Of a stretch of 64,000 nucleotides of DNA, positions 1-64,000 are shown piece after piece. A program made the position numbers and the translations under genes. Numbering within the stretch: position 1 is the stretch's first letter; each line of letters begins with the position of its first letter. The notes below the pieces were generated by a model. It was not told where the DNA came from and did no database searches. It saw nothing but the letters and a program-made list of their open reading frames with translations. This stretch comes from Macrostomum lignano (Eukaryota): positions 410,781-474,780 of the forward strand of contig NIVC01000224.1 in the NCBI GenBank assembly GCA_002269645.1, written 5' to 3'.

Positions 1-383
1 ATCTTCATTTTTTTTCTAATACTATATTGGCCCCATATTAAATTACCATCGATCCATCATTTGCTTGCTATGGTCCAAACTAATAATAACAAAGCGTTTA
101 AATAAACGGTGCAATAATACTTAGTTGATAAAAAACAAGCATATCGACATTGAATTTTTTTATTTAATAACCCTTTTATGTGTAGTTATTTAGTTGCGAT
201 GCTTAGAAAGTTATTTTCGATACATATCGGCTATAATTATGTTCACTCTGCTTATGTCACGAGTCGAAATCCTCTCTTTAACGTAATCCGTTTTCTATTT
301 TCAGCAATCTCAGTTGTCATTATTATATTAAACTGGTTTCTCTTCGTCATAATAATCGGATAAAATAATTGATTGATTGGTCC

Positions 384-5322
<4,939 letters not shown>

Positions 5323-5355
5323 TGGAGTGAAAAGAAAGGCTTTACGTTAATTGTT

Positions 5356-5687
5356 GTCACGTGACTCTTTTTTCGGCAAATAGGCGATGCAAAAGTGTCT
5401 ATTGGACATGACCATTGTCACGTGACTGTTCTATCAGCCAGTAAACAATGCAAGCAGACTATTGGGCAAAACGATTGTCACGTGACTATTCTCTCGGCTA
5501 ATAGCCAATAGACTATTGTCACGTGACTGTTCTATCAGCCAATAAACAATGCAAGCAGACTATTGGGCGAAACGATCGTCACGTGACTATTCTCTCGGCT
5601 AATAGCCAATAGACTATTGTCACGTGACTGTTCTATCAGCCAATAAACGATGCAGACAGTCTATTAACGAGACGATTGTCACGTGAC
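5356..5687. repeat. Tandem array of 7 GTCACGTGAC palindromes with intervening CCAAT-like motifs
   Basis: GTCACGTGAC runs from 5356 to 5678, spaced about 42-60 bp apart, with a higher-order period of about 100 bp. Confidence 0.85.
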
Positions 5688-6831
5688 TGCTTTCCCAGCC
5701 AATAAGCGACTTTCATTAGTGTGTGTTGCCAATAGAGAGCAACCGGGTGAAAAAAGCACGGTTGAGTCCATTTTACTCAGTAAACACAACTTTAAAGGAT
5801 ACTTAGCAATCGCCCTTTATATCCTCGACGTCTGTATCGATCATGTTACTTTGTTGCGATTTATTATTTATATCCACACAAAACTTATATTGTTTTCTGC
5901 CCATGTTAGTTACCTGTTCAACGGTGGAAAACAAACGAAAAAAAATCATATCAGCTCGCGTTGCAGTTTTCTCTGATGCAGTCGAACATTTTAGAATATT
6001 TTATCATTATATTTCGATTTTACATTTGTTTTATTTCTATTATCTAGGTGCATTCCAATTGAGAATTGATTTATAATCTAGTCATTAGGCATATCAAGCT
6101 TGTATTTTTGAAAGTCTTTTACTGAATTTTTTTAACGAAAACTTCTGTAAATATATTCGTACTTGACCGTTACTGAGACCTTCTTTCTTGCGAGTATATT
6201 GTGTTAATTATACATTTTTGTACTGTTGTAAGACACAGCTGTTCAAACTTTGCGTACTGTTTTCTCAACTTTTTTATTGTGTCATCTAGTGTTTGCTTTT
6301 GTTTTTCGTTTGTGTATTGTTTAATTGTTTAATTCAATTGTTTTCCTTTGTTTTAATTACTCAAGCAGCTTCTCTTTCTGTACGAGAGTCTACATGCAAG
6401 TGCAACGCATTAATGCAATTTTCATTGAACTTTTGCACTGCAGTGTAACCAGAAAGACACCTTTTTTGTCGTTGACGTCCAAGTCAATTTGTTTTACGTG
6501 TTTTTAAAAATTATTTTATATTTATTTCTCTTGTCGTCTAAAATTTAAATATTTGCCACGTATAAAGTACAAACGGAATACTGTTTTGTGTTTGTATTTG
6601 TTTTATTATTGGTGCTTGTTAAAGAAGATTTTGTTGTTTAAATTCTCTGAATATTGATTGTTTTCTGCGAACTATTTAGCAAATTAATTTTCGCGCATCT
6701 GTTTATTCAAATTTAAAAAAATTAAATTATGTGTACTTTTATTAACTTCTTGATTGTAAAACGCGGAAACAAATGCAACTCAGAGTCAGTGTTTAGAGGC
6801 ATTTGTAATTTCTACTCATAATGCCTAATTG

Positions 6832-7474
6832 ACCAGTCAGTCAGTCAGTCGGTCAGTCAGCCAGCCAGCCAGTCAGTCAGTCAGTCAGTCAGTCAGTCAG
6901 TCAGTCAGTCAGTCAGCCAGCCAGTCAGTCAGTCAGTCAGTCAGTCAGTCAGTCAGCCAGCCAGTCAGTCAGTCAGTCAGCCAGTCAGTCGGTCAGTCAG
7001 TCAGTCAGTCAGTCAGTCAGTCAGCCAGTCAGTCGGTCAGTCAGTCAGTCAGTCAGTCAGCCAGCCAGTCAGTCAGTCAGTCAGTCAGTCAGTCAGTCAG
7101 TCAGTCAGTCAGTCAGTCAGTCAGTCGGTCAGTCAGTCAGTCAGTTAGTCAGTGAGTCAGTCAGTGAGTCAGCCAGTCAGTCAGTCAGTCAGCCAGCCAG
7201 TCAGTCAGCCAGTCAGTCAGTCAGTCAGCCAGTCAGTCAGTCAATCAGTCAGTTAGTCAGTCAATCAGTCAGTTAGTCAGTCAATCAGTCAGTTAGTCAG
7301 TCAGTCAGCCAGTCAGTCAGTCAGTCAGTCAGTCAGTCAGTCAGTCAGTCAGTCAGTCAGTCAGCCAGCCAGTCAGTCAGTCAGTCAGCCAGTCAGTCAG
7401 TCAGTCAGTCAGCCAGTCAGTCAGTCAGTCAGTCAGTCAGTCAGTCAGTCAGTCAGTCAGTTAGCCAGTCAGTC
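6832..7474. repeat. (CAGT)n microsatellite
   Basis: Direct reading. Confidence 0.97.
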
Positions 7475-8307
7475 AAATTTTCTGGTACAGTAAAATATTT
7501 TAAAGGTTTCCAAGTTACCAAAGTTTTAAAAAACCATGTAAGCCTGTTAATTAGATACCAGAATTCTATTATCTCAAAGTTTCCCAAATCCTACAATTCT
7601 GAAATCCCTAAGCTTCCCATATCCCCAAATTTTGAAATCTCTAATTCCTCAAAACTATTTTGATTTCTGAACTTTAAACTTTCATTTGGCTAGCATAAAA
7701 TACTCAATTATACTACTCAATACGAATCTCAATCTAAATACAAGATACTACAAGTTGCATTGCATCTAATGCCAGTATTGCCATCTGTTTTAATGGCGTT
7801 TGTGCTATCCTCAAACCCTATACAGTCAAGGTTAAGCAGTGTTTTACTCAATGAGCTGCTATCATTTTGTAATAACAGTTATTATTTTAATAATGCTAAC
7901 TAAAATACACGTGAAAAAACCATGCTTTTTAGTGTTGTTTTTTTAAATTCATTGTTTAAATTATTTCTCACTGATAAACCAATTAAGTTAACATAATTAA
8001 ACCATAATTAACATTAAAACTCCAGTCAGTACTCCTGGTTCGTAATGTTTATTTAGCACAATGCTGCGGTTTTGACCCTGTTATTTGACCCTGCAATTGT
8101 GCTTGAGTTAAATGTACATTTCGTTTTCGAAAATCGTAATACCCTGAATAGACGTGACCAAATCGATATGCTCTGGGTTTTTATGCATTAGAATCACAAT
8201 GCAATGTGCCATCGTGCGTCGCATTATCTCGAAACTGAATTTTAGCTTGATTATTTTTTATTTTTTTACAGTATAGCTTGGCAAGCATTTATTCTAATTG
8301 CAGACAA

Positions 8308-9828
8308 ATGGCGGAGCCGACCACTTCCTGCTTTATCAAAGGCTGCACCGATCCTGTGTCTGGCACCGGTGCTCGAATCCGTCAGCCACTGTGTGTAAGA
8401 CATCTTGAACAGGACAGGCACAGGGTGCGTGAGCTGCACAGGAATTTACAGACCAAACTGAAGCCATTGCTGGAATTGCAGAAAGAATTCAGGATGCAGC
8501 AGCAAGCTCTGTCAGTTGAGCTGCAAGAGACTGAGGAGCTGTTTGAGTCGGCTGTGGACTCGCTGATGAAGTGGAAGGCAGCTGTGACAAAGCGACTGAC
8601 TGAGAGACACGACAGCGTGTTGCAGAATCTGCAGCAGTTGTCCGCTCTGCAGGAGTATGAGCGAGAAGTGACGGAAGCAGAAGAGCACAATGACTTCAAT
8701 AAGATGTTTGAAATTTCTAACGCGTTAGATATAAAGAGTGAAGAGTTGCAGATGACGTGCGACACGACTATTACCGAAGACTCTGAGCGAGGCACTGGAA
8801 GGACTGTGGGCGATGTGAGCGGCTGTGTGAGAGACTTGCAGCTGCTGATTGACAGACACCTGAGTGATGTGATGCAGCTGTGCGAGTCAGCAGAGCCTCT
8901 TACTGCACAAAAGCCAATCTGTGAGTTTCAGTCTGAAATAAAAGATCTGCCGGGTTCTCCTTTCTATGTAACATCATGCAGCAACACGCAAGGCTTTTAC
9001 GTGGACTCTCAGAGCAAGGTGGTCAAGGAGGTCACTGACAGAGAGCTCCCACAGCCGTGTCTCTTCGTTAGTTTTCATCCTGAGAATAAGATGAACTACC
9101 TTCTTGCCTGTTCAGTAGACGGCAAAGTAAAGGCAAAAGTTCCTCTCGAAATTGACACCTCAGAACCTGTTGCTGGACTCTGCTCTGACAGCAAGCGACA
9201 GACTATTTATGTTGCGGAGTTTGATGCAGTGAAAGTGACGGACCTGAGCGGCTGCGTGACGCAGGTTTTCAACTCGAGCAGCCTGGGACAGCCAGTCGAC
9301 TTTATTGCTTTGGCCTGCAGCTCTGACAAGATATTTGCTTTGAGCGATGTCAACCCAGAATGGTCAGTGCTGTGCATCGATAAAGACAGCGGTCAGCTGC
9401 AGGCCAACATTACCTTAGTTGGTGTCAGTCTCTCTGGTAAATTCACTGAGGGCATGTCTGTAATCGACAACTCGCTGCTGCTCACTGACTATGAAGGTGG
9501 GAAGCTCTACAAAGTGTGCATCGCCAGCGGTCAGCTGATCTCGACCTACCCGACCAAGCGAAGCCGTTTTAAAAAGTTTTCTGGACCGGTTGGTGTCGCG
9601 GCTCATCGCTCAGGTCTGCTGTGTGTCAGCGAGTATGCAGAGCATGCGGTTACTTTGATGCGGAGTGACGGCACTGTGCTGCAGACTATCGAACTCGAGG
9701 GTCAAGCTGGCAGTGACGGTGACGAACTTGATGACCCATTTGGCTTGGCGATCGTTGAAGGAAGCCCGAAGCTGCTGGCGGTGTGTCAAGATTCAAAATC
9801 GATTGGCCTTTATAAGCTTACTGTGTAA
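8308..9828 (+). CDS. Zn-knuckle + coiled-coil + NHL-like beta-propeller protein, copy A (TRIM-NHL-like architecture, no RING)
   Basis: Intronless 506-codon ORF from ATG 8308, preceded by acceptor TTGCAG. N-terminal C-x4-C-x15-C-x2-H, a Q/E/L-rich coiled coil, and C-terminal NHL-like blades ([23 protein letters not shown]; [11 protein letters not shown]). Confidence 0.8.
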
Positions 9829-12570
9829 TTTTAAAGTTTATTCGCATCTCTACGGTTTCAAATCTTATTTGACGTCTATGTTAATTGTTGTTTTGTCCAC
9901 CCTCAATGCCGTTTTTGGCAGGTCATGAGCATTCGCATACTTTTATAGTAACAGTTACTAGTCTACTGTTATGAGTGGTCATTTTGTTTTAGCTTGATCA
10001 TAGACGCAAATATTTTCATTAATAGAGCCGTTTAAGTATACCAATGATAAATTTTTCGCAGATTTAATCAATTTCTTTTCAACGTAACTACAAAGAAAAA
10101 TCCTTATCCATCGACTAAGTTTTATTTTAACTTACTAAAATACTTTGAATTGAATGCTTTCGTAACCCTGTGTTGTAGATACGTACGGGCTATTGTCTGC
10201 AATTACATATATGCTTGTCTTTCTTTCAAATGTAATCGATTTTTTATTTGTGAAAGCGAGGCTTTGGATCCATTTTTAGCTAATTACTTTTCGGATTTCG
10301 GATTAGAAGCCTATGAGTTTGATTTTTGGAAATTTTAAATTTTTGAGTCAGTATAACAAAATCTATCATAATAATCGATACAGCATGTCTGATATTAAGA
10401 GATAAAATTTCTCAACTCTCGGAAATTGAACTCATACACACGAGTAAATACAAATGCCAAAAATATTCTATTAATTGCCAACTTTTCGACTTTTCTATTT
10501 TTCTGATCCCCCGCGTGTTGCCATACATGCGGCTATATATGGCTTTTTTTATGTCTTTCCGCATTAATTGTTTTTCTTTTAAGTTTGATTCACCCTTTTT
10601 TAATTAAAATGTCTTTTGACAAGAAATATACAAACAATTGACTGATTTGCCGATAAAGTTATGCAATGTCTTAATGTGCTTTTTTCAGTTTCTGTGTTTG
10701 GAATCCATTAGGTAGGTTTAAAGGTAACTAAGATTGGCGTGAAGTATTTCACATTATTTAAGAATGTCTGGGACTTTTATAATAAGGTTGTTCCAGTCGG
10801 CTGTTTAAGTGCCTGCTGCTAGACAGTTTTTGCTTCCTTGACCGAAATTTCTTCCTGGGTACCAACTTAAACTTCAATTTTAATAGAACAGTCCTACCTG
10901 TTGCTAAGGCTATGTCCACTTGCCATTACTTTTGAATAACTGGACGAATTACGAATTGTGACTACGAAACTTCGTCCTAATTGTCCTTTCAACATGAAGG
11001 AGAGTGTGACTCATGAGATTTTCTTGTGTCAGCTGTTATCTGACAGCTATCCTATCAGAAGTTAACAATGCTTGGACGAAATGGCTGTTGTTTGTTCCAA
11101 ATAGCAATGCCTCGATTTGCTCCTAACAGTTCAGACTTGGCTTAAGCTTTTTTCACCAAGTAACTAATATTAGTTTGGCAGCAGTGAAGATCAACCCCAC
11201 ATTGCTTGCATCTACTTTTGCTGCTCATATCAAGACTTGCGACCTGGTGCTAAAAAAAACAGAAGGCAATGGCAAAGATGCAGTCAGAGCTGGACGAACA
11301 GCGCCAGGTTGTGGCAGAGCGCGAGAAGGCGAATATGACACAACAGCAGAAGGCAGCACACTCTTGTGCAAGCTGACATTAGTGCCCTGCTAAAAGATGC
11401 CAGCCGTTATGGTGTTCCCAATTCTGCAAAGAAGCTGCAGAAAAAACTTGAATGACTATGCTTCCCTGAATTTCACTCTGTCACAAGCTGTCTCCAAACC
11501 TTTCCGATTGTAAAATTCCCATGTTTAAAGTGTCAAAAATCCTTAAGCCAGCCTATTGCAGCGCCCCTGAAGTGACACATTTTGGCCCTAAAAGTTCTCA
11601 TCCAGATTGAATGTTTTTTAACCAATGAATGCGCTCCAACTAGCAAAAGCTGAGGACACGACCCCAACCAATGAAAAGTAGCTATGGATCACCCAATGCG
11701 ATCAAGACTGAAAAGTACTATAAAAGCCCATGTCAACCAAGCAAGAAGCTCGCCTTTTTTTGCCCCTCTCTTTTTCCCTCTCCCCTCTTTTAGCTTTTGT
11801 TAGCTACCTAAGAATTACCTTTGATTGAAACAGTTAGGGTCTCAACCCGAATACCAAAACTGATAAATTAATCTATTGAAACCAAACTAACAATCAACCC
11901 ACACTCCACAACAGACTGAACCTTCGGTTCACCCCAAACAACAAGAACCCATTGTAGCTTGAACCGAACGAGCTTCTTATTTGGAATTCCATCTTAGACA
12001 TTCTATTTTGTAAGATAACATCTCAAGATTGTGACCATCAAATACAACGGTCAAGTGTTTGCATTATCAGGAAAAGTCAGTTGAATCCGCCGCCTCAGTT
12101 ATTTGGCTCTCACAATGAAACCTGAAGTAGACATAGAGCCATAGGGATGAGAGACCAGACGAGCAACACCATATTTAAAATATTTCCCCCCATCATCAGA
12201 AATGGGCTCATAGGAGCAATCTAATCTATTTATTCATCCTTGATGCAGACAGCGTACAAAATGAAGAGCTAGGCAAAGCTTTGTCCTAAACACACCAGTG
12301 CTATAGATACAATTATCGATGCCATTAATACCATAGTCCCGTGCAAATTTAAATTCCTATTCATCTGGATCTGACCGCAAAATTGAAGTTTCCGTTTTTA
12401 AGCAAGTTATATGGTTTCAAAAGTAACTTTAAAGTTGTGAATTACGTCATTTGGTCCCTCTCGCATCATATCAACTTAAATATGGCATTTTTGGCTTTGT
12501 TAAAAGTTTTTCAGTATTTTCACAGGAAAAGTATTTTTCATTATTTTAAAGTATTTTCAGTTCCAACTCA

Positions 12571-14091
12571 ATGTCGGAGCCGACCACTTCCTGCTTTATC
12601 AAAGGCTGCACCGATCCTGTGTCTGGCACCGGTGCTCGAATACGTCAGCCACTGTGTGAAAGACATCTCGAACAGGACAGGCACAGGGTGCGTGAGTTGC
12701 ACAAGAATTTACATACAAAGATGAAGCCCTTGCTGAAATTGCAAACCATATTTCGGATGCAGCAGCAAGCTCTGTCAGTTGAGCTGCAAGAGACTGAGGA
12801 GCTGTTTGAGTCGGCTGTGGACTCGCTGATGAAGTGGAAGGCAGCTGTGACAAAGCGACTGACTGAGAGACACGACAGCGTGTTGCAGAATCTGCAGCAG
12901 TTGTCCGCTCTGCAGGAGTATGAGCGAGAAGTGACGGAAGCAGAAAAGCACAATGACTTCAATAAGATGTTTGAAATTTCTAACGCGTTAGATATAAAGA
13001 GTGAAGAGTTGCAGACGACGTGTGGCACGGCGTCTAACGAAGACTCTGAACGAGGCACTGTAAGGACTGTGGGCGATGTGAGCGGCTGTGTGAGGGACTT
13101 GCAGCTGCTGATTGACAGACACCTGAGTGATGTGATGCAGCTGTGCGAGTCAGCAGAGCCTCTTACTGCACAAAAGCCAATCTGTGAGTTTCAGTCTGAA
13201 ATAAAAGATCTGCCGGGCTCCCCTCTCCATGTGTCATCAGGCAGCAACACGCAAGGCTTTTACGTGGACTCTCAGAGAAAGGTGGTCAAGGAGGTCACTG
13301 ACAGAGAGCTCCCACAGCCGTGTCTCTTCATTAGTTTTTGTCCTAATCATAAGATAAACCACCTTCTTGCCTGCTCAGTCGACGGCTTAGTGAAAGCGCA
13401 GCTACAGCTCGACATTGATGTCTCAAAAACTGTTGTAGGACTCTGCTGTGACAGCAAGCGACAGAGTCTTTATGTCGCCCAGTTTGATGTAGTGAAAGTG
13501 ACGGACCTGAGCGGCTGCGTGACGCAGGTTTTGAACTCTAGCAGCCTGGGACAGCCAGTCAACTTTTTTGCCTTGACCTGCAGCTCTGACAAGATATTTG
13601 CTTTGAGCAAAGGCAACCCAGAATGGTCAGTGCTGTGCATCGATAAAGACAGCGGTCAGCTGCAGACTAAAATTTCCTTGATTGGAGCCAGTCCCTCTGG
13701 TAAATATGTCGAGGGCATGTCTGTAATCGACAATACGCTGCTGCTTGCTGACTATGCCGGTGGCAAGCTCTACAAAGTGTGCATCGCCAGCGGTCAGCTG
13801 ATTACGACCTACCCGACCAAGCGAAGTCCTCTGGAGAAGTTTCGTGGAACTGTTGGTGTCGCGGTTCATCCGTCGGGTCTGCTGTTTGTCAGCGAGCGTT
13901 CAGGGCATGTGGTTCGTTTGATGCGGAGTGACGGCACTGTGCTGCAGACTGTCGCAGTGGAGGGTCAGACTGGCATTTGCGGAAGAAAACTTGATAACCC
14001 ATTGGGCTTGACGATCATTGAAGGAAGCCCCAAGCTGCTGGCGGTGTGTCAGAATTTAAAATCAATTGGTCTTTATACTTTTACTGTGTAA
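12571..14091 (+). CDS. Zn-knuckle + coiled-coil + NHL-like beta-propeller protein, copy B
   Basis: 506-aa ORF colinear with copy A. Acceptor TTTTCAG lies 10 nt upstream of the ATG. Confidence 0.8.
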
Positions 14092-14897
14092 TTTTTAAGT
14101 TCATCGGGATAAATTTGCGCTTGTGAAGGCTGTTTGACGTGGTGTTAGTTATTTTTTTTCACATTTAATGTTTTCTTTTTACACTTCATTAGTAGTCTAA
14201 TGCTGTATTAGTAGTAATTTGAGTAGTCAGCAGTTATTTTTCGGTTCATCCGGCACGCAATTATTTGAAAAGCTATTTTTAATTTATATACTGATTTTAC
14301 TGCGAGTGGAAATCAATTTTTGTTTACTTACTTTATGTGTTGTGACTAAAATTTATAGTGACTGATTAACACTGATTACCTGATGCATATTTTTCTTCTG
14401 TTCAATTTTTCACTCTTAGCAACAAGGCTGTGATTCCTTTTTAGCAAATTACTTTTTATTCAAATTCGAAGGCTGAGTTGGACCTTCTCGAAATTTTAAT
14501 TTTTTAATAGTAAGTATAACAAAATTTATCATAATAATCTAAATATAGCATTCCGTTATAGGGCTGGAGGAATTATTCGAAATTAGGAAATTTATTTTAA
14601 ACATTAATACTAGTAGGGCAATCAAAAATTTTAATAAATTGCCAACTTTCTGGCTTTTTTCTTCAGATACATCAGTGGTGCCACATTTTATGCTATTTGT
14701 TGTTTTCTGCGCTGAAATTTCTTCTATATTTGATCGTCTATTGTTGCTAAAAAGTCTTTCGACAAGAAATATACGAACTATTGAAAATTTGCTAATTTCC
14801 TGATAAGGTTATCAAATGTCTTAAGCTGTTATTTTAGTTTCTGTGTTTGGAATCCATTAGTTAGGTTCAAATGTAACTAGGATTATATTTATATATA

Positions 14898-15590
14898 GAC
14901 ATTGATAACTCCAAAACTGTTGTAGGACTTTGCTGTGAGAGCAAGCGACAGAGTCTTCATGTTGCTCAGTTTGATACAGTGAAAGTGACGGATCTGAGCG
15001 GCTGCGTGATTTAGGTTTTTGACTCAAAGAACCTCAAACAGCCAGTCGACTTCAGTGGCTTGGCCTGCAGCTCTGACAAGATATTTTCTTTGAGTTTAGG
15101 CAGCCCAGAATGGTCAGTGCTGTGCATCGATAAAGACAGCGGTCAGCTGCAGACCAAAATTACCTTAGTTGATGTCTGTCCGTCCGGTAAATTCATCGAG
15201 GGCATGTCTGTAATTGACAACGCGCTGCTGCTCACAGACTATGCTAATGGCAAGCTCTACAAAGTGTGCATCGCCAGCAGTCAGCTGATATTGACCTACC
15301 CGACCAAGCGAGGTCGGGTAGGTCGTGTTGCTGTCGCGGCTCATCGCTCGGGTCTGCTGTTTGTCAGTGAGTGTTTAGGGCATGTAGTTCGTGTGATGCG
15401 GAGTGACGGCACTGTGCTGCAGACTGTCGAAGTCGACTGTCAGGCTGGCAGTGACGGTGACACACTTGACGACCCGTTTGGCCTGACGATTATTGAAGGA
15501 AACCCCAAGCTGCTGGCTGTCACTCAGAGTAGCATGTCTTTCTGCATTTATAGACTGAATATGTGTGACTCTCTTGCGAAATCCTACTAA
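14898..15590 (+). pseudogene. 5'-truncated propeller-only copy C of the same family
   Basis: Homology begins abruptly at [18 protein letters not shown] (14898). An in-frame TAG at 15012-15014 replaces the Gln codon of the other copies. The C-terminus diverges (..[17 protein letters not shown]). Confidence 0.8.
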
Positions 15591-16783
15591 CTATTTAGTC
15601 TTTTTGTTGTCGTAACTAGTCTTGTTTCGCTCGCCTGTTTGGCTTTGCTGTTATTGATTCTGTTTCATCATTTTAAGTTTTTTATAGTTGGTTCTTACGA
15701 GTAAGCTTTTCGTTTAGTTCGTTTCCAATATGATGCAGCATTTTTGCACCAGCTATTATCGCTTTTGGGAAGTTTCGAATGTGATTTCAGACTAACAACG
15801 GGAGACTCGCGTCACCAGTGTGTACATGCATAAATATGTGCTTTATATAATACGCGTAGCTCGTAAAGTTTAAAAATGCAACTGACGAAAATATTTAAGG
15901 TCACTTGCAACCAATTTGAGTGAGCAAACAATTCTTTAGACAGATTTATCACTGCTAATAATGAGCTAACCGTATTATTTAAGTTTAACTTGATCGAGAC
16001 AGTTCTTGCCAATTGGCAAACCAGCATTGCATGATGAGCATAGAGAGTCTTAGATTGATTTTCCCGAAGTTTAATTTAGATTAGATATTTGATGAAGTGT
16101 TTTTGACAGTGTTTGTTTTTGTTTTGTTTTTGAAGTGTTATTGACTTGTAAAAACTTTATCCTACTAGCCCACGGTAGTAAAATTTATTTTTGCTGATGC
16201 ATATTTTCGATAGTCACAAATTGCTGTCTGGCGTTCATCCTCTTATTATCCAGCTTTTTTAGGTTCCCGAAGTCTCTTATCCCTTCACTGATACTAGAAT
16301 AAGTCAACATGCCACTCGCAATTAAACTTGTGAAATAGTAGAGCGTCTACGCCGTCTACTCTTCATTCAGTAGTTTTTCTGCGCAGTGTCACTTAAATTT
16401 ATTGTGGCAGCTAAAATTTTCTCCTTTCCCTGGGTTGGTGGTTTTCGTAAGGTTAAGAATGAACAACAGGCATTTAACTCGATGTACGCAAGTGAACGCA
16501 AGAAGAACGAAAATCAGTCTATAAGACAGGCCCAATCTGTTATCGGCCTGGCTGTGGGCTTGAACGCCACCTCTTTCTCTCTTGCTCGCTATGCACGCAT
16601 TGGATTCGGGTTTGATTTTAAAAAGACGATGGCAATTGTTGCAGATTCGAAAGCTTTAAATATTTTGTAAAATTCAATGATTATGTATCAGATTAAACAT
16701 GCCTCAGGCCCTCGTGATTTATACAAATAACTCCCGAAAAAGGCATGTGTAATCTCGTATAAACCATAGACATTAAGACTTTG

Positions 16784-18093
16784 TTGTTAAACGAGGGTGG
16801 GAAGCTTAGCTACCCGCGGATCAGCCCGGGGTGGGCTCTGCCGCTGGGGGGCACTACCAGGGGCCAAGGCATTAGCTGTCCAGGGCCCGAGATACCCCTT
16901 GGATACATTGGGATTGGACCCAGCTTAAAGCTAGGGAAAGGGCGAGTTGACCCAAGCCTACGGTACAAGACACCGCCAACCCAAACAGTGGAATCAGGGA
17001 CGGTGCTAGGACCGAGTCCACCCAGGCCACCCCCCCAGCTAGCGAGTCCTCGGGAGTGCGCAGAAAAATTGGAGAGCGAAATGCTACTAAGGAAGCGGTC
17101 CGAGTGAGGAGTTACTCCTAAACCTACGGAAATGGCTTAAACTATTGGAGCGAGTCTGGGCAGCTAATTACCACGAGCGATCCTATACAGGGGGTTCAGG
17201 AGCCCTGAAGGTCTCGAGCCTCAAGGCTTTTCACTACCCAGCTCTATTTTGGAGTGAGTCTGGAAGGCTTGTATCCGAGGGGGAGACTCCAGGCGGGAAG
17301 ACCGTCCACCTCTATTGCTACCAGCCCAAGGGCATCGCCTATCCAGCTCATTATTGGGGGCCAGGCCAAGGGGTCGGGAGAAGAGGCACCCAGGGCAAGA
17401 GGACTCCGGACTCAGCCGTTTGTCCCCGGTTCGGGACGAACATCCTTCCCAGGACACCAATCCACTGTCAGGATGAGAGCCAGAGACACGCAAGCAGGGA
17501 CCTTTCAGCAGGAGCCAGGAGATGGACCCGAGGACAGGGCAAGATGGACCGGGCAGGGGCAGAGCTCAAAACTCCGTAGGTTGGAAGGCTTCAAGTGGCC
17601 AGATAAAAGAATAAAATAATAAAAGCCACAAAGGCACAAAGCTAGGGATAAAACAGCGCTGGGATGCCAGCCCAGAAAAAAAGAATGGCAGAAGGGAGGA
17701 GCACCATAGCCCTAAAGCAGGCAGCTTGCCGACCTGCAGCCCGGGTGCACAGCCTCAGGGCTGGCATGCTACTGGGTCTACCGTACACCTTTGTGAATTG
17801 GTCATTCTTTCCTGCAGGGCGGGTACGACCGGGGGGCTCAGTCCCGTCCTAGCCACACTGCAGTCCAGAGAACCTACTCACTCCAGGCACCACCCCCCCC
17901 CCTAAACCAAGGCCGAGGGCCGAAATTCTATTGGTTAGAAAAAAAGAATAGGGTTTAGTATTTGTAATGGGCACAGCCCCTCCGGGGCGGACCCTTAGAA
18001 ATTGGCATAGCCAATCGGATTGCGCACAACCCTTAGACAAGCTGCCAGAGAGACAGCCAGGGTAAAAACAGTCAGAGACCGAGGGATTTATGA
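16784..18093. mobile_element. Unclassified 1.3-kb GC-rich insertion flanked by 59-bp perfect direct repeats
   Basis: AAATAACTCCCGAAAAAGGCATGTGTAATCTCGTATAAACCATAGACATTAAGACTTTG occurs at 16725-16783 and 18094-18152. The interior is much more GC-rich than the flanks and shows no recognisable protein domain. Confidence 0.6.
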
Positions 18094-18752
18094 AAATAAC
18101 TCCCGAAAAAGGCATGTGTAATCTCGTATAAACCATAGACATTAAGACTTTGCGGGATATTATTGAATATTACCAAATAAAATCCCGGAAAACGCAAATA
18201 TTGTCACGGAAAGTCTTTATTTCTATGGATTATATACATTACTATCATAAAGGCAAAATACGCAAATGTAACTACTAAAAAGAAGTACGAGTAAATAGGT
18301 GTTTTTTCCTGAATAACACATCTTGCTTTTTTTAGTATCTGTAAGCCCACCGCATATTTATTTATCTGTTATTTGTTTTAGTGTCAAGACAAAACTTAGT
18401 CCCCAAGGGTAGAAAACTCTAGATCTCTGTTTAAAGCACCCAGTGCCATGGATAGGAGGATTGAGACCAATAATACCAAAGTACCATGCAAGTTTAAATC
18501 CCTAGTGATACTTGGTTTTGAATCTAGAATTAAAATTCTGGCTATCGAAGTTGGATGCTTTAAATATAAGTTTATAAACTTGTTATTTACCCTCTCATTA
18601 AGTCACTCTCGCATTGCCCTTTTATGGTGATTAACCTAGAGTTGGCAGATTTCAGAAGTAATTATTCATACAAGTTAGCTTTGCGTCAAGAAATGGTTTT
18701 CTGATTTCTGTATTAAATTTTACTATAATATCTTTTTTTCAGTTACAACTCA

Positions 18753-20267
18753 ATGTCCGAACCGAGCACTTCTTGTTTTATTAAATGCTGCAACGATCCC
18801 GCATGTGGCACTGGTATTCGAATCCCACAGCCATTGTGTGAGAAACACATTATGCAGGACATAGAAATTGTGCGAGTACTATGCAAAAATATGCAGAAGA
18901 AGCTGAAGCCATGGCTAAAACTGCAAAAAGAATTTCGGATGCAGCAGCAAGCTCTGTCAGTTGAGCTGCAAGAGACTGAGGAGCTGTTTGAGTCGGCTGT
19001 GGACTCGCTGATGAAGTGGAAGGCAGCTGTGACAAAGCGACTGACTGAGAGACACGACAGCGTGTTGCAGAATCTGCAGCAGTTGTCCGCTCTGCAGGAG
19101 TATGAGCGAGAAGTGACGGACGCAGAAACGCACAATGACTTCAATAAAATGTTTGAAATTTCTGGCGCATTCGATATTGAAAGTGAAGAGTTACAGGTGG
19201 TATTTGGCACGACTATTACCGAAGACTCTGAGCGAGGCACTGGAAGGACTGTGGGCGATGTGAGCGGCTGTGTGAGGGACTTGCAGCTGCTGATTGACAG
19301 ACACCTGAGTGATGTGATGCAGCTGTGCGAGTCAGCAGAGCCTCTTACTGCACAAAAGCCAATCTGTGAGTTTCAGTCTGAAATAAAAGATCTGCCGGGT
19401 TCCCCTCTCCATGTGTCATCAGGCAGCAACACGCAAGGCTTTTACGTGGACTCTCAGAGAAAGGTGGTCAAGGAGGTCACTGACAGAGAGCTCCCACAGC
19501 CGTGTCTCTTCATTAGTTTTTGTCCTAATCATAAGATAAACCACCTTCTTGCCTGCTCAGTCGACGGCTTAGTGAAAGCGCAGCTACAGCTCGACATTGA
19601 TGTCTCAAAAACTGTTGTAGGACTCTGCTGTGACAGCAAGCGACAGAGTCTTTATGTCGCCCAGTTTGATGTAGTGAAAGTGACGGACCTGAGCGGCTGC
19701 GTGACGCAGGTTTTGAACTCTAGCAGCCTGGGACAGCCAGTTGACCTTATTGCTTTGTCCTGCAGCTCTGACAAGATATTTGCTTTGAGCAAAGGCAATC
19801 CAGAATGGTCAGTGCTGTGCATCGATAAAGACAGCGGTCAGCTGCAGACCAACATTACCTTAGTTGGTGTCTGTCCGTCCGCTAAATCCATCGAGGGAAT
19901 GTCATTAATTGACAACGCGCTGCTGCTCACAGACTATGCTAATATTTACAAAGTGTGCATCGCCAGCGGTCAGCTGATCTCGACTTACCCGACCAAGCGA
20001 AGTCGCCTTGAAAAGTTTCGTAAATGTGCTGGTGTCGCGGCTCATCGGTCGGGTCTGCTGTTTGTCAGCGAGTATTCAGGGCAAGTGCTTCGTTTGATGC
20101 GGAGTGACGGCACTGTGCTGCAGACTGTCGATGTCGAGTCTCAGACTGGCAGTGGCAGGAGAAATGTTGATAGCCCGTTTGGCTTGGCGATCATTGAAGG
20201 GTGCCCGAAGGTGCTGGCGGTGTGTCAATATTCAAAATCCATTGGCCTGTATAAGTTTACTGTGTGA
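18753..20267 (+). CDS. Zn-knuckle + coiled-coil + NHL-like beta-propeller protein, copy D
   Basis: 504-aa ORF with an in-frame 6-nt deletion at DYAN-IYKV. The upstream TTTTCAG TTACAACTCA ATG context matches copy B. Confidence 0.8.
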
Positions 20268-20761
20268 TTTTTGAAATACATTGGGATATATTTGTAGCAT
20301 TAAAGCTTGCTTGAAGTTGTGTTAGTTGTTTCCTTATCTCCTTTTATTGTCGCTTTAAATAACTTAATATAACTGAAATAACACTATAAATAATAATTGA
20401 TGTCTCATGTTTAGTATTTAGCTAGAGAAATGAGAAAAAATTGATATAAATTGTACATGAATACGAGTAGTTCCAGTTAAAATTTTATAAATTGCCATAC
20501 TTTCTCACTCTTTTCTGATCCCCCACTTGCAGCATCGCCAGACCTGCACTGTTTTTGTGCTTTTTGTTGCTGTCCGCGCTAAATGTTTTTTCTCTATATT
20601 TGACCCACTAGTTTAGCTAAAAAGTTTTTTGGCGAAGAATATACGATAAATAGACTAAATTTATGCAATGCTCAAAGTGCTTTTTTAACTTTCTGCGTTT
20701 GGAATAATTAGGTAGCTCCAAATGTAACTAGATTTGCGTGAAATATTTCAACTTTCCCTAA

Positions 20762-21360
20762 GGCCCCAAGCCTTCCAAATCCCCCAAGCTTCCCAAATCC
20801 CTTATGCTTCCCAAATCCCCAAGCTTCCCAAATCCCCCATGCTTCCCAAATCCCCCAAGCTTCCCAAATCCCCCAAGCTTTCCAAATCTACCCAGGTTCC
20901 CGAATTTCCCAAGCTTCCCAAATCCCCCAAGCTTTCCAAATCTATCCAGGTTCCCGAATTTCCCAAGCTTCCCAAATCCCCCATGCTTCCCAAATCCCCC
21001 AAGCTTCCCAAATCCCCAAGCTTCCCAAATCCCCCATGCTTCCCAAATCCCCCAAGCTTTTCAAATCTCCCAAGCTTCCCAAATCCCTCAAGCTTTCCAA
21101 ATCCCCTAGCTTCCAAAATCCCCCAAACTTCCCAAATTCCCAAGCTTCCTAAATTCCCAAGCTTCCTAAATTCCTAAGCTTTCCAAATCTACCCAGGTTC
21201 CCAAATCCCCCAAGCTTCTCATATCTCCCAAGTTTCCCAAATCCCCCAAGCTTCCCAAATCCCCCAAGCTTCTCAAATCCCCCCGCTTCCCAAATCCCCC
21301 AAGCTTCTCAAACCCCTAAGTTTCAGAAATACCCAAGCTTTTCAAATCCCCCAAACTTCA
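20762..21360. repeat. 18-bp minisatellite
   Basis: Unit CCCAAGCTTCCCAAATCC, degenerate. Confidence 0.92.
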
Positions 21361-21436
21361 AAAATCTTTTAAACTCTAAGCCGTTTTTTAATTGTGTCTT
21401 ACTGACTCTCAGTTCTGTGTAAATATTGCAGTTATT

Positions 21437-24234
21437 ATGAAACAAAATATGGTCTCCGCTATCAAGTCTGGCCAGAGTCCCAACGCGGACACATTCGATG
21501 ACCTGCCACTAAACGATACACTGAAACGCTCCATCCGTAACCATGGTTTTATCGAACTGTCTACAATTCAAAATCAAGCTTTCCCTTTGTACTTGAATGG
21601 GGAAAATGTGTTTGTTCAGTCACCGTCTGGCACTGGCAAGATGTCTATGGCCGCAATTTCAGTTCTGCAATCAGTGAAACTCCCAAGTTTGAGCTCTACA
21701 AATCCTGACAATCCTGTTCTGAGTCGTACTGCTCAAGCTTTGGTGCTGACTCCGACTAGGGAGATGGCTCTGTCAGCGAGCTGCATGTTTAATGACCTGG
21801 GAAAATCAATGGGCGTATTGTGTTGCGCCTGCGTTGGAGGTATTAAGGTTTGTGATTTGGCGTATCGAATAGTTCTATTGGCGTTGTCTATTAATTATGC
21901 CATAATTATTTATTAATCGTTCGATCCCATTTCCCCAGCCGCGGGATCAGAAGACTGAGCTAGATGCAGGCGTGGACATTGCGATCGGCACCCCAGGCCG
22001 AGTTGAAGACTTAATCAATCGAGGATGGTTGAGCACTGCTCAGATACGATTGATAATCCTCACTGAGACCGACGATTTGATTAGACGAGGTTTCAAAAAC
22101 AATCTGATTAACATAACTAGTCAGATGCCTGAAGGTTTGCAGGTAGGCTGTGCTGTGCTTTGTTTAAACCTTAAAACAATATATTCCATTTTTTTTAGTA
22201 AAGAGTCGCCGACCAAACTCATTAAAGAATCGCCGTCAAAAACCAAGAAAGAATCGCCCTCAAAAGCCAAGAAAGAATCGCCCTCAAAAGCCAAGAAAGA
22301 ATCGCCCTCAAAAGCCAAGAAAGAATCGCCGTCAAAAGCCAAGAAAGAATCGCCCTCAAAAGCCAAGAAAGAATCGCCGTCAAAAGCCAAGAAAGAATCG
22401 CCGTCAAAAGCCAAGAAAGAATCGCCGTCAAAAGCCAAGAAAGAATCGCCCTCAAAAGCCAAGAAAGAATCGCCCTCAAAAGCCAAGAAAGAATCGCCCT
22501 CAAAAGCCAAGAAAGAATCGCCCTCAAAAGCCAAGAAAGAATCGCCCTCAAAAACCAAGAAAGAATCGCCCTCAAAAGCCAAGAAAGAATCGCCGTCAAA
22601 AGCCAAGAAAGAATCGCCCTCAAAAGCCAAGAAAGAATCGCCCTCAAAAGCCAAGAAAGAATCGCCCTCAAAAGCCAAGAAAGAATCGCCCTCAAAAGCC
22701 AAGAAAGAATCGCCGTCAAAAGCCAAGAAAGAATCGCCGTCAAAAGCCAAGAAAGAATCGCCCTCAAAAACCAAGAAAGAATCGCCCTCAAAAGCCAAGA
22801 AAGAATCGCCCTCAAAAACCAAGAAAGAATCGCCCTCAAAAGCCAAGAAAGAATCGCCCTCAAAAGCCAAGAAAGAATCGCCCTCAAAAGCCAAGAAAGA
22901 ATCGCCCTCAAAAGCCAAGAAAGAATCGCCCTCAAAAGCCAAGAAAGAATCGCCCTCAAAAGCCAAGAAAGAATCGCCCTCAAAAGCCAAGAAAGAATCG
23001 CCCTCAAAAGCCAAGAAAGAATCGCCCTCAAAAGCCAAGAAAGAATCGCCCTCAAAAGCCAAGAAAGAATCGCCCTCAAAAGCCAAGAAAGAATCGCCGT
23101 CAAAAGCCAAGAAAGAATCGCCCTCAAAAGCCAAGAAAGAATCGCCCTCAAAAGCCAAGAAAGAATCGCCCTCAAAAGCCAAGAAAGAATCGCCCTCAAA
23201 AGCCAAGAAAGAATCGCCCTCAAAAGCCAAGAAAGAATCGCCCTCAAAAGCCAAGAAAGAATCGCCCTCAAAAGCCAAGAAAGAATCGCCGTCAAAAGCC
23301 AAGAAAGAATCGCCGTCAAAAGCCAAGAAAGAATCGCCCTCAAAAACCAAGAAAGAATCGCCCTCAAAAACCAAGAAAGAATCGCCCTCAAAAGCCAAGA
23401 AAGGATCGCCCTCAAAAACCAAGAAAGAATCGCCCTCAAAAGCCAAGAAAGAATCGCCATCAAAAGCCAAGAAAGAATCGCCCTCAAAAGCCAAGAAAGA
23501 ATCGCCCTCAAAAGCCAAGTAAGAATCGCCCTCAAAAGCCAAGAAAGAATCGCCCTCAAAAACCAAGAAAGAATCGCCCTCAAAAGCCAAGAAAGAATCG
23601 CCGTCAAAAGCCAAGAAAGAATCGCCCTCAAAAACCAAGAAAGAATCGCCCTCAAAAGCCAAGAAAGAATCGCCGTCAAAAGCCAAGAAAGAATCGCCCT
23701 CAAAAACCAAGAAAGAATCGCCCTCAAAAGCCAAGAAAGAATCGCCATCAAAAGCCAAGAAAGAATCGCCCTCAAAAGCCAAGAAAGAATCGCCCTCAAA
23801 AGCCAAGTAAGAATCGCCCTCAAAAGCCAAGAAAGAATCGCCCTCAAAAGCCAAGAAAGAATCGCCCTCAAAAGCCAAGAAAGAATCGCCCTCAAAAGCC
23901 AAGAAAGAATCGCCGTCAAAAGCCAAGAAAGAATCGCCCTCTAAAGCCAAGAAAGAATCGCCCTCAAAAGCCAAGTAAGAATCGCCCTCAAAAGCCAAGA
24001 AAGAATCGCCCTCAAAACTCATCAAAAGCCATCAAAGAATCGTCTTTCAACTTCCTGAAAAGTTCATCTAGCACTTTAAAGAAACGCCATGCCGCTGACT
24101 AAAGCTCCGAACCTCCATCATTTCAGGTGCTGATATTCTCGCCTACAGCTCCAGTTGAATTGATGGAATTGTTAAACAGTTTGAACTTGAACCCAAGCCC
24201 AGTGCATGTTCGACCTAATCTGGACCGACCGTAA
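21437..24234 (+). CDS. eIF4A-like DEAD-box protein, N-terminal RecA domain only, degenerate catalytic motifs
   Basis: Exons 21437-21847, 21939-22142 and 24127-24234, all phase 0. Motifs: FDDLPLNDTLKRSI..GF..STIQ (Q motif), SPSGTGKM (I), LTPTREMA (Ia), GG, GTPGRV (Ib), LTETDDLIRRGF (II; DEAD replaced by TETD), QVLIFSPT (III; SAT replaced by SPT), then stop. Confidence 0.8.
22201..24035. repeat. 24-bp minisatellite (about 75 units) in intron 2 of the eIF4A-like gene
   Basis: Unit AAGAAAGAATCGCCCTCAAAAGCC, bracketed by donor GTAGGC at 22143 and acceptor TTTCAG at 24121-24126. Confidence 0.97.
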
Positions 24235-24844
24235 AACTTGATATCTGATTAACGAATCTAACTTTTTGCTCCAACCTAATTATTGCCTTAATCATGTCAC
24301 ATCTAATCATTCAGTATCCTTGTTGTTATCGCACTGCGAACTTGGCAGTTATAAATCATGTTTCCATCTATACTAAAAAAAATAATGAAGAATCTGAATG
24401 AACGCCGTTCTAAGACCTAATTACACGAGCAGAGCCAATCACTTTTAATTGCAGCTTATAGCGACCTTGACAAAAAGCCGAAGCTGTGATGTAAATTCGT
24501 ATTTTATATATTTTTTATTCTAAAATTGTTTTAATAATTGAAAAATATACTATGCAAAACTTTTCAAGCTTTTTATTTTCTTACTAAAAGTATATGTTTT
24601 AGTCATTGTCTAATAATTTTAACTCCCTGTTGGGTAGACAAAAGTTTTTTTTCTACTAGAGTTTTAGATGTTTTAGAATGTCCAAAGAAGTTGAGAAAGC
24701 TCAATAATAGCAAAAATCTGAAATTGCATTTTTTCTAGCCTAAAATTCGACTTCCCACTATTTCACTGTCAGCAATTAGGGTTGCGGTTAAGGGTTTAGG
24801 TTAGTTTATTAGTGGTTGGTTGGCTTTGGTTGGGGTTGCCTTTG

Positions 24845-25865
24845 GTTGTGGTTTGGGTTGGTTGTAGTTCGGGTGGTTGTGGTTCGGGTTGGTTGTAGTT
24901 CGGGGTGGTTGTGGTTCAGGTTGGTTGTAGTTCGGGTTGGTTGTAGTTCAGGTTGGTTGTAGTTCGGGGTGGTTGTGGTTCGGGGTGGTTGTGGTTCAGG
25001 TTGGTTGTAGTTCGGGTTGGTTGTGGTTCAGGTTGGTTGTGGTTCAGGTTGGTTGTGGTTCGGGTTGGTTGTAGTTCGGGGTGGTTGTGGTTCAGGTTGG
25101 TTGTGGTTCGGGTTGCTTGTGGTTCAGGTTGGTTGTGGTTCAGGTTGGTTGTGGTTCAGGTTGGTTGTGGTTCAGGTTGGTTCTGGTTCGGGTTGGTTGT
25201 AGTTCGGGGTGGTTGTGGTTCGGGTTGGTTGTAGTTCGGGGTGGTTGTGGTTCAGGTTGGTTGTGGTTCGGGTTGGTTGTGGTTCAGGTTGGTTCTGGTT
25301 CGGGTTGGTTGTAGTTCGGGTTGCTTGTGGTTCAGGTTGGTTGTGGTTCAGGTTGGTTGTGGTTCAGGTTGGTTGTGGTTCAGGTTGGTTCTGGTTCGGG
25401 TTGGTTGTAGTTCGGGGTGGTTGTGGTTCGGGTTGGTTGTGGTTCGGGTTGGTTGTGGTTCGGGTTGGTTGTGGTTCGGGTTGGTTGTGGTTCGGGTTGG
25501 TTGTAGTTCGGGGTGGTTGTGGTTCAGGTTGGTTGTGGTTCAGGTTGGTTGTGGTTCAGGTTGGTTGTGGTTCGGGTTGGTTGTGGTTCAGGTTGTTTGT
25601 GGTTCAGGTTGGTTGTGGTTCAGGTTGGTTCTGTTTCGGGTTGGTTGTAGTTCGGGTCGGTTGTGGTTCAGGTTGGTTGTGGTTCAGGTTGGTTGTGGTT
25701 CGGGTTGGCTTTGGTTGTGGTTCGGGTTGGTTGTGGTTCGGGTTGGCTTTGGTTGTGGTTCGGTTGGTTGTGGTTCGGGTTGGTTGTGGTTCAGGTTGGT
25801 TGTGGTTCGGGTTGGCTTTGGTTGTGGTTCGGGTTGGTTGTGGTTCGGGTTGGCTTTGGTTGGGG
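24845..25865. repeat. 16-bp G/T-rich minisatellite
   Basis: Unit RGGTTGGTTGTRGTTC. Confidence 0.93.
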
Positions 25866-26013
25866 TTGTTGTTGTGTTAGTGTCGACAAGCAGGTGTGGA
25901 GTGCCCCAGTCGTAACATATTGCTGCATACCCTTTTAAGCATTGACATCTCAGCAGCTTATTTCAGACATTATGCATAACGATATCTTAAACAAATATTT
26001 CAGCTGCCAAGCC

Positions 26014-29000
26014 ATGGTGAAGCATCACAAAAAGAAAGAGAAAAATGCCGACTTCACTAAAGTGCGCCTGAAAGTTGGTCGTAAGTTGCCGAAATGCCTG
26101 AACGAAACAAAAATCAGTTTGGCTACAGGTAAAATTGTTGTTCGCGGTCAGGAGTCCGCCGCTAGCTCGGCTGATTTGGCATCTCCGGCCAGCCAGCCAC
26201 TGCAGTGGTCCACGGGCCAGGCTCTGTTGCGAAAACTGAGAGCCAGCCAGATGGACGAGCGAGTGGCCGCGGCTAACAAGTTGGCCAGGTTCGTGTTTGG
26301 GATAAGTTTTGGACTTGATTGTAATGAGTTGATTAGGGATGTTTAGATATTTACTGTAAGTAATATAATAAATATCTAATAATAAATATCTAAGTAAATA
26401 TCTAAAAAATCCCCCTTAAAACGCATCCAAGAATCTCCCTCAAAAGCCACCAAAGAATCACCCTTGAGAGCCATTAAAGAATCACTCTCAAAAAACCCAT
26501 CAAAGAATCGCCCTCAAAAGCCATCAAAGAATCGCCCTCAAAACTCATCAAATAATCGCCCTCAAAAGCCATCAAAGAATCGCCCTCAAAACCCGTCAAA
26601 AAATCGCCCTCGAAACTCATCAAAGAATCGCCCTCAAAAGCCATCAAAGAATCGCCCTCAAAAGCCATCAAAGAATCGCCCTCAAAAGCCATCAAAGAAT
26701 CGCCCTCGAAACTCATCAAAGAATCGCCCTTAAAAGCCATCAAAGAATCGCCCTCAAAACTCATCAAAGAATCGCCCTCAAAACTCATCAAAGAATCGCC
26801 CTCAAAACTCATCAAAGAATCGCCCTCAAAACTCATCAAAGAATCGCCCTCAAAACTCATCAAAGAATCGCCCTCAAAACTCATCAAAGAATCGCCCCTC
26901 AAAACCCGTCAAAAAATCGCCCTCGAAACTCATCAAAGAATCGCCCTTAAAAGCCATCAAAGAATCGCCCTCAAAACTCATCAAAGAATCGCCCTCAAAA
27001 CTCATCAAAGAATCGCCCTCAAAACTCATCAAAGAATCGCCCTCAAAACTCATCAAAGAATCGCCCTCAAAACTCATCAAAGAATCGCCCTCAAAACTCA
27101 TCAAAGAATCGCCCTCAAAACTCATCAAAGAATCGCCCTCAAGTACCTGAAAGCCCACCCCACTGCAATGCTCAGGTGGCTGGCAGACCTGGCTGCCGCT
27201 CAGCAAGAGCAGCAGCAACGCAACCGGCCAGTGCCATTCACAGTGCAGGATCTGACCGAGTACCTGTCCCCATGCCTTCGCGATCCAGCCAGCGCAGAAC
27301 TGCGATCAGCCTGCCGACGTGTCTTCACCGCCCTGCTCACCTGCGGCGTTGCCAGTCAGCCAGTGTGCCGGCCTGCTCTGTTCCAGTCTCTGCGCACCTG
27401 TTGGTGTCACGTGGACGAATCAATTCAAAACGAATCGGTACAACTACTCGAGTCCTTGCTAACTCACGCTCCCATTGTACTGTTGGAACGTGCTGACGAT
27501 TTTCGAGCGTTGCTCAATCGAAGTTTGAAGAGGCGTTTAACTGCGACAGTGCCAACAGGGGCATCAGCGGCTGCTGCTGGTGCGGGTGTTGCTTCAGCTT
27601 CGGTGGCTCAGCGAAGTCGAGGCCAGCTGATGTCGCTGGCTGCCTGTGTGGCCAGCTTTGCCGACCTGCTGGCTGAGAACTACTCTTCTGGTAAGTGCCC
27701 TCAAAAGCTATCAAAAAATTGCCCTCAAAGCCATAAAAATCGCCCTCAAAGCCATAAAAAATCGTCCTCAAAAGTCATAAAAATTCGCCTTCAAAAACCA
27801 TAGAAAAATCGCCCTCAAAAGCCATAAAAAATCGCCCTCAAAAGCCAGAAAAAATCGCCCTCAAAAGCCAGAAAAAATCGCCCTCAAAAGCCAGAAAAAA
27901 TCGCCCTCAAAAGCCCGAAAAAATCGCCCTCAAAAGCCAATACAGAATCGCCCTCAAAGAATTGCCATTAAAAATTGCCATCAAAAGCCAGAAAAATCGC
28001 CCTCAGAAGCCATTAAAGAATGGCTTTGATGCCATGCAGCGCTGACGATCGTTGGAGGGAGTGTGGTCGGTTGTAGCCTAGCCGTCAGAGCGTCGGACTC
28101 ACGACTGAAAGGTCGGGGGTTCGATTCCCAATCCCACTCGGAACAATTTGTGTTCAATTGAGCAAGACACTTAACTCTGCATTGCTTCAGTTCACCCAGC
28201 TGTAAAATGGGTGTCAGGATTAGCTGGGGATAATTGAGGGTCCGCAATAGCTGCAGCTGAGCTGTCGGTTGCACAACTGCCCATTAGCGCTGACTCCGTA
28301 CTGTGTACTGTGTACAGCGGCCCTGTCATTCACGTGACATCGTGACATCGTGGAAGATAACTTTTCCGTTTTTTTTATTCTTTAACCCACCACTTTCAGC
28401 TTCCCAGTTGAGCAGCTCAGATGCTTCATCATCTGCTCAGTACCAGCAGAGTAGGATTCTCGACTACCTACCGGAAGATTTCGATTTAAACAGCGCGGCT
28501 TGGTCCCGCTATCAGCTCAGCTGGAACTGCGACCTGGCGGCTACGGACTCGGATCCTACAGCTCTGGTTGGCTTAGCCATATCCGATCTTTATAACAGCA
28601 GCAGTAACAAAGACAAAGATCTACTTGTCGACGATGCAGAGACTGGCGGCGCAGAATCTTCAATTAGCAGCGATAGCAGTAGTTTTGAAGTGAATTTTGC
28701 TAGCCTAATTAAAGAGCTGTTTCCCGCTGAGTTCTCTGGTCGAGTTGGCGGCGTGAACGCTTATGAAGAGTTGCTGGCTTTGTTGAAGTGTCTGAGAAGC
28801 TTGTTGGCCTTGCATTTTGCTCGCACCGCTGCCGGGAGGCGAGACAGGGGCGGTGACAATCTAGTAGGCTCTGAGGAGCGGTGGTGGCAGTGTGATTGTT
28901 TCACCGCTGGAAAACCTAATAATGGTAACATCTTTTGACACTTTGAATGCCTAAATAGATTGATATTGTATTATGAGTTCGAAATTCTGCTGTGTGAAAT

Positions 29001-30517
29001 CCTAGCTAGTCAGTGAAATACCAGTTAAGGAAATTCTAGTTAGGGAAATCCCAGTCAGGGAAATCCTAGTCAGGGAAATCCTAGTTAGGGAAATCCCATT
29101 CAAGGAAATCCTAGTTAGTGAAATGCCAGTTAAGGAAATTCTGATTAAGGAAATTCTAATGCGGGAAATCCCAGTCAGGGAAACCCCAGTTAGGGAAATC
29201 CCAGTTAGGGAAATCCAAGTTAGAGAAATTCCAGTCAGGAAAATCCTTGTCAGAGAAATCCCAGTCAGGGAAATCCCATTCAAGGAAATCCTAGTAAGAG
29301 AAATCCCAGTTTGGGAAATTCCAGTCAGAGAAATCCCAGTCAGGGAAATCCCAGTTAGGGAAATCCCAGTTATAGAAATACCAGTCAGGGAAATCCTAGT
29401 CAGTGGAATACCAGTCAGGGGAATCCCATTCAGGGAAATCCTATTCAGGGAAATCCCAGTCAGGGGAATCTCAGTCAGGAAAATCCCAGTCAAAGAATTG
29501 ATTATTTAATAGATTAATTGTTCGTTGGGATGATCCATTAGTTGAACGACAATTTCCGCAGGTTAATTAATCACAGTACTTCCTTTACAATCAAACGTCA
29601 GGTCTCATTAACCCAACCCAAACCCCCACCTCATCTCTGCTCCAGACTCCGGCAGAAAGCGCTCCAACCAAAAGCGGTTCACACCCTGTCAGCTGGCTGT
29701 GTCAGACCTACTGTCGTCAGTCCTGTGTCCCCTGTTCCCCCTGACCGTGTCGACGACTGCGGACTCGTCTTCAGCCGGCTCCGGTCAGGCTAACAAGAAG
29801 CGTCGCAAGAACCACGGCGGCAGAGACGCACTGAAAGACTTGGCAAGGAAATCTACGGAGCTCAATAATGCGATAGTGGAGTGCGCCCTGCTGGCGGGTC
29901 CCCAGCTGCAGGCCTGTCTCGGTCAGGCTAACACTGACGCCTTCGCTTTGGCCGTCTATAACTACTTAGCTGCTAGATACTCCAATACAAGATCTTCTAC
30001 AGCTAAAATACTGGCTACAGATACTACTTATTGGCTAAATGCCAGTAGTAGATTGGTTTGCCAACACCTGGACAGCAGTCCTCTGGCTAGACTGTTTCTA
30101 GCCTTCTTTGCCGATTCGATGCGTAAAAATCGATTCGAACAGCCGGATATTGTTGCCGATTTTCTAGTGAATTTAGCTACTTATAGCAGTAGTATTAGTA
30201 GCGTCTGTCGGCAGAGTTTGGATTTTCTACCGCAATATCTGATTGATCGATTCGATGCTGCCCAGCTTCACTTGTTGCCGCCTGTGTCAGCTTCTTCTTC
30301 TTCATCATCGAAGTTGCTTAACAGCGCCAGTCCTGAGCAACAGTCGGCCTGTTCCGCTGTTTGCTGTCTTCTGCTTTTGCTGGCTAGCCAATTTCCTGGA
30401 GCTGAAGAGGCTGCGATTGCTGCTTGCGACAGGCTGGTGCGCTACTGTCCCGATCGGCTGTTGAGAAGGAGTTTGAGTGCTTCTCTAGCCTCTGTTGGCA
30501 ACGCTGCTTCCGTTTAA
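26014..30517 (+). CDS. TEX10: Testis-expressed protein 10 / Ipi1 (pre-rRNA processing, rixosome component)
   Basis: N-terminal signature MVKHHKKKEKNADFTKVRLKVGRKLPK..NET.ISL, and an Ipi1_N-like segment (..CWCHVDESIQNESVQLLESLLTHAP). Exons about 26014-26288/26292, about 27144-27690, 28400-28924 and 29646-30517. The last three junctions are phase-consistent; the first is uncertain. Confidence 0.8.
26420..27143. repeat. 24-bp minisatellite, TEX10 intron 1 (same family as 22201-24035)
   Basis: Unit AAAGAATCGCCCTCAAAACTCATC / ..AAAAGCCATC. Confidence 0.93.
27700..28015. repeat. 23-bp minisatellite, TEX10 intron 2 (same family)
   Basis: Unit AAAAAATCGCCCTCAAAAGCCAG. Confidence 0.9.
28063..28318 (+). 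mobile_element. tRNA-derived SINE
   Basis: tRNA-like head with A box (TAGCCTAGCCG) and B box (GGTTCGATTCC). The body TTGAGCAAGACACTTAAC..CAGTTCACCCAGCTGTAAAATGGG resembles the CORE/Deu-type conserved SINE bodies. Tandem (GTACTGT)n-like tail. Confidence 0.75.
29005..29492. repeat. 15-bp minisatellite, TEX10 intron 3
   Basis: Unit CAGGGAAATCCCAGT. Confidence 0.92.
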
Positions 30518-30589
30518 GACTGAGTTTGGCTTGTACTTTTGTTTGTCAGACTGGCTGCTAACTGTCCAATGCTAATTAGTTAGGGATTT

Positions 30590-30785
30590 GGGAGTATGCT
30601 AATTAGCTGGGGATTTAGGAATATGCTAATTAGCTAGGGATTCGGGAATATACTAAGTAGCTAGAGATTTAGGAATATGCTAATTAGCCGGGGATTTACG
30701 AATATGCTAATTAGCTAGGGATGTGGAAATATGCTAATTAGCTGGGGATTTACGAATATGCTAATTAGCTAAGGATATTAATTAG
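30590..30785. repeat. About 29-bp tandem repeat
   Basis: Unit approximately ATGCTAATTAGCTRGGGATTTAGGAAT, about 7 copies. Confidence 0.8.
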
Positions 30786-31069
30786 TTATTTGCATTTTTT
30801 ATCAATTAAGTTCATCAGACTAATGTACAGGCCTTGGCCTCCAGTTTAATAAAGGTGTGCATGACCGTTTGCTGTCAGTTGTTTAAATTTTCAAATACAT
30901 TTGTGGAAAAGAATTTTTTTTATAATCTTGTCTTATTCATTTTTCGTTAAGCTTAATACAATTAGCAGTTAGATTTTTAGACAAACAAATTTGAAAGGAA
31001 ATTTTGAAAAGTAAATAATTTTTTATATCGTCTAGTTACCTACAAACTGTCAGTTGATCAGCAAAAATT

Positions 31070-32450
31070 GACTATCAGTGACATGTGACTGTCAGTGACA
31101 TTTTACTTTCAGTGACATTTGATTCTCCGTGACATTTGACTAGCCAGTGACATTTGACTAACCAGTGACACTCGACTGTCAGTGACATTAGACTAGACAG
31201 AGACATTTGACTAGCCAGTGACATTTGACTGTCAGTGACATTTGACTGTCAGTGACATTTGACTGTCAGTGACATTTGACTGTCAGTGACATTTGCCTGT
31301 CAGTAACATTTGACTAGCCAGAGACATTTGACTGTCAGTGACATTTGCCTGTCAGTAACATTTGGCTAGTCAGTGACATTTGCCTGTCAGTAACATTTGA
31401 CTGTCAGTGACATTTGACTAGTCAGTGACATTTGCCTGTCAGTAACATTTGACTGTCAGTGACATTTGACTAGTCAGTGACATTTGACTGTCAGTGACAT
31501 TTGACTGTCAGTGACATTTGACTAGCCAGAGACATTTGACTGTCAGTGACATTTGCCTGTCAGTAACATTTGGCTAGTCAGTGACATTTGACTGTCAGTG
31601 ACATTTGACTAGTCAGTGACATTTGACTGTCAGTGACATTTGACTAGCCAGAGACATTTGACTGTCAGTGACATTTGCCTGTCAGTAACATTTGGCTAGT
31701 CAGTGACATTTGCCTGTCAGTAACATTTGACTGTCAGTGACATTTGACTAGTCAGTGACATTTGCCTGTCAGTAACATTTGACTGTCAGTGACATTTGAC
31801 TAGTCAGTGACATTTGACTGTCAGTGACATTTGACTGTCAGTGACATTTGACTGTCAGTGACATTTGACTGTCAGTGACATTTGACTAGCCAGAGACATT
31901 TGACTGTCAGTGACATTTGCCTGTCAGTAACATTTGACTGTCAGTGACATTTGACTAGTCAGTGACATTTGACTGTCAGTGACATTTGACTAGCCAGAGA
32001 CATTTGACTGTCAGTGACATTTGCCTGTCAGTAACATTTGGCTAGTCAGTGACATTTGACTGTCAGTAACATTTGACTGTCAGTGACATTTGACTGTCAG
32101 TGACATTTGCCTTTCAGTACATTTGACTAGTCAGTGACATTTGACTAGTCAGTGACATTTGACTGTCAGTGACATTTGACTGTCAGTGACATTTGACTAG
32201 CCAGAGATATTTGACTGTCAGTGACATTTGCCTGTCAGTAACATTTGGCTAGTCAGTGACATTTGCCTGTCAGTAACATTTGGCTAGTCAGTGACATTTA
32301 ACTGTCAGTGACATTTGACTAGCCAGAGACATTTGACTGTCAGTGACATTTGCCTGTCAGTAACATTTGGCTAGTCAGTGACATTTGACTGTCAGTAACA
32401 TTTGACTGTCAGTGACATTTGACTGTCAGTGACATTTGACTGTCATTCAA
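31070..32450. repeat. 17/18-bp minisatellite between TEX10 and XPNPEP3
   Basis: Unit GACTGTCAGTGACATTT with CTAGYCAG variants. Confidence 0.95.
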
Positions 32451-32505
32451 CGACATTCAACGAGTGACATTTAGCGATTCCTTTGAACATTTTTCATGCC
32501 TAAGA

Positions 32506-35500
32506 ATGCTTCGTAAATTTAGCGCCTGCCGTCGCTTCCTAAGCAGCAGCAGCAGCAGCAGCTCCTCTTACACTGCATCAGCCTCGCCTGCTCAATCTTC
32601 ATCAACCACGTCGTCGGGTTCTTCAACGCCGTCCCATCTGGACGGTCCGGAGCTGCTGTTGCCGCGAAGTGGTCACTTCTATTTGGATCCGTTTACGCCA
32701 GCTGACTATGCTGAGCGAAGGTGCGCGAAATGCTTTAGAAATGGCTGGCCTGTGGCCTTGTTGAGTGCTGCTTTTTGGACTTTGGGTTCTGCTCTCTACA
32801 GCTGCCTGCTGGGTTGCCGCGCGCTTCCTTCTTCCGCTCTCCCTCTTCTTGCTCTTCATCTCCCTCTTTATCTCACTCTCATCCCCTCCCTCCACTTTAC
32901 ACCTCCCTCTCGCCCCCTCTCCCTGTCCTTATCTCTCTCACCCTCTCCCTCTTCATGTCCCTATCTCTCTCTCACCCTCTCCCTCTTCATGTCCCTATCT
33001 CTCTCTCACCCTCTCCCTCTTCATGTCCCTATCTCTCTCTCACCCTCTCCCTCTCCCTGTCCCTATCACTCTCTCACCCTCTCCCTCTCCCTGTCCCTAT
33101 CTCTCTCTCACCCTCTCCCTCTCCCTGTCCCTATCTCTCTCTCACCCTCTCCCTCTCCATGTCCCTATCTCTCTCTCACCCTCTCCCTCTTCATGTCCCT
33201 ATCTCTCTCTCACCCTCTCCCTCTCCCTCTCCCTGTCCCTATCACTCTCTCACCCTCTCCCTCTCCCTCTCCATGTCCCTATCTCTCTCACCCTCACCCT
33301 CTCCCTCTCCCTGTCCCTATCTCTCTCACCCTCTCTCTCTCTCACCCTCTCCCTCTCCATATCTTTCTCATCCGCTTTCTTCACGCCCCCGTTAGAGATA
33401 AAGCGTCAGAACTGAAATGTTATTTTCGATACATATCGGACATCTGCAAAGTCTTAGCTGCACTCTTATCTGTTGAATTTATGGGGAAACTGACAGTTAC
33501 ACGACTTCACCAACAACTTGCAACTGATTAGATGGTTAATGCGATGTCGGTCAGGAGGCAAGCAGTTGGCCCGGACTCGTTTTATCTTCAGCTACAGCAG
33601 TGAACACACTGATGGTGTTTTGGGAGATTTGCCAGTTAATTATGACTGGCATATCTAGTTAGGGAGGCCGAAGCCTAGCGGTCTAGCGCAGGCTCTGATG
33701 TGCCAGCGGCCCAGGCTCGATTCCAAATGCAGTCACATTAACTTGGGGCTAAATTAGAATCTCGGCTTGGCTCTGCTCGTGCAATTAACGGCCTTGAGAG
33801 CCAGCTCCCAAAGGCGCAGTGAAGTGTACATGCCTAACGATAAACAAAGGGCCTGTGTGAGTGTGTGTCTGTGTCTCCCTCCCTCTCCCTCCGCGCGCTT
33901 GTGTGCCTGCTCAGGGGAGTCGGCGGAACGGGTAGTAATGCCTCTCGCCGGTTGTGTGACAATGCCGCTTCTTAAAGTGCGCCAGGGATACTGTTCTAAT
34001 AAAAAACATATCTAGTTATTATACTAGCGTAGTATCTGCGATCTAGTCAGTTGCAATACTGTACGCAAGCACTCACTCACACACTCTCTGTATCTTTCAA
34101 CCCCTCCCCAGACGCCTCCTATTCGAAGAGTTCACCCGCCGATGGTCAACCGACAAGCAGTTCGCGGATTTCGACCGTCACATACTACTGGTACCGTCGG
34201 CTCAGCAGCAGTTCATGGCGCATCACGTGCCCTATACTATGCGGCAGAATTCTTATTTCCGCTACCTGACCGGGCACCTGGGCGCCGATGCCATGCTGGT
34301 ACTGGCTTGCAACGGCGGTCCGGGTGTCAGCGACTTTGACACGGCGCGCCTGCTGGTGCATCGACAGTCGGAGACTGAGCGACTGTGGGACGGCGGTGAG
34401 CCGACGCCCGTTGAAGCTGCTCAACGGGCGGGCCTGCCAGATCCGGCTAATTCTGGACTGTACACCGAGGATGAGGAGGCGGCCAAGTTTTTGGCTGATC
34501 AGATGACTAGCGCTAAGGGAAAGTGAGTTCAGTGTATTCTCTTTTTGATAAAGATCATATTTTCTATTGGGCAACGTCTGAAGTCTTTGTTTTAGTCTAT
34601 ACTTGGTCTTTGGTCTTTGGTTTAATTAAAACTTGAGTCTTTGTTTTAGTTCAAACTTGAGCCTTTGTTTCAGTTGGGATTTGAGTCTTTGTTTCAGTTG
34701 AGACTTGAGTCTTTGTTTTAGTTGAGGCTCGAGTTTTTGTTTTTGTTAAGACTTAAGTCTGTTTTAATTAAGATTTGAGTCTTTGGTTTAGTTTAGACTT
34801 AAGTCTGTTTTAATTAAGATTTGAGTCTTTGGTTTAGTTTAGACTTAAGTCTGTTTTAATTAAGATTTGAGTCTTTGGTTTAGTTTAGACTTAAGTCTGT
34901 TTTAATTAAGATTTGAGTCTTTGGTTTAGTTTAGACTTAAGTCTTTGTGTGGGACTTGAGTCTTTGTTTTAGTCTATGCTTGAGTCTTTGTTTTAGTTTA
35001 GACTTAGTCTTTGTTTCAGTGAGACTTAAGTCTTTGTTTCAGTTGATTATTAAGTCCTTGTTTAAGTTGAGACGCGATTCTTTCTTTTAGTTAACACTTG
35101 AGTCTTTGTTTCAGTTGAGGCTCGAGTCTTTGTTTTTGTTAAAACTTAAGTCTGTTTTAATTAAGATTTGAGTCTTTGTTTAAGTTAAGGCCTACTTTAA
35201 AAAGCTATCAGTATTGATTTTTGTGCTCCAGTTCAGTCTTTATGTCTGGAATTATTTATATGTAATCATTAAGCTGATTGGATATTTCAATACTTCTATT
35301 AATTGTCAAATTTGATTGAGTTAATCTATAAACATGGAGTCTGCAGACTTCTGAAACTTCTGTTGGTCAGAGAGGCTCAGCAGTGTTAAGGGTAGGGTAT
35401 AAAGATGTTGAGCGTTTTATTTGATTATGAATTTTTGACTGATGCCAGCTGGCTATCCTAAATTTAAATCCCTCGGGAGACGCATCCGGTTCTGACGCTT

Positions 35501-38500
35501 AAAAATGACCCAGTTCTTAGTAATGTGGCTGGTGAGTAGTATTTTAATGTTATTACTGGTATCGGATAAGGTCGGGAAAACTATAAATAGCTCGTAGCAA
35601 CCTTATCTTACTATCAGTGTCTGGATGAAATTGGATTCAAATGCTACCATTCTGCTCTATAATAGCTCATAATCTTAATACTAAAGGTGGTGCGTTGTTT
35701 GTAGTAAAATAAAAGTCAATACCGCAAGCTTGAAATTTGAAAATTGAAAGTTAAAAATCATCATTTAATTTCGGCGATAGGGAAAATCAAAATTGTGAAA
35801 GTTGAGTAATCAGTATAATATTGTCTAAAAGTTTATAGACTGTAAAATGCAGGGAGTGAGATTCAGGGAGACAGGTAGTGAGATGCAGGGAGACAAGGAG
35901 TGAGATGCAGGGAGACAAGGAGTGTGATGCATGGAGACAGGGAGTGAGATTCAGGGAGACAGGTAGTGAGATGCAGGGAGACAGGGAGTGAGAGTCAGGG
36001 AGACAGGTAGTGAGATGCAGGGAGACAGGGAGTGAGATGCAGGGAGACAAGGAGGGAGATGCATGGAGACAGGGAGTGAGAGTCAGGGAGACAGGTAGTG
36101 AGATGCAGGGAGACATGTAGTGAGATGCAGGGAGACAGGGATTGAGATGCAGGGAGACAAGGAGTGTGATGCATGGAGACAGGGAGTGAGATTCAGGGAG
36201 ACAGGTAGTGAGATGCAGGGAGACAGGGAGTGAGAGTCAGGGAGACAGGTAGTGAGATGCAGGGAGACAGGGAGTGAGATGCAGGGAGACAAGGAGGGAG
36301 ATGCATGGAGACAGGGAGTGAGAGTCAGGGAGACAGGTAGTGAGATGCAGGGAGACAGGGAGTGAGATGAAAGGAGACGGAAATTAGGATGTAGGAGACA
36401 GGGAGTGAGATGCAGGGATACAGGTAGTTGGATGCAAGGAGACGGAAATTAGGATGTAGGGAGACAGAGAGTGAGATGCAAGGAGACAAGGAGTGAGATG
36501 CAAGGAGACAAGGAGTGAGATTTAGGGACACAGAGTGAGATGCAAGAAGGCAGGAATTAAGATGCAGGGAGTCAGGGGTTAGATCTATATACTAAAAATG
36601 GTCTGCCGGTAGGTATCTATCTAGGTAGGTATGTGATCGATTTTAGCAAAAATTAAATCTGTATTTCCATGTAGAGATCATATGGAGTTCAAATAGAGAT
36701 CATCTGATGCTATTGCATGTGAAGTGTCCATTTATAACCGCTTTCACATAGTTTTTTCCTTATCATTTTGAAATGTATTAGTTACCCGGCATCTCATTTC
36801 ATTTATTGGCCAAAAAATCTGACCAATTTTTTTGCTATTTTACTAGAGACTCACCTCGAAACCAAAAATCTTCAACTAGTCTGTTGGTTTTCTAGCGAAC
36901 TGCTGCTTGTTTTAGCGAGGGAATTTCACATTTCCTATTTCTATGCATGTAGGAGGAGACAATTGATTTATAGCGGTGTAGTTAAGTGCTGCCATGGCAA
37001 CGGATTTATAAATCCCCTATGCGTGATTTGAATATCTGTTTGTTTTTAATGCGATTTTGCTTGAAAATATTTTTTGTTAATATCAGCTATTTTATTCAAA
37101 GCGTTGCTTGATTTGAATATAAATAACTGAGTAGGCGGATAGGATATGGTAGAGATATAATACGACATTGGGATAGGAAGATCTGAAAAAAGAGAGATTC
37201 AGGGATACAGGGAGAAGAGATGTAGGCAGATAGGAAGTAGAGATGTAGGGAAGTGGGGAGAAGAGATGTGGGGATAGATGGAGAACAGATTCAGGGATAG
37301 AGGGAGTAGAGATGTAGGGAGATTTTTTTGAGAAAAGATTAAGGATAGAGGGAGTAGAGATGTAGGGAGATGTGGAGTAGAGATATAGGGAGACGGGAGT
37401 AAAGATATAGGGAGACGGGAGTAGAGATATAGGGAGACGTGGAGTAGAGATATAGGGAGACGGGAGTAGAGATATAGGGAGACGGGAGTAGAGATATAGG
37501 GAGACGGGTGTAGAGATATAGGGAGACGGGTGTAGAGATATAGGGAGACGGGAGTAGAGATATAGGGAGACGGGGAGTAGAGATATAGGGAGACGGGGAG
37601 TAGAGATATAGGGAAACGGGGAGTAGAGGTGCAGGGAGACGGGGAGTAGAGGAGCAGGGAGACGGGGAGTAGAGGTGCAGGGAGACGGGGAGTAGAGGTG
37701 CAGGGAGACGGGGAGTAGAGGTGCATTGAGACGGGGTGTAGAGGTGCAGGGAGACGGGGAGTAGAAGTGCATTGAGACGGGGAGTAGAGGTGCATTGAGA
37801 CGGGGTGTAGAGGTGCAGGGAGACGGGGAGTAGAAGTGCATTGAGACGGGGAGTAGAAGTGCATTGAGACGGGGAGTAGAGGTGCATTGAGACGGGGAGT
37901 AGAGGTGCAGGGAGACGGGGAGTAGAAGTGCATTGAGACGGGGAGTAGAGGTGCAGGGAGACGGGGAGTAGAAGTGCATTGAGACGGGGAGTAGAGGTGC
38001 AGGGAGACGGGGAGTAGAAGTGCATTGAGACGGGGAGTAGAGGTGCATTGAGACGGGGTGTAGAGGTGCAGGGAGACGGGGAGTAGAAGTGCATTGAGAC
38101 GGGGAGTAGAGGTGCATTGAGACGGGGAGTAGAGGTGCATTGAGACGGGGAGTAGAGGTGCAGGGAGACGGGGAGTAGAAGTGCATTGAGACGGGGAGTA
38201 GAGGTGCAGGGAGACGGGGAGTAGAAGTGCATTGAGACGGGGTGTAGAGGTGCATTGAGACGGGGAGTAGAGGTGCAGGGAGACGGGGGAGTAGAGGTGC
38301 ATTGAGACGGGGTGTAGAGGTGCAGGGAGACGGGGTGTAGAGGTGCATTGAGACGGGGAGTAGAGGTGCACGGAGACGGGGAGTAGAAGTTCAGGGAGAC
38401 GGGGGTAGAGATTTAGGAGGTGGGAAGTGGAGAGGTAAGAAGATGGGCAGCGGAGATACAGAGTCGTATGAAACGACTCAATGATAACATCTCATACAAA

Positions 38501-41500
38501 TTAGAAATACGAGACTTAAACTCAGACATACATTGCCGCCCTCACCCCAGGTTAGCTCTATGGTACAACTACAAAGAGCCAGCCAATGGCAATCTGGATC
38601 GCAGTCTGGTTTTAGCAGCTGTGAAACAGCGCGGCCCGCAGGCAGTGGCCAACATTGAGCCCGTGTTGGACCGAGTTCGATGGCGTAAGTCCGCCAAAGA
38701 GTTAGCTGTCATGCGTCGAGCGGCCCTAATCGGTTCTGAGGCGATGAACTCGGCTATGAGAGCTACTAAGCCGGATATTAATGAGGCTGCCGTGTGGGCC
38801 GTGTTGGACTTTGAATGTCGAAGGCTGGGAGCGGATCGGCTGGCCTATCCGCCTGTGATTGGTGAGTTAGTTTCGGGACATTTATGGCTGCTAAATAGTA
38901 GGGATAGATGTAGGGATATTGTAGGTTAGATGTAGGGATATTGTAGGTTAGATGTAGGGATATTGTAGGTTAGATGTAGGGATATTGTAGGTTAGATGTA
39001 GGGATATTTTAGGTTAGATGTCGGGATTACTGTAGGCTAGATGTAGGGATTACTGTAGGGTAGATGTAGGGATTACTGTAGGTTAGATGTAGGGATATTG
39101 TAGGTTAGATGTAGGGATATTGTAGGTTAGATGTAGGGATATTGTAGGTTAGATGTAGGGATATTGTAGGTTAGATGTAGGGATATTGTAGGTTAGATGT
39201 AGGGATATCGTAGTTTAGATGTATGGATTACTGTAGGGATGGATGTGGAGATTACTGTAGGGTAGATCTAGGGATACTTTAGTGATAGATGTAGGGATAC
39301 TCAAGTGATAGATGTAGGGATACTCAAGTGATAGATGTAGGGATACTCAAGTGATGGATGTAGGGATACTCAAGTGATAGATATAGGGATACTCAAGTGA
39401 TAGATGTAGGGATACTCAAGTGATAGATGTAGGGATACTCAGGTGATAGATATAGGGATACTCAAGTGATAGATATAGGGATACTCAAGTGATAGATTTA
39501 GGGATACTCAAGTGATAGATATAGGGATACTCAAGTGATACATATAGGGATACTCAAGTGATAGATATAGGGATACTCAAGTGATACATATAGGGATACT
39601 CTATGGATAGATGTAGGGATACTCAAGTGATAGATATAGGGATACTCAAGTGATAGATATAGGGATACTCAAGTGATAGATGTAGGGATACTCAAGTGAT
39701 AGATGTAGAGATACTCTTGGGATAGATGTAGAGATACTCTTGGGATAGATGTAGGGATACGCAAGTGATAGATTTAGGGATACTCAAGTGATAGATGTAG
39801 GGATACTCAAGTGATAGATGTAGAGATACGCAAGTGATAGATATAGGGATACTCAAGTGATAGATGTAGGGATACCCTTGGGATAGATGTAGAGATACGC
39901 AAGTGATAGATATAGGGATACTCAAGTGATAGATGTAGGGATACTCTTGGGATAGATGTAGAGATACTCTTGGGATAGATGTAGGGATACGCAAGTGATA
40001 GATTTAGGGATACTCTAGGGATAGATGTAGGGATACTGTAGGGATAGATATGGAGACAGGATTAACAGATGCAATGAGTCATACTTGACATTTACTAATG
40101 CATCACATAGAAGTGATTTTATTCCGTATGGCTATGCAAAAAATTCAAAAGTTCTCTCTGTCTCCGTCTCTCTCATCCCCAATCAACTTTTCGATGCATC
40201 TGCTCTCAGAAGGTCGGGAGTCCATCAGAGCTCAAAGCAAAGCCGAATCCGATTTTAAATCAAATAAATTCTGCATCTGGGAAAAAACCTAATCTATTCA
40301 TTGAAGCCCAGCTTCACAGAGAGCGGTCGTGATAAACTTTTTTCTAATTCTCACGCCCAGTTGTACCTTGATTATTGCTCATTACTCTCGCTTTACCCTT
40401 CTTGGTACTATAGCACTGCTGGGTCTACTCTGTCTGCATCTCTGTCTACTCTGTCTGTATCTCTGTTTACTCTGTCTGCATCTTTGTCTACTCTCTGTCT
40501 GCATCTCTGTCTACTCTCTGTCTGCATCTCTGTCTACTCTCTGTCTGCATCTCTTGTCTACTCTCTGTCTGCATCTCTGTCTACTCTGTCTGCATCTTTG
40601 TCTACTCTGTCTGCATCTCTGTCTACTCTCTGTCTACTCTCTGTCTGCATCTCTGTCTACTCTCTGTCTGCATCTCTTGTCTACTCTCTGTCTGCATCTC
40701 TGTCTACCCTGTCTGCATCTTTGTCTACTCTCTGTCTGCATCTTTGTCTACTCTCTGTCTGCATCTCTGTCTACTCTGTCTGCATCTTTGTCTACTCTCT
40801 GTCTGCATCTCTGTCTACTCTCTGTCTGCATCTCTGTCTACTCTCTGTCTGCATCTCTTGTCTACTCTCTGTCTGCATCTCTGTCTACTCTGTCTGCATC
40901 TTTGTCTACTCTCTGTCTGCATCTCTGTCTACTCTCTGTCTACTCTCTGTCTGCATCTCTGTCTACTCTCTGTCTGCATCTCTTGTCTACTCTCTGTCTG
41001 CATCTGTCTACTCTGTCTGCATCTTTGTCTACTCTCTGTCTGCATCTTTGTCTACTCTCTGTCTGCATCTCTGTCTACTCTGTCTGCATCTTTGTCTACT
41101 CTGTCTGCATCTTTGTCTACTCTCTGTCTGCATCTTTGTCTACTCTCTGTCTGCATCTCTGTCTACTCTGTCTGCATCTTTGTCTACTCTGTCTGCATCT
41201 TTGTCTACTCTCTGTCTGCATCTCTGTCTACTCTCTGTCTGCATCTCTGTCTACTCTCTGTCTGCATCTCTGTCTACTCTCTGTCTGCATCTCTGTCTGC
41301 ATCTGTCTACTCTGTCTGTATCTCTGTTTACTCTGTCTGCATCCCTGTCTACTCTCTGTCTGCATCTCTGTCTGCATCTCTGTCTACTCTCTGTCTGCAT
41401 CTCTGTCTTCTCTCTTTCTGCAGCCTCTATCTACTCTGTCTGCATCTCTGTCTACTCTCTGTCTGCATCTCTGTCTGCATATGTCCACCCCATTTCCCTG

Positions 41501-43001
41501 CCTCTCTCTACTCCCCCAGAATCGCCCTCGCTCCACCCTGCCTACTTCTAAAGAGTTTGTTCTCTCAAATAATGATGAAGTCTGGCAGCTCATATTTCTT
41601 TTTTATAAGGTTTTCAAATCTTGCAATCGTAACTCTACTCGTGTGCATTGTAGTTCTCAGAAACTTCTCAAAAGTCTTGTGAATATCATTTTTTCTCTGC
41701 CAGTCAGAATCAATTTCTCTAAATCCTTTGCAACACGGCATGATAGGAAATCAGTCTTGGCTTGAGTTGAGCAGCTAAAATGGCTTCTTATCTGTCTGTC
41801 TGTCTGCAGTTGCTGCGTGTGCACCTTAAATGCGTAGCTTGGATTTGAAATAATAAAACGACATTTTCTGACCTGAGATATCAAATTTTCTTTCATCTCT
41901 CCGTCTGTCTCTCATGGCTATATGTACTTCTCTCTGTCTACTTCTCTCCTGCCTACTTTTCTCCTCTATGTCTACTTCTCTCCTTTATGTCTACTCCTCT
42001 CATTCATGTGTACTTTCTCTCCTTAATGTCTACTTCTCTCCTCTATGTCTACTTCTCTCCTTTATATCTACTTCTCTCCTCTGTCTACTCTTCTCCTCTC
42101 TGTCTACTTCTCTCCTTTATGTCTACTTTCTCTCCTTTATTTCTAATTTCTTTCCTCTCTGTCTACTTTTTTCTGTCTAATTTCTCTCCTCTCTGTCTAC
42201 TTCTCTCCTCTGTCTAATTCTCTCCTACCTACTTTTCTTCTGTCTACTTGGCTTTTATCTGTCTACTTCTCCACTATCTACTTATTTCTCCCTTCTGAAC
42301 GAGAGACTATATCCATCTCCTATAATGCTCATTTTTCCACTATTCCCTCGTGCTCTCCAGGCGGCGGCCAGCGCTCCACGGTGATTCACTACATGAAGAA
42401 CAACCGGCCGGTGCAGCCGCCCGACCTCATCCTTGCCGACTCCGGCGCTGATGTCCAAGGCTACGTTAGCGACATCACTCGAACCTGGCCAGCCTCCCCG
42501 GACGGTTTCACGCCTCATCAGCTAGTTGCCTACGAGATTGTCCGTCAGCTACTGATTGACTGTCGGGATCATTGTCGGATCGGAGTGTCGCTTGACGATG
42601 TCCACCTGTACATGGGCCAGAAACTGCGGGCTCGCCTCATTGAAGCCTCGATGCTCACGGAGGCCGGGGCCAGCCTGAGCTCTCACGCGCTGTGCCACGC
42701 CCTCTGTCCTCATCACGTGTCTCACTATCTCGGCATGGACGTCCACGATACGCCCAGCGTGTCCAGGTCCGAGCCTCTGCAGTGTGGCGTGGTGTTTCCC
42801 CTGGAGCCGGGGCTCTACCTGTCCCCTGACTGTCAGCTGGTGCATCAGGAGTTCCGCGGACTTGGCGGTGTTCGACTTGAAGACGATTTCGCTATTGGAG
42901 ACACTGGCGAGCTGGAACTGCTGACTGGATCGGCTGCGCTGGACCCTGAGACTGTTCAGCGGCTGGCTGGTGACGCTGAGACCTACTCTGCCAGCATCTG
43001 A
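32506..43001 (+). CDS. XPNPEP3: Xaa-Pro aminopeptidase 3 (M24B; mitochondrial intermediate-cleaving peptidase Icp55-like)
   Basis: Phase-consistent exons 32506-32720, 34112-34522, 38551-38861 and 42361-43001. Arg/Ser-rich presequence (MLRKFSACRRFLSS). Motifs PYTMRQNSYFRYLTG, RWRKSAKEL, LAYPPVIGGG, LADSGADVQGYVSDITRTWP, HHVSHYLGMDVHD, PLEPGLY and GVRLEDD; the metal ligands D, D, H, E, E are intact. Confidence 0.9.
32870..33365. repeat. CT-rich minisatellite, XPNPEP3 intron 1
   Basis: Units such as CCCTATCTCTCTCTCACCCTCTCCCTCT. Confidence 0.9.
33663..33725 (+). mobile_element. Degenerate tRNA-like SINE head (tentative)
   Basis: GGAGGCCGAAGCCTAGCGGTCTAGCGC..GGCTCGATTCC resembles A and B boxes. 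No intact cloverleaf. Confidence 0.35.
34590..35190. repeat. About 22-bp AT-rich degenerate minisatellite
   Basis: Unit approximately GACTTGAGTCTTTGTTTTAGTT. Confidence 0.85.
35848..36560. repeat. 22-bp purine-rich minisatellite
   Basis: Unit GGGAGTGAGATGCAGGGAGACA. Confidence 0.92.
37190..38420. repeat. 23-bp purine-rich minisatellite
   Basis: Unit GGGAGACGGGGAGTAGAGGTGCA, with a gradient of variants. Confidence 0.93.
38900..40040. repeat. Two adjacent related minisatellites (22 bp, then 23 bp)
   Basis: GTAGGGATATTGTAGGTTAGAT to about 39270, then GTGATAGATGTAGGGATACTCAA. Confidence 0.93.
40425..42290. repeat. CT-rich minisatellites, XPNPEP3 intron 3
   Basis: TCTGTCTACTCTCTGTCTGCATC units at 40425-41480 and TCTACTTCTCTCC-type units at 41900-42290. 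Confidence 0.9.
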
Positions 43002-43054
43002 TTAGGGGTGCCGTTAAGATTTTGTTTGGGGATATTCGTGGCGCTTATCTCCCT

Positions 43055-43590
43055 CACTAATCCCCTTTTTAGATCCCCCCTCTAATCCCCTTCTCAGATC
43101 CCTGTCTAATCCCTTTCTCAGATCCCCGTCTCTAATCCCCTTTCTCAGATCCCTCTCTCTAATCCCCTTTCTCTTATCCCTCTCTCTAATCCCCTTTCTC
43201 AGATCCCTCTCTCTAATCCCCTGTCTCAGATCCCTGTCTCTATTCCCCTTTCTCTTATCCCTCTCTCTAATCCCCTTTCTCAGATCCCTCTCTCTAATCC
43301 CCTGTCTCAGATCCCTGTCTCTATTCCCCTTTCTCAGATCACTCTCTCTAATCCCCTTTCTCAGATCCCTCTCTCTAATCCCCTTTCTCAGATCCCTCTC
43401 TCTAATCCCCTTTCTCAGATCCCTCTCTCTAATCCCCTGTCTCAGATCCCTGTCTCTATTCCCCTTTCTCAGATCACTCTCTCTAATCCCCTTTCTCAGA
43501 TCCCTCTCTCTAATCCCCTTTCTCAGATCCCTCTCTCTAATCCCCTTTCTCAGATCCCTGTCTCTATTCCCCTTTCTCTTATCCCTCTCC
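43055..43590. repeat. 27-bp minisatellite
   Basis: Unit TTTCTCAGATCCCTCTCTCTAATCCCC. Confidence 0.92.
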
Positions 43591-44229
43591 CTCTCCTTTC
43601 ATGATGCCCTCCCCTGATCCTCTCTCTCCCACTAGTTTTCGACTCCATTTAATTTGAGAACTCCTAGCTCTCTCTGGATTGAGAGGTTTCGCTTGTCACT
43701 GTCACCTTTGCAGCTTGCTCATTGAGCGGTTACTGGAGCCCAGACAGTTGCAAATCCGATTTTTATAATGTTTGTTTTCAAAGGTGCACATCATCTGCAT
43801 GCATTGAATGAAAATAACTCAGTTTTGTTATTGCCACATGTCAAATATATATATGATGAAGCAGTTATTTATAATCTTTAATTCTGTGAATCATGAGGAC
43901 CCGCAGAATTTATGCATTATGTACATTCTGACTTCCAAATAATTTCTCGACTCTACGAGTCCCGACAGTTAAACAACACGGATTTAAAGAGAGATTTGTC
44001 GCGATGGCAGGAAAAGCTCCTCTTTTATGGTGTTTTTTCACAAGTTTTATTATTCAAAAGTAAATTTGCGTTTTAATTTCTAATAGATATACGAATGATC
44101 CTTATCTATAGTTTACCTATCTATTAGGTAATTCTTTCTTGGGATGCACATAGTGAGCCGCGTAGAAACCAGGGACTCTGGTTTGTTTCATCATTCCAAT
44201 CTGTTTTGTTCCTACAAGCGTGTAAAAGC

Positions 44230-44790
44230 ATCTCTGTCTACTCTATCTGCATCTCTGTCTACTCTGTCTGCATCTCTGTCTACTCTATCTGCATCTCTGT
44301 CTACTCTGTCTGCATCTCTGTCTAATCTCTATCTGCATCTCTGTCTACTCTCTTTCTGCATCCTCTATCTACTCTGTCTGCATCTTTGTCTAATCTCTGT
44401 CTACATCTGTCTAATCTCTGCATCTTTGTCTACTCTATTTCTGCATCCTCTATCTACTCTGTCTGCATCTATGTCTACTCTCTGTCTGCATCCCTGTCTA
44501 ATCTCTGTCTATTCTGTCTGTATCTCTTTCTACTCTGTCTGCATCACTGTCTAATCTTTATCTGCATATCTGTCTACTCTCTGTCTGCATCCCTGTCTAA
44601 TCTCTTTCTACTCTGTCTGCATCTCTGTCTACTCTGTCTGTATCTCTGTCTACTCTGTCTGCATCTCTTTCTACTCTGTGTGCATCTCTGTCTAATCTTT
44701 ATCTGCATCTCTGTCTACTCTCTGTCTGCATCTCTTTCTACTCTGTCTGCATCTCTGTCTAATCTTTATCTGCATCTCTGTCTACTCTTT
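44230..44790. repeat. CT-rich minisatellite, same family as 40425-41480
   Basis: TCTGTCTACTCTGTCTGCATC units. Confidence 0.9.
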
Positions 44791-44912
44791 TCCCTGCCCC
44801 TCTCCCCTACTTTGTTTGTTAAACACGTATCCCTTGCTTCTCTGCGGCTAAGCTCAATGTGCTTGAACTACACGTCTATAAGAAATAGCAATTCAAAAAT
44901 GAGCGGCGTCTT

Positions 44913-46094
44913 TCACACTGCCGTCTCTCTGGCCGCGTCTAGAGCTGCACCGAAGCGGCTTGGCGAACATTCCAACAGAGTGATGGTGTCAAATTCCTTT
45001 CTGATGGCTTGTACTGAAGCTCGCTTAGGTTCAGACTCTGCCGCTGCTTCAGCTGTTGGTTTTGCCAGTTTAGTTGACTCCTGCGGCGACCATTGACGCT
45101 TCCGCCGGCCGCGACGCCTGTCAGAGTAGGAATAGGCGCTCCTGTCTCCGCCCCGGCGGCACATTCCAGTTGTGCAAGTGAGAACAAAGAAGTTGAACAG
45201 CGAGTCGAGCTCTACCAGGGTGTTGACTATCAGCTCAGATAGGGGTGTCTTGCTGCGCACAAAGCCGCACAGGTCCGTTGGGCCTTCGAGAATGAGGCAG
45301 CTGACCGACAGAGTGACTATGATGCGAATGGCCTGTCGCTCTCGTCTGCACTGACGCTCGGTGGCGCCGGAGGCTGCTGTGGCCCTGCGCTGGAATCCGG
45401 CTCGACGAAGGACGCACACAGTGACGCAGGTGGCTGCAAAGATAGACACTATCGGCAGCATGCCCTGATAGGTGTAGAACGTCACCTCGATCGCGTGCAA
45501 TCGCCATCCGTCGAGTCTGTTAGCGTCGTGAGCTATCACCATGGCAACGCTGAGCGCCAGGCCGACCCCGCCTGCTCCAATTTCCATAGCGACCACGTTA
45601 GACAGTCTGAACAGAGAGTGGGACCTAGCCGCTAGCGGCCGGAACACAGCTTCCAGACGGGACCAGGAGATGAAGTTCATAGTCCAGTTGCGCATGGTCA
45701 GGGAGAATCTCAGTACGCAGAGCTGCACAACCGAGCCCAGACCGGAAACCGGATCCAGACGGACTCCCTCCACCCCGCTGGCTCTCTGGTGCAGCATCCT
45801 GGCGTAGAATGCCAGCACAGAGCCGTGGAACACCACTTCAAAGGCCGACAGGGCCACTAGGAGTCGGCGTAGCACCGGGTGCACCGAGCCGACGTTCCTG
45901 GCGAAGAAGCCCAACGACCAGGCTGACAGCAGCGCGTTCACGGTGGACAGAGGAATGTAGAAATACGGCTCCAGCTCGTGCATCCTTGAGCAGTTCTGGC
46001 TGCAGTAGTTTATCCCACGGATTTGGCCGCTATCGTTGCTGCTTAAGTCGATATTATTAACCGACAGGTGGATCTCATGCGTGATGGACTCCAT
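44913..46094 (-). CDS. Intronless class A (rhodopsin-like) GPCR, peptide-receptor-like orphan
   Basis: Seven hydrophobic segments and N-terminal sequons (NDS, NCS). TM3 is LTMRNWTMNFISWSRLEAVFRPL (DRY replaced by SRL), TM5 TFYTYQGMLP, TM6 LSVSCLILEGP and TM7 LVELDSLFNFFV. The start is taken at MESITHE (46094); the ORF is open back to 46286. Confidence 0.8.
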   Translation of the reverse strand: MESITHEIHLSVNNIDLSSNDSGQIRGINYCSQNCSRMHELEPYFYIPLSTVNALLSAWSLGFFARNVGSVHPVLRRLLVALSAFEVVFHGSVLAFYARMLHQRASGVEGVRLDPVSGLGSVVQLCVLRFSLTMRNWTMNFISWSRLEAVFRPLAARSHSLFRLSNVVAMEIGAGGVGLALSVAMVIAHDANRLDGWRLHAIEVTFYTYQGMLPIVSIFAATCVTVCVLRRAGFQRRATAASGATERQCRRERQAIRIIVTLSVSCLILEGPTDLCGFVRSKTPLSELIVNTLVELDSLFNFFVLTCTTGMCRRGGDRSAYSYSDRRRGRRKRQWSPQESTKLAKPTAEAAAESEPKRASVQAIRKEFDTITLLECSPSRFGAALDAARETAV

Positions 46095-46465
46095 GCTTTT
46101 ATGTAAATTACTTGACCTTCGCTCTAGGCTGCGCTTCGGAATGCGTCCCGACAGCTGGCTTGCGGACGGCTTGTTGACTAGACGCTGGATTAAATCTTCG
46201 GGTCCCGAGCCAATGGGAGACGAAGCTATGCTGTGCACTATTGCTTTATCCAATATACGACTGGCAAACTGTCTCTGAGCCAACAATTCCTCACTTGATC
46301 GCCTGAGCCAACTGATTATCTGCGCTACTTAGAACTTAGCTTGAGACTAATTAATAAATGTCTGAAATTTGGAAAGCAAGCACAAGTATCGATTAGTTAG
46401 TGAGGTTCGTTCAACTCAAGTTGTATTTTTTATAAATAAAGACTGGCTGACTGACTCTGTCTGTT

Positions 46466-46467
46466 AA

Positions 46468-46518
<51 letters not shown>

Positions 46519-46571
46519 TTCTGTCTGTCTGTCTGTCTGTCTGTGTCTGTCTGTCTGTCTGTCTGTCTGTG

Positions 46572-46632
<61 letters not shown>

Positions 46633-46649
46633 TTCTGTCTGTTAGTCTT

Positions 46650-46684
<35 letters not shown>

Positions 46685-46717
46685 TTCTGTCTGTTAGTCT
46701 TTCTGTTTGTCTGTCTT

Positions 46718-46772
<55 letters not shown>

Positions 46773-46773
46773 T

Positions 46774-46804
<31 letters not shown>

Positions 46805-46805
46805 T

Positions 46806-46856
<51 letters not shown>

Positions 46857-46868
46857 TTCTGTCTGTCG

Positions 46869-46940
<72 letters not shown>
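46466..46940. repeat. (TGTC)n microsatellite
   Basis: Direct reading. Confidence 0.97.
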
Positions 46941-47299
46941 TCGAAGTCTTAAAATAGCAGTCAGTCACCAAAACAGCCTGCTTATAAAAATCCCTTAAAA
47001 CACTCAGGCACGCAAATCAGCAGCGTTGGGAATCCGGAAACTTTGTTCGTTCGATAAACCTTGGCTTAATATCTAATTAGTCGTGTTTTCCAGTTGCTAG
47101 TACAGTGGCCTGGGATTCCAAAGTAACTTTTCAGCGGATGAGGACCCGACTCTCTACCATTTTTAGTTGATTTTCAAAGCTAGTTTTTAATTACAGAGAT
47201 TTCTTCATAAGTTTTCAAGCAAGGTTTGAGTCGTCAATTTTTGAAATGCAATTAAAAGAACAATTTGCAAAAAAATTTCATTACTCAGGTTTCTCGGAT

Positions 47300-47800
47300 G
47301 CTGGGCCAGCCTCCCAGATCCTCAGTTGCTGGGCCAGCCTCCCAGACCCTCAGTTGCTGGGCCAGCCTTCCAGATCCTCAGTTGCTGGGCCAGCCTCCCA
47401 GACCCTCAGTTTCTGGGCCAGCCTCCCAGATCCTCAGTTGCTGGGCCAGCCTCCCAGACCCTCAGTTGCTGGGCCAGCCTCCCAGACCCTCAGTTGCTGG
47501 GCCAGCCTTCCAGATCCTCAGTTGCTGGGCCAGCCTCCCAGACCCTCAGTTTCTGGGCCAGCCTCCCAGATCCTCAGTTGCTGGGCCAGCCTCCCAGACC
47601 CTCAGTTGCTGGGCCAGCCTTCCAGATCCTCAGTTGCTGGGCCAGCCTCCCAGATTCTCAGTTGCTGGGCCACCAGCCTCCCAGGTCCTCAGTTGCTGGG
47701 CCAGCCTTCCAGATCCTCAGTTGCTGGGCCAGCCTCCCAGATCCTCAGTTGCTGGGCCAGCCTCCCAGGTCCTCAGTTGCTGGGCCAGCCTCCCAGATCC
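47300..47800. repeat. 28-bp minisatellite
   Basis: Unit CCTCAGTTGCTGGGCCAGCCTCCCAGAT. Confidence 0.93.
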
Positions 47801-48244
47801 ATAGTAGTTTTGCTAGTACTCTCTTCATAATTTCAGTAGCTTTTGAAAATCATTTGATAACTAAATGCCGCATATCCATTTAATGATGCCCGTAAAGGGT
47901 GGGTGCTCCGACTTCGTCTTGTCTAAGAGAAAGGAGACCTTTCTAGGCACTAATGAGATCCTTTTTCTTTCGGCAACTTGTAATTTTGAGTTTGACCAGC
48001 CAAGTCGGCATGCATGCCGTCTGCTTTGAAGATCAGCTTTTCCGCTCCGTGCAATTAAAAAATATAGGCATTTGTAAGGCCAACCTTCATTTTTGCGAGG
48101 CCAGGGAAGCTTTTTATTGGATCATGCTAACCTTATCTTAACGTTACACCCAAAATTTAAATCAAGTTTAGGTCTTGACCAATTTCTTGTTTGCATTCAC
48201 ATGAAATGCGCTATGATTTCCTGGTTGCAATAGAGCCAATAGAG

Positions 48245-48945
48245 GAATGTGCCATGATTACCTTGTTGCACTTGAGGAATGTGTCATGATTATCTGTTGC
48301 ACTTGAGGAATGTGCCATGATTATCTGTTGCACTTGAGGAATGTGCCATGATTACCTGGTTGCACTTGAGGAATGTGCCATGATTACCTGTTGCACATGA
48401 GGATTGTGCCATGATTATCTGTTGCACATGAGGAATGTGCCATGATTACCTGGTTGCACTTGAGGAATGTGCCATGATTACGATTACCTGGTTGCACTTG
48501 AGGAATGTGCCATGATTACCTGGTTGCACTTGAGAAATGTGCCATGATTACCTGTTGCACTTTGAGGAATGTGCCATGATTACCTGGTTGCACTTGAGGA
48601 ATGTGCCATGATTATCTGTTGCACTTGAGGAATGTGCCATGATTATCTGTTGCACATGAGGAATGTGCCATGATTACCTGTTGCACTTTGAGGAATGTGC
48701 CATGATTATCTGTTGCACATGAGGAATGTGCCACGATTACCTGGTTGCACTTGAGGAATGTGCCATGATTACCTGTTGCGCTTGAGGAATGTGCCATGAT
48801 TACCTGTTGCACTTGAGGAATGTGCCATGATTATCTGTTGCACTTGAGGAATGTGCCATGATTACCTGGTTGCACTTGAGGAATGTGCCATGATTACCTG
48901 GTTGCACTTGAGGAATGTGCCATGATTATCTGTTGCACTTGAGGA
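48245..48945. repeat. 31/32-bp minisatellite
   Basis: Unit CACTTGAGGAATGTGCCATGATTACCTGGTTG. Confidence 0.93.
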
Positions 48946-49790
48946 ATTGGGAGGCTTGGCAAAAGGCAGGCGTACATGATTTAAGCTACACAATCTAGCA
49001 CAGACTTTTTATACACAATCAGCATTGTCTTCTCCATTTAAAAACCCCATATACTAAAAAAACAAATCTAGCTATGCTATTTTTCCTGCAATAGGGAAAA
49101 TTTTCCCTGTCTAATCCGCTCTGCTGCATCAGAATGATCTCCGCTCATTCTACTTAGCTGCTGTCTTCTAAAATAAGCGCTTTTAATGTCTGCCGCTGGC
49201 AATTTCAAACGGCTCTCGACGAGAATGTAGAGAAAATCGTTTGAGTTTTTTTGGAGACGCAGTGTAGAGATCTCCAAATACGGTACAAAGTAAACTACTA
49301 TAAGTAGTAACGTAAAAATGCGAAAATGCGAATTTAAAATTTCCGAGTTGTCATACTCTATCTTTGAAAGACCACGAAAACAACGAGTGTTCATCTTTTG
49401 CAACATCTAAATTCAGAATCCCAAATATGGTACTCGATGCTCAAATCTATTGTATTCTATTCAATTTTTGAGAGGTCAAATTTCCAAAACGCGAAATCGT
49501 CACCTACTCAAAATAGCCTGATTCTCGCAAAATTTTACTATAAATACAAGCCAAAATCCGAGCTAAAAATCTCAGACTCGGAGCAGCCTCAAAACACCTT
49601 GAGTTTATTGCAGAAGCTAATCGAGGCTACCGATAGGAGCACACAACTCCGATTCCGTTATTTCTAGAAGAAGACGCCCTTTTTGGAGGACCTCGTTATT
49701 GTTATAGAAAGTTGACTTTGTTATTAGGGCGCATCGTTGATATTGATTTCTACTCTCGAGGAACACTGCGACGTCGATTTGTGGTCGGGA

Positions 49791-49882
49791 GGTTCCGCCT
49801 CCCGGAGCGCGCTCGCGCGCTTCCCATGGCTGCCGCCTTCACGCGGCGGGACCGTCCGGGTTCGCCCGGCCAAGTGCAGCCA
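49791..49882 (+). ncRNA. Predicted HDV-like self-cleaving ribozyme at the 5' end of the LINE
   Basis: Hand-folded in the correct order: P1 GGTTCCG 49791-97 / CGGGACC 49847-53; P2 TGGCTG 49827-32 / CAGCCA 49877-82; P3 CCG 49833-35 / CGG 49844-46; L3 CCTTCACG; J1/4 GT; P4 CCGGG-TTCG-CCCGG 49856-69; J4/2 CCAAGTG. Confidence 0.72.
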
Positions 49883-52800
49883 CCACCCCGGACCCGTGCG
49901 AGGGTCTTCGAGCGCCCCGGGTTTTTCCACGCTGAGCCAGGCCTCCCAGCTCACCTGGCTCAGCTGCTTCTCAGAGCTGGAGACGTCGAGTCCAACCCTG
50001 GGCCGGCCTTCCCGTGCGGAGGCTGTGCCGAGGAGGTAGCCAGGGGCTACTCCACCTGCTGCTCCGACTGCGGCCTGTGGTGGCACCGCCGCTGTTCCCG
50101 CCTCACTATTGCGGCTATCAACCGGCTCCACCGGGACAAGGCACCGTGGCACTGTCCCACCTGCGCCCACCAGCCTGCCGCTTCAGCGCCGCAGCCCGCT
50201 GCGACTCCGGCCCCTCCGCGGCTGCAGGCTCCACTGGCACCCACCAGACGCCAACGGCTACGACTCCACCTCCCCCGAACCCCGCACCGGCACCCCCGCC
50301 CCCCCTGATGGCGCAACCAGCGCGGGCGGGGCGCCGAACAACAGCGGGGCGGCTTTCCGCATCGTCCAGCTCAACGCGGCAGGGCTCCGCTCCCGCAAGC
50401 TGGAACTGCTCCACTTCCTGGAGAAGCAGGGCGCCGACGTCGCCTGCATCCAGGAGACGAACCTGTCCGGCAACACAGCGGCCCCACGCCTCAAAGGGTG
50501 GCAGATCGCTGGCCGGAAGGACCGCAACATCGGCCGCGACGGGGAGGCAGCCAGAACCCACCACGGGGGCGTCTGCTTCCTTGTCAAGGAGGGCATTCAA
50601 TTCGCCGACCTTCCTCTAGGCGAGCTCGTCACCCACGCCACGTCCGCCGAAGCCTCGGGCCTCCGTATCCACGACCCCCGGCTACCACGTCCCCTGGATG
50701 TGATCAAAATCTACCTCCCGCCGGTCCGCGCCGCGGACGGCCGCACGGACGCCTTCGAGCCCGACTGGATCCCCGTTTCACGGGACTCGTTGGTGCTGGG
50801 CGACTTCAACGCCCACCACGGGATGTGGGACGCCTCGGCGGACGACGACGAGCTGGGCAGGGCCCTCGAAGACTGGGCGACGACCTACGACCTGGTCGCT
50901 CTGAACGACGGCTCCCCAACTAGGATCAGCCCCCGCGGCCTGCCGAGCTCCCCTGACGTCTCCTTCGCCCACGCCTCCTGGCAAGACCGGATCGAGTGGC
51001 GAACCGGGGAGCACATCGGCTCAGACCACCTGCCGATCATCATCGACATCGCAGCCTCCGGCCCGGCCCGCTCCAGCTCCAAGCGCCTGACGCGGTACGC
51101 CTACCACAAGGCGGACTGGGACCTGTTCCAGCGGACCCTCGACCAGGCCCTGGCCAGCTGGCCGGAGCGCCCCCCACGCACGGTGCCCGTCGCCGCCAAC
51201 CGGTTCGCGTCCGCCGTCACCAGCGCCGCCAAGGCGGCCATCCCGAGAGGCTGCCGGCGCGCCCCGATCGCCTGGTGGTGCCCGGAAGCCGAGGCGGCCT
51301 GCACCGCCCGCCGCGCGGCGCTCGAAGCGCTTCGCGCGAGCCCGGACGACCCGGCGCTCTCGGCCGCGTACCAGGCTGCTGCCGCCGCGGCTGCTCACGC
51401 CATCTGCCGCGCCAAGGAGTCGCTGTGGCGTGATTTCATCACTGACCCGGGTCACGACCTGTGTTCCGCCGACCTCTGGCGGATCATCCGGGCCCTCGAC
51501 GGACGGTCCCAGGGCACCCCCTCGTCGGCTGCCATCCAGGGCTCCACGGGGGCACCGGCCGTCTCCGACAAACAGAAGGCCGCGCTTTTCTGCCGGGAGT
51601 ACGCGGCCGTCAGCAGGCTCCCAAGAACAAGGCGGAAGACCGGCCGGTCATCCAAGAAGCCCGTCACACGCTTCGCGCCCCCTGCAGCTGCCAAGGCCTC
51701 CGCAGCGGCCCCTGCTCCGACTTCCAGCCCGACGCCCTCCGCCGCGCCTTGGTGCGCCTGCCGGACCGCTCGGCCCCGGGACCGGACGGTGTCGCGAACA
51801 TCATGCTGAAGCATCTGTCCGAACTGGGGCTCCGCTGCCTCCTGGACCTCCTGAACCTCTCGTGGAGGACGGGGGGGTGCCCGCCCCGTGGCGCCTTGCG
51901 GAGATCCGCCCGATCCCCAAATCGGACAAGCCAGCCGGCCTGACATCCAGCTTCCGCCCTATCAGCCTCCTCAGCTGCCTGGGCAAGCTCGCGGAGAAGA
52001 TGGTGAACGAGCGGCTGTCCTACATCCTCGAGGCAAATGACGCTCTCCACCCGTCGCAAGCCGGTTTCCGTCAGGGCCGCTCCACGGAGGAGCACATCGC
52101 CGCGGCGGCCCAGTACATTTTTGACGGTTTCCAGGCCAAGAAGCCGGCAGCCCGCACCGCTCTGCTCCTTGCAGACTTCTCCAGAGCCTACGACCGCGTC
52201 TGGAGAGCCGCCCTCATCGTCAAGCTCGGTCGGAAGGGGATCCCCACGTGCCTCATCCGCTGGCTCAAGGGATTTCTCTCCGACAGGAGGGCCTTCGTGC
52301 GGTGGGTTAGTGCGGCCTGCAAGCCAACCGTGTTCTCCGAGGGGCTGCCGCAGGGGTCGGTCCTCGCCCCGATCCTGTGGGTGATCTACATGGACGACCT
52401 CCTGGACGGCGCCCCCACGAACTGCCTCACGCTGGCGTACGCCGACGACAGCACCTTCGGCGCGCAAGGGACCACCCCTCGGGAGTGTGAGCGGGCCCTG
52501 CAACCGGCGGCCGACTGGCTCGTGCGCTGGTCCCAAACCTGGAAGGTGGACCTGAGCCGCACCAAGTCGGTCGTCGCTTTCTTCTCGCTCGACCCCCGGG
52601 AGGTCAACGGAAAGGTCCAGCCGCGCATCCTCCTCGGCGACTCGCCAGCTCCGTTCGAGCTGCATCCGAGGCTCCTGGGAGTGCACCTCGACTCCCAGCT
52701 GACCTTCCGCCACCACGCCGAGCTCCGGCGCCGCGCCCTCCAGCAGCGCACCGGCGTCCTACGCTGCCTCGCGGGCCGCGACTGGGGCCAGGACGGCCAG

Positions 52801-54204
52801 CGCCTCGCCCAGCTCTACCGCACCTACGCGGAGGCGGCCGCGCTCCACGGCGCCTCCACGTGGCTCACCTTCGCGTCCGACTCCTGCCGGGACGAAGTCG
52901 AGATTGCGCACCGATCGGCCGCCCGCGTCATCACTGGCTGCTGCCGCTCGACCGCCATTGGCGCCCTCATGGCTGAGGCCGACCTCGTGCCCCTGGCGAC
53001 CAGAGCGGAGGCGGCAGGCGCAGCCCTGTTCGAGCGAGCCCTCCGTCACCGACAACCGACTCCGCTCCGCGCTGCAGCGGGCAAGACCTCTACGCCCCGC
53101 TTGCGCGCTCACGGGGAGCCTGGGGCCTTCCGTAGGAACTGGCGCGACTCGGCGCAGCACCTGAGCGCCGCCGCCGGCCTGGCCACCCTCCCCCGGGAGC
53201 AGGAAAACCTCCCTCCGCCGCCATGGTCCGACACCAGCCGGATCACCATCCGCTGCGACCTCCTGACCGCGACCTCCCGAGAGGAGGCGCCCCACGTCAG
53301 AAAGCTGGCCGCGCTAGAGACGCTGGCGAGCCTCCCGCCCGCCGACCTGGAGCTCTGGACAGACGGTTCAGCCTCCGGGGGCACCCTCAACGGCGGAGCG
53401 GGGGCGGTCATCTTCAGCAAGACCGCGCCGCCAGTCCACCTGTCGCAGGCTGCGGGCCGTTACTCTTCCTCCTTCCGTGCCGAGGAGTCGGCTCTCCGGC
53501 TGGGGCTTCAGCACGTCGCCTCCAGGCCGGACCTTGCCTCCCTGAGCGGCCTCCGCTGCCTGACGGACTCGCAGTCCCTGCTCCGAGCCCTCGAGAAGGG
53601 ACCGTCCAAGTCCTCCTCGCCAGCGTGCCGGGAGATCTGGACGCTGCTGACCCACGTCGCCGCCCGCTTCCCAATCTGGCTGCAATGGGTCCCCAGCCAC
53701 TGCGACCTCCGGCGGAACGATGCTGCGGACGTCACCGCCAAGACCGCGGCCGGCCTCCCCCAGAACGAGACGCCGATCGACTTCGGGTCAGCGCGGGCCG
53801 CCCTCCGCCGGGTCCTCGCTGAGCGCACCCGCGAAGCCAACGCGGCCGACCCGCACTGCGCCACCCACCGTCTGGCAACCGCCATCGCCGCCCCGCGGCC
53901 ACGCCTTAACCGGGCCGACGCGGTGACCCTCGCCCAGCTGCGCACGGGCCACTCACCGCTCCTGCGCTGGTATCGGCACCGGATCGGCCTGGACACCGCC
54001 GCCACCTGCCCCCGCTGCGGGGCCGCCGACGAAGACGTGGCCCACGTCCTCCTGCACTGCCGGGCCCTTGACGACCTTCGGGCCCGCACCCTAGGGCCAA
54101 ACCCGTCCCTGGCCGTCCTCTCGACGGACGGCCTCCGCGCGCTCGATTTCCTCCGCACGGTAGGGGCGCAGACACGCCCCCCGGATCCAACCGGCCGGGA
54201 GTAA
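49826..54204 (+). CDS. LINE polyprotein: 2A peptide, PHD finger, AP endonuclease, reverse transcriptase, RNase H, C-terminal Zn knuckle (3 frameshifts as assembled)
   Basis: HLAQLLLRAGDVESNPGP (49952-50005). PHD CGGC..CCSDCGLWWHRRC..WHCPTC. APE IVQLNAAGL, ACIQET, LGDFNAH, SPDVSF, GSDHLPII. RT APGPDG, FRPISLL, DFSRAYD, GLPQGSVLAP, YADD. RNase H WTDGS, AEESAL, TDSQS, WVPSHC, NDAAD. CPRC..HVLLHC. Frame changes near 50160-50305, about 51620 and about 51875. Confidence 0.9.
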
Positions 54205-55331
54205 CAACAACAACAACGTCGATTTGTTACGCTCTCACTTTCGGCCGATTTTAGAAATCAAGAAGACTGCTCAGAAGGAAGAAGCTTCAAGGAGACGAGC
54301 TCTACAGACGCGTGCTACAAAGAAGAGGAGCCCACAATAGTAAGTGATCACTGACTTTGTTCCCAGGCTTAAGTGTCTGGAAGTGGGAGTTTTCGGGTGA
54401 CTGATCACCACCCGATCAAACTCTTCAGCAGAATATATGGGCAGATTTTTTGCATTTTGTTTTTTTCATCTCAGCATACTCTGTGTGATGCAGCAGCGGA
54501 CATGGTTTGTATTTCTTCTGGTCTGACTCTCCCTTGCTCTGCCAACCCTGGGAATCCAGGCCCTTAGCGAATGACTCTCCTCGATGAGTCACTCCTTACG
54601 CCCACCTCACTCCTCCTTCACGGCCTACTCCTTTCCTCCTTATTAGCAGAATCGAGCTATTGAAGACCCTTTCCGATGTCTATGGCCCAAAAGGAAGTCC
54701 GTGGACCAACCAGTTTTTTTATTTGAAGTTATTGGGTTGAGCTATACTACTAACTATCAAGGACCACTGGAATGTTATAGTCTATAGTCTAAAAGTCTAT
54801 ACAGTCTATAGTAGTCCTTGCTAACTATATATGACATACTAATGCCCTGGTTCAACTGTTGATTTCTACTCCATTTTGTTTTGTTAAATAAACGCAAACA
54901 GGAGTGTACAGCGGCCCTAAACCTTATCTATCATTAGGCATGTACACTTCACTGTGCTTTGGGGGTTGGCCCTCGGGGCGTTAATTTCACGAGCAGAGCC
55001 AAGCCGAGGTTCCAATTTAGCCAAAAAATTAGCATCAAGCCTGGGCCGGCCATGGTCCCCATTAGACGTGCGTTATAGTTACAATGAAAAGCAATTCTCC
55101 CCACTAAAGGATTCAATAGCCTGCGCAGTGTCTCGATTGGCTTGGAAAATGTCATACTACTACATGTAGGGCAAGCTATTCATTACTGTCACTCACTATG
55201 CCGTATGCCGCCCTTTAGCTAGCATTTCACTGCCTCGATCCAGACAAAAGATCAACCCCCCTACACACGGGCCCTCCTTCCCTGTACTGACTATAGCACT
55301 CACGTGAATATTGATGTGAATACTATTTACT

Positions 55332-55472
55332 TTGACATCTCAGCAATTCCCCCGTAAGCCTTGACATCTCAGCAATTCCCCCCGTAAGCCTTGACATCTC
55401 AGCAATTCCCCCAGTAAGCCTTGACATCTCAGCAATTCCCCCCGTGAGCCTTGACATCTCAGCAATTCCCCC
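55332..55472. repeat. About 30-bp tandem repeat, 5 copies
   Basis: TTGACATCTCAGCAATTCCCCC(C)GTAAGCC. Confidence 0.9.
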
Positions 55473-55706
55473 AGCGAGCTTTCAACAGTTTGATTAACCC
55501 AAAAAGCATTAAATTGGAAGCCCTGTGTAGGCTTGCAAAATTTCTTGTATACACGAGCACGATACTCCAATAAAATAGACTTTTAAGTGTCTCAATTATT
55601 TGTTAATTATGAAGAAAATCATTTGCTACTGATACTACTAAAGAATTAGATAAGTAGTAATATTCTTTCGTCAATACAAATAAAAGTAAAACATGTCTGC
55701 TATGCA

Positions 55707-57700
55707 CAGGCGCGTCGCCACCGGGGGACAGGGGGGGGGACATGTGGGAGCACGAGAACTTCCCGCCGAGATTTGCCCGCCGAGATTTGCCCGCCGAGAA
55801 TTGCCCGCCGAGATTTGCCCGCCTAGAATTGCCCGCCGAGATTTGCCCGCCGAGAATTGCCCGCCGAGAATTGCCCGCCGAGATTTGCCCGCCGAGATTT
55901 GCTCGCCGAGAATTGCCCGCCGAGAATTGCCCGCCGAGAATTGCCCGCCGAGATTTGCCCGCCGAGAATTGCCCGCGAGCGAATTTTGAACAGCGCATTT
56001 GGCCACGTGGCAGATTTTGTCTGCATTGCCTCCCTAATGCTTAGTAAGACTTTATAAAGAGATTTACCCGAACAAACGTTTTGATAGTAATTGCATATCA
56101 AATGCATATTTTTTGGGAGGGGGGGGCATTGCAGACAGAATCTAGCTGCCAAATGCGCTATAAGAAAAAAGCATTGCGGGCAAACCTCGGCGGGCAAACC
56201 TCATGGACCCGGTGTTACACTTAAGACTATCCGGGTTTTTTTTGTCTGGCCCGGATATCCGAACGCACTTACGATGTCCGCCCGGATACTGCCAAGCAAA
56301 AAACCTGCTTTGTTTTCTCCTTCCCGGATATCTCGAGCTGCTTTGCATTGTCCGGCACTTTGAGATGTCTCTCCCGGACATCCTACGGGCTACGGCACTG
56401 ACTCTGCTATCCGGCCCGGAGATCACAAGAAGAGAAGTTGTCCCAGGACATCCGACTGTAGGTTGAAAGAGAGGGGTCAGCCTGCGGAGACAGAGGTTTG
56501 CTTTAGGACATCCGGCTACTGATATCCGGGGCTAGAGAAAAAGCAAAATTTCGAAATCAATTTCCGCAAAGTAGAAAAAACTTTTTGCTACTTTTTTCAA
56601 TTGGCAAACATCTTTTTGCATTTCACACACTCCAAACAGAAGTAAAATTAAAGCTATTGCTACTTATACATTGTCAACCGAAAAAAACTGTTACTTGATT
56701 CACCAATCTACATGTAATTCGATCAATCAAAACAGGCGATCCGCTGAATGAATCGTGAAGTTTTTGCTCTTTTGTCTGATTTTTCTTTTTAGATCATCTC
56801 TCTCTCGTACTGGAATTTTCCGGCAGCTCAACATACAACTCGTCGTTCAAAACAAACATTTGTTAAAAACACTTGGTTCAGCGATACTTTAGCCATCGAG
56901 AGATGATCAATTTTCCTAAACGATTTAACGATTTCTAAACGATTTCCTTTCTTGGAACTTCGACAAGAAATAAACTCTATATATCTTAAAAGTTACGTTA
57001 ATATACTCGTAATTTGCGCAACACTTTCCTTTGTCGGCTATTAGCTCGTACACTGATCTTCATTGCACGTACGCTTGTAGTGCTGGCAATGTGACGCCAG
57101 TCCATTATCGATTTATTCTTAGACTGCACCTCATTTTCCCCTCCACTGTCTAAGGTGCAGTCAGGGCCCTTCCTGGCCTCTGAGTCAGCCCCGTTCTCTC
57201 GAAATGATGTCCTGTCCCATTCACATGCGCTTTCTCAGGTAAATAACTTGACCACCTTGCCACCCAAATCTTAATTTATTCACCCGGACAATTTAAGACC
57301 CCGGATATTTCAAAGCCCGATTTCGTTGTGCCTTGGATTATCCAGGGTAGGTTATCGCAAAGCGACAATAATTTTGCTTTGCGATGTCCCCCGGATAAAT
57401 TAAGACCCCGGAGAACAGAAAGCCTAACACCGGGACATGTCCCCCCCCCCAGTAAAAGCTATGGGGCCATGGGGGACATGGGGGACATGCCAATACTTTG
57501 CCCCTCACCTTACCTTGGGACCCGTTGTGACAATTAATAATTATTCTTCCGGGCGCCAGAATATAGCGCTTTCGGCGCCAAAATAAGTGCCTGCGGTGAC
57601 AACACCGATTCTCAAAATATGGACATGTAGGAATTTAGTCATGTCCATGTTGAATTCTTGGCTTTGACCCCCCACCATAAAATCCATGGCGACGCCCCCG
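55707..57700. mobile_element. Non-autonomous hAT-like DNA transposon (about 2.0 kb)
   Basis: 8-bp TSD GCTATGCA at 55699-55706 and 57701-57708. 14-bp TIRs CAGGCGCGTCGCCA / TGGCGACGCCCCCG (12/14 match). Subterminal GGGGACATGT / ACATGTCCCC motifs. An internal 14-bp tandem TTGCCCGCCGAGAW lies at about 55750-55978. No transposase ORF. Confidence 0.82.
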
Positions 57701-57721
57701 GCTATGCAAGACATTCAGTTT

Positions 57722-57880
57722 GGTGACATTGTCTCTGAGTTTTGCGCCATTCTCTCTGAGTTTGGCGCCATTGTTTCTGAGTTTGGCGCCATTGTCTCTG
57801 AGTTTGGCGTTATTATCTCTGAGTTTGGCGCCATTGTCTCTGAGTTTGGCGCTACTGTCATTCAGTTTAGCGCCATCATC
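57722..57880. repeat. 21-bp minisatellite
   Basis: Unit TCTGAGTTTGGCGCCATTGTC. Confidence 0.88.
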
Positions 57881-58627
57881 ACCTCTTTGGCGCCGTTGAG
57901 GCTTTCAAATTGTTTTTGTTCATTCTGAAGTTCATGAAAGATAATAAAACTCAATTCACGCGGTTCATGATCCTATTGGTTTAAATATGATTAATCTAAT
58001 GAGAATTACAGTTTATCACAGAATTTTGCTGTATTTATTTGTCAGCTTTTCGAAATCTCAATTATGGCACTATCACGAATGACTTGCCTACCCCTGCTCT
58101 AAATTAGGAATCTATTAGACCTCTAGGCTCAAGCTTTTTTTCCGAGTCTAAAATGAGCCGTGGCATGGTTCCAGAGGCCGGCGTAGGGTTCTTTGGGCGC
58201 CCCCCCTTCTCACGTATGTCTCTACCCTCCCCTCCCCGTGTGTTTGTGTCCACCCAGTCCGCCCAGTAATAATTTCTCTGTGCTCATCTTCACTGTCTTG
58301 AACTTCTTAGCTTACTTAATGCCTTCATTGCTTATCAAACGCGCGTGTGTGCGTATGTGTGGTACTACGTTTTGTGTGCAACTGGCTAAAAAACCTTATT
58401 ATACTAAGAAGCTTCAACCTCACCCTGCATATCAGCATTGACCCAGTGCTGCTTTTTAAAAACGAGAGAGATAGAGACCTGCGGGTAGCGAAAGACACGA
58501 TTCGAACGGCCTACCGCGCATAACAGAGCTACAGATTTTTTTTAGTCTAGCAACAACGCCTTTTAAAGAATGAATTTTTCCAATGCGCTGATTTATTGCG
58601 ACAATTAGAGCACAGGAAAAAAAGTAG

Positions 58628-61600
58628 ATGGAGCCGCTCATGCAGCTGGTGGTTCCCGAGCTTGATGGCGGCGTCTTGAGACCGCTATTCGACACTATGC
58701 TCCAACAAGGTGTCAATGCAACTGACGACGTTGAATGCAGTGCCAAAGCAAGCACTGTTAGTCAGAACCGCAGCTTCTGCGAACAGAATGTAACCTACGT
58801 GGACCTTGGCAAACCCTTATTAGCCTGGTACCTTCAAAGGTTAAAGTCTCAGGTGCCGCTGTTCGTATCGGCTGGACTGATCTGGCTGATTCTCCTGGCA
58901 GCACTGATCGCAGTCTACTCTCGACTAGCCAGGACGACTAAAGTGCATGAAGCTCACAGATCTAACAGCCCTGTCGAGCGGAAACACCTGCGACCATTGT
59001 TTGTCTTCCTGACCTCCATAGTTCTGCTCATCGTCATTGGCGTTGTGCTGGCCGTGCTGCACTGGGCTGGACGAGCTCGATTCTCCGGAATGTCCGATCT
59101 GGGAGGCTGCAGAAACGGGACGAAGGACTGTGGCGACGACCAGCAGCAGAGGCAGCTGTGGAATCTCTCATCTGGCACTGGTCGCACGCACATGGTTGCC
59201 GCGTTCCGGCGGACAATTGACGAATTTGACGCTTTCGTTGAGCAGTTCATCGTAGAGACCAACGCCACGGTGCTAGCGGTGTGCAAAGAGGCCCTACCAG
59301 AAGTTCTTGCCGTACTGCAAACTGTTGCAACCGACCTGCTGGACAGGCTGGCCAGAGACTTCAAACTGACGCCTCTGTTGACGTCCTTCGATGAGTTCAT
59401 CAATCTGGTGAAGCTGCTGGTTGCCAGCATGCGGGCAATTATGGAGTCCCGCGACACCGTGGTTGAGCCACTCGTCCAGTTCTCTACGCTGGTTGACTCG
59501 GCCAGGCGAGATCTGCAGGAGCTCACAACCGATGCTTGCGCCTCGAACGCCTCTTCCGCGCCAACCTCAGCCGCGACCGCGGATCTGTGCCGAAGAATTT
59601 CTGCTCAACTCAACCTGCTGGACGTTGGCATTGATCAGCGACGCTTAAAGTCGGACAGCAGCGTGACAGTTGTCACATTGTTGGAGAAGATGTTTAAGCT
59701 CAACTTTAGCCAAGTTGAAGACCAGGTTAAGAACGCCAAGGGTCAGCTGTACGGCAGTCTGGAGCTAGTTCGAGCCGAAGTGAGAAAACTCTTTGATAAA
59801 TTAACTCTTGAAGTGTCGCAAAACTTCAACGCGGCCCTGACAGATGCTGAGTTATTTCGCGACGGAGTACGCGGTGCCAAGAAGGACCGAGGATTCTTGG
59901 ACGCCATGAAAACTGTGGACAGCCTTGTACACAGCTTCACAGTAGCGCTGGCCTTTGGCAGTGTTGCATTTGTAATCATTAATGTCATTGCAATGTTCAT
60001 CTCGATTCGCTACCTGCTTAGCTTTCGCGGTATCAGCAGCGACAGTACAGACGGAGGAACAGATGGAGAGCAAATCCCTCTGCAGTACATTGGGAATGGA
60101 AATTCTGCGCCAGTAGCCAATGGCAACGGACGTTGCATCGAGTTGCCGTTCCTTCAAAACAGCGATATCGTCCGGGTTGACCAAAGACAGAAGGCCAAGG
60201 AGCCTCGCGACTGGCACCTGGTCTGCCTGTTTGCCAGCGGTTTGCTGGTTCTGGCGGCGCTGATCTACGCGTCCGCGGTGTTCTACGCTGGCGCCGAGAC
60301 CCAGATGGACGCGTGCCGCTACCTGACCACGGAGACAGGCATCAGCTACCTGGATCAGCGCGTCTACAGTGCAATGATTAACAGGTTATGGCCGCTAGTT
60401 GAAGCATTGATGCCAAATCATTTGATTGATTATTTGGGCTTCAGCAGCGATTTGATGCCGAGAGAATTGCTCAGCACCATCGTGAGCCGATGCGGAAACG
60501 ACTCGGTGACAATCTTCCAAGCTCTCGGCCTGAGCAGTGCCGGGGCAGTAGTCAACGCCAGCCAGTTGCTGCGTGCGCCATTCGTGACCAGGGAACTTAG
60601 CAAAGGCGGTGAAATGATACAGGTGAAGAGGTCTTGAAGAGTTTTCGTTTTCTACTTGTAGACGGAGTTCGCAGGGATTAGCTTTTTTCTCCTAGAGGTG
60701 AACGCAGTTCCGCCATAAACAAATTCCCAAATGTCAGATAGATAAATCATTTCATGCAGAAGAAGGGGTGATGAGAGGCGAGTGAAGAGACGAGAACGGA
60801 GAGAAGAGACGAGAGGGGAGATGAGTGAGGAGAGAAGAGACGAGAGGGGAGAGAGGAGGGAAGAGGGGAGAGAAGAGACGATAGGGGAGAAAAGAGACTA
60901 TAAGAGAGAAGAGACGTGAGGGGGGGAAGACGAGGGGAGAGAAGAGACGAGAGCGGAGAGAAGAGACGAGAGGGGAGAGAAGAGACGAGAGGGGAGAGAA
61001 GAGACGAGAGGGGAGAGAAGAGACGAGAGGGGAGAGAAGAGACGAGAGCGGAGAGAAGAGACGAGAGCGGAGAGAAGAGACGAGAGGGGAGAGAAGAGAC
61101 GAGAGCGGAGAGAAGAGACGAGAGGGGAGAGAAGAGACGAGAGCGGAGAGAAGAGACGAGAGCGGAGAGAAGAGACGAGAGCGGAGAGAAGAGACCAGGG
61201 GAAAGAAGAGACGAGAAGGGAGAAAAGAGACGAGAGGAGGAGAAAAGAGACGAGAGCGGAGAGAAGAGACGAGAGGGGAGAGAAGAGAGGAAGAGAAGAG
61301 ACGAGAGCGGAGAGAAGAGACGAGAGGGGAGAGAAGAGACCAGGGGAAAGAAGAGACGAGAGGGGAGAAAGAGACGAGAGGGGAGAAAGAGACGAGAGCG
61401 GAGAGAAGAGACGAGAGGGGAGAAAAGAGACGAGAGGGGAGAGAAGAGACGAGAGCGGAGAGAAGAGACGAGAGCGGAGAGAAGAGACGAGAGCGGAGAG
61501 AAGAGACCAGGGGAAAGAAGAGACGAGAGGGGAGAAAAGAGACGAGAGGGGAGAGAAGAGACGAGAGCGGAGAGAAGAGACGAGAGCGGAGAGAAGAGAC

Positions 61601-62805
61601 GAGAGGGGAGAGAAGAGACGAGAGCGGAGAGAAGAGACGAGAGGGAGAGAAGAGACGAGAGGGGAGAGAAGAGACGAGAGCGGAGAGAAGAGACGAGAGC
61701 GGAGGAAAGAGACGAGAGCGGAGAGAAGAGACGAGAGGGGAGAGAAGAGACGAGAGCGGAGAGAAGAGACGAGAGCGGAGAGAAGAGACGAGAGGGGAGA
61801 GAAGAGACGAGAGCGGAGAGAAGAGACGAGAGGGAGAGAAGAGACGAGAGGGGAGAGAAGAGACGAGAGCGGAGAGAAGAGACGAGAGCGGAGGAAAGAG
61901 ACGAGAGCGGAGAGAAGAGACGAGAAGGGAGAAAAGAGACGAGAGGAGGAGAAAAGAGACGAGAGGGGAGGGAAGAGACGAAAGGAGACACTAAAGGAGA
62001 AAAGTGTAAGAAAGTGCGTAAGACTACAAGGAGGACGTGAGCAACTGACACTCATGTGACACGCTTGCAAAACACTCGAAAATTTCGCAGGACCTCGTCC
62101 GCGATCTGGACACAAACAATCTCATTCCGCCGAGGTGGACGATCTCCTGAAGAATACCCTGCCAAATTTCGCTTCGGCAATTGACTCGGAGAATTTCGCT
62201 TCGAGCATTCTGGAATTGAACAAACCGTTGCTGTTACTGTCCGCAGCGGACTTTCGCAGCCTTCGCGGCACCTGAGCCGGCTTGAGGACAATCTGAGGCG
62301 AGCAAATTCTACCGATCGAAGACCCGACCTGATCAACTACATGGCGCACAAAACTGAGAGAAATATCGACAGATGGAACCGGACACTCATAGCGGGACTA
62401 AAATTTCTATTAGGAAATTTTACAACTCTGCAAACGAATCGAAGATTAACAAATTTGACGTTTAGTCTGACGGTTGATGCGTTGAATCTTAAAAAAACTT
62501 TAGCGAACAAATATTTCTTGCTAAGGTCGATTGCTAGACGCTACAATGAGACTCTGTTTGAGCACATGTCGATGATTGCCGAGCTTGGGAACAGCCTCAT
62601 CAGTCGGCTGCTCAATCGGGTTGGACGGTGCGGTCCGCTGCGCGACATCTTTCAGATTTCCGTCAAATGGTGCCAGGTGCAAATTGAGCCACTGCCAGAA
62701 ACTGGGATCTACTTGATGGCGTCTTGTATTGCATTTTACATTATGGTGCATCTCATGCTGTGCCTCATGTATCGCATGAGAACGAAAACTGAGGTGTACT
62801 CTTAA
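58628..62805 (+). CDS. Pentaspan membrane glycoprotein, prominin-like (prominin/tweety topology)
   Basis: Exon 58628-60622 gives TM1, TM2, a ~290-aa helical N-glycosylated loop, TM3, TM4 and the start of a second large loop. Intron 60623-62090. Exon 62091-62805 ends in TM5 (GIYLMASCIAFYIMVHLMLCLMY) but needs two single-base insertions (about 62128 and 62272) to stay in frame. Confidence 0.65.
60775..61990. repeat. 19-bp GA-rich minisatellite, intronic
   Basis: Unit GAGAAGAGACGAGAGSGGA. Confidence 0.95.
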
Positions 62806-62897
62806 CGGGTGAGGCACTCTTCCAATGGGTGAGGCACTCTTCCAATGGGTGAGGCACTCTTCCAACGGGTGAGGCACTCTTCCAACGGGTGAGGCCA
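62803..62897. repeat. 20-bp tandem repeat starting at the prominin-like stop codon
   Basis: GGGTGAGGCACTCTTCCAAY, about 4-5 copies. Confidence 0.85.
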
Positions 62898-64000
62898 TTG
62901 CTATTTGCCTGTCTGCTAGAACTTTTTTTCTCAATTTACTGATTGTAACTTCGAATACTACTACAGTGGCTACTAAGTAGTAGTTCAATCGCTATTTTAA
63001 ATCCGATTTTCTGGTGCAGAGTCAGGTTTTGGAGAAGTCTTTCGTCTTTAAAACTTTATTGCCAGTTTAATCTGCTCTCGCGTCATAAAACCACAAAAAC
63101 CAGATAATTTTTTATATCTCTAGGCCCTACATAAAGTAGCGAGTCGAGTAGAGAATTTGGATATTTTGCTTCTCTTTTCATTGGAATTGTAGTTCGAATT
63201 CAAACTAGCTTATTGTACAGTACAAATTTGCTTCTTTTTTACTTTTTAAATTTGTTTGATGTTAATCGAATTTTGTTGAAACCTGAACATACGTCTTGCC
63301 TTGCCGCCCACTGGGTCGTCAAACTCCACAATTAATATGAAAACAAAAACAATTTTTGCGTTTTCCAAAATACAATGCGCCTTAGGAAAATATTCATTTT
63401 TTCTTGCTATTTTTGAATTGCCAAAGTTGGAAACAACTAATCTTTGCCTTTCCATCTTTTTGTATTTGGTTAATTGTCACAGTGAATAATTGAAAAAAGG
63501 AATATCTGTCAGTCAGTTAGGCGTCATCAAGGCTAATAAATATTATGATTTTATAATTTTATAAACATGTAAAGATTGCTTTCGTCAGTCAAGTTGATAA
63601 TTACGCCAATCAAATGGGGATAATAAGGAAGAGGGAGCAGCCCATTTGGGCCTTCGCGCATTTAATTTAATCCAAGATTCATTTGCCAATGCAATGGGCT
63701 TTTGTCTATGGTAGCAAGGGGTTTCAGAAAGCTATATTAAAAACAGCACTAATTGTCAAAAGTTTTGTGCCCAAAATTGTCTATGGCGAAGTGGAGTTTC
63801 TGTAACTGGCTTTGATTGGCTTTATTGTCTTTGGCGAGTGTAGATCTGTGGCAGTGGCTTTTATTATCAGCAAAAGTCCACAACACCCTGCGGTTTATGT
63901 ACAGAGGAAGACTATAAAATAAAAATACATTAGATTTTTAAAAAGACATTAGATTACATTAGAAAATAAAAGATTAGCACCTGCTACTAATTTTCAAATG

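What the first reader, a model, noticed from the sequence alone, without database searches (positions are those of the whole stretch)
8308..20267. Tandem array of RING-less Zn-knuckle/coiled-coil/beta-propeller genes diversified by patchwork exchange
Seen: the copies are mosaics. A and B share the N-terminal ~45 aa ([25 protein letters not shown]) while D differs. The coiled-coil core ([20 protein letters not shown]) is essentially identical in A, B and D. At [12 protein letters not shown] matches A rather than B. B 13219-13559 and D 19401-19741 are identical over about 340 nt while A diverges. D then resembles truncated copy C ([16 protein letters not shown]). Variation clusters in short inter-strand segments of the propeller (e.g. 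[23 protein letters not shown]; [27 protein letters not shown]). Established: NHL propellers bind RNA or protein on their top face, and expanded TRIM-like families are often immune or restriction factors. Inference: a lineage-specific recognition receptor family with a homogenised oligomerisation stalk and variable ligand surfaces, shuffled by gene conversion; pseudogene C could be a donor.
Basis: partly seen in the sequence, partly recalled or inferred. Interest (0 to 1): 0.7.

Follow-up and report, generated by a model that had tools for sequence, protein, structure and literature searches.

The report
Mosaic flatworm coiled-coil/NHL-propeller gene array
A flatworm (Macrostomum lignano) tandem array of intronless genes for an undescribed RING-less, TRIM-NHL-like protein keeps swapping pieces between copies, so the coiled-coil stalk stays identical while the loops on one propeller face differ; what the proteins bind is unknown.

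Summary
Three intact copies lie on the + strand: A 8308-9828, B 12571-14091 and D 18753-20267. C (14889-15590) is a 5'-truncated pseudogene. The copies are mosaics. B and D share an exact 341-nt block, and all three are identical over gene positions 185-368. Site patterns cluster far beyond chance (p<1e-4), and a PHI test over ten paralogues gives p<0.0005.

The window is Macrostomum lignano. Two syntenic contigs of assembly Mlig_3_7 differ from it by about 1% in the spacers but by 7-13% in patches inside the genes. They carry at least 7 and 8 copies instead of 4. D carries variants otherwise found only in the C pseudogene lineage. The array therefore evolves by unequal crossing-over plus ongoing interlocus gene conversion, with a pseudogene as one donor.

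The protein has a conserved C-x4-C-x15-C-x2-H knuckle, a roughly 100-residue helix and an NHL-type propeller (best Foldseek matches TRIM3, TRIM2, Thin and TRIM71). No RING or B-box was detected.

Synonymous divergence is about ten times lower in the coiled-coil core. Amino-acid change concentrates in the predicted top-face loops (omega 0.80, against 0.19 in bottom loops). Positive selection is not shown, and an immune role is untested. The family is undescribed in the papers I could search, and nearly all identified members are from this species.

The parts
8308..9828 (+). Copy A, intact, 506 aa. A hybrid: the 3' ~590 nt are nearly identical to positional counterpart A2, while the 5' ~1 kb is 7-13% diverged from it. 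Has the acidic top-loop set (net charge -6).
12571..14091 (+). Copy B, intact, 506 aa. 94% identical to annotated P0001 (BOX15_Mlig000357g3).
14889..15590 (+). Copy C, a pseudogene. 5'-truncated at codon ~278, with an internal stop, a 4-codon deletion and a lost natural stop. It is a pseudogene in all three haplotypes (C1, C2). Its lineage donated a tract to D.
18753..20267 (+). Copy D, intact, 504 aa (2-codon deletion in a b-c loop). The most mosaic copy: its own 5' end, a B-type middle, then a C-type patch.
8302..8303 (+). AG of a polypyrimidine/AG splice acceptor 4 nt before the ATG of A. The equivalent AGs lie at 12559-12560 (B) and 18741-18742 (D). Proposed spliced-leader trans-splice sites (inferred).
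   Evidence: trans-splicing and multi-gene transcription units in this species: PMC5730564; TU naming
12592..12666 (+). C-x4-C-x15-C-x2-H zinc knuckle (codons 8-32 of B). The same codons are 8329-8403 in A and 18774-18848 in D.
   Evidence: C8, C13, C29, H32 invariant and retained across distant paralogues
12755..12938 (+). Homogenised coiled-coil core, gene positions 185-368. Identical in A (8492-8675), B and D (18937-19120), and 0-5 mismatches per 90-120-nt window to all other paralogues.
13219..13559 (+). Exact 341-nt B=D tract (D 19401-19741). The wider tract is B 13051-13559 = D 19233-19741 with 2 mismatches.
19862..19942 (+). C-type patch in D (gene positions ~1110-1190, approximate bounds). 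It carries C-lineage-specific variants that D1 and D2 lack. The corresponding C segment is roughly 15167-15247.
13183..14088 (+). NHL-type beta-propeller of B (codons 205-506). Variable d-a loops at codons 371-382, 415-429 and 463-476; variable b-c loops at 395-398 and 443-446.
6834..7475 (.). (CAGT)n microsatellite, about 160 copies, upstream of the array.
20764..21359 (.). 18-nt minisatellite, about 34 copies, downstream of the array.

Best explanation
The region is one haplotype of a Macrostomum lignano tandem array of intronless genes. The genes encode an undescribed protein family found so far almost only in this species.

The protein has three parts: an N-terminal CCCH zinc knuckle (half-RING or half-B-box-like), a long coiled coil, and a C-terminal NHL-type beta-propeller. 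This is a RING-less and B-box-less relative of the TRIM-NHL architecture.

Shown: the array evolves by two recombination processes.
(1) Unequal crossing-over between copies changes copy number and makes hybrid genes. The window has 4 copies; syntenic contigs have at least 7 and 8.
(2) Frequent short-tract gene conversion between copies has continued since the haplotypes diverged by about 1%. It includes transfer from the C-type pseudogene lineage into D.

Shown: the outcome differs by region. Two helical segments (codons ~61-123 and ~166-204) are kept nearly identical at the nucleotide level in all close paralogues. Amino-acid differences, including acidic-versus-basic loop versions, concentrate in the d-a and b-c loops of the propeller.

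Inferred: the conserved helices form a TRIM-like dimerisation stalk. Because they are identical, paralogues may also pair with one another. The variable loops form the ligand-binding top face of the propeller, so the copies are adaptors with different protein or RNA specificities. Conversion reshuffles loop versions among them. The long identical blocks also serve as homology anchors that sustain further exchange.

Inferred: the genes are transcribed in multi-gene units and resolved by spliced-leader trans-splicing at the AG just before each ATG.

The ligand and the biological role (immune, germline or other) are unknown.
For: Identity and synteny:
- The 9 word-search homologues and 18 of the 20 looked-up relative clusters are M. 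lignano; the other two clusters are short environmental contigs.
- Two Mlig_3_7 contigs are collinear with the window.

Recombination:
- PHI p<0.0005 and many significant shared tracts. The window-only pattern test gives p<1e-4.
- The nearest neighbour changes along each gene.
- Window versus L002 divergence is about 1% in spacers but 7-13.5% in A's 5' 1 kb and in B positions 409-1008.
- The other haplotype has a different tract: D2 is near-identical to B2 over about 813-1239.
- D shares C-lineage-only variants at 1120, 1125, 1128, 1179, 1188-1190 and 1280, which D1 and D2 lack.

Copy number:
- The window's upstream flank matches the flank of U1, four copies upstream of A2.
- A1 has U3's upstream sequence, and Z1 has U2's.

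Protein:
- Invariant C8/C13/C29/H32.
- AF2 helix 30-126 and propeller 205-504.
- Foldseek top hits are NHL domains, with target-normalised TM up to 0.79. phmmer against the Thin NHL gives E 7e-7.

Regional pattern:
- dS 0.037 in the coiled-coil core against 0.25-0.44 elsewhere.
- Top loops dN 0.235, omega 0.80; bottom loops dN 0.041, omega 0.19; strands omega 0.41.
- Top-loop net charge ranges from -6 to +3.

Transcription:
- A polypyrimidine/AG acceptor sits 4-10 nt before every ATG.
- The annotation is transcript-based and distinguishes transcription units from the genes inside them (PMC5730564).
- Mlig001567.g1 is the trans-spliced upstream PDCD2 gene, and g3 is an array copy.
Against: - No functional, expression or binding data exist for any family member.
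- Omega of the top loops has a CI that includes 1. Long surface loops are variable in most propellers, so adaptive diversification is not demonstrated.
- The loop classes rest on a medium-confidence AF2 model (mean pLDDT 68.5; propeller mostly 65-89 per 10-residue block, with one dip to 54) and on the textbook blade topology. They were not derived from coordinates.
- The blade count (6 or 7) is unresolved.
- Neither coiled-coil dimerisation nor zinc binding has been tested.
- Several counterparts in the other contigs carry stops or frameshifts (A2, A1, D1, Z1). Constraint on individual copies is therefore weak, or some of these are long-read errors.
- The pairwise dN/dS values pool non-independent pairs of recombining sequences.
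- Trans-splicing at these particular sites is inferred from sequence and gene naming. No reads were examined.
Confidence: 0.7

Rival explanations
1. Neutral birth-and-death with concerted evolution. The array is young and recombines freely. The loops vary only because they are weakly constrained, and the identical blocks merely reflect where conversion happens to be efficient. There is no diversified recognition function, and some or most copies are drifting towards pseudogenes.
For: - Top-loop omega is 0.80 with a CI of 0.56-1.23, compatible with neutrality.
- C is a pseudogene in all haplotypes. A2, A1, D1 and Z1 carry stops or frameshifts.
- Copy number varies between haplotypes.
Against: - Whole-gene omega is 0.2-0.5, and three of the four window copies are intact over 504-506 codons.
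- Bottom loops and strands are clearly constrained (omega 0.19 and 0.41).
- The architecture is retained across paralogue clusters only 15-27% identical in the N-terminal half.
- The charge-swapped loop versions recur across copies instead of looking like random decay.
Confidence: 0.25
2. The nucleotide-level identity of the coiled-coil core is caused by an overlapping functional element rather than by conversion and selection on the protein. Candidates are the antisense ORF, a small-RNA target or an RNA structure.
For: - Synonymous sites are almost invariant in codons 61-123.
- A 137-165-aa antisense ORF overlaps this region in A, B and D.
Against: - The antisense ORF is low-complexity, has no Pfam match and extends well beyond the invariant block into variable sequence.
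- There is no Rfam match in the window.
- Conversion tracts are demonstrably frequent here, and a second homogenised block (codons ~166-204) behaves the same way.
- More distant paralogues differ substantially in this segment at the protein level.
Confidence: 0.08
3. The identical blocks and mosaics are assembly artefacts: collapse or chimeric consensus among near-identical tandem paralogues in a polyploid genome.
For: - M. lignano is a hidden polyploid that is hard to assemble, and Mlig_3_7 is redundant (PMC5730564).
- No reads could be examined here.
Against: - Copies are separated by about 0.8-3.2 kb of spacer that is only ~70% similar in patches between repeat units.
- Independent Mlig_3_7 contigs reproduce the gene order and most of the sequence at about 99% in the spacers.
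- Those contigs have their own, differently placed tracts (B2/D2).
- The C-type patch in D is similar to C, not identical.
- The reading frames stay intact.
Confidence: 0.05

Closest known systems
RING-less TRIM-NHL proteins (Drosophila Brat and Wech/Dappled; class VII TRIM-NHL such as TRIM2, TRIM3, TRIM32/Thin, TRIM71/LIN-41)
   Same: - Order of parts: zinc module, long coiled coil, C-terminal NHL propeller.
- NHL domains of TRIM3, TRIM2, Thin and TRIM71 are the best structural and sequence matches.
- Sources auto-name some family members TRIM2 or TRIM2/3/71-like.
- From my own knowledge: Brat and Wech lack the RING, and NHL top faces bind RNA or protein.
   Different: - There is no RING and no recognisable B-box, only a single C-x2-4-C-x15-C-x2-H knuckle.
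- The N-terminal half has no detectable sequence relation to any solved TRIM.
- The Pfam NHL score is below threshold.
- The genes are intronless, tandemly expanded and nearly all from M. lignano, whereas canonical TRIM-NHLs are conserved single-copy developmental regulators.
- The propeller charge is not uniformly basic.
Expanded, rapidly evolving TRIM clusters (primate TRIM5/TRIM22, fish finTRIM)
   Same: Tandem paralogues with a conserved coiled-coil scaffold and variation concentrated in the surface loops of the C-terminal recognition domain. This comparison is from my own knowledge.
   Different: - Those families use a B30.2/SPRY domain and retain the RING and B-box.
- Positive selection and antiviral function are demonstrated for them. 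Neither is shown here.
Sea-urchin SpTransformer (Sp185/333) gene clusters
   Same: Clustered small genes flanked by short tandem repeats that share sequence blocks as mosaics and show local genomic instability (PMC10887614, abstract seen). Here the array lies between a (CAGT)n microsatellite and an 18-nt minisatellite.
   Different: The protein is unrelated. SpTransformer immune induction is documented, and no such evidence exists here.
Pseudogene-templated gene conversion systems (chicken Ig V genes, trypanosome VSG)
   Same: A pseudogene lineage (C) contributed a tract to an intact gene (D).
   Different: Here the event is germline and evolutionary, not a programmed somatic or clonal process. 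Only one such tract was documented.

Membership tests
TRIM / RBCC (tripartite motif) family | N-terminal RING finger | tested here: not met
   There is no Pfam RING hit in A, B, D or ten distant relatives. Only 7 residues precede the first Cys. A splice acceptor sits 4-10 nt before each ATG. None of the ORFs of at least 80 aa in the spacers looks like a RING, and the two of them that were scanned against Pfam had no hit. UniProt's 'RING-type' names for some members coincide with the half-RING-like C-x2-C-x15-C-x2-H knuckle; the link to a PROSITE profile is my inference.
TRIM / RBCC (tripartite motif) family | B-box zinc finger (8 ligands, 2 Zn) | tested here: not met
   There is no Pfam zf-B_box hit. 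Only four conserved ligands are present: C8, C13, C29 and H32. One distant member is auto-named 'B box-type domain-containing' by UniProt, so a degenerate remnant cannot be excluded.
TRIM / RBCC (tripartite motif) family | Long coiled coil directly after the zinc module, forming an antiparallel dimer | tested here: inconclusive
   AF2 predicts a continuous helix at 30-126 plus helices up to residue 192. The oligomeric state was not modelled, and a profile search of the PDB found no TRIM coiled coil.
NHL-repeat beta-propeller | Sequence match to the NHL repeat model above the curated threshold | tested here: not met
   Pfam NHL scores 16.2 bits in A and 19.8 bits in P0025, against a cut-off of 20. 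phmmer against the PDB does hit NHL domains: Thin E 7e-7, TRIM71 2e-4, TRIM2 1e-3.
NHL-repeat beta-propeller | Six-bladed propeller fold superposable on solved NHL domains | tested here: met
   The top Foldseek matches are NHL domains of TRIM3, TRIM2, Thin and TRIM71, with probability 1.00 and target-normalised TM 0.70-0.79. WD40 matches score lower, at 0.5-0.6. Caveat: the strand count is compatible with 6 or 7 blades.
Multigene family evolving by interlocus gene conversion and unequal crossing-over | Statistically supported mosaic tracts between paralogues | tested here: met
   PHI p<0.0005, with GENECONV-like tracts. The window-only test gives p<1e-4.
Multigene family evolving by interlocus gene conversion and unequal crossing-over | Events younger than haplotype divergence, and copy-number differences between haplotypes | tested here: met
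   Spacers are about 1% diverged, against 7-13% patches inside genes. D carries C-only variants that D1 and D2 lack. Copy number is 4 against at least 7 and 8.
Immune or restriction receptor families under diversifying selection | omega > 1 at ligand-contact sites | tested here: inconclusive
   Top-loop omega is 0.80 with a bootstrap CI of 0.56-1.23. Recombination invalidates tree-based site models.
Immune or restriction receptor families under diversifying selection | Induction by infection, or a demonstrated pathogen ligand | not testable with these tools
   No expression data could be linked to these genes. Their ids are absent from the supplements that could be searched, one of which is stored truncated.

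The most novel reading that the evidence does not exclude
The array encodes a combinatorial recognition system. The coiled-coil core is kept nucleotide-identical, so any two paralogues could form antiparallel heterodimers. Each dimer would present two different NHL top faces. Germline gene conversion, including from pseudogene donors, reshuffles a limited set of loop cassettes such as the acidic and basic 463-476 versions. If so, this would be an NHL-based, RING-less innate receptor repertoire, possibly for antiviral, anti-transposon or gamete/self recognition in a hermaphroditic flatworm.
Probability: 0.12. Interest if true: 0.8.

Novelty: new variant of a known kind. Interest (0 to 1): 0.5.

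Why it matters
The family is a large set of 'hypothetical proteins', and nearly all identified members come from one laboratory flatworm. Its 50%-identity clusters number at least about 20 full-length ones, and many sit in tandem arrays. The family shows that the TRIM-NHL scaffold can lose its E3 ligase module and expand as a tandem repertoire.

The locus is a clean natural example of region-specific concerted evolution. The stalk is homogenised while the binding loops vary, and a pseudogene served as donor. The direction of exchange is documented by comparing three haplotypes or homeologues.

It also has practical consequences. Annotated models in Mlig_3_7 (P0002, P0004, P0006) are chimeras spliced across neighbouring copies. 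Short-read expression or RNAi experiments will cross-react between copies.

The biological significance stays open until a ligand or phenotype is found.

Tried and rejected
- Pfam scans of A-D and ten distant relatives for RING, B-box or any N-terminal domain found nothing significant.
- A profile of the N-terminal 200 residues against all PDB sequences returned only weak generic helical hits (designed bundle, NLRP1 CARD at E about 0.004). I treat these as noise.
- Rfam on the whole window gave no hit, so there is no known RNA element behind the invariant block.
- The antisense ORF and the spacer ORFs at 16781-17579 have no Pfam match.
- Literature searches for Macrostomum plus NHL, for the gene ids, and for TRIM-NHL plus gene conversion returned nothing.
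- Supplements of PMC5730564 and PMC5816591 do not list the family's ids. Only the upstream PDCD2 gene of the same transcription unit appears, and one file is stored truncated.
- A transposon-borne gene was considered. I rejected it because the spacers are collinear between haplotypes and no terminal repeats bound the gene units. The only haplotype-specific insertion (16688-18227) lies between C and D, not around a gene.
- Simple hybrid origin of A as U1 5' plus A2 3' was rejected. A's 5' kb matches neither and is itself a patchwork, B-like at positions 361-480.
- The second structure job and the remaining homology searches were not used, because only secondary structure, not coordinates, is returned.

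Full report
WHAT IS THERE

The region holds four head-to-tail copies of one intronless gene on the + strand:
- A, 8308-9828, 506 aa.
- B, 12571-14091, 506 aa.
- D, 18753-20267, 504 aa.
- C, 14889-15590, a fragment equivalent to codons ~278-506. It has an internal stop, a 4-codon deletion and a lost stop codon.

DNA similarity between copies begins one base before the ATG and ends about 13 nt after the stop. The spacers are only ~70% similar, in patches. The array lies between a (CAGT)~160 microsatellite (6834-7475) and an 18-nt minisatellite (20764-21359).

- A and B are close at the 5' end, and D is different there.
- All three copies are identical from gene position 185 to 368.
- D equals A at [12 protein letters not shown].
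- B 13219-13559 and D 19401-19741 are exactly identical over 341 nt. They differ at only 2 positions over 481-989.
- D is closest to C around positions 1080-1200.

With A, B and D alone, the 243 sites where one copy is the odd one out switch pattern 93 times. Permutation gives 158 +/- 7 (p<1e-4), and there is a run of 45 consecutive B=D sites. A single tree along the gene is rejected.

ORGANISM AND COMPARATIVE MATERIAL

All homologues from the word-based search are Macrostomum lignano 'hypothetical proteins'; the best is 94% identical to B.

Two contigs of assembly Mlig_3_7 (GCA_002269645.1) are collinear with the window:
- NIVC01000989.1 carries U1, U2, U3, a partial U4, A2, B2, C2 and D2, plus a 3' fragment. 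It lies between the same PDCD2-like upstream gene and the same DEAD-box downstream gene.
- NIVC01003604.1 carries Z1, A1, B1, C1, D1, E1 and F1 within the stretch fetched.

M. lignano is a hidden polyploid, and its assembly holds 180 Mb of non-repetitive blocks at least 95% identical to another block (PMC5730564). That accounts for the three versions.

The window's upstream flank matches the flank of U1, while A's 3' half and its downstream spacer match A2. The window therefore lacks four copies that the other haplotype has. The 70 nt upstream of A1 equal those of U3, and those of Z1 equal those of U2. These are further signs of unequal crossing-over.

GENE CONVERSION IS RECENT, FREQUENT AND DIRECTIONAL

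Window versus L002 substitution divergence is 0-1.7% across the A-B spacer. It jumps to 7-13.5% in the first ~1.1 kb of A and to 7% in B positions 409-1008. It falls to 0.3% in the 3' parts of A and of B.

Over ten full-length paralogues the PHI statistic is 0.274 against 0.419 +/- 0.006 (p<0.0005). Fourteen of 45 pairs have a shared tract at the permutation floor.

The other haplotype has its own event. D2 is near-identical to B2 over about 813-1239, so such tracts are not a feature of a single assembly.

Positional counterparts give direction:
- At 1120, 1125, 1128, 1179, 1188-1190 and 1280, D shares its base only with C, C1 and C2, and D1 and D2 do not. A C-type pseudogene was therefore the donor and D the recipient.
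- In 779-900, D carries the B/B1/B2 state, so D was again the recipient.
- In 540-720, B and D share a tract unlike either one's counterparts and closest to A. This implies at least two successive events.

THE PROTEIN

- C8, C13, C29 and H32 are invariant. They persist as C-x2-4-C-x15-C-x2-H in paralogues only 15-27% identical in the N-terminal half.
- AlphaFold2 on a 10-sequence alignment gave mean pLDDT 68.5, with propeller blocks mostly 65-89. It predicts the knuckle, one helix at 30-126, shorter helices up to 192, and a propeller at 205-504.
- The best Foldseek matches in the PDB are the NHL domains of TRIM3, TRIM2, Thin and TRIM71 (probability 1.00, target-normalised TM 0.70-0.79), ahead of WD40 propellers.
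- phmmer also finds the NHL domains of Thin, TRIM71 and TRIM2. Pfam NHL stays just under threshold.
- No RING or B-box is detected. The N-terminal profile finds no TRIM in the PDB.
- UniProt's automatic names for a few distant members ('RING-type', 'B box-type', 'TRIM2') coincide with the half-RING-like knuckle and the NHL domain; that these parts triggered the names is my inference.

A full scan of 1.84 billion representatives found 28 proteins at E<1e-30. About 20 are full-length relatives of 500-550 aa. Eighteen of the 20 clusters looked up are M. lignano, often several per contig. Two are short environmental contigs.

REGIONAL EVOLUTION

Synonymous divergence is 0.037 in codons 61-123 and 0.11 in 166-204, against 0.25-0.44 elsewhere. 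Omega is 0.2-0.5 throughout. The stalk is therefore homogenised at the DNA level and is not merely conserved as protein.

I classed propeller residues 290-504 using the model's strands and the standard blade topology, in which a-b and c-d loops lie on one face and b-c and d-a loops on the other, the 'top' by convention. This convention is from my own knowledge:

| Class | dN | omega | Bootstrap CI |
|---|---|---|---|
| Top loops | 0.235 | 0.80 | 0.56-1.23 |
| Bottom loops | 0.041 | 0.19 | 0.09-0.37 |
| Strands | 0.094 | 0.41 | 0.28-0.61 |

dS is similar across the three classes.

Loop 463-476 exists in an acidic version (GSDGDELDD in A, similar in E1 and C) and in basic versions (GICGRKLDN in [10 protein letters not shown] in D). 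Net top-loop charge runs from -6 to +3, and propeller pI from 4.75 to 8.6.

These results fit a variable binding face. They do not prove positive selection, and they do not point to a conserved basic RNA-binding surface.

EXPRESSION CONTEXT

Every copy has a polypyrimidine tract and an AG 4-10 nt before its ATG. The GenBank models are transcript-derived. The ids have the form transcription-unit.gene. Mlig001567.g1 is the trans-spliced PDCD2 gene upstream, and g3 is an array copy. Mlig005084 has at least six genes. I infer multi-gene transcription resolved by spliced-leader trans-splicing, but no reads were examined.

Models P0002, P0004 and P0006 span 4.6-11 kb and join pieces of neighbouring copies, so they are annotation chimeras.

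INTERPRETATION AND LIMITS

The evolutionary mechanism, unequal crossing-over plus ongoing conversion with a pseudogene donor, is well supported.

The following remain inference:
- that the invariant helices are a dimerisation stalk;
- that identity there allows heterodimers;
- that the variable loops bind ligands.

The immune or restriction idea is untested.

The main rival is neutral birth-and-death with relaxed loops. An assembly artefact and an overlapping nucleic-acid element are less likely (see the rival explanations).

No paper describing the family was found.

Noticed in passing
window 50109-54204 (+): A 70% G+C island encodes a non-LTR (LINE-type) retrotransposon. It has overlapping ORFs for an AP-endonuclease domain, a reverse transcriptase and RNase H.
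   Followed up: partly
window 16688-18227: A 1.5-kb insertion between C and D is absent from both Mlig_3_7 contigs. It contains a 68-bp direct repeat near its ends (16716-16783 and 18085-18152, 97% identical). It is G+C-richer than its surroundings and has no Pfam match, so it may be a small terminal-repeat element.
   Followed up: partly
window 21392-24025 (+): The gene downstream of the array starts as a DEAD-box helicase (Pfam DEAD, E 2e-12). It runs into a 24-nt tandem repeat of about 75 copies encoding (ESPSKAKK)n. Similar repeat blocks recur at about 26.4-28.0 kb.
   Followed up: no
window 8382-8795, 12645-13058, 18743-19240 (- strand): An antisense ORF of 137-165 aa, Ser/Cys-rich, overlaps the N-terminal and coiled-coil part of A, B and D. 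It has no Pfam match and is probably a by-product of codon composition, but it covers the nucleotide-invariant block.
   Followed up: partly
L003 10001-21182, L004 10001-15302, L001 2327-6970: GenBank gene models P0004, P0002 and P0006 are chimeras spliced across neighbouring array copies. One consequence is the internal duplication in P0002. Expression values assigned to these ids will mix copies.
   Followed up: yes
L002 143-1663 (A2); L001 5831-7351 (A1), 15352-16740 (D1), 2327-3905 (Z1): Positional counterparts of intact window genes carry a stop at codon 60 (A2), a stop at codon 380 (A1), many frameshifts (D1) or a 3' frameshift (Z1). These are either haplotype-specific pseudogenes or long-read indel errors.
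   Followed up: partly
window 1-8300; L004 1-1013: The window's first 8 kb is collinear with the flank upstream of the larger array on NIVC01000989.1. That flank carries a PDCD2_C-domain gene (Mlig001567.g1, trans-spliced) sharing a transcription-unit id with array copies.
   Followed up: partly
P0012, P0021 (JGI/IMG contigs of 1.6-2.1 kb): The only non-M. lignano relatives found are on short environmental metagenome contigs. One cluster member is named TRIM2/3/71-like. They presumably come from other meiofaunal flatworms.
   Followed up: no

What the first reader, a model, noticed from the sequence alone, without database searches (positions are those of the whole stretch)
49783..49882. HDV-like double-pseudoknot ribozyme capping a retrotransposon and containing its start codon
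Seen: all helices of an HDV-like fold occur in the required order. P1 is 7 bp with one U.G pair (GGUUCCG/CGGGACC), P2 is 6 bp (UGGCUG/CAGCCA), and P3 is CCG/CGG around L3 CCUUCACG. A GU junction leads to P4 (5 bp, capped by a UUCG tetraloop), J4/2 is CCAAGUG with a candidate catalytic C at 49870/49871, and J1/2 holds an extra hairpin (GAGCGCG-CUCG-CGCGCUU). The first ATG of the ORF (49826) overlaps the P2 5' strand. Established: the trypanosomatid L1Tc/ingi elements and R2 elements use 5' HDV-like ribozymes to excise their RNA from host transcripts. From memory, the L3, GU and J4/2 segments resemble the L1Tc ribozyme; this needs verifying. Inference: the RNA self-cleaves 5' of G49791, giving an uncapped transcript whose initiation codon is structurally gated. 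P1.1 is non-canonical (at best one G.U pair).
Basis: partly seen in the sequence, partly recalled or inferred. Interest (0 to 1): 0.85.

Follow-up and report, generated by a model that had tools for sequence, protein, structure and literature searches.

The report
HDV-like ribozyme capping a retrotransposon
This 100-base stretch is very probably a hepatitis-delta-virus-type self-cutting RNA at the front of a now-broken jumping gene, which is a known arrangement found here in a family where it had not been described.

Summary
A descriptor as strict as this candidate hits once in the window, against about 0.1 hits per shuffled window. The stretch lies at the 5' end of a 4.4-kb GC-rich non-LTR retrotransposon (49783-54215) with a 12-bp target-site duplication and the layout 2A-PHD-APE-RT-RNase H.

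Four other lineages of related elements, from metagenome and ENA contigs at 30-50% protein identity, carry the same motif in the same order. In two of these lineages, 12 insertions with unrelated flanks start exactly at the first base of P1.

Across 15 sequences, 97% of pair cells are paired, against 26-45% when partners are slid. Fourteen of 21 pairs show compensatory changes. The unpaired L3 U and G and the J4/2 C-A-A are invariant. A covariance model built without the window finds this site at 40 bits, with the next hit at 12.

So the main interpretation holds. The corrections:
- A register shifted by 2 nt fits better (P3 GCC/GGC, L3 UUCACGC) and gives a canonical one-pair P1.1 (C49840-G49854).
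- The J1/2 hairpin contains the ancestral P1 strand.
- This copy starts 8 nt upstream of the predicted cut and has at least 3 frameshifts.
- The start codon inside P2 is specific to this lineage.
- No Rfam HDV family matches.
- Catalysis is untested.

The parts
49771..49782 (+). Left target-site duplication, ACGTCGATTTGT
   Evidence: There are exactly two copies in the window, and none of the shuffles gave two.
49783..49790 (+). Eight extra bases (GGUCGGGA) between the duplication and the predicted cleavage site. Probably a 5'-junction addition. They can pair with CCUCCC (49798-803) and compete with P1.
   Evidence: Relatives have no such bases.
49791..49796 (+). P1 5' strand, GGUUCC. The predicted cut is 5' of G49791. 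G49797 could add a 7th pair.
   Evidence: Six of 6 pairs with 49848-53. Duplex energy is -7.5 kcal/mol. P1 covaries across lineages.
49797..49826 (+). J1/2 (30 nt) with an 8-bp hairpin, 49804-11/49816-23, loop CUCG. This insertion is specific to the window lineage; the two lineages with mapped 5' ends have 2-3 nt here.
   Evidence: Structured J1/2 domains are known in large HDV-like ribozymes (PMC4908430).
49819..49824 (+). GCUUCC, the positional homologue of the relatives' P1 5' strand, 2 nt before P2. Here it has a C.C mismatch against P1' and is buried in the J1/2 hairpin.
   Evidence: The covariance model built without the window aligns its P1 here. Duplex energy is only -2.2 kcal/mol.
49826..49828 (+). 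The only in-frame AUG upstream of the 2A motif. Its U and G are the first two bases of the P2 5' strand.
49827..49833 (+). P2 5' strand, UGGCUGC
   Evidence: Seven of 7 pairs with 49876-82. Five of 6 counted P2 pairs show compensatory changes. RNAalifold predicts P2 independently in relatives.
49834..49834 (+). J2/3, a single unpaired C
   Evidence: This position is A in L034-type relatives, which breaks the alternative register.
49835..49837 (+). P3 5' strand, GCC (homology register)
   Evidence: 100% of cells paired. The first pair is G-C, A-U or G.U in different lineages.
49838..49844 (+). L3, UUCACGC. U49838 and G49843 are invariant. C49840 is the P1.1 partner.
49845..49847 (+). P3 3' strand, GGC
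49848..49853 (+). P1 3' strand, GGGACC, directly following P3'
49854..49855 (+). J1/4, GU. G49854 pairs with C49840 to form a one-pair P1.1.
   Evidence: This pair is C-G in 13 of 15 sequences and U.G in 1.
49856..49869 (+). P4, CCGGG-UUCG-CCCGG. It is the shortest P4 among the three lineages where P4 has a clear closing helix.
   Evidence: Four of 5 base-of-P4 pairs are compensatory.
49870..49875 (+). J4/2, CCAAGU. C49870 is the candidate catalytic cytosine. A49872 and A49873 are invariant.
   Evidence: C, A and A are invariant in 15 of 15 sequences. The first J4/2 position is the catalytic C in HDV-like ribozymes (PMC10879173).
49876..49882 (+). P2 3' strand, GCAGCCA
49964..50005 (+). 2A-type ribosome-skipping motif, LLLRAGDVESNPGP. 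It would release the leader peptide that the ribozyme region encodes.
   Evidence: The layout 2A-PHD-APE is known in non-LTR elements (PMC3708506).
50015..50164 (+). PHD-type zinc finger (weak match)
   Evidence: Pfam PF00628, E 0.0015, below the curated cut-off. Relatives carry PHD hits.
50367..51041 (+). AP-endonuclease domain, in a different reading frame from the N-terminus
   Evidence: Pfam PF14529 and PF03372. Frames.
51913..52578 (+). Reverse transcriptase domain
   Evidence: Pfam PF00078, E 1.4e-31.
53344..53751 (+). RNase H domain
   Evidence: Pfam PF00075, E 8.8e-9.
54202..54215 (+). Stop codon followed by a (CAA)n tail, the 3' end of the element
   Evidence: L042 has the same kind of tail.
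54216..54227 (+). Right target-site duplication

Best explanation
Bases 49791-49882 are a copy of an HDV-like (nested double-pseudoknot) self-cleaving ribozyme. This ribozyme forms the 5' terminus of a family of single-ORF, APE-type, RNase H-bearing non-LTR retrotransposons.

**Proposed mechanism (inferred, not shown).**
- The element is transcribed from upstream DNA, or by read-through.
- The RNA folds into P1/P1.1/P4 stacked beside P2/P3.
- C49870, at the start of J4/2, acts with Mg2+ bound near the L3 U49838/G49843 pair to cut the backbone 5' of G49791.
- This gives an element RNA with a 5'-OH and no host sequence.
- That RNA serves as both messenger and template for target-primed reverse transcription. 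This would explain why relatives begin exactly at G1.

**What is particular to the window lineage.**
- The 5' end was extended by about 28 nt. A new P1 strand (GGUUCC) matches P1' perfectly.
- The old P1 strand (GCUUCC, 49819-24) no longer matches P1' and is locked into a J1/2 hairpin.
- The first in-frame AUG now lies at the J1/2-P2 border.
- The catalytic core is therefore also read as a leader peptide, which the downstream 2A motif would detach.

**State of this copy.** It is a dead insertion with at least 3 frameshifts. It has 8 extra bases at its 5' junction.
For: **Shown.**
- Every helix pairs as stated.
- There is one strict-descriptor hit in 64 kb, against about 0.1 per shuffled window.
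- The motif lies at the 5' end of an element bounded by a 12-bp duplication.
- Five lineages at 30-50% protein identity carry the motif in the same order.
- In alignment A5, 97.3% of cells are paired, against 26-45% when partners are slid. Fourteen of 21 pairs have changes on both sides. None of 500 shuffles reached the observed score (the 13-sequence version is).
- RNAalifold, run on an unedited MAFFT alignment of relatives, finds P2, P3 and P4 with compensatory pairs.
- The unpaired L3 U and G and the J4/2 C-A-A are invariant while the helices vary.
- The catalytic C is the first base of J4/2 in this ribozyme class (PMC10879173).
- Twelve insertions with unrelated flanks start exactly at G1.
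- A covariance model built without the window hits this site at 40.4 bits, with the next hit at 11.6.
- The distal P1 duplex is -7.5 kcal/mol and the proximal one is -2.2.
- Structured J1/2 domains, 6-7 bp P1 stems, variable P4 and 0-2 nt J1/4 all fall within the known range (PMC4908430; PMC3774820).
Against: - No cleavage has been measured.
- No Rfam HDV-type family matches the window or its relatives, even at E up to 10.
- This copy begins at 49783, not 49791.
- With those 8 bases attached, the predicted lowest-energy fold sequesters the P1 strand in a GGGAGG/CCUCCC hairpin.
- The base pair at the cut is G-C here, not the G.U of HDV.
- The isolated 92-nt fold is no more stable than shuffles (z -1.0).
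- The cross-lineage alignment was cut into segments by hand. The J1/2 and P4 interiors were removed, and 2 nt were dropped from L042. It therefore leans towards the model.
- The lineages are few, so independent compensatory events number roughly a dozen or fewer, not 50.
- The register of P3/L3 is not settled by covariation.
- Uniform 5' ends could also come from a fixed transcription start.
Confidence: 0.75

Rival explanations
1. It is the same ribozyme, but it cuts at the ancestral position, 5' of G49819. It would use GCUUCC (49819-24) as its P1 strand, as the relatives do. The upstream 36 nt would then be a leader that is removed.
For: The covariance model aligns P1 to 49819-24, 2 nt before P2, exactly as in the relatives. 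Five of 6 positions can pair with P1'.
Against: There is a C.C mismatch at the second pair, next to the cut. The duplex energy is -2.2 kcal/mol, against -7.5 for the distal strand. The strand is held in an 8-bp GC-rich hairpin. P1' C49852 matches the distal G49792, not C49820. This inserted copy retains all 36 upstream bases.
Confidence: 0.08
2. It is a conserved, structured 5' UTR that does not cleave. It could be an internal promoter, a binding site for the element's protein, or an IRES-like fold. The uniform 5' ends of relatives would then mark a transcription start.
For: Uniform 5' ends fit a fixed start site as well as a cut. In L1Tc the same 77 nt act as both promoter and ribozyme (PMC3185411). 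No Rfam ribozyme model matches.
Against: The conserved features are those specific to HDV-like catalysis. P1' directly follows a 3-bp P3. L3 is 7 nt with invariant U and G. A C is invariant at the first J4/2 base and is followed by invariant A-A. The pseudoknotted P2 covaries. A promoter acting on DNA would not need compensatory changes in four helices.
Confidence: 0.1
3. It is a ribozyme by descent, but this copy is inactive. The 8-base junction addition and the G-C pair at the cut would trap or slow the fold, in an element that is already dead.
For: There are at least 3 frameshifts. The alternative GGGAGG/CCUCCC hairpin and the GGUC/GACC pairing dominate the predicted fold when the 8 nt are present (-53 against -40 kcal/mol for the nested part of the ribozyme fold).
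Against: All core bases and all helices are intact. The nested energy leaves out P2 and tertiary contacts. Upstream inhibitory pairings reduce activity but do not abolish it in L1Tc (PMC3185411).
Confidence: 0.3
4. The helices are a chance arrangement in GC-rich sequence.
For: The loose descriptor gives thousands of hits. The fold-energy z-score is only -1.0.
Against: The strict descriptor hits once, at the element's 5' end. The motif is conserved with covariation in five lineages. The independent covariance model hits at 40 bits.
Confidence: 0.01

Closest known systems
L1TcRz, the HDV-like ribozyme in the first 77 nt of Trypanosoma cruzi L1Tc and related ingi-clade elements (PMC3185411, PMC4035085)
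   Same: - The ribozyme forms the very 5' end of a single-ORF APE-RT-RNase H element.
- The element also has an N-terminal 2A sequence.
- P1.1 is a single pair.
- Upstream bases can interfere with folding.
   Different: - The host here is not a trypanosomatid. The closest named protein relatives come from a barnacle, an acoel, a sea slug and fungi, and none of the top 100 is trypanosomatid.
- A PHD finger lies between 2A and APE.
- The window lineage has a 30-nt J1/2 with a hairpin.
- The AUG lies inside the ribozyme.
- Sequence similarity to Pr77 was not tested.
R2 element ribozymes (Eickbush and Eickbush; PMC3774820)
   Same: - The HDV-like fold processes the element's 5' end.
- P1 is 6-7 bp, P4 is variable, J1/4 is 0-2 nt and J1/2 can be long.
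- 5' junctions carry non-templated additions and duplications.
- There is a published model for 5' extension with a shift of P1.
   Different: - R2 is site-specific (28S rDNA) and uses a restriction-like endonuclease.
- This element is APE-type with a 12-bp duplication in satellite-rich DNA.
- R2 cleavage often lies in upstream rRNA sequence.
HDV genomic ribozyme and the mammalian CPEB3 ribozyme
   Same: - The topology is the same.
- L3 UUCACGC shares U1, C3, C5, G6 and C7 with HDV UCCUCGC(U), and 6 of 7 bases with CPEB3 UUCACGU. Both comparison sequences are from my memory.
- The catalytic C follows P4, and two A residues come two positions later.
- P1.1 is one pair, as in CPEB3.
   Different: - The pair at the cut is G-C instead of G.U.
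- J4/2 is 6 nt.
- J1/2 is long and structured.
- The Rfam models for these families do not score it.
drz-Agam-2-1, a large mosquito HDV-like ribozyme with a P1.2 domain in J1/2 (PMC4908430)
   Same: A stable hairpin in J1/2 is joined to P1 and P2 by short linkers. In the mosquito ribozyme this arrangement speeds cleavage.
   Different: Here the hairpin is short (8 bp). It is built partly from a retired P1 strand. The linkers are 7 and 3 nt, and P2 is only 7 bp rather than 12.

Membership tests
HDV-like self-cleaving ribozymes | Nested double pseudoknot in the order P1-J1/2-P2-P3-L3-P3'-P1'-J1/4-P4-J4/2-P2' | tested here: met
   All strands pair in that order. The strict descriptor gives one hit. 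97.3% of cells are paired across 15 sequences.
HDV-like self-cleaving ribozymes | P1 of 6-7 bp whose 3' strand directly follows a 3-bp P3, with an L3 of 7-8 nt | tested here: met
HDV-like self-cleaving ribozymes | Cytosine at the first position of J4/2 (the catalytic C) | tested here: met
   C49870 is invariant in 15 of 15 sequences. The feature is as stated in PMC10879173.
HDV-like self-cleaving ribozymes | P1.1 of 1-2 bp between L3 and J1/4 | tested here: met
   C49840-G49854. This pair is C-G in 13 of 15 sequences and U.G in 1.
HDV-like self-cleaving ribozymes | L3 U and G placed to form the metal-binding reverse wobble (HDV U20 and G25, from memory) | tested here: met
L3 position 1 is U and position 6 is G in all 15 sequences under the homology register.
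HDV-like self-cleaving ribozymes | G.U wobble at the base of P1. This is typical of HDV and CPEB3 but is not universal. | tested here: not met
   The window has G49791-C49853. Across the 13 sequences with a scorable first pair, 8 have G-C, 4 have G.U and 1 has C-G.
HDV-like self-cleaving ribozymes | Mg2+-dependent self-scission that yields a 5'-OH and a 2',3'-cyclic phosphate | not testable with these tools
   This needs in vitro transcription and cleavage assays.
Rfam HDV-type families (HDV ribozyme, CPEB3, drz-Agam and others) | A covariance-model score at or above the curated threshold | tested here: not met
   No such hit at the gathering threshold or at E up to 10, in the window, L034 or L003. 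These models are narrow and cannot represent the pseudoknot.
Ribozyme-capped non-LTR retrotransposons | The element's 5' terminus coincides with the predicted cleavage site | tested here: inconclusive
   Met in 12 insertions of relatives with unrelated flanks. Not met in the window copy, which carries 8 extra nt.
L1Tc/ingi clade | The reverse transcriptase groups with the Ingi clade, and the Pr77 hallmark sequence is present | not tested
   No reference sequences were available. The top 100 RT/RNase H relatives include no trypanosomatid protein. Only the domain order matches.
2A ribosome-skipping peptides | The C-terminal motif D(V/I)ExNPGP near the N-terminus of the ORF | tested here: met
   DVESNPGP at 49982-50005. 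Skipping activity is not testable here.

The most novel reading that the evidence does not exclude
The window lineage may preserve an intermediate stage of how an HDV-like ribozyme moves its own cut site and gains a peripheral domain.

- A 5' duplication or extension supplied a new P1 strand (GGUUCC, 49791-96).
- P1' changed to match the new strand (C49852).
- The retired P1 strand (GCUUCC, 49819-24) was reused as half of a J1/2 clamp hairpin.
- The start codon moved into the ribozyme, so the catalytic core now also encodes a throw-away leader peptide that the 2A motif removes.

This would be a natural example outside R2 of the 5'-extension model. It would also show where J1/2 domains come from.
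Probability: 0.35. Interest if true: 0.55.

Novelty: new member of a known kind. Interest (0 to 1): 0.42.

Why it matters
[quoted passage not shown] This finding adds a family rather than a new principle.

It still has three uses:
- **New family.** It identifies a ribozyme family that the Rfam models miss. The family occurs in at least five element lineages from metagenomic and eukaryotic contigs, and it has clear covariation. It could seed a new covariance model.
- **Parallel with L1Tc.** A 5' ribozyme is paired with an N-terminal 2A peptide outside trypanosomes. This supports the idea that uncapped, ribozyme-processed messages and 2A leaders go together.
- **Evolution of the cut site.** The window copy shows a retired P1 strand inside a J1/2 hairpin. 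That makes it possible to test how cleavage sites and peripheral domains evolve.

Tried and rejected
- **Rfam.** I scanned the whole window at the gathering threshold and three short regions at E up to 10. There were no HDV-type hits.
- **Second copy in the window.** None found, either with a pattern search or with the covariance model.
- **Loose descriptor.** It gave 13,974 combinations on one strand and was useless as evidence.
- **Fold energy.** Not informative. The z-scores were -1.0 and +0.3.
It scores almost as well as the homology register on the one covarying pair.
- **A 5-bp extended P3 hairpin (CCGCC/GGCGG).** The energy minimum contains it. I rejected it as the conserved state because L034-type copies cannot form it.
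- **P1 at the element's first bases (GGUC/GACC, 4 bp).** I rejected this because two unpaired G residues would separate P3' from P1'.
- **Clade assignment.** The names of RT homologues did not resolve it.
- **L039 and L040.** They showed no motif and are probably truncated at the 5' end.
- **L041.** Its P1 strand is uncertain, with a candidate about 120 nt upstream, so its P1 cells were masked.
- **Similarity to L1Tc.** I could not check it, because the papers I read do not print the sequence.
- **Host organism.** Not identified. Pfam on host ORFs gave nothing.
Full report
**The observation**

- P1 is GGUUCC(G) paired with (C)GGGACC, with one U.G pair.
- P2 is UGGCUG(C) paired with (G)CAGCCA.
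- P4 is CCGGG-UUCG-CCCGG.
- The J1/2 hairpin has 8 bp (49804-11/49816-23).
- The AUG is at 49826-28, and its U and G open the P2 strand.

Helices in the right order are not rare by themselves. A loose descriptor returned 13,974 combinations on one strand. A descriptor set to the candidate's own quality hit once in the window, at 49791-49882. It gave a hit in 2 of 20 dinucleotide shuffles of the window and in 3 of 100 shuffles of the GC-rich element. Those thresholds were chosen after seeing the candidate, so this is only a rough measure of rarity.

**The element**

A block of about 70% GC lies in host DNA of about 45% GC. It is bounded by a perfect 12-bp duplication, ACGTCGATTTGT, at 49771-82 and 54216-27. 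It ends with a stop codon and a (CAA)n tail.

It encodes, in order:
- a leader peptide;
- a canonical 2A motif (LLLRAGDVESNPGP, 49964-50005);
- a weak PHD finger;
- an AP endonuclease;
- a reverse transcriptase;
- an RNase H;
- a C-terminal Cys/His region.

It is therefore a single-ORF APE-type non-LTR retrotransposon. The layout 2A-PHD-APE is known from Crack, CR1 and STR elements, and 2A-APE-RT-RNase H is the L1Tc/ingi layout (PMC3708506).

The copy is broken. A comparison with a full-length relative needs three reading frames, and the N-terminus lies in a frame different from the endonuclease. Frame changes fall at about 50109-50308, 51548-51632 and 51871-51883. The clade is unresolved. The named relatives come from a barnacle, an acoel, a sea slug and fungi, and none from trypanosomatids.

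**Relatives**

The protein databases hold nothing closer than 50% identity. A scan of metagenome contigs with an N-terminus-plus-endonuclease alignment returned 30 loci. Contigs carrying more distant ENA proteins were also fetched. Four further lineages carry a motif in the same order as the window.

1. **JGI group** (L001, L003, L007-9, L016, L017, L023, L030). The motif reads GCUUCC-UG-UGCGGC-C-ACC-UUCUCGU-GGU-GGAAGC-GU-[long P4]-CAAAGC-GCCGCA.
2. **ENA group** (L034, L036-38). The motif reads GGUUCC-AGC-GACUCC-A-GCC-UGCACGU-GGU-GGAACU-GC-[P4]-CAAAUU-GGAGUC.
3. **L042.** P1 is CCGCCU/GGGCGG, P2 is GGAUCC(C)/(G)GGAUCC, L3 is UUCACGA and J4/2 is CCAACC. It has a (CAA)n tail like the window.
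4. **L041.** P2 is GUCCGAC/GUCGGAC, L3 is UCUCCGU and J4/2 is CAAAGA. Its P1 strand is uncertain.

In the first two groups, 12 insertions with unrelated upstream flanks begin exactly at the first base of P1. This is what self-cleavage at that base predicts. A fixed transcription start would give the same pattern.

**Covariation**

I cut each sequence into homologous segments. I removed the J1/2 interior and the inside of P4, dropped two bases of L042, and masked the uncertain cells. MAFFT then gave a gap-free core alignment.

| Measure | 13 sequences | 15 sequences |
|---|---|---|
| Pair cells that are standard pairs | 97.1% | 97.3% |
| Same, with partners slid by 1-3 columns | 26-46% | 26-45% |
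| Pairs with changes on both sides | 11 of 21 | 14 of 21 |
| Shuffles reaching the observed covariation score | 0 of 500 | 0 of 500 |

The segmentation was done by hand and so leans towards the model. The lineages are few, so the independent events are roughly a dozen or fewer. Two checks do not depend on my segmentation:
- RNAalifold, run on an unedited alignment of nine JGI-group sequences, predicts P2, P3 and the base of P4 with compensatory pairs.
- A covariance model built from ten relatives without the window finds 49819-49881 at 40.4 bits (rough E 2.5e-9). The next hit in 64 kb scores 11.6 bits.

The unpaired bases that stay fixed while the helices change are L3 positions 1 (U) and 6 (G), with positions 3 and 5 (both C) nearly fixed, the G of J1/4, and J4/2 positions 1 (C), 3 and 4 (A, A). 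The first J4/2 base is the catalytic cytosine of this ribozyme class (PMC10879173). From my memory of the HDV structure, the fixed L3 bases correspond to U20, C22, C24 and G25. The two A residues correspond to A77 and A78.

It is broken in L034-type copies, and its seventh P1 pair fails in 8 of 13 sequences. The register shifted by 2 nt has these features:
- P3 is GCC 49835-37 / GGC 49845-47.
- L3 is UUCACGC.
- C49834 is unpaired.
- P2 is 7 bp.

It pairs in every sequence. It also turns the non-canonical P1.1 into a canonical C49840-G49854 pair, which is kept in 13 of 15 sequences. The catalytic candidate is then C49870.

*The J1/2 hairpin is not just an insertion.* The covariance model aligns the relatives' P1 strand to GCUUCC at 49819-24, two bases before P2, exactly as in the JGI group.
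- That strand has a C.C mismatch against P1' (-2.2 kcal/mol).
- It forms the 3' half of the hairpin.
- The distal GGUUCC pairs perfectly with P1' (-7.5 kcal/mol).

This matches the 5'-extension model proposed for R2, in which a duplicated or added 5' segment supplies a new P1 and P1' adapts to it (PMC3774820). Relatives L001 and L023 carry partial 5' duplications directly upstream of G1, so such events do occur in this family.

**Points against, or unresolved**

- No Rfam HDV-type model matches the window or the compact relatives, even at E up to 10. HDV-like ribozymes are usually found with structure descriptors rather than sequence models, so this lowers the claim of membership in the curated families, not the claim about the fold.
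- This copy starts 8 nt (GGUCGGGA) before G49791. Non-templated additions at 5' junctions are documented for R2 (PMC3774820).
- L042 has GGUCGGGGAG about 85 nt upstream of its own P1. I estimate the chance of that at a few per cent, and I cannot explain it.
- With the 8 nt attached, the predicted fold prefers a GGGAGG/CCUCCC hairpin that hides the P1 strand. This copy may therefore cleave poorly.
- The pair at the cut is G-C rather than G.U.

**The start codon**

AUG 49826 is the only in-frame AUG before the 2A motif. This is specific to the window lineage.
- Relatives start translation 45-170 nt after the ribozyme.
- The position of the JGI group's AUG reads GAG in the window and AUC in L017.
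- Start codons are therefore not conserved in the family.
- Whichever leader peptide is made, the 2A motif would detach it.

The claim that the fold gates initiation is untested. HDV-like ribozymes have been linked to translation initiation of retrotransposon messages (as cited in PMC4908430).

**Verdict**

This is a genuine HDV-like ribozyme by fold and by comparative evidence. It caps a dead copy of a non-LTR retrotransposon. It is a new member of a known kind. Its evolutionary detail is interesting: a retired P1 strand, a new J1/2 domain, and a core that is also translated. Catalysis, the exact cut site and the clade all remain to be shown.

Noticed in passing
window 8278-9828, 12571-14091, 18753-20267 (+ strand): Three tandem, intron-free paralogous ORFs of about 505 aa, 83-85% identical to each other. 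They have a Cys/His-rich N-terminus, a probable coiled coil and a repeat-like C-terminus. Pfam finds no family for them.
   Followed up: partly
whole window, e.g. 649-1437, 22224-24017, 31068-32445, 37193-38417, 60773-61985: The region is packed with micro- and minisatellite arrays, more than 25 in all. The retrotransposon lies between such arrays.
   Followed up: no
window 3470-3689 and about 60270-60510: A 42-nt satellite unit (GACCCGGATCAAACCCTAATCCGTAAAATTCGTCCGGAAACT) forms an array at 3470-3689. Related repeats with the same period occur near the other end of the window.
   Followed up: no
L001 226-250 and L023 about 1788-1803: Two relatives carry partial duplications of ribozyme bases directly upstream of G1: the first 15 nt in L001 and nt 7-22 in L023. 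This shows that 5'-junction duplications recur in this family.
   Followed up: partly
L042 9-18 and 48-57, compared with window 49783-49792: GGTCGGGGAG and GGTCGAGGAG lie in a repeated unit upstream of the L042 ribozyme. They resemble the window's 8 extra 5' bases (GGTCGGGAGG). It could be chance or a conserved leader.
   Followed up: no
window 49883-49963 and the equivalent regions of L003, L008, L009 and L017: The stretch between the ribozyme and the 2A motif can also be aligned across lineages (ACCCC..GGGAUC..GGG hairpin-like segment, then GGGUUUUU). It may be a second conserved RNA element or a conserved leader peptide.
   Followed up: no
window 54205-54215; L042 about 4420-4438; L003 about 4455-4472; L041 about 4325-4340: The 3' tails directly after the stop codon are short simple repeats that differ by lineage: (CAA)n in the window and L042, (GA)n in L003, and (GAA)n in L041.
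   Followed up: partly
window 58628-60637 (+ strand): A 669-aa ORF with a weak Prominin-like match below the Pfam threshold. It overlaps satellite sequence and is probably not a real gene.
   Followed up: no
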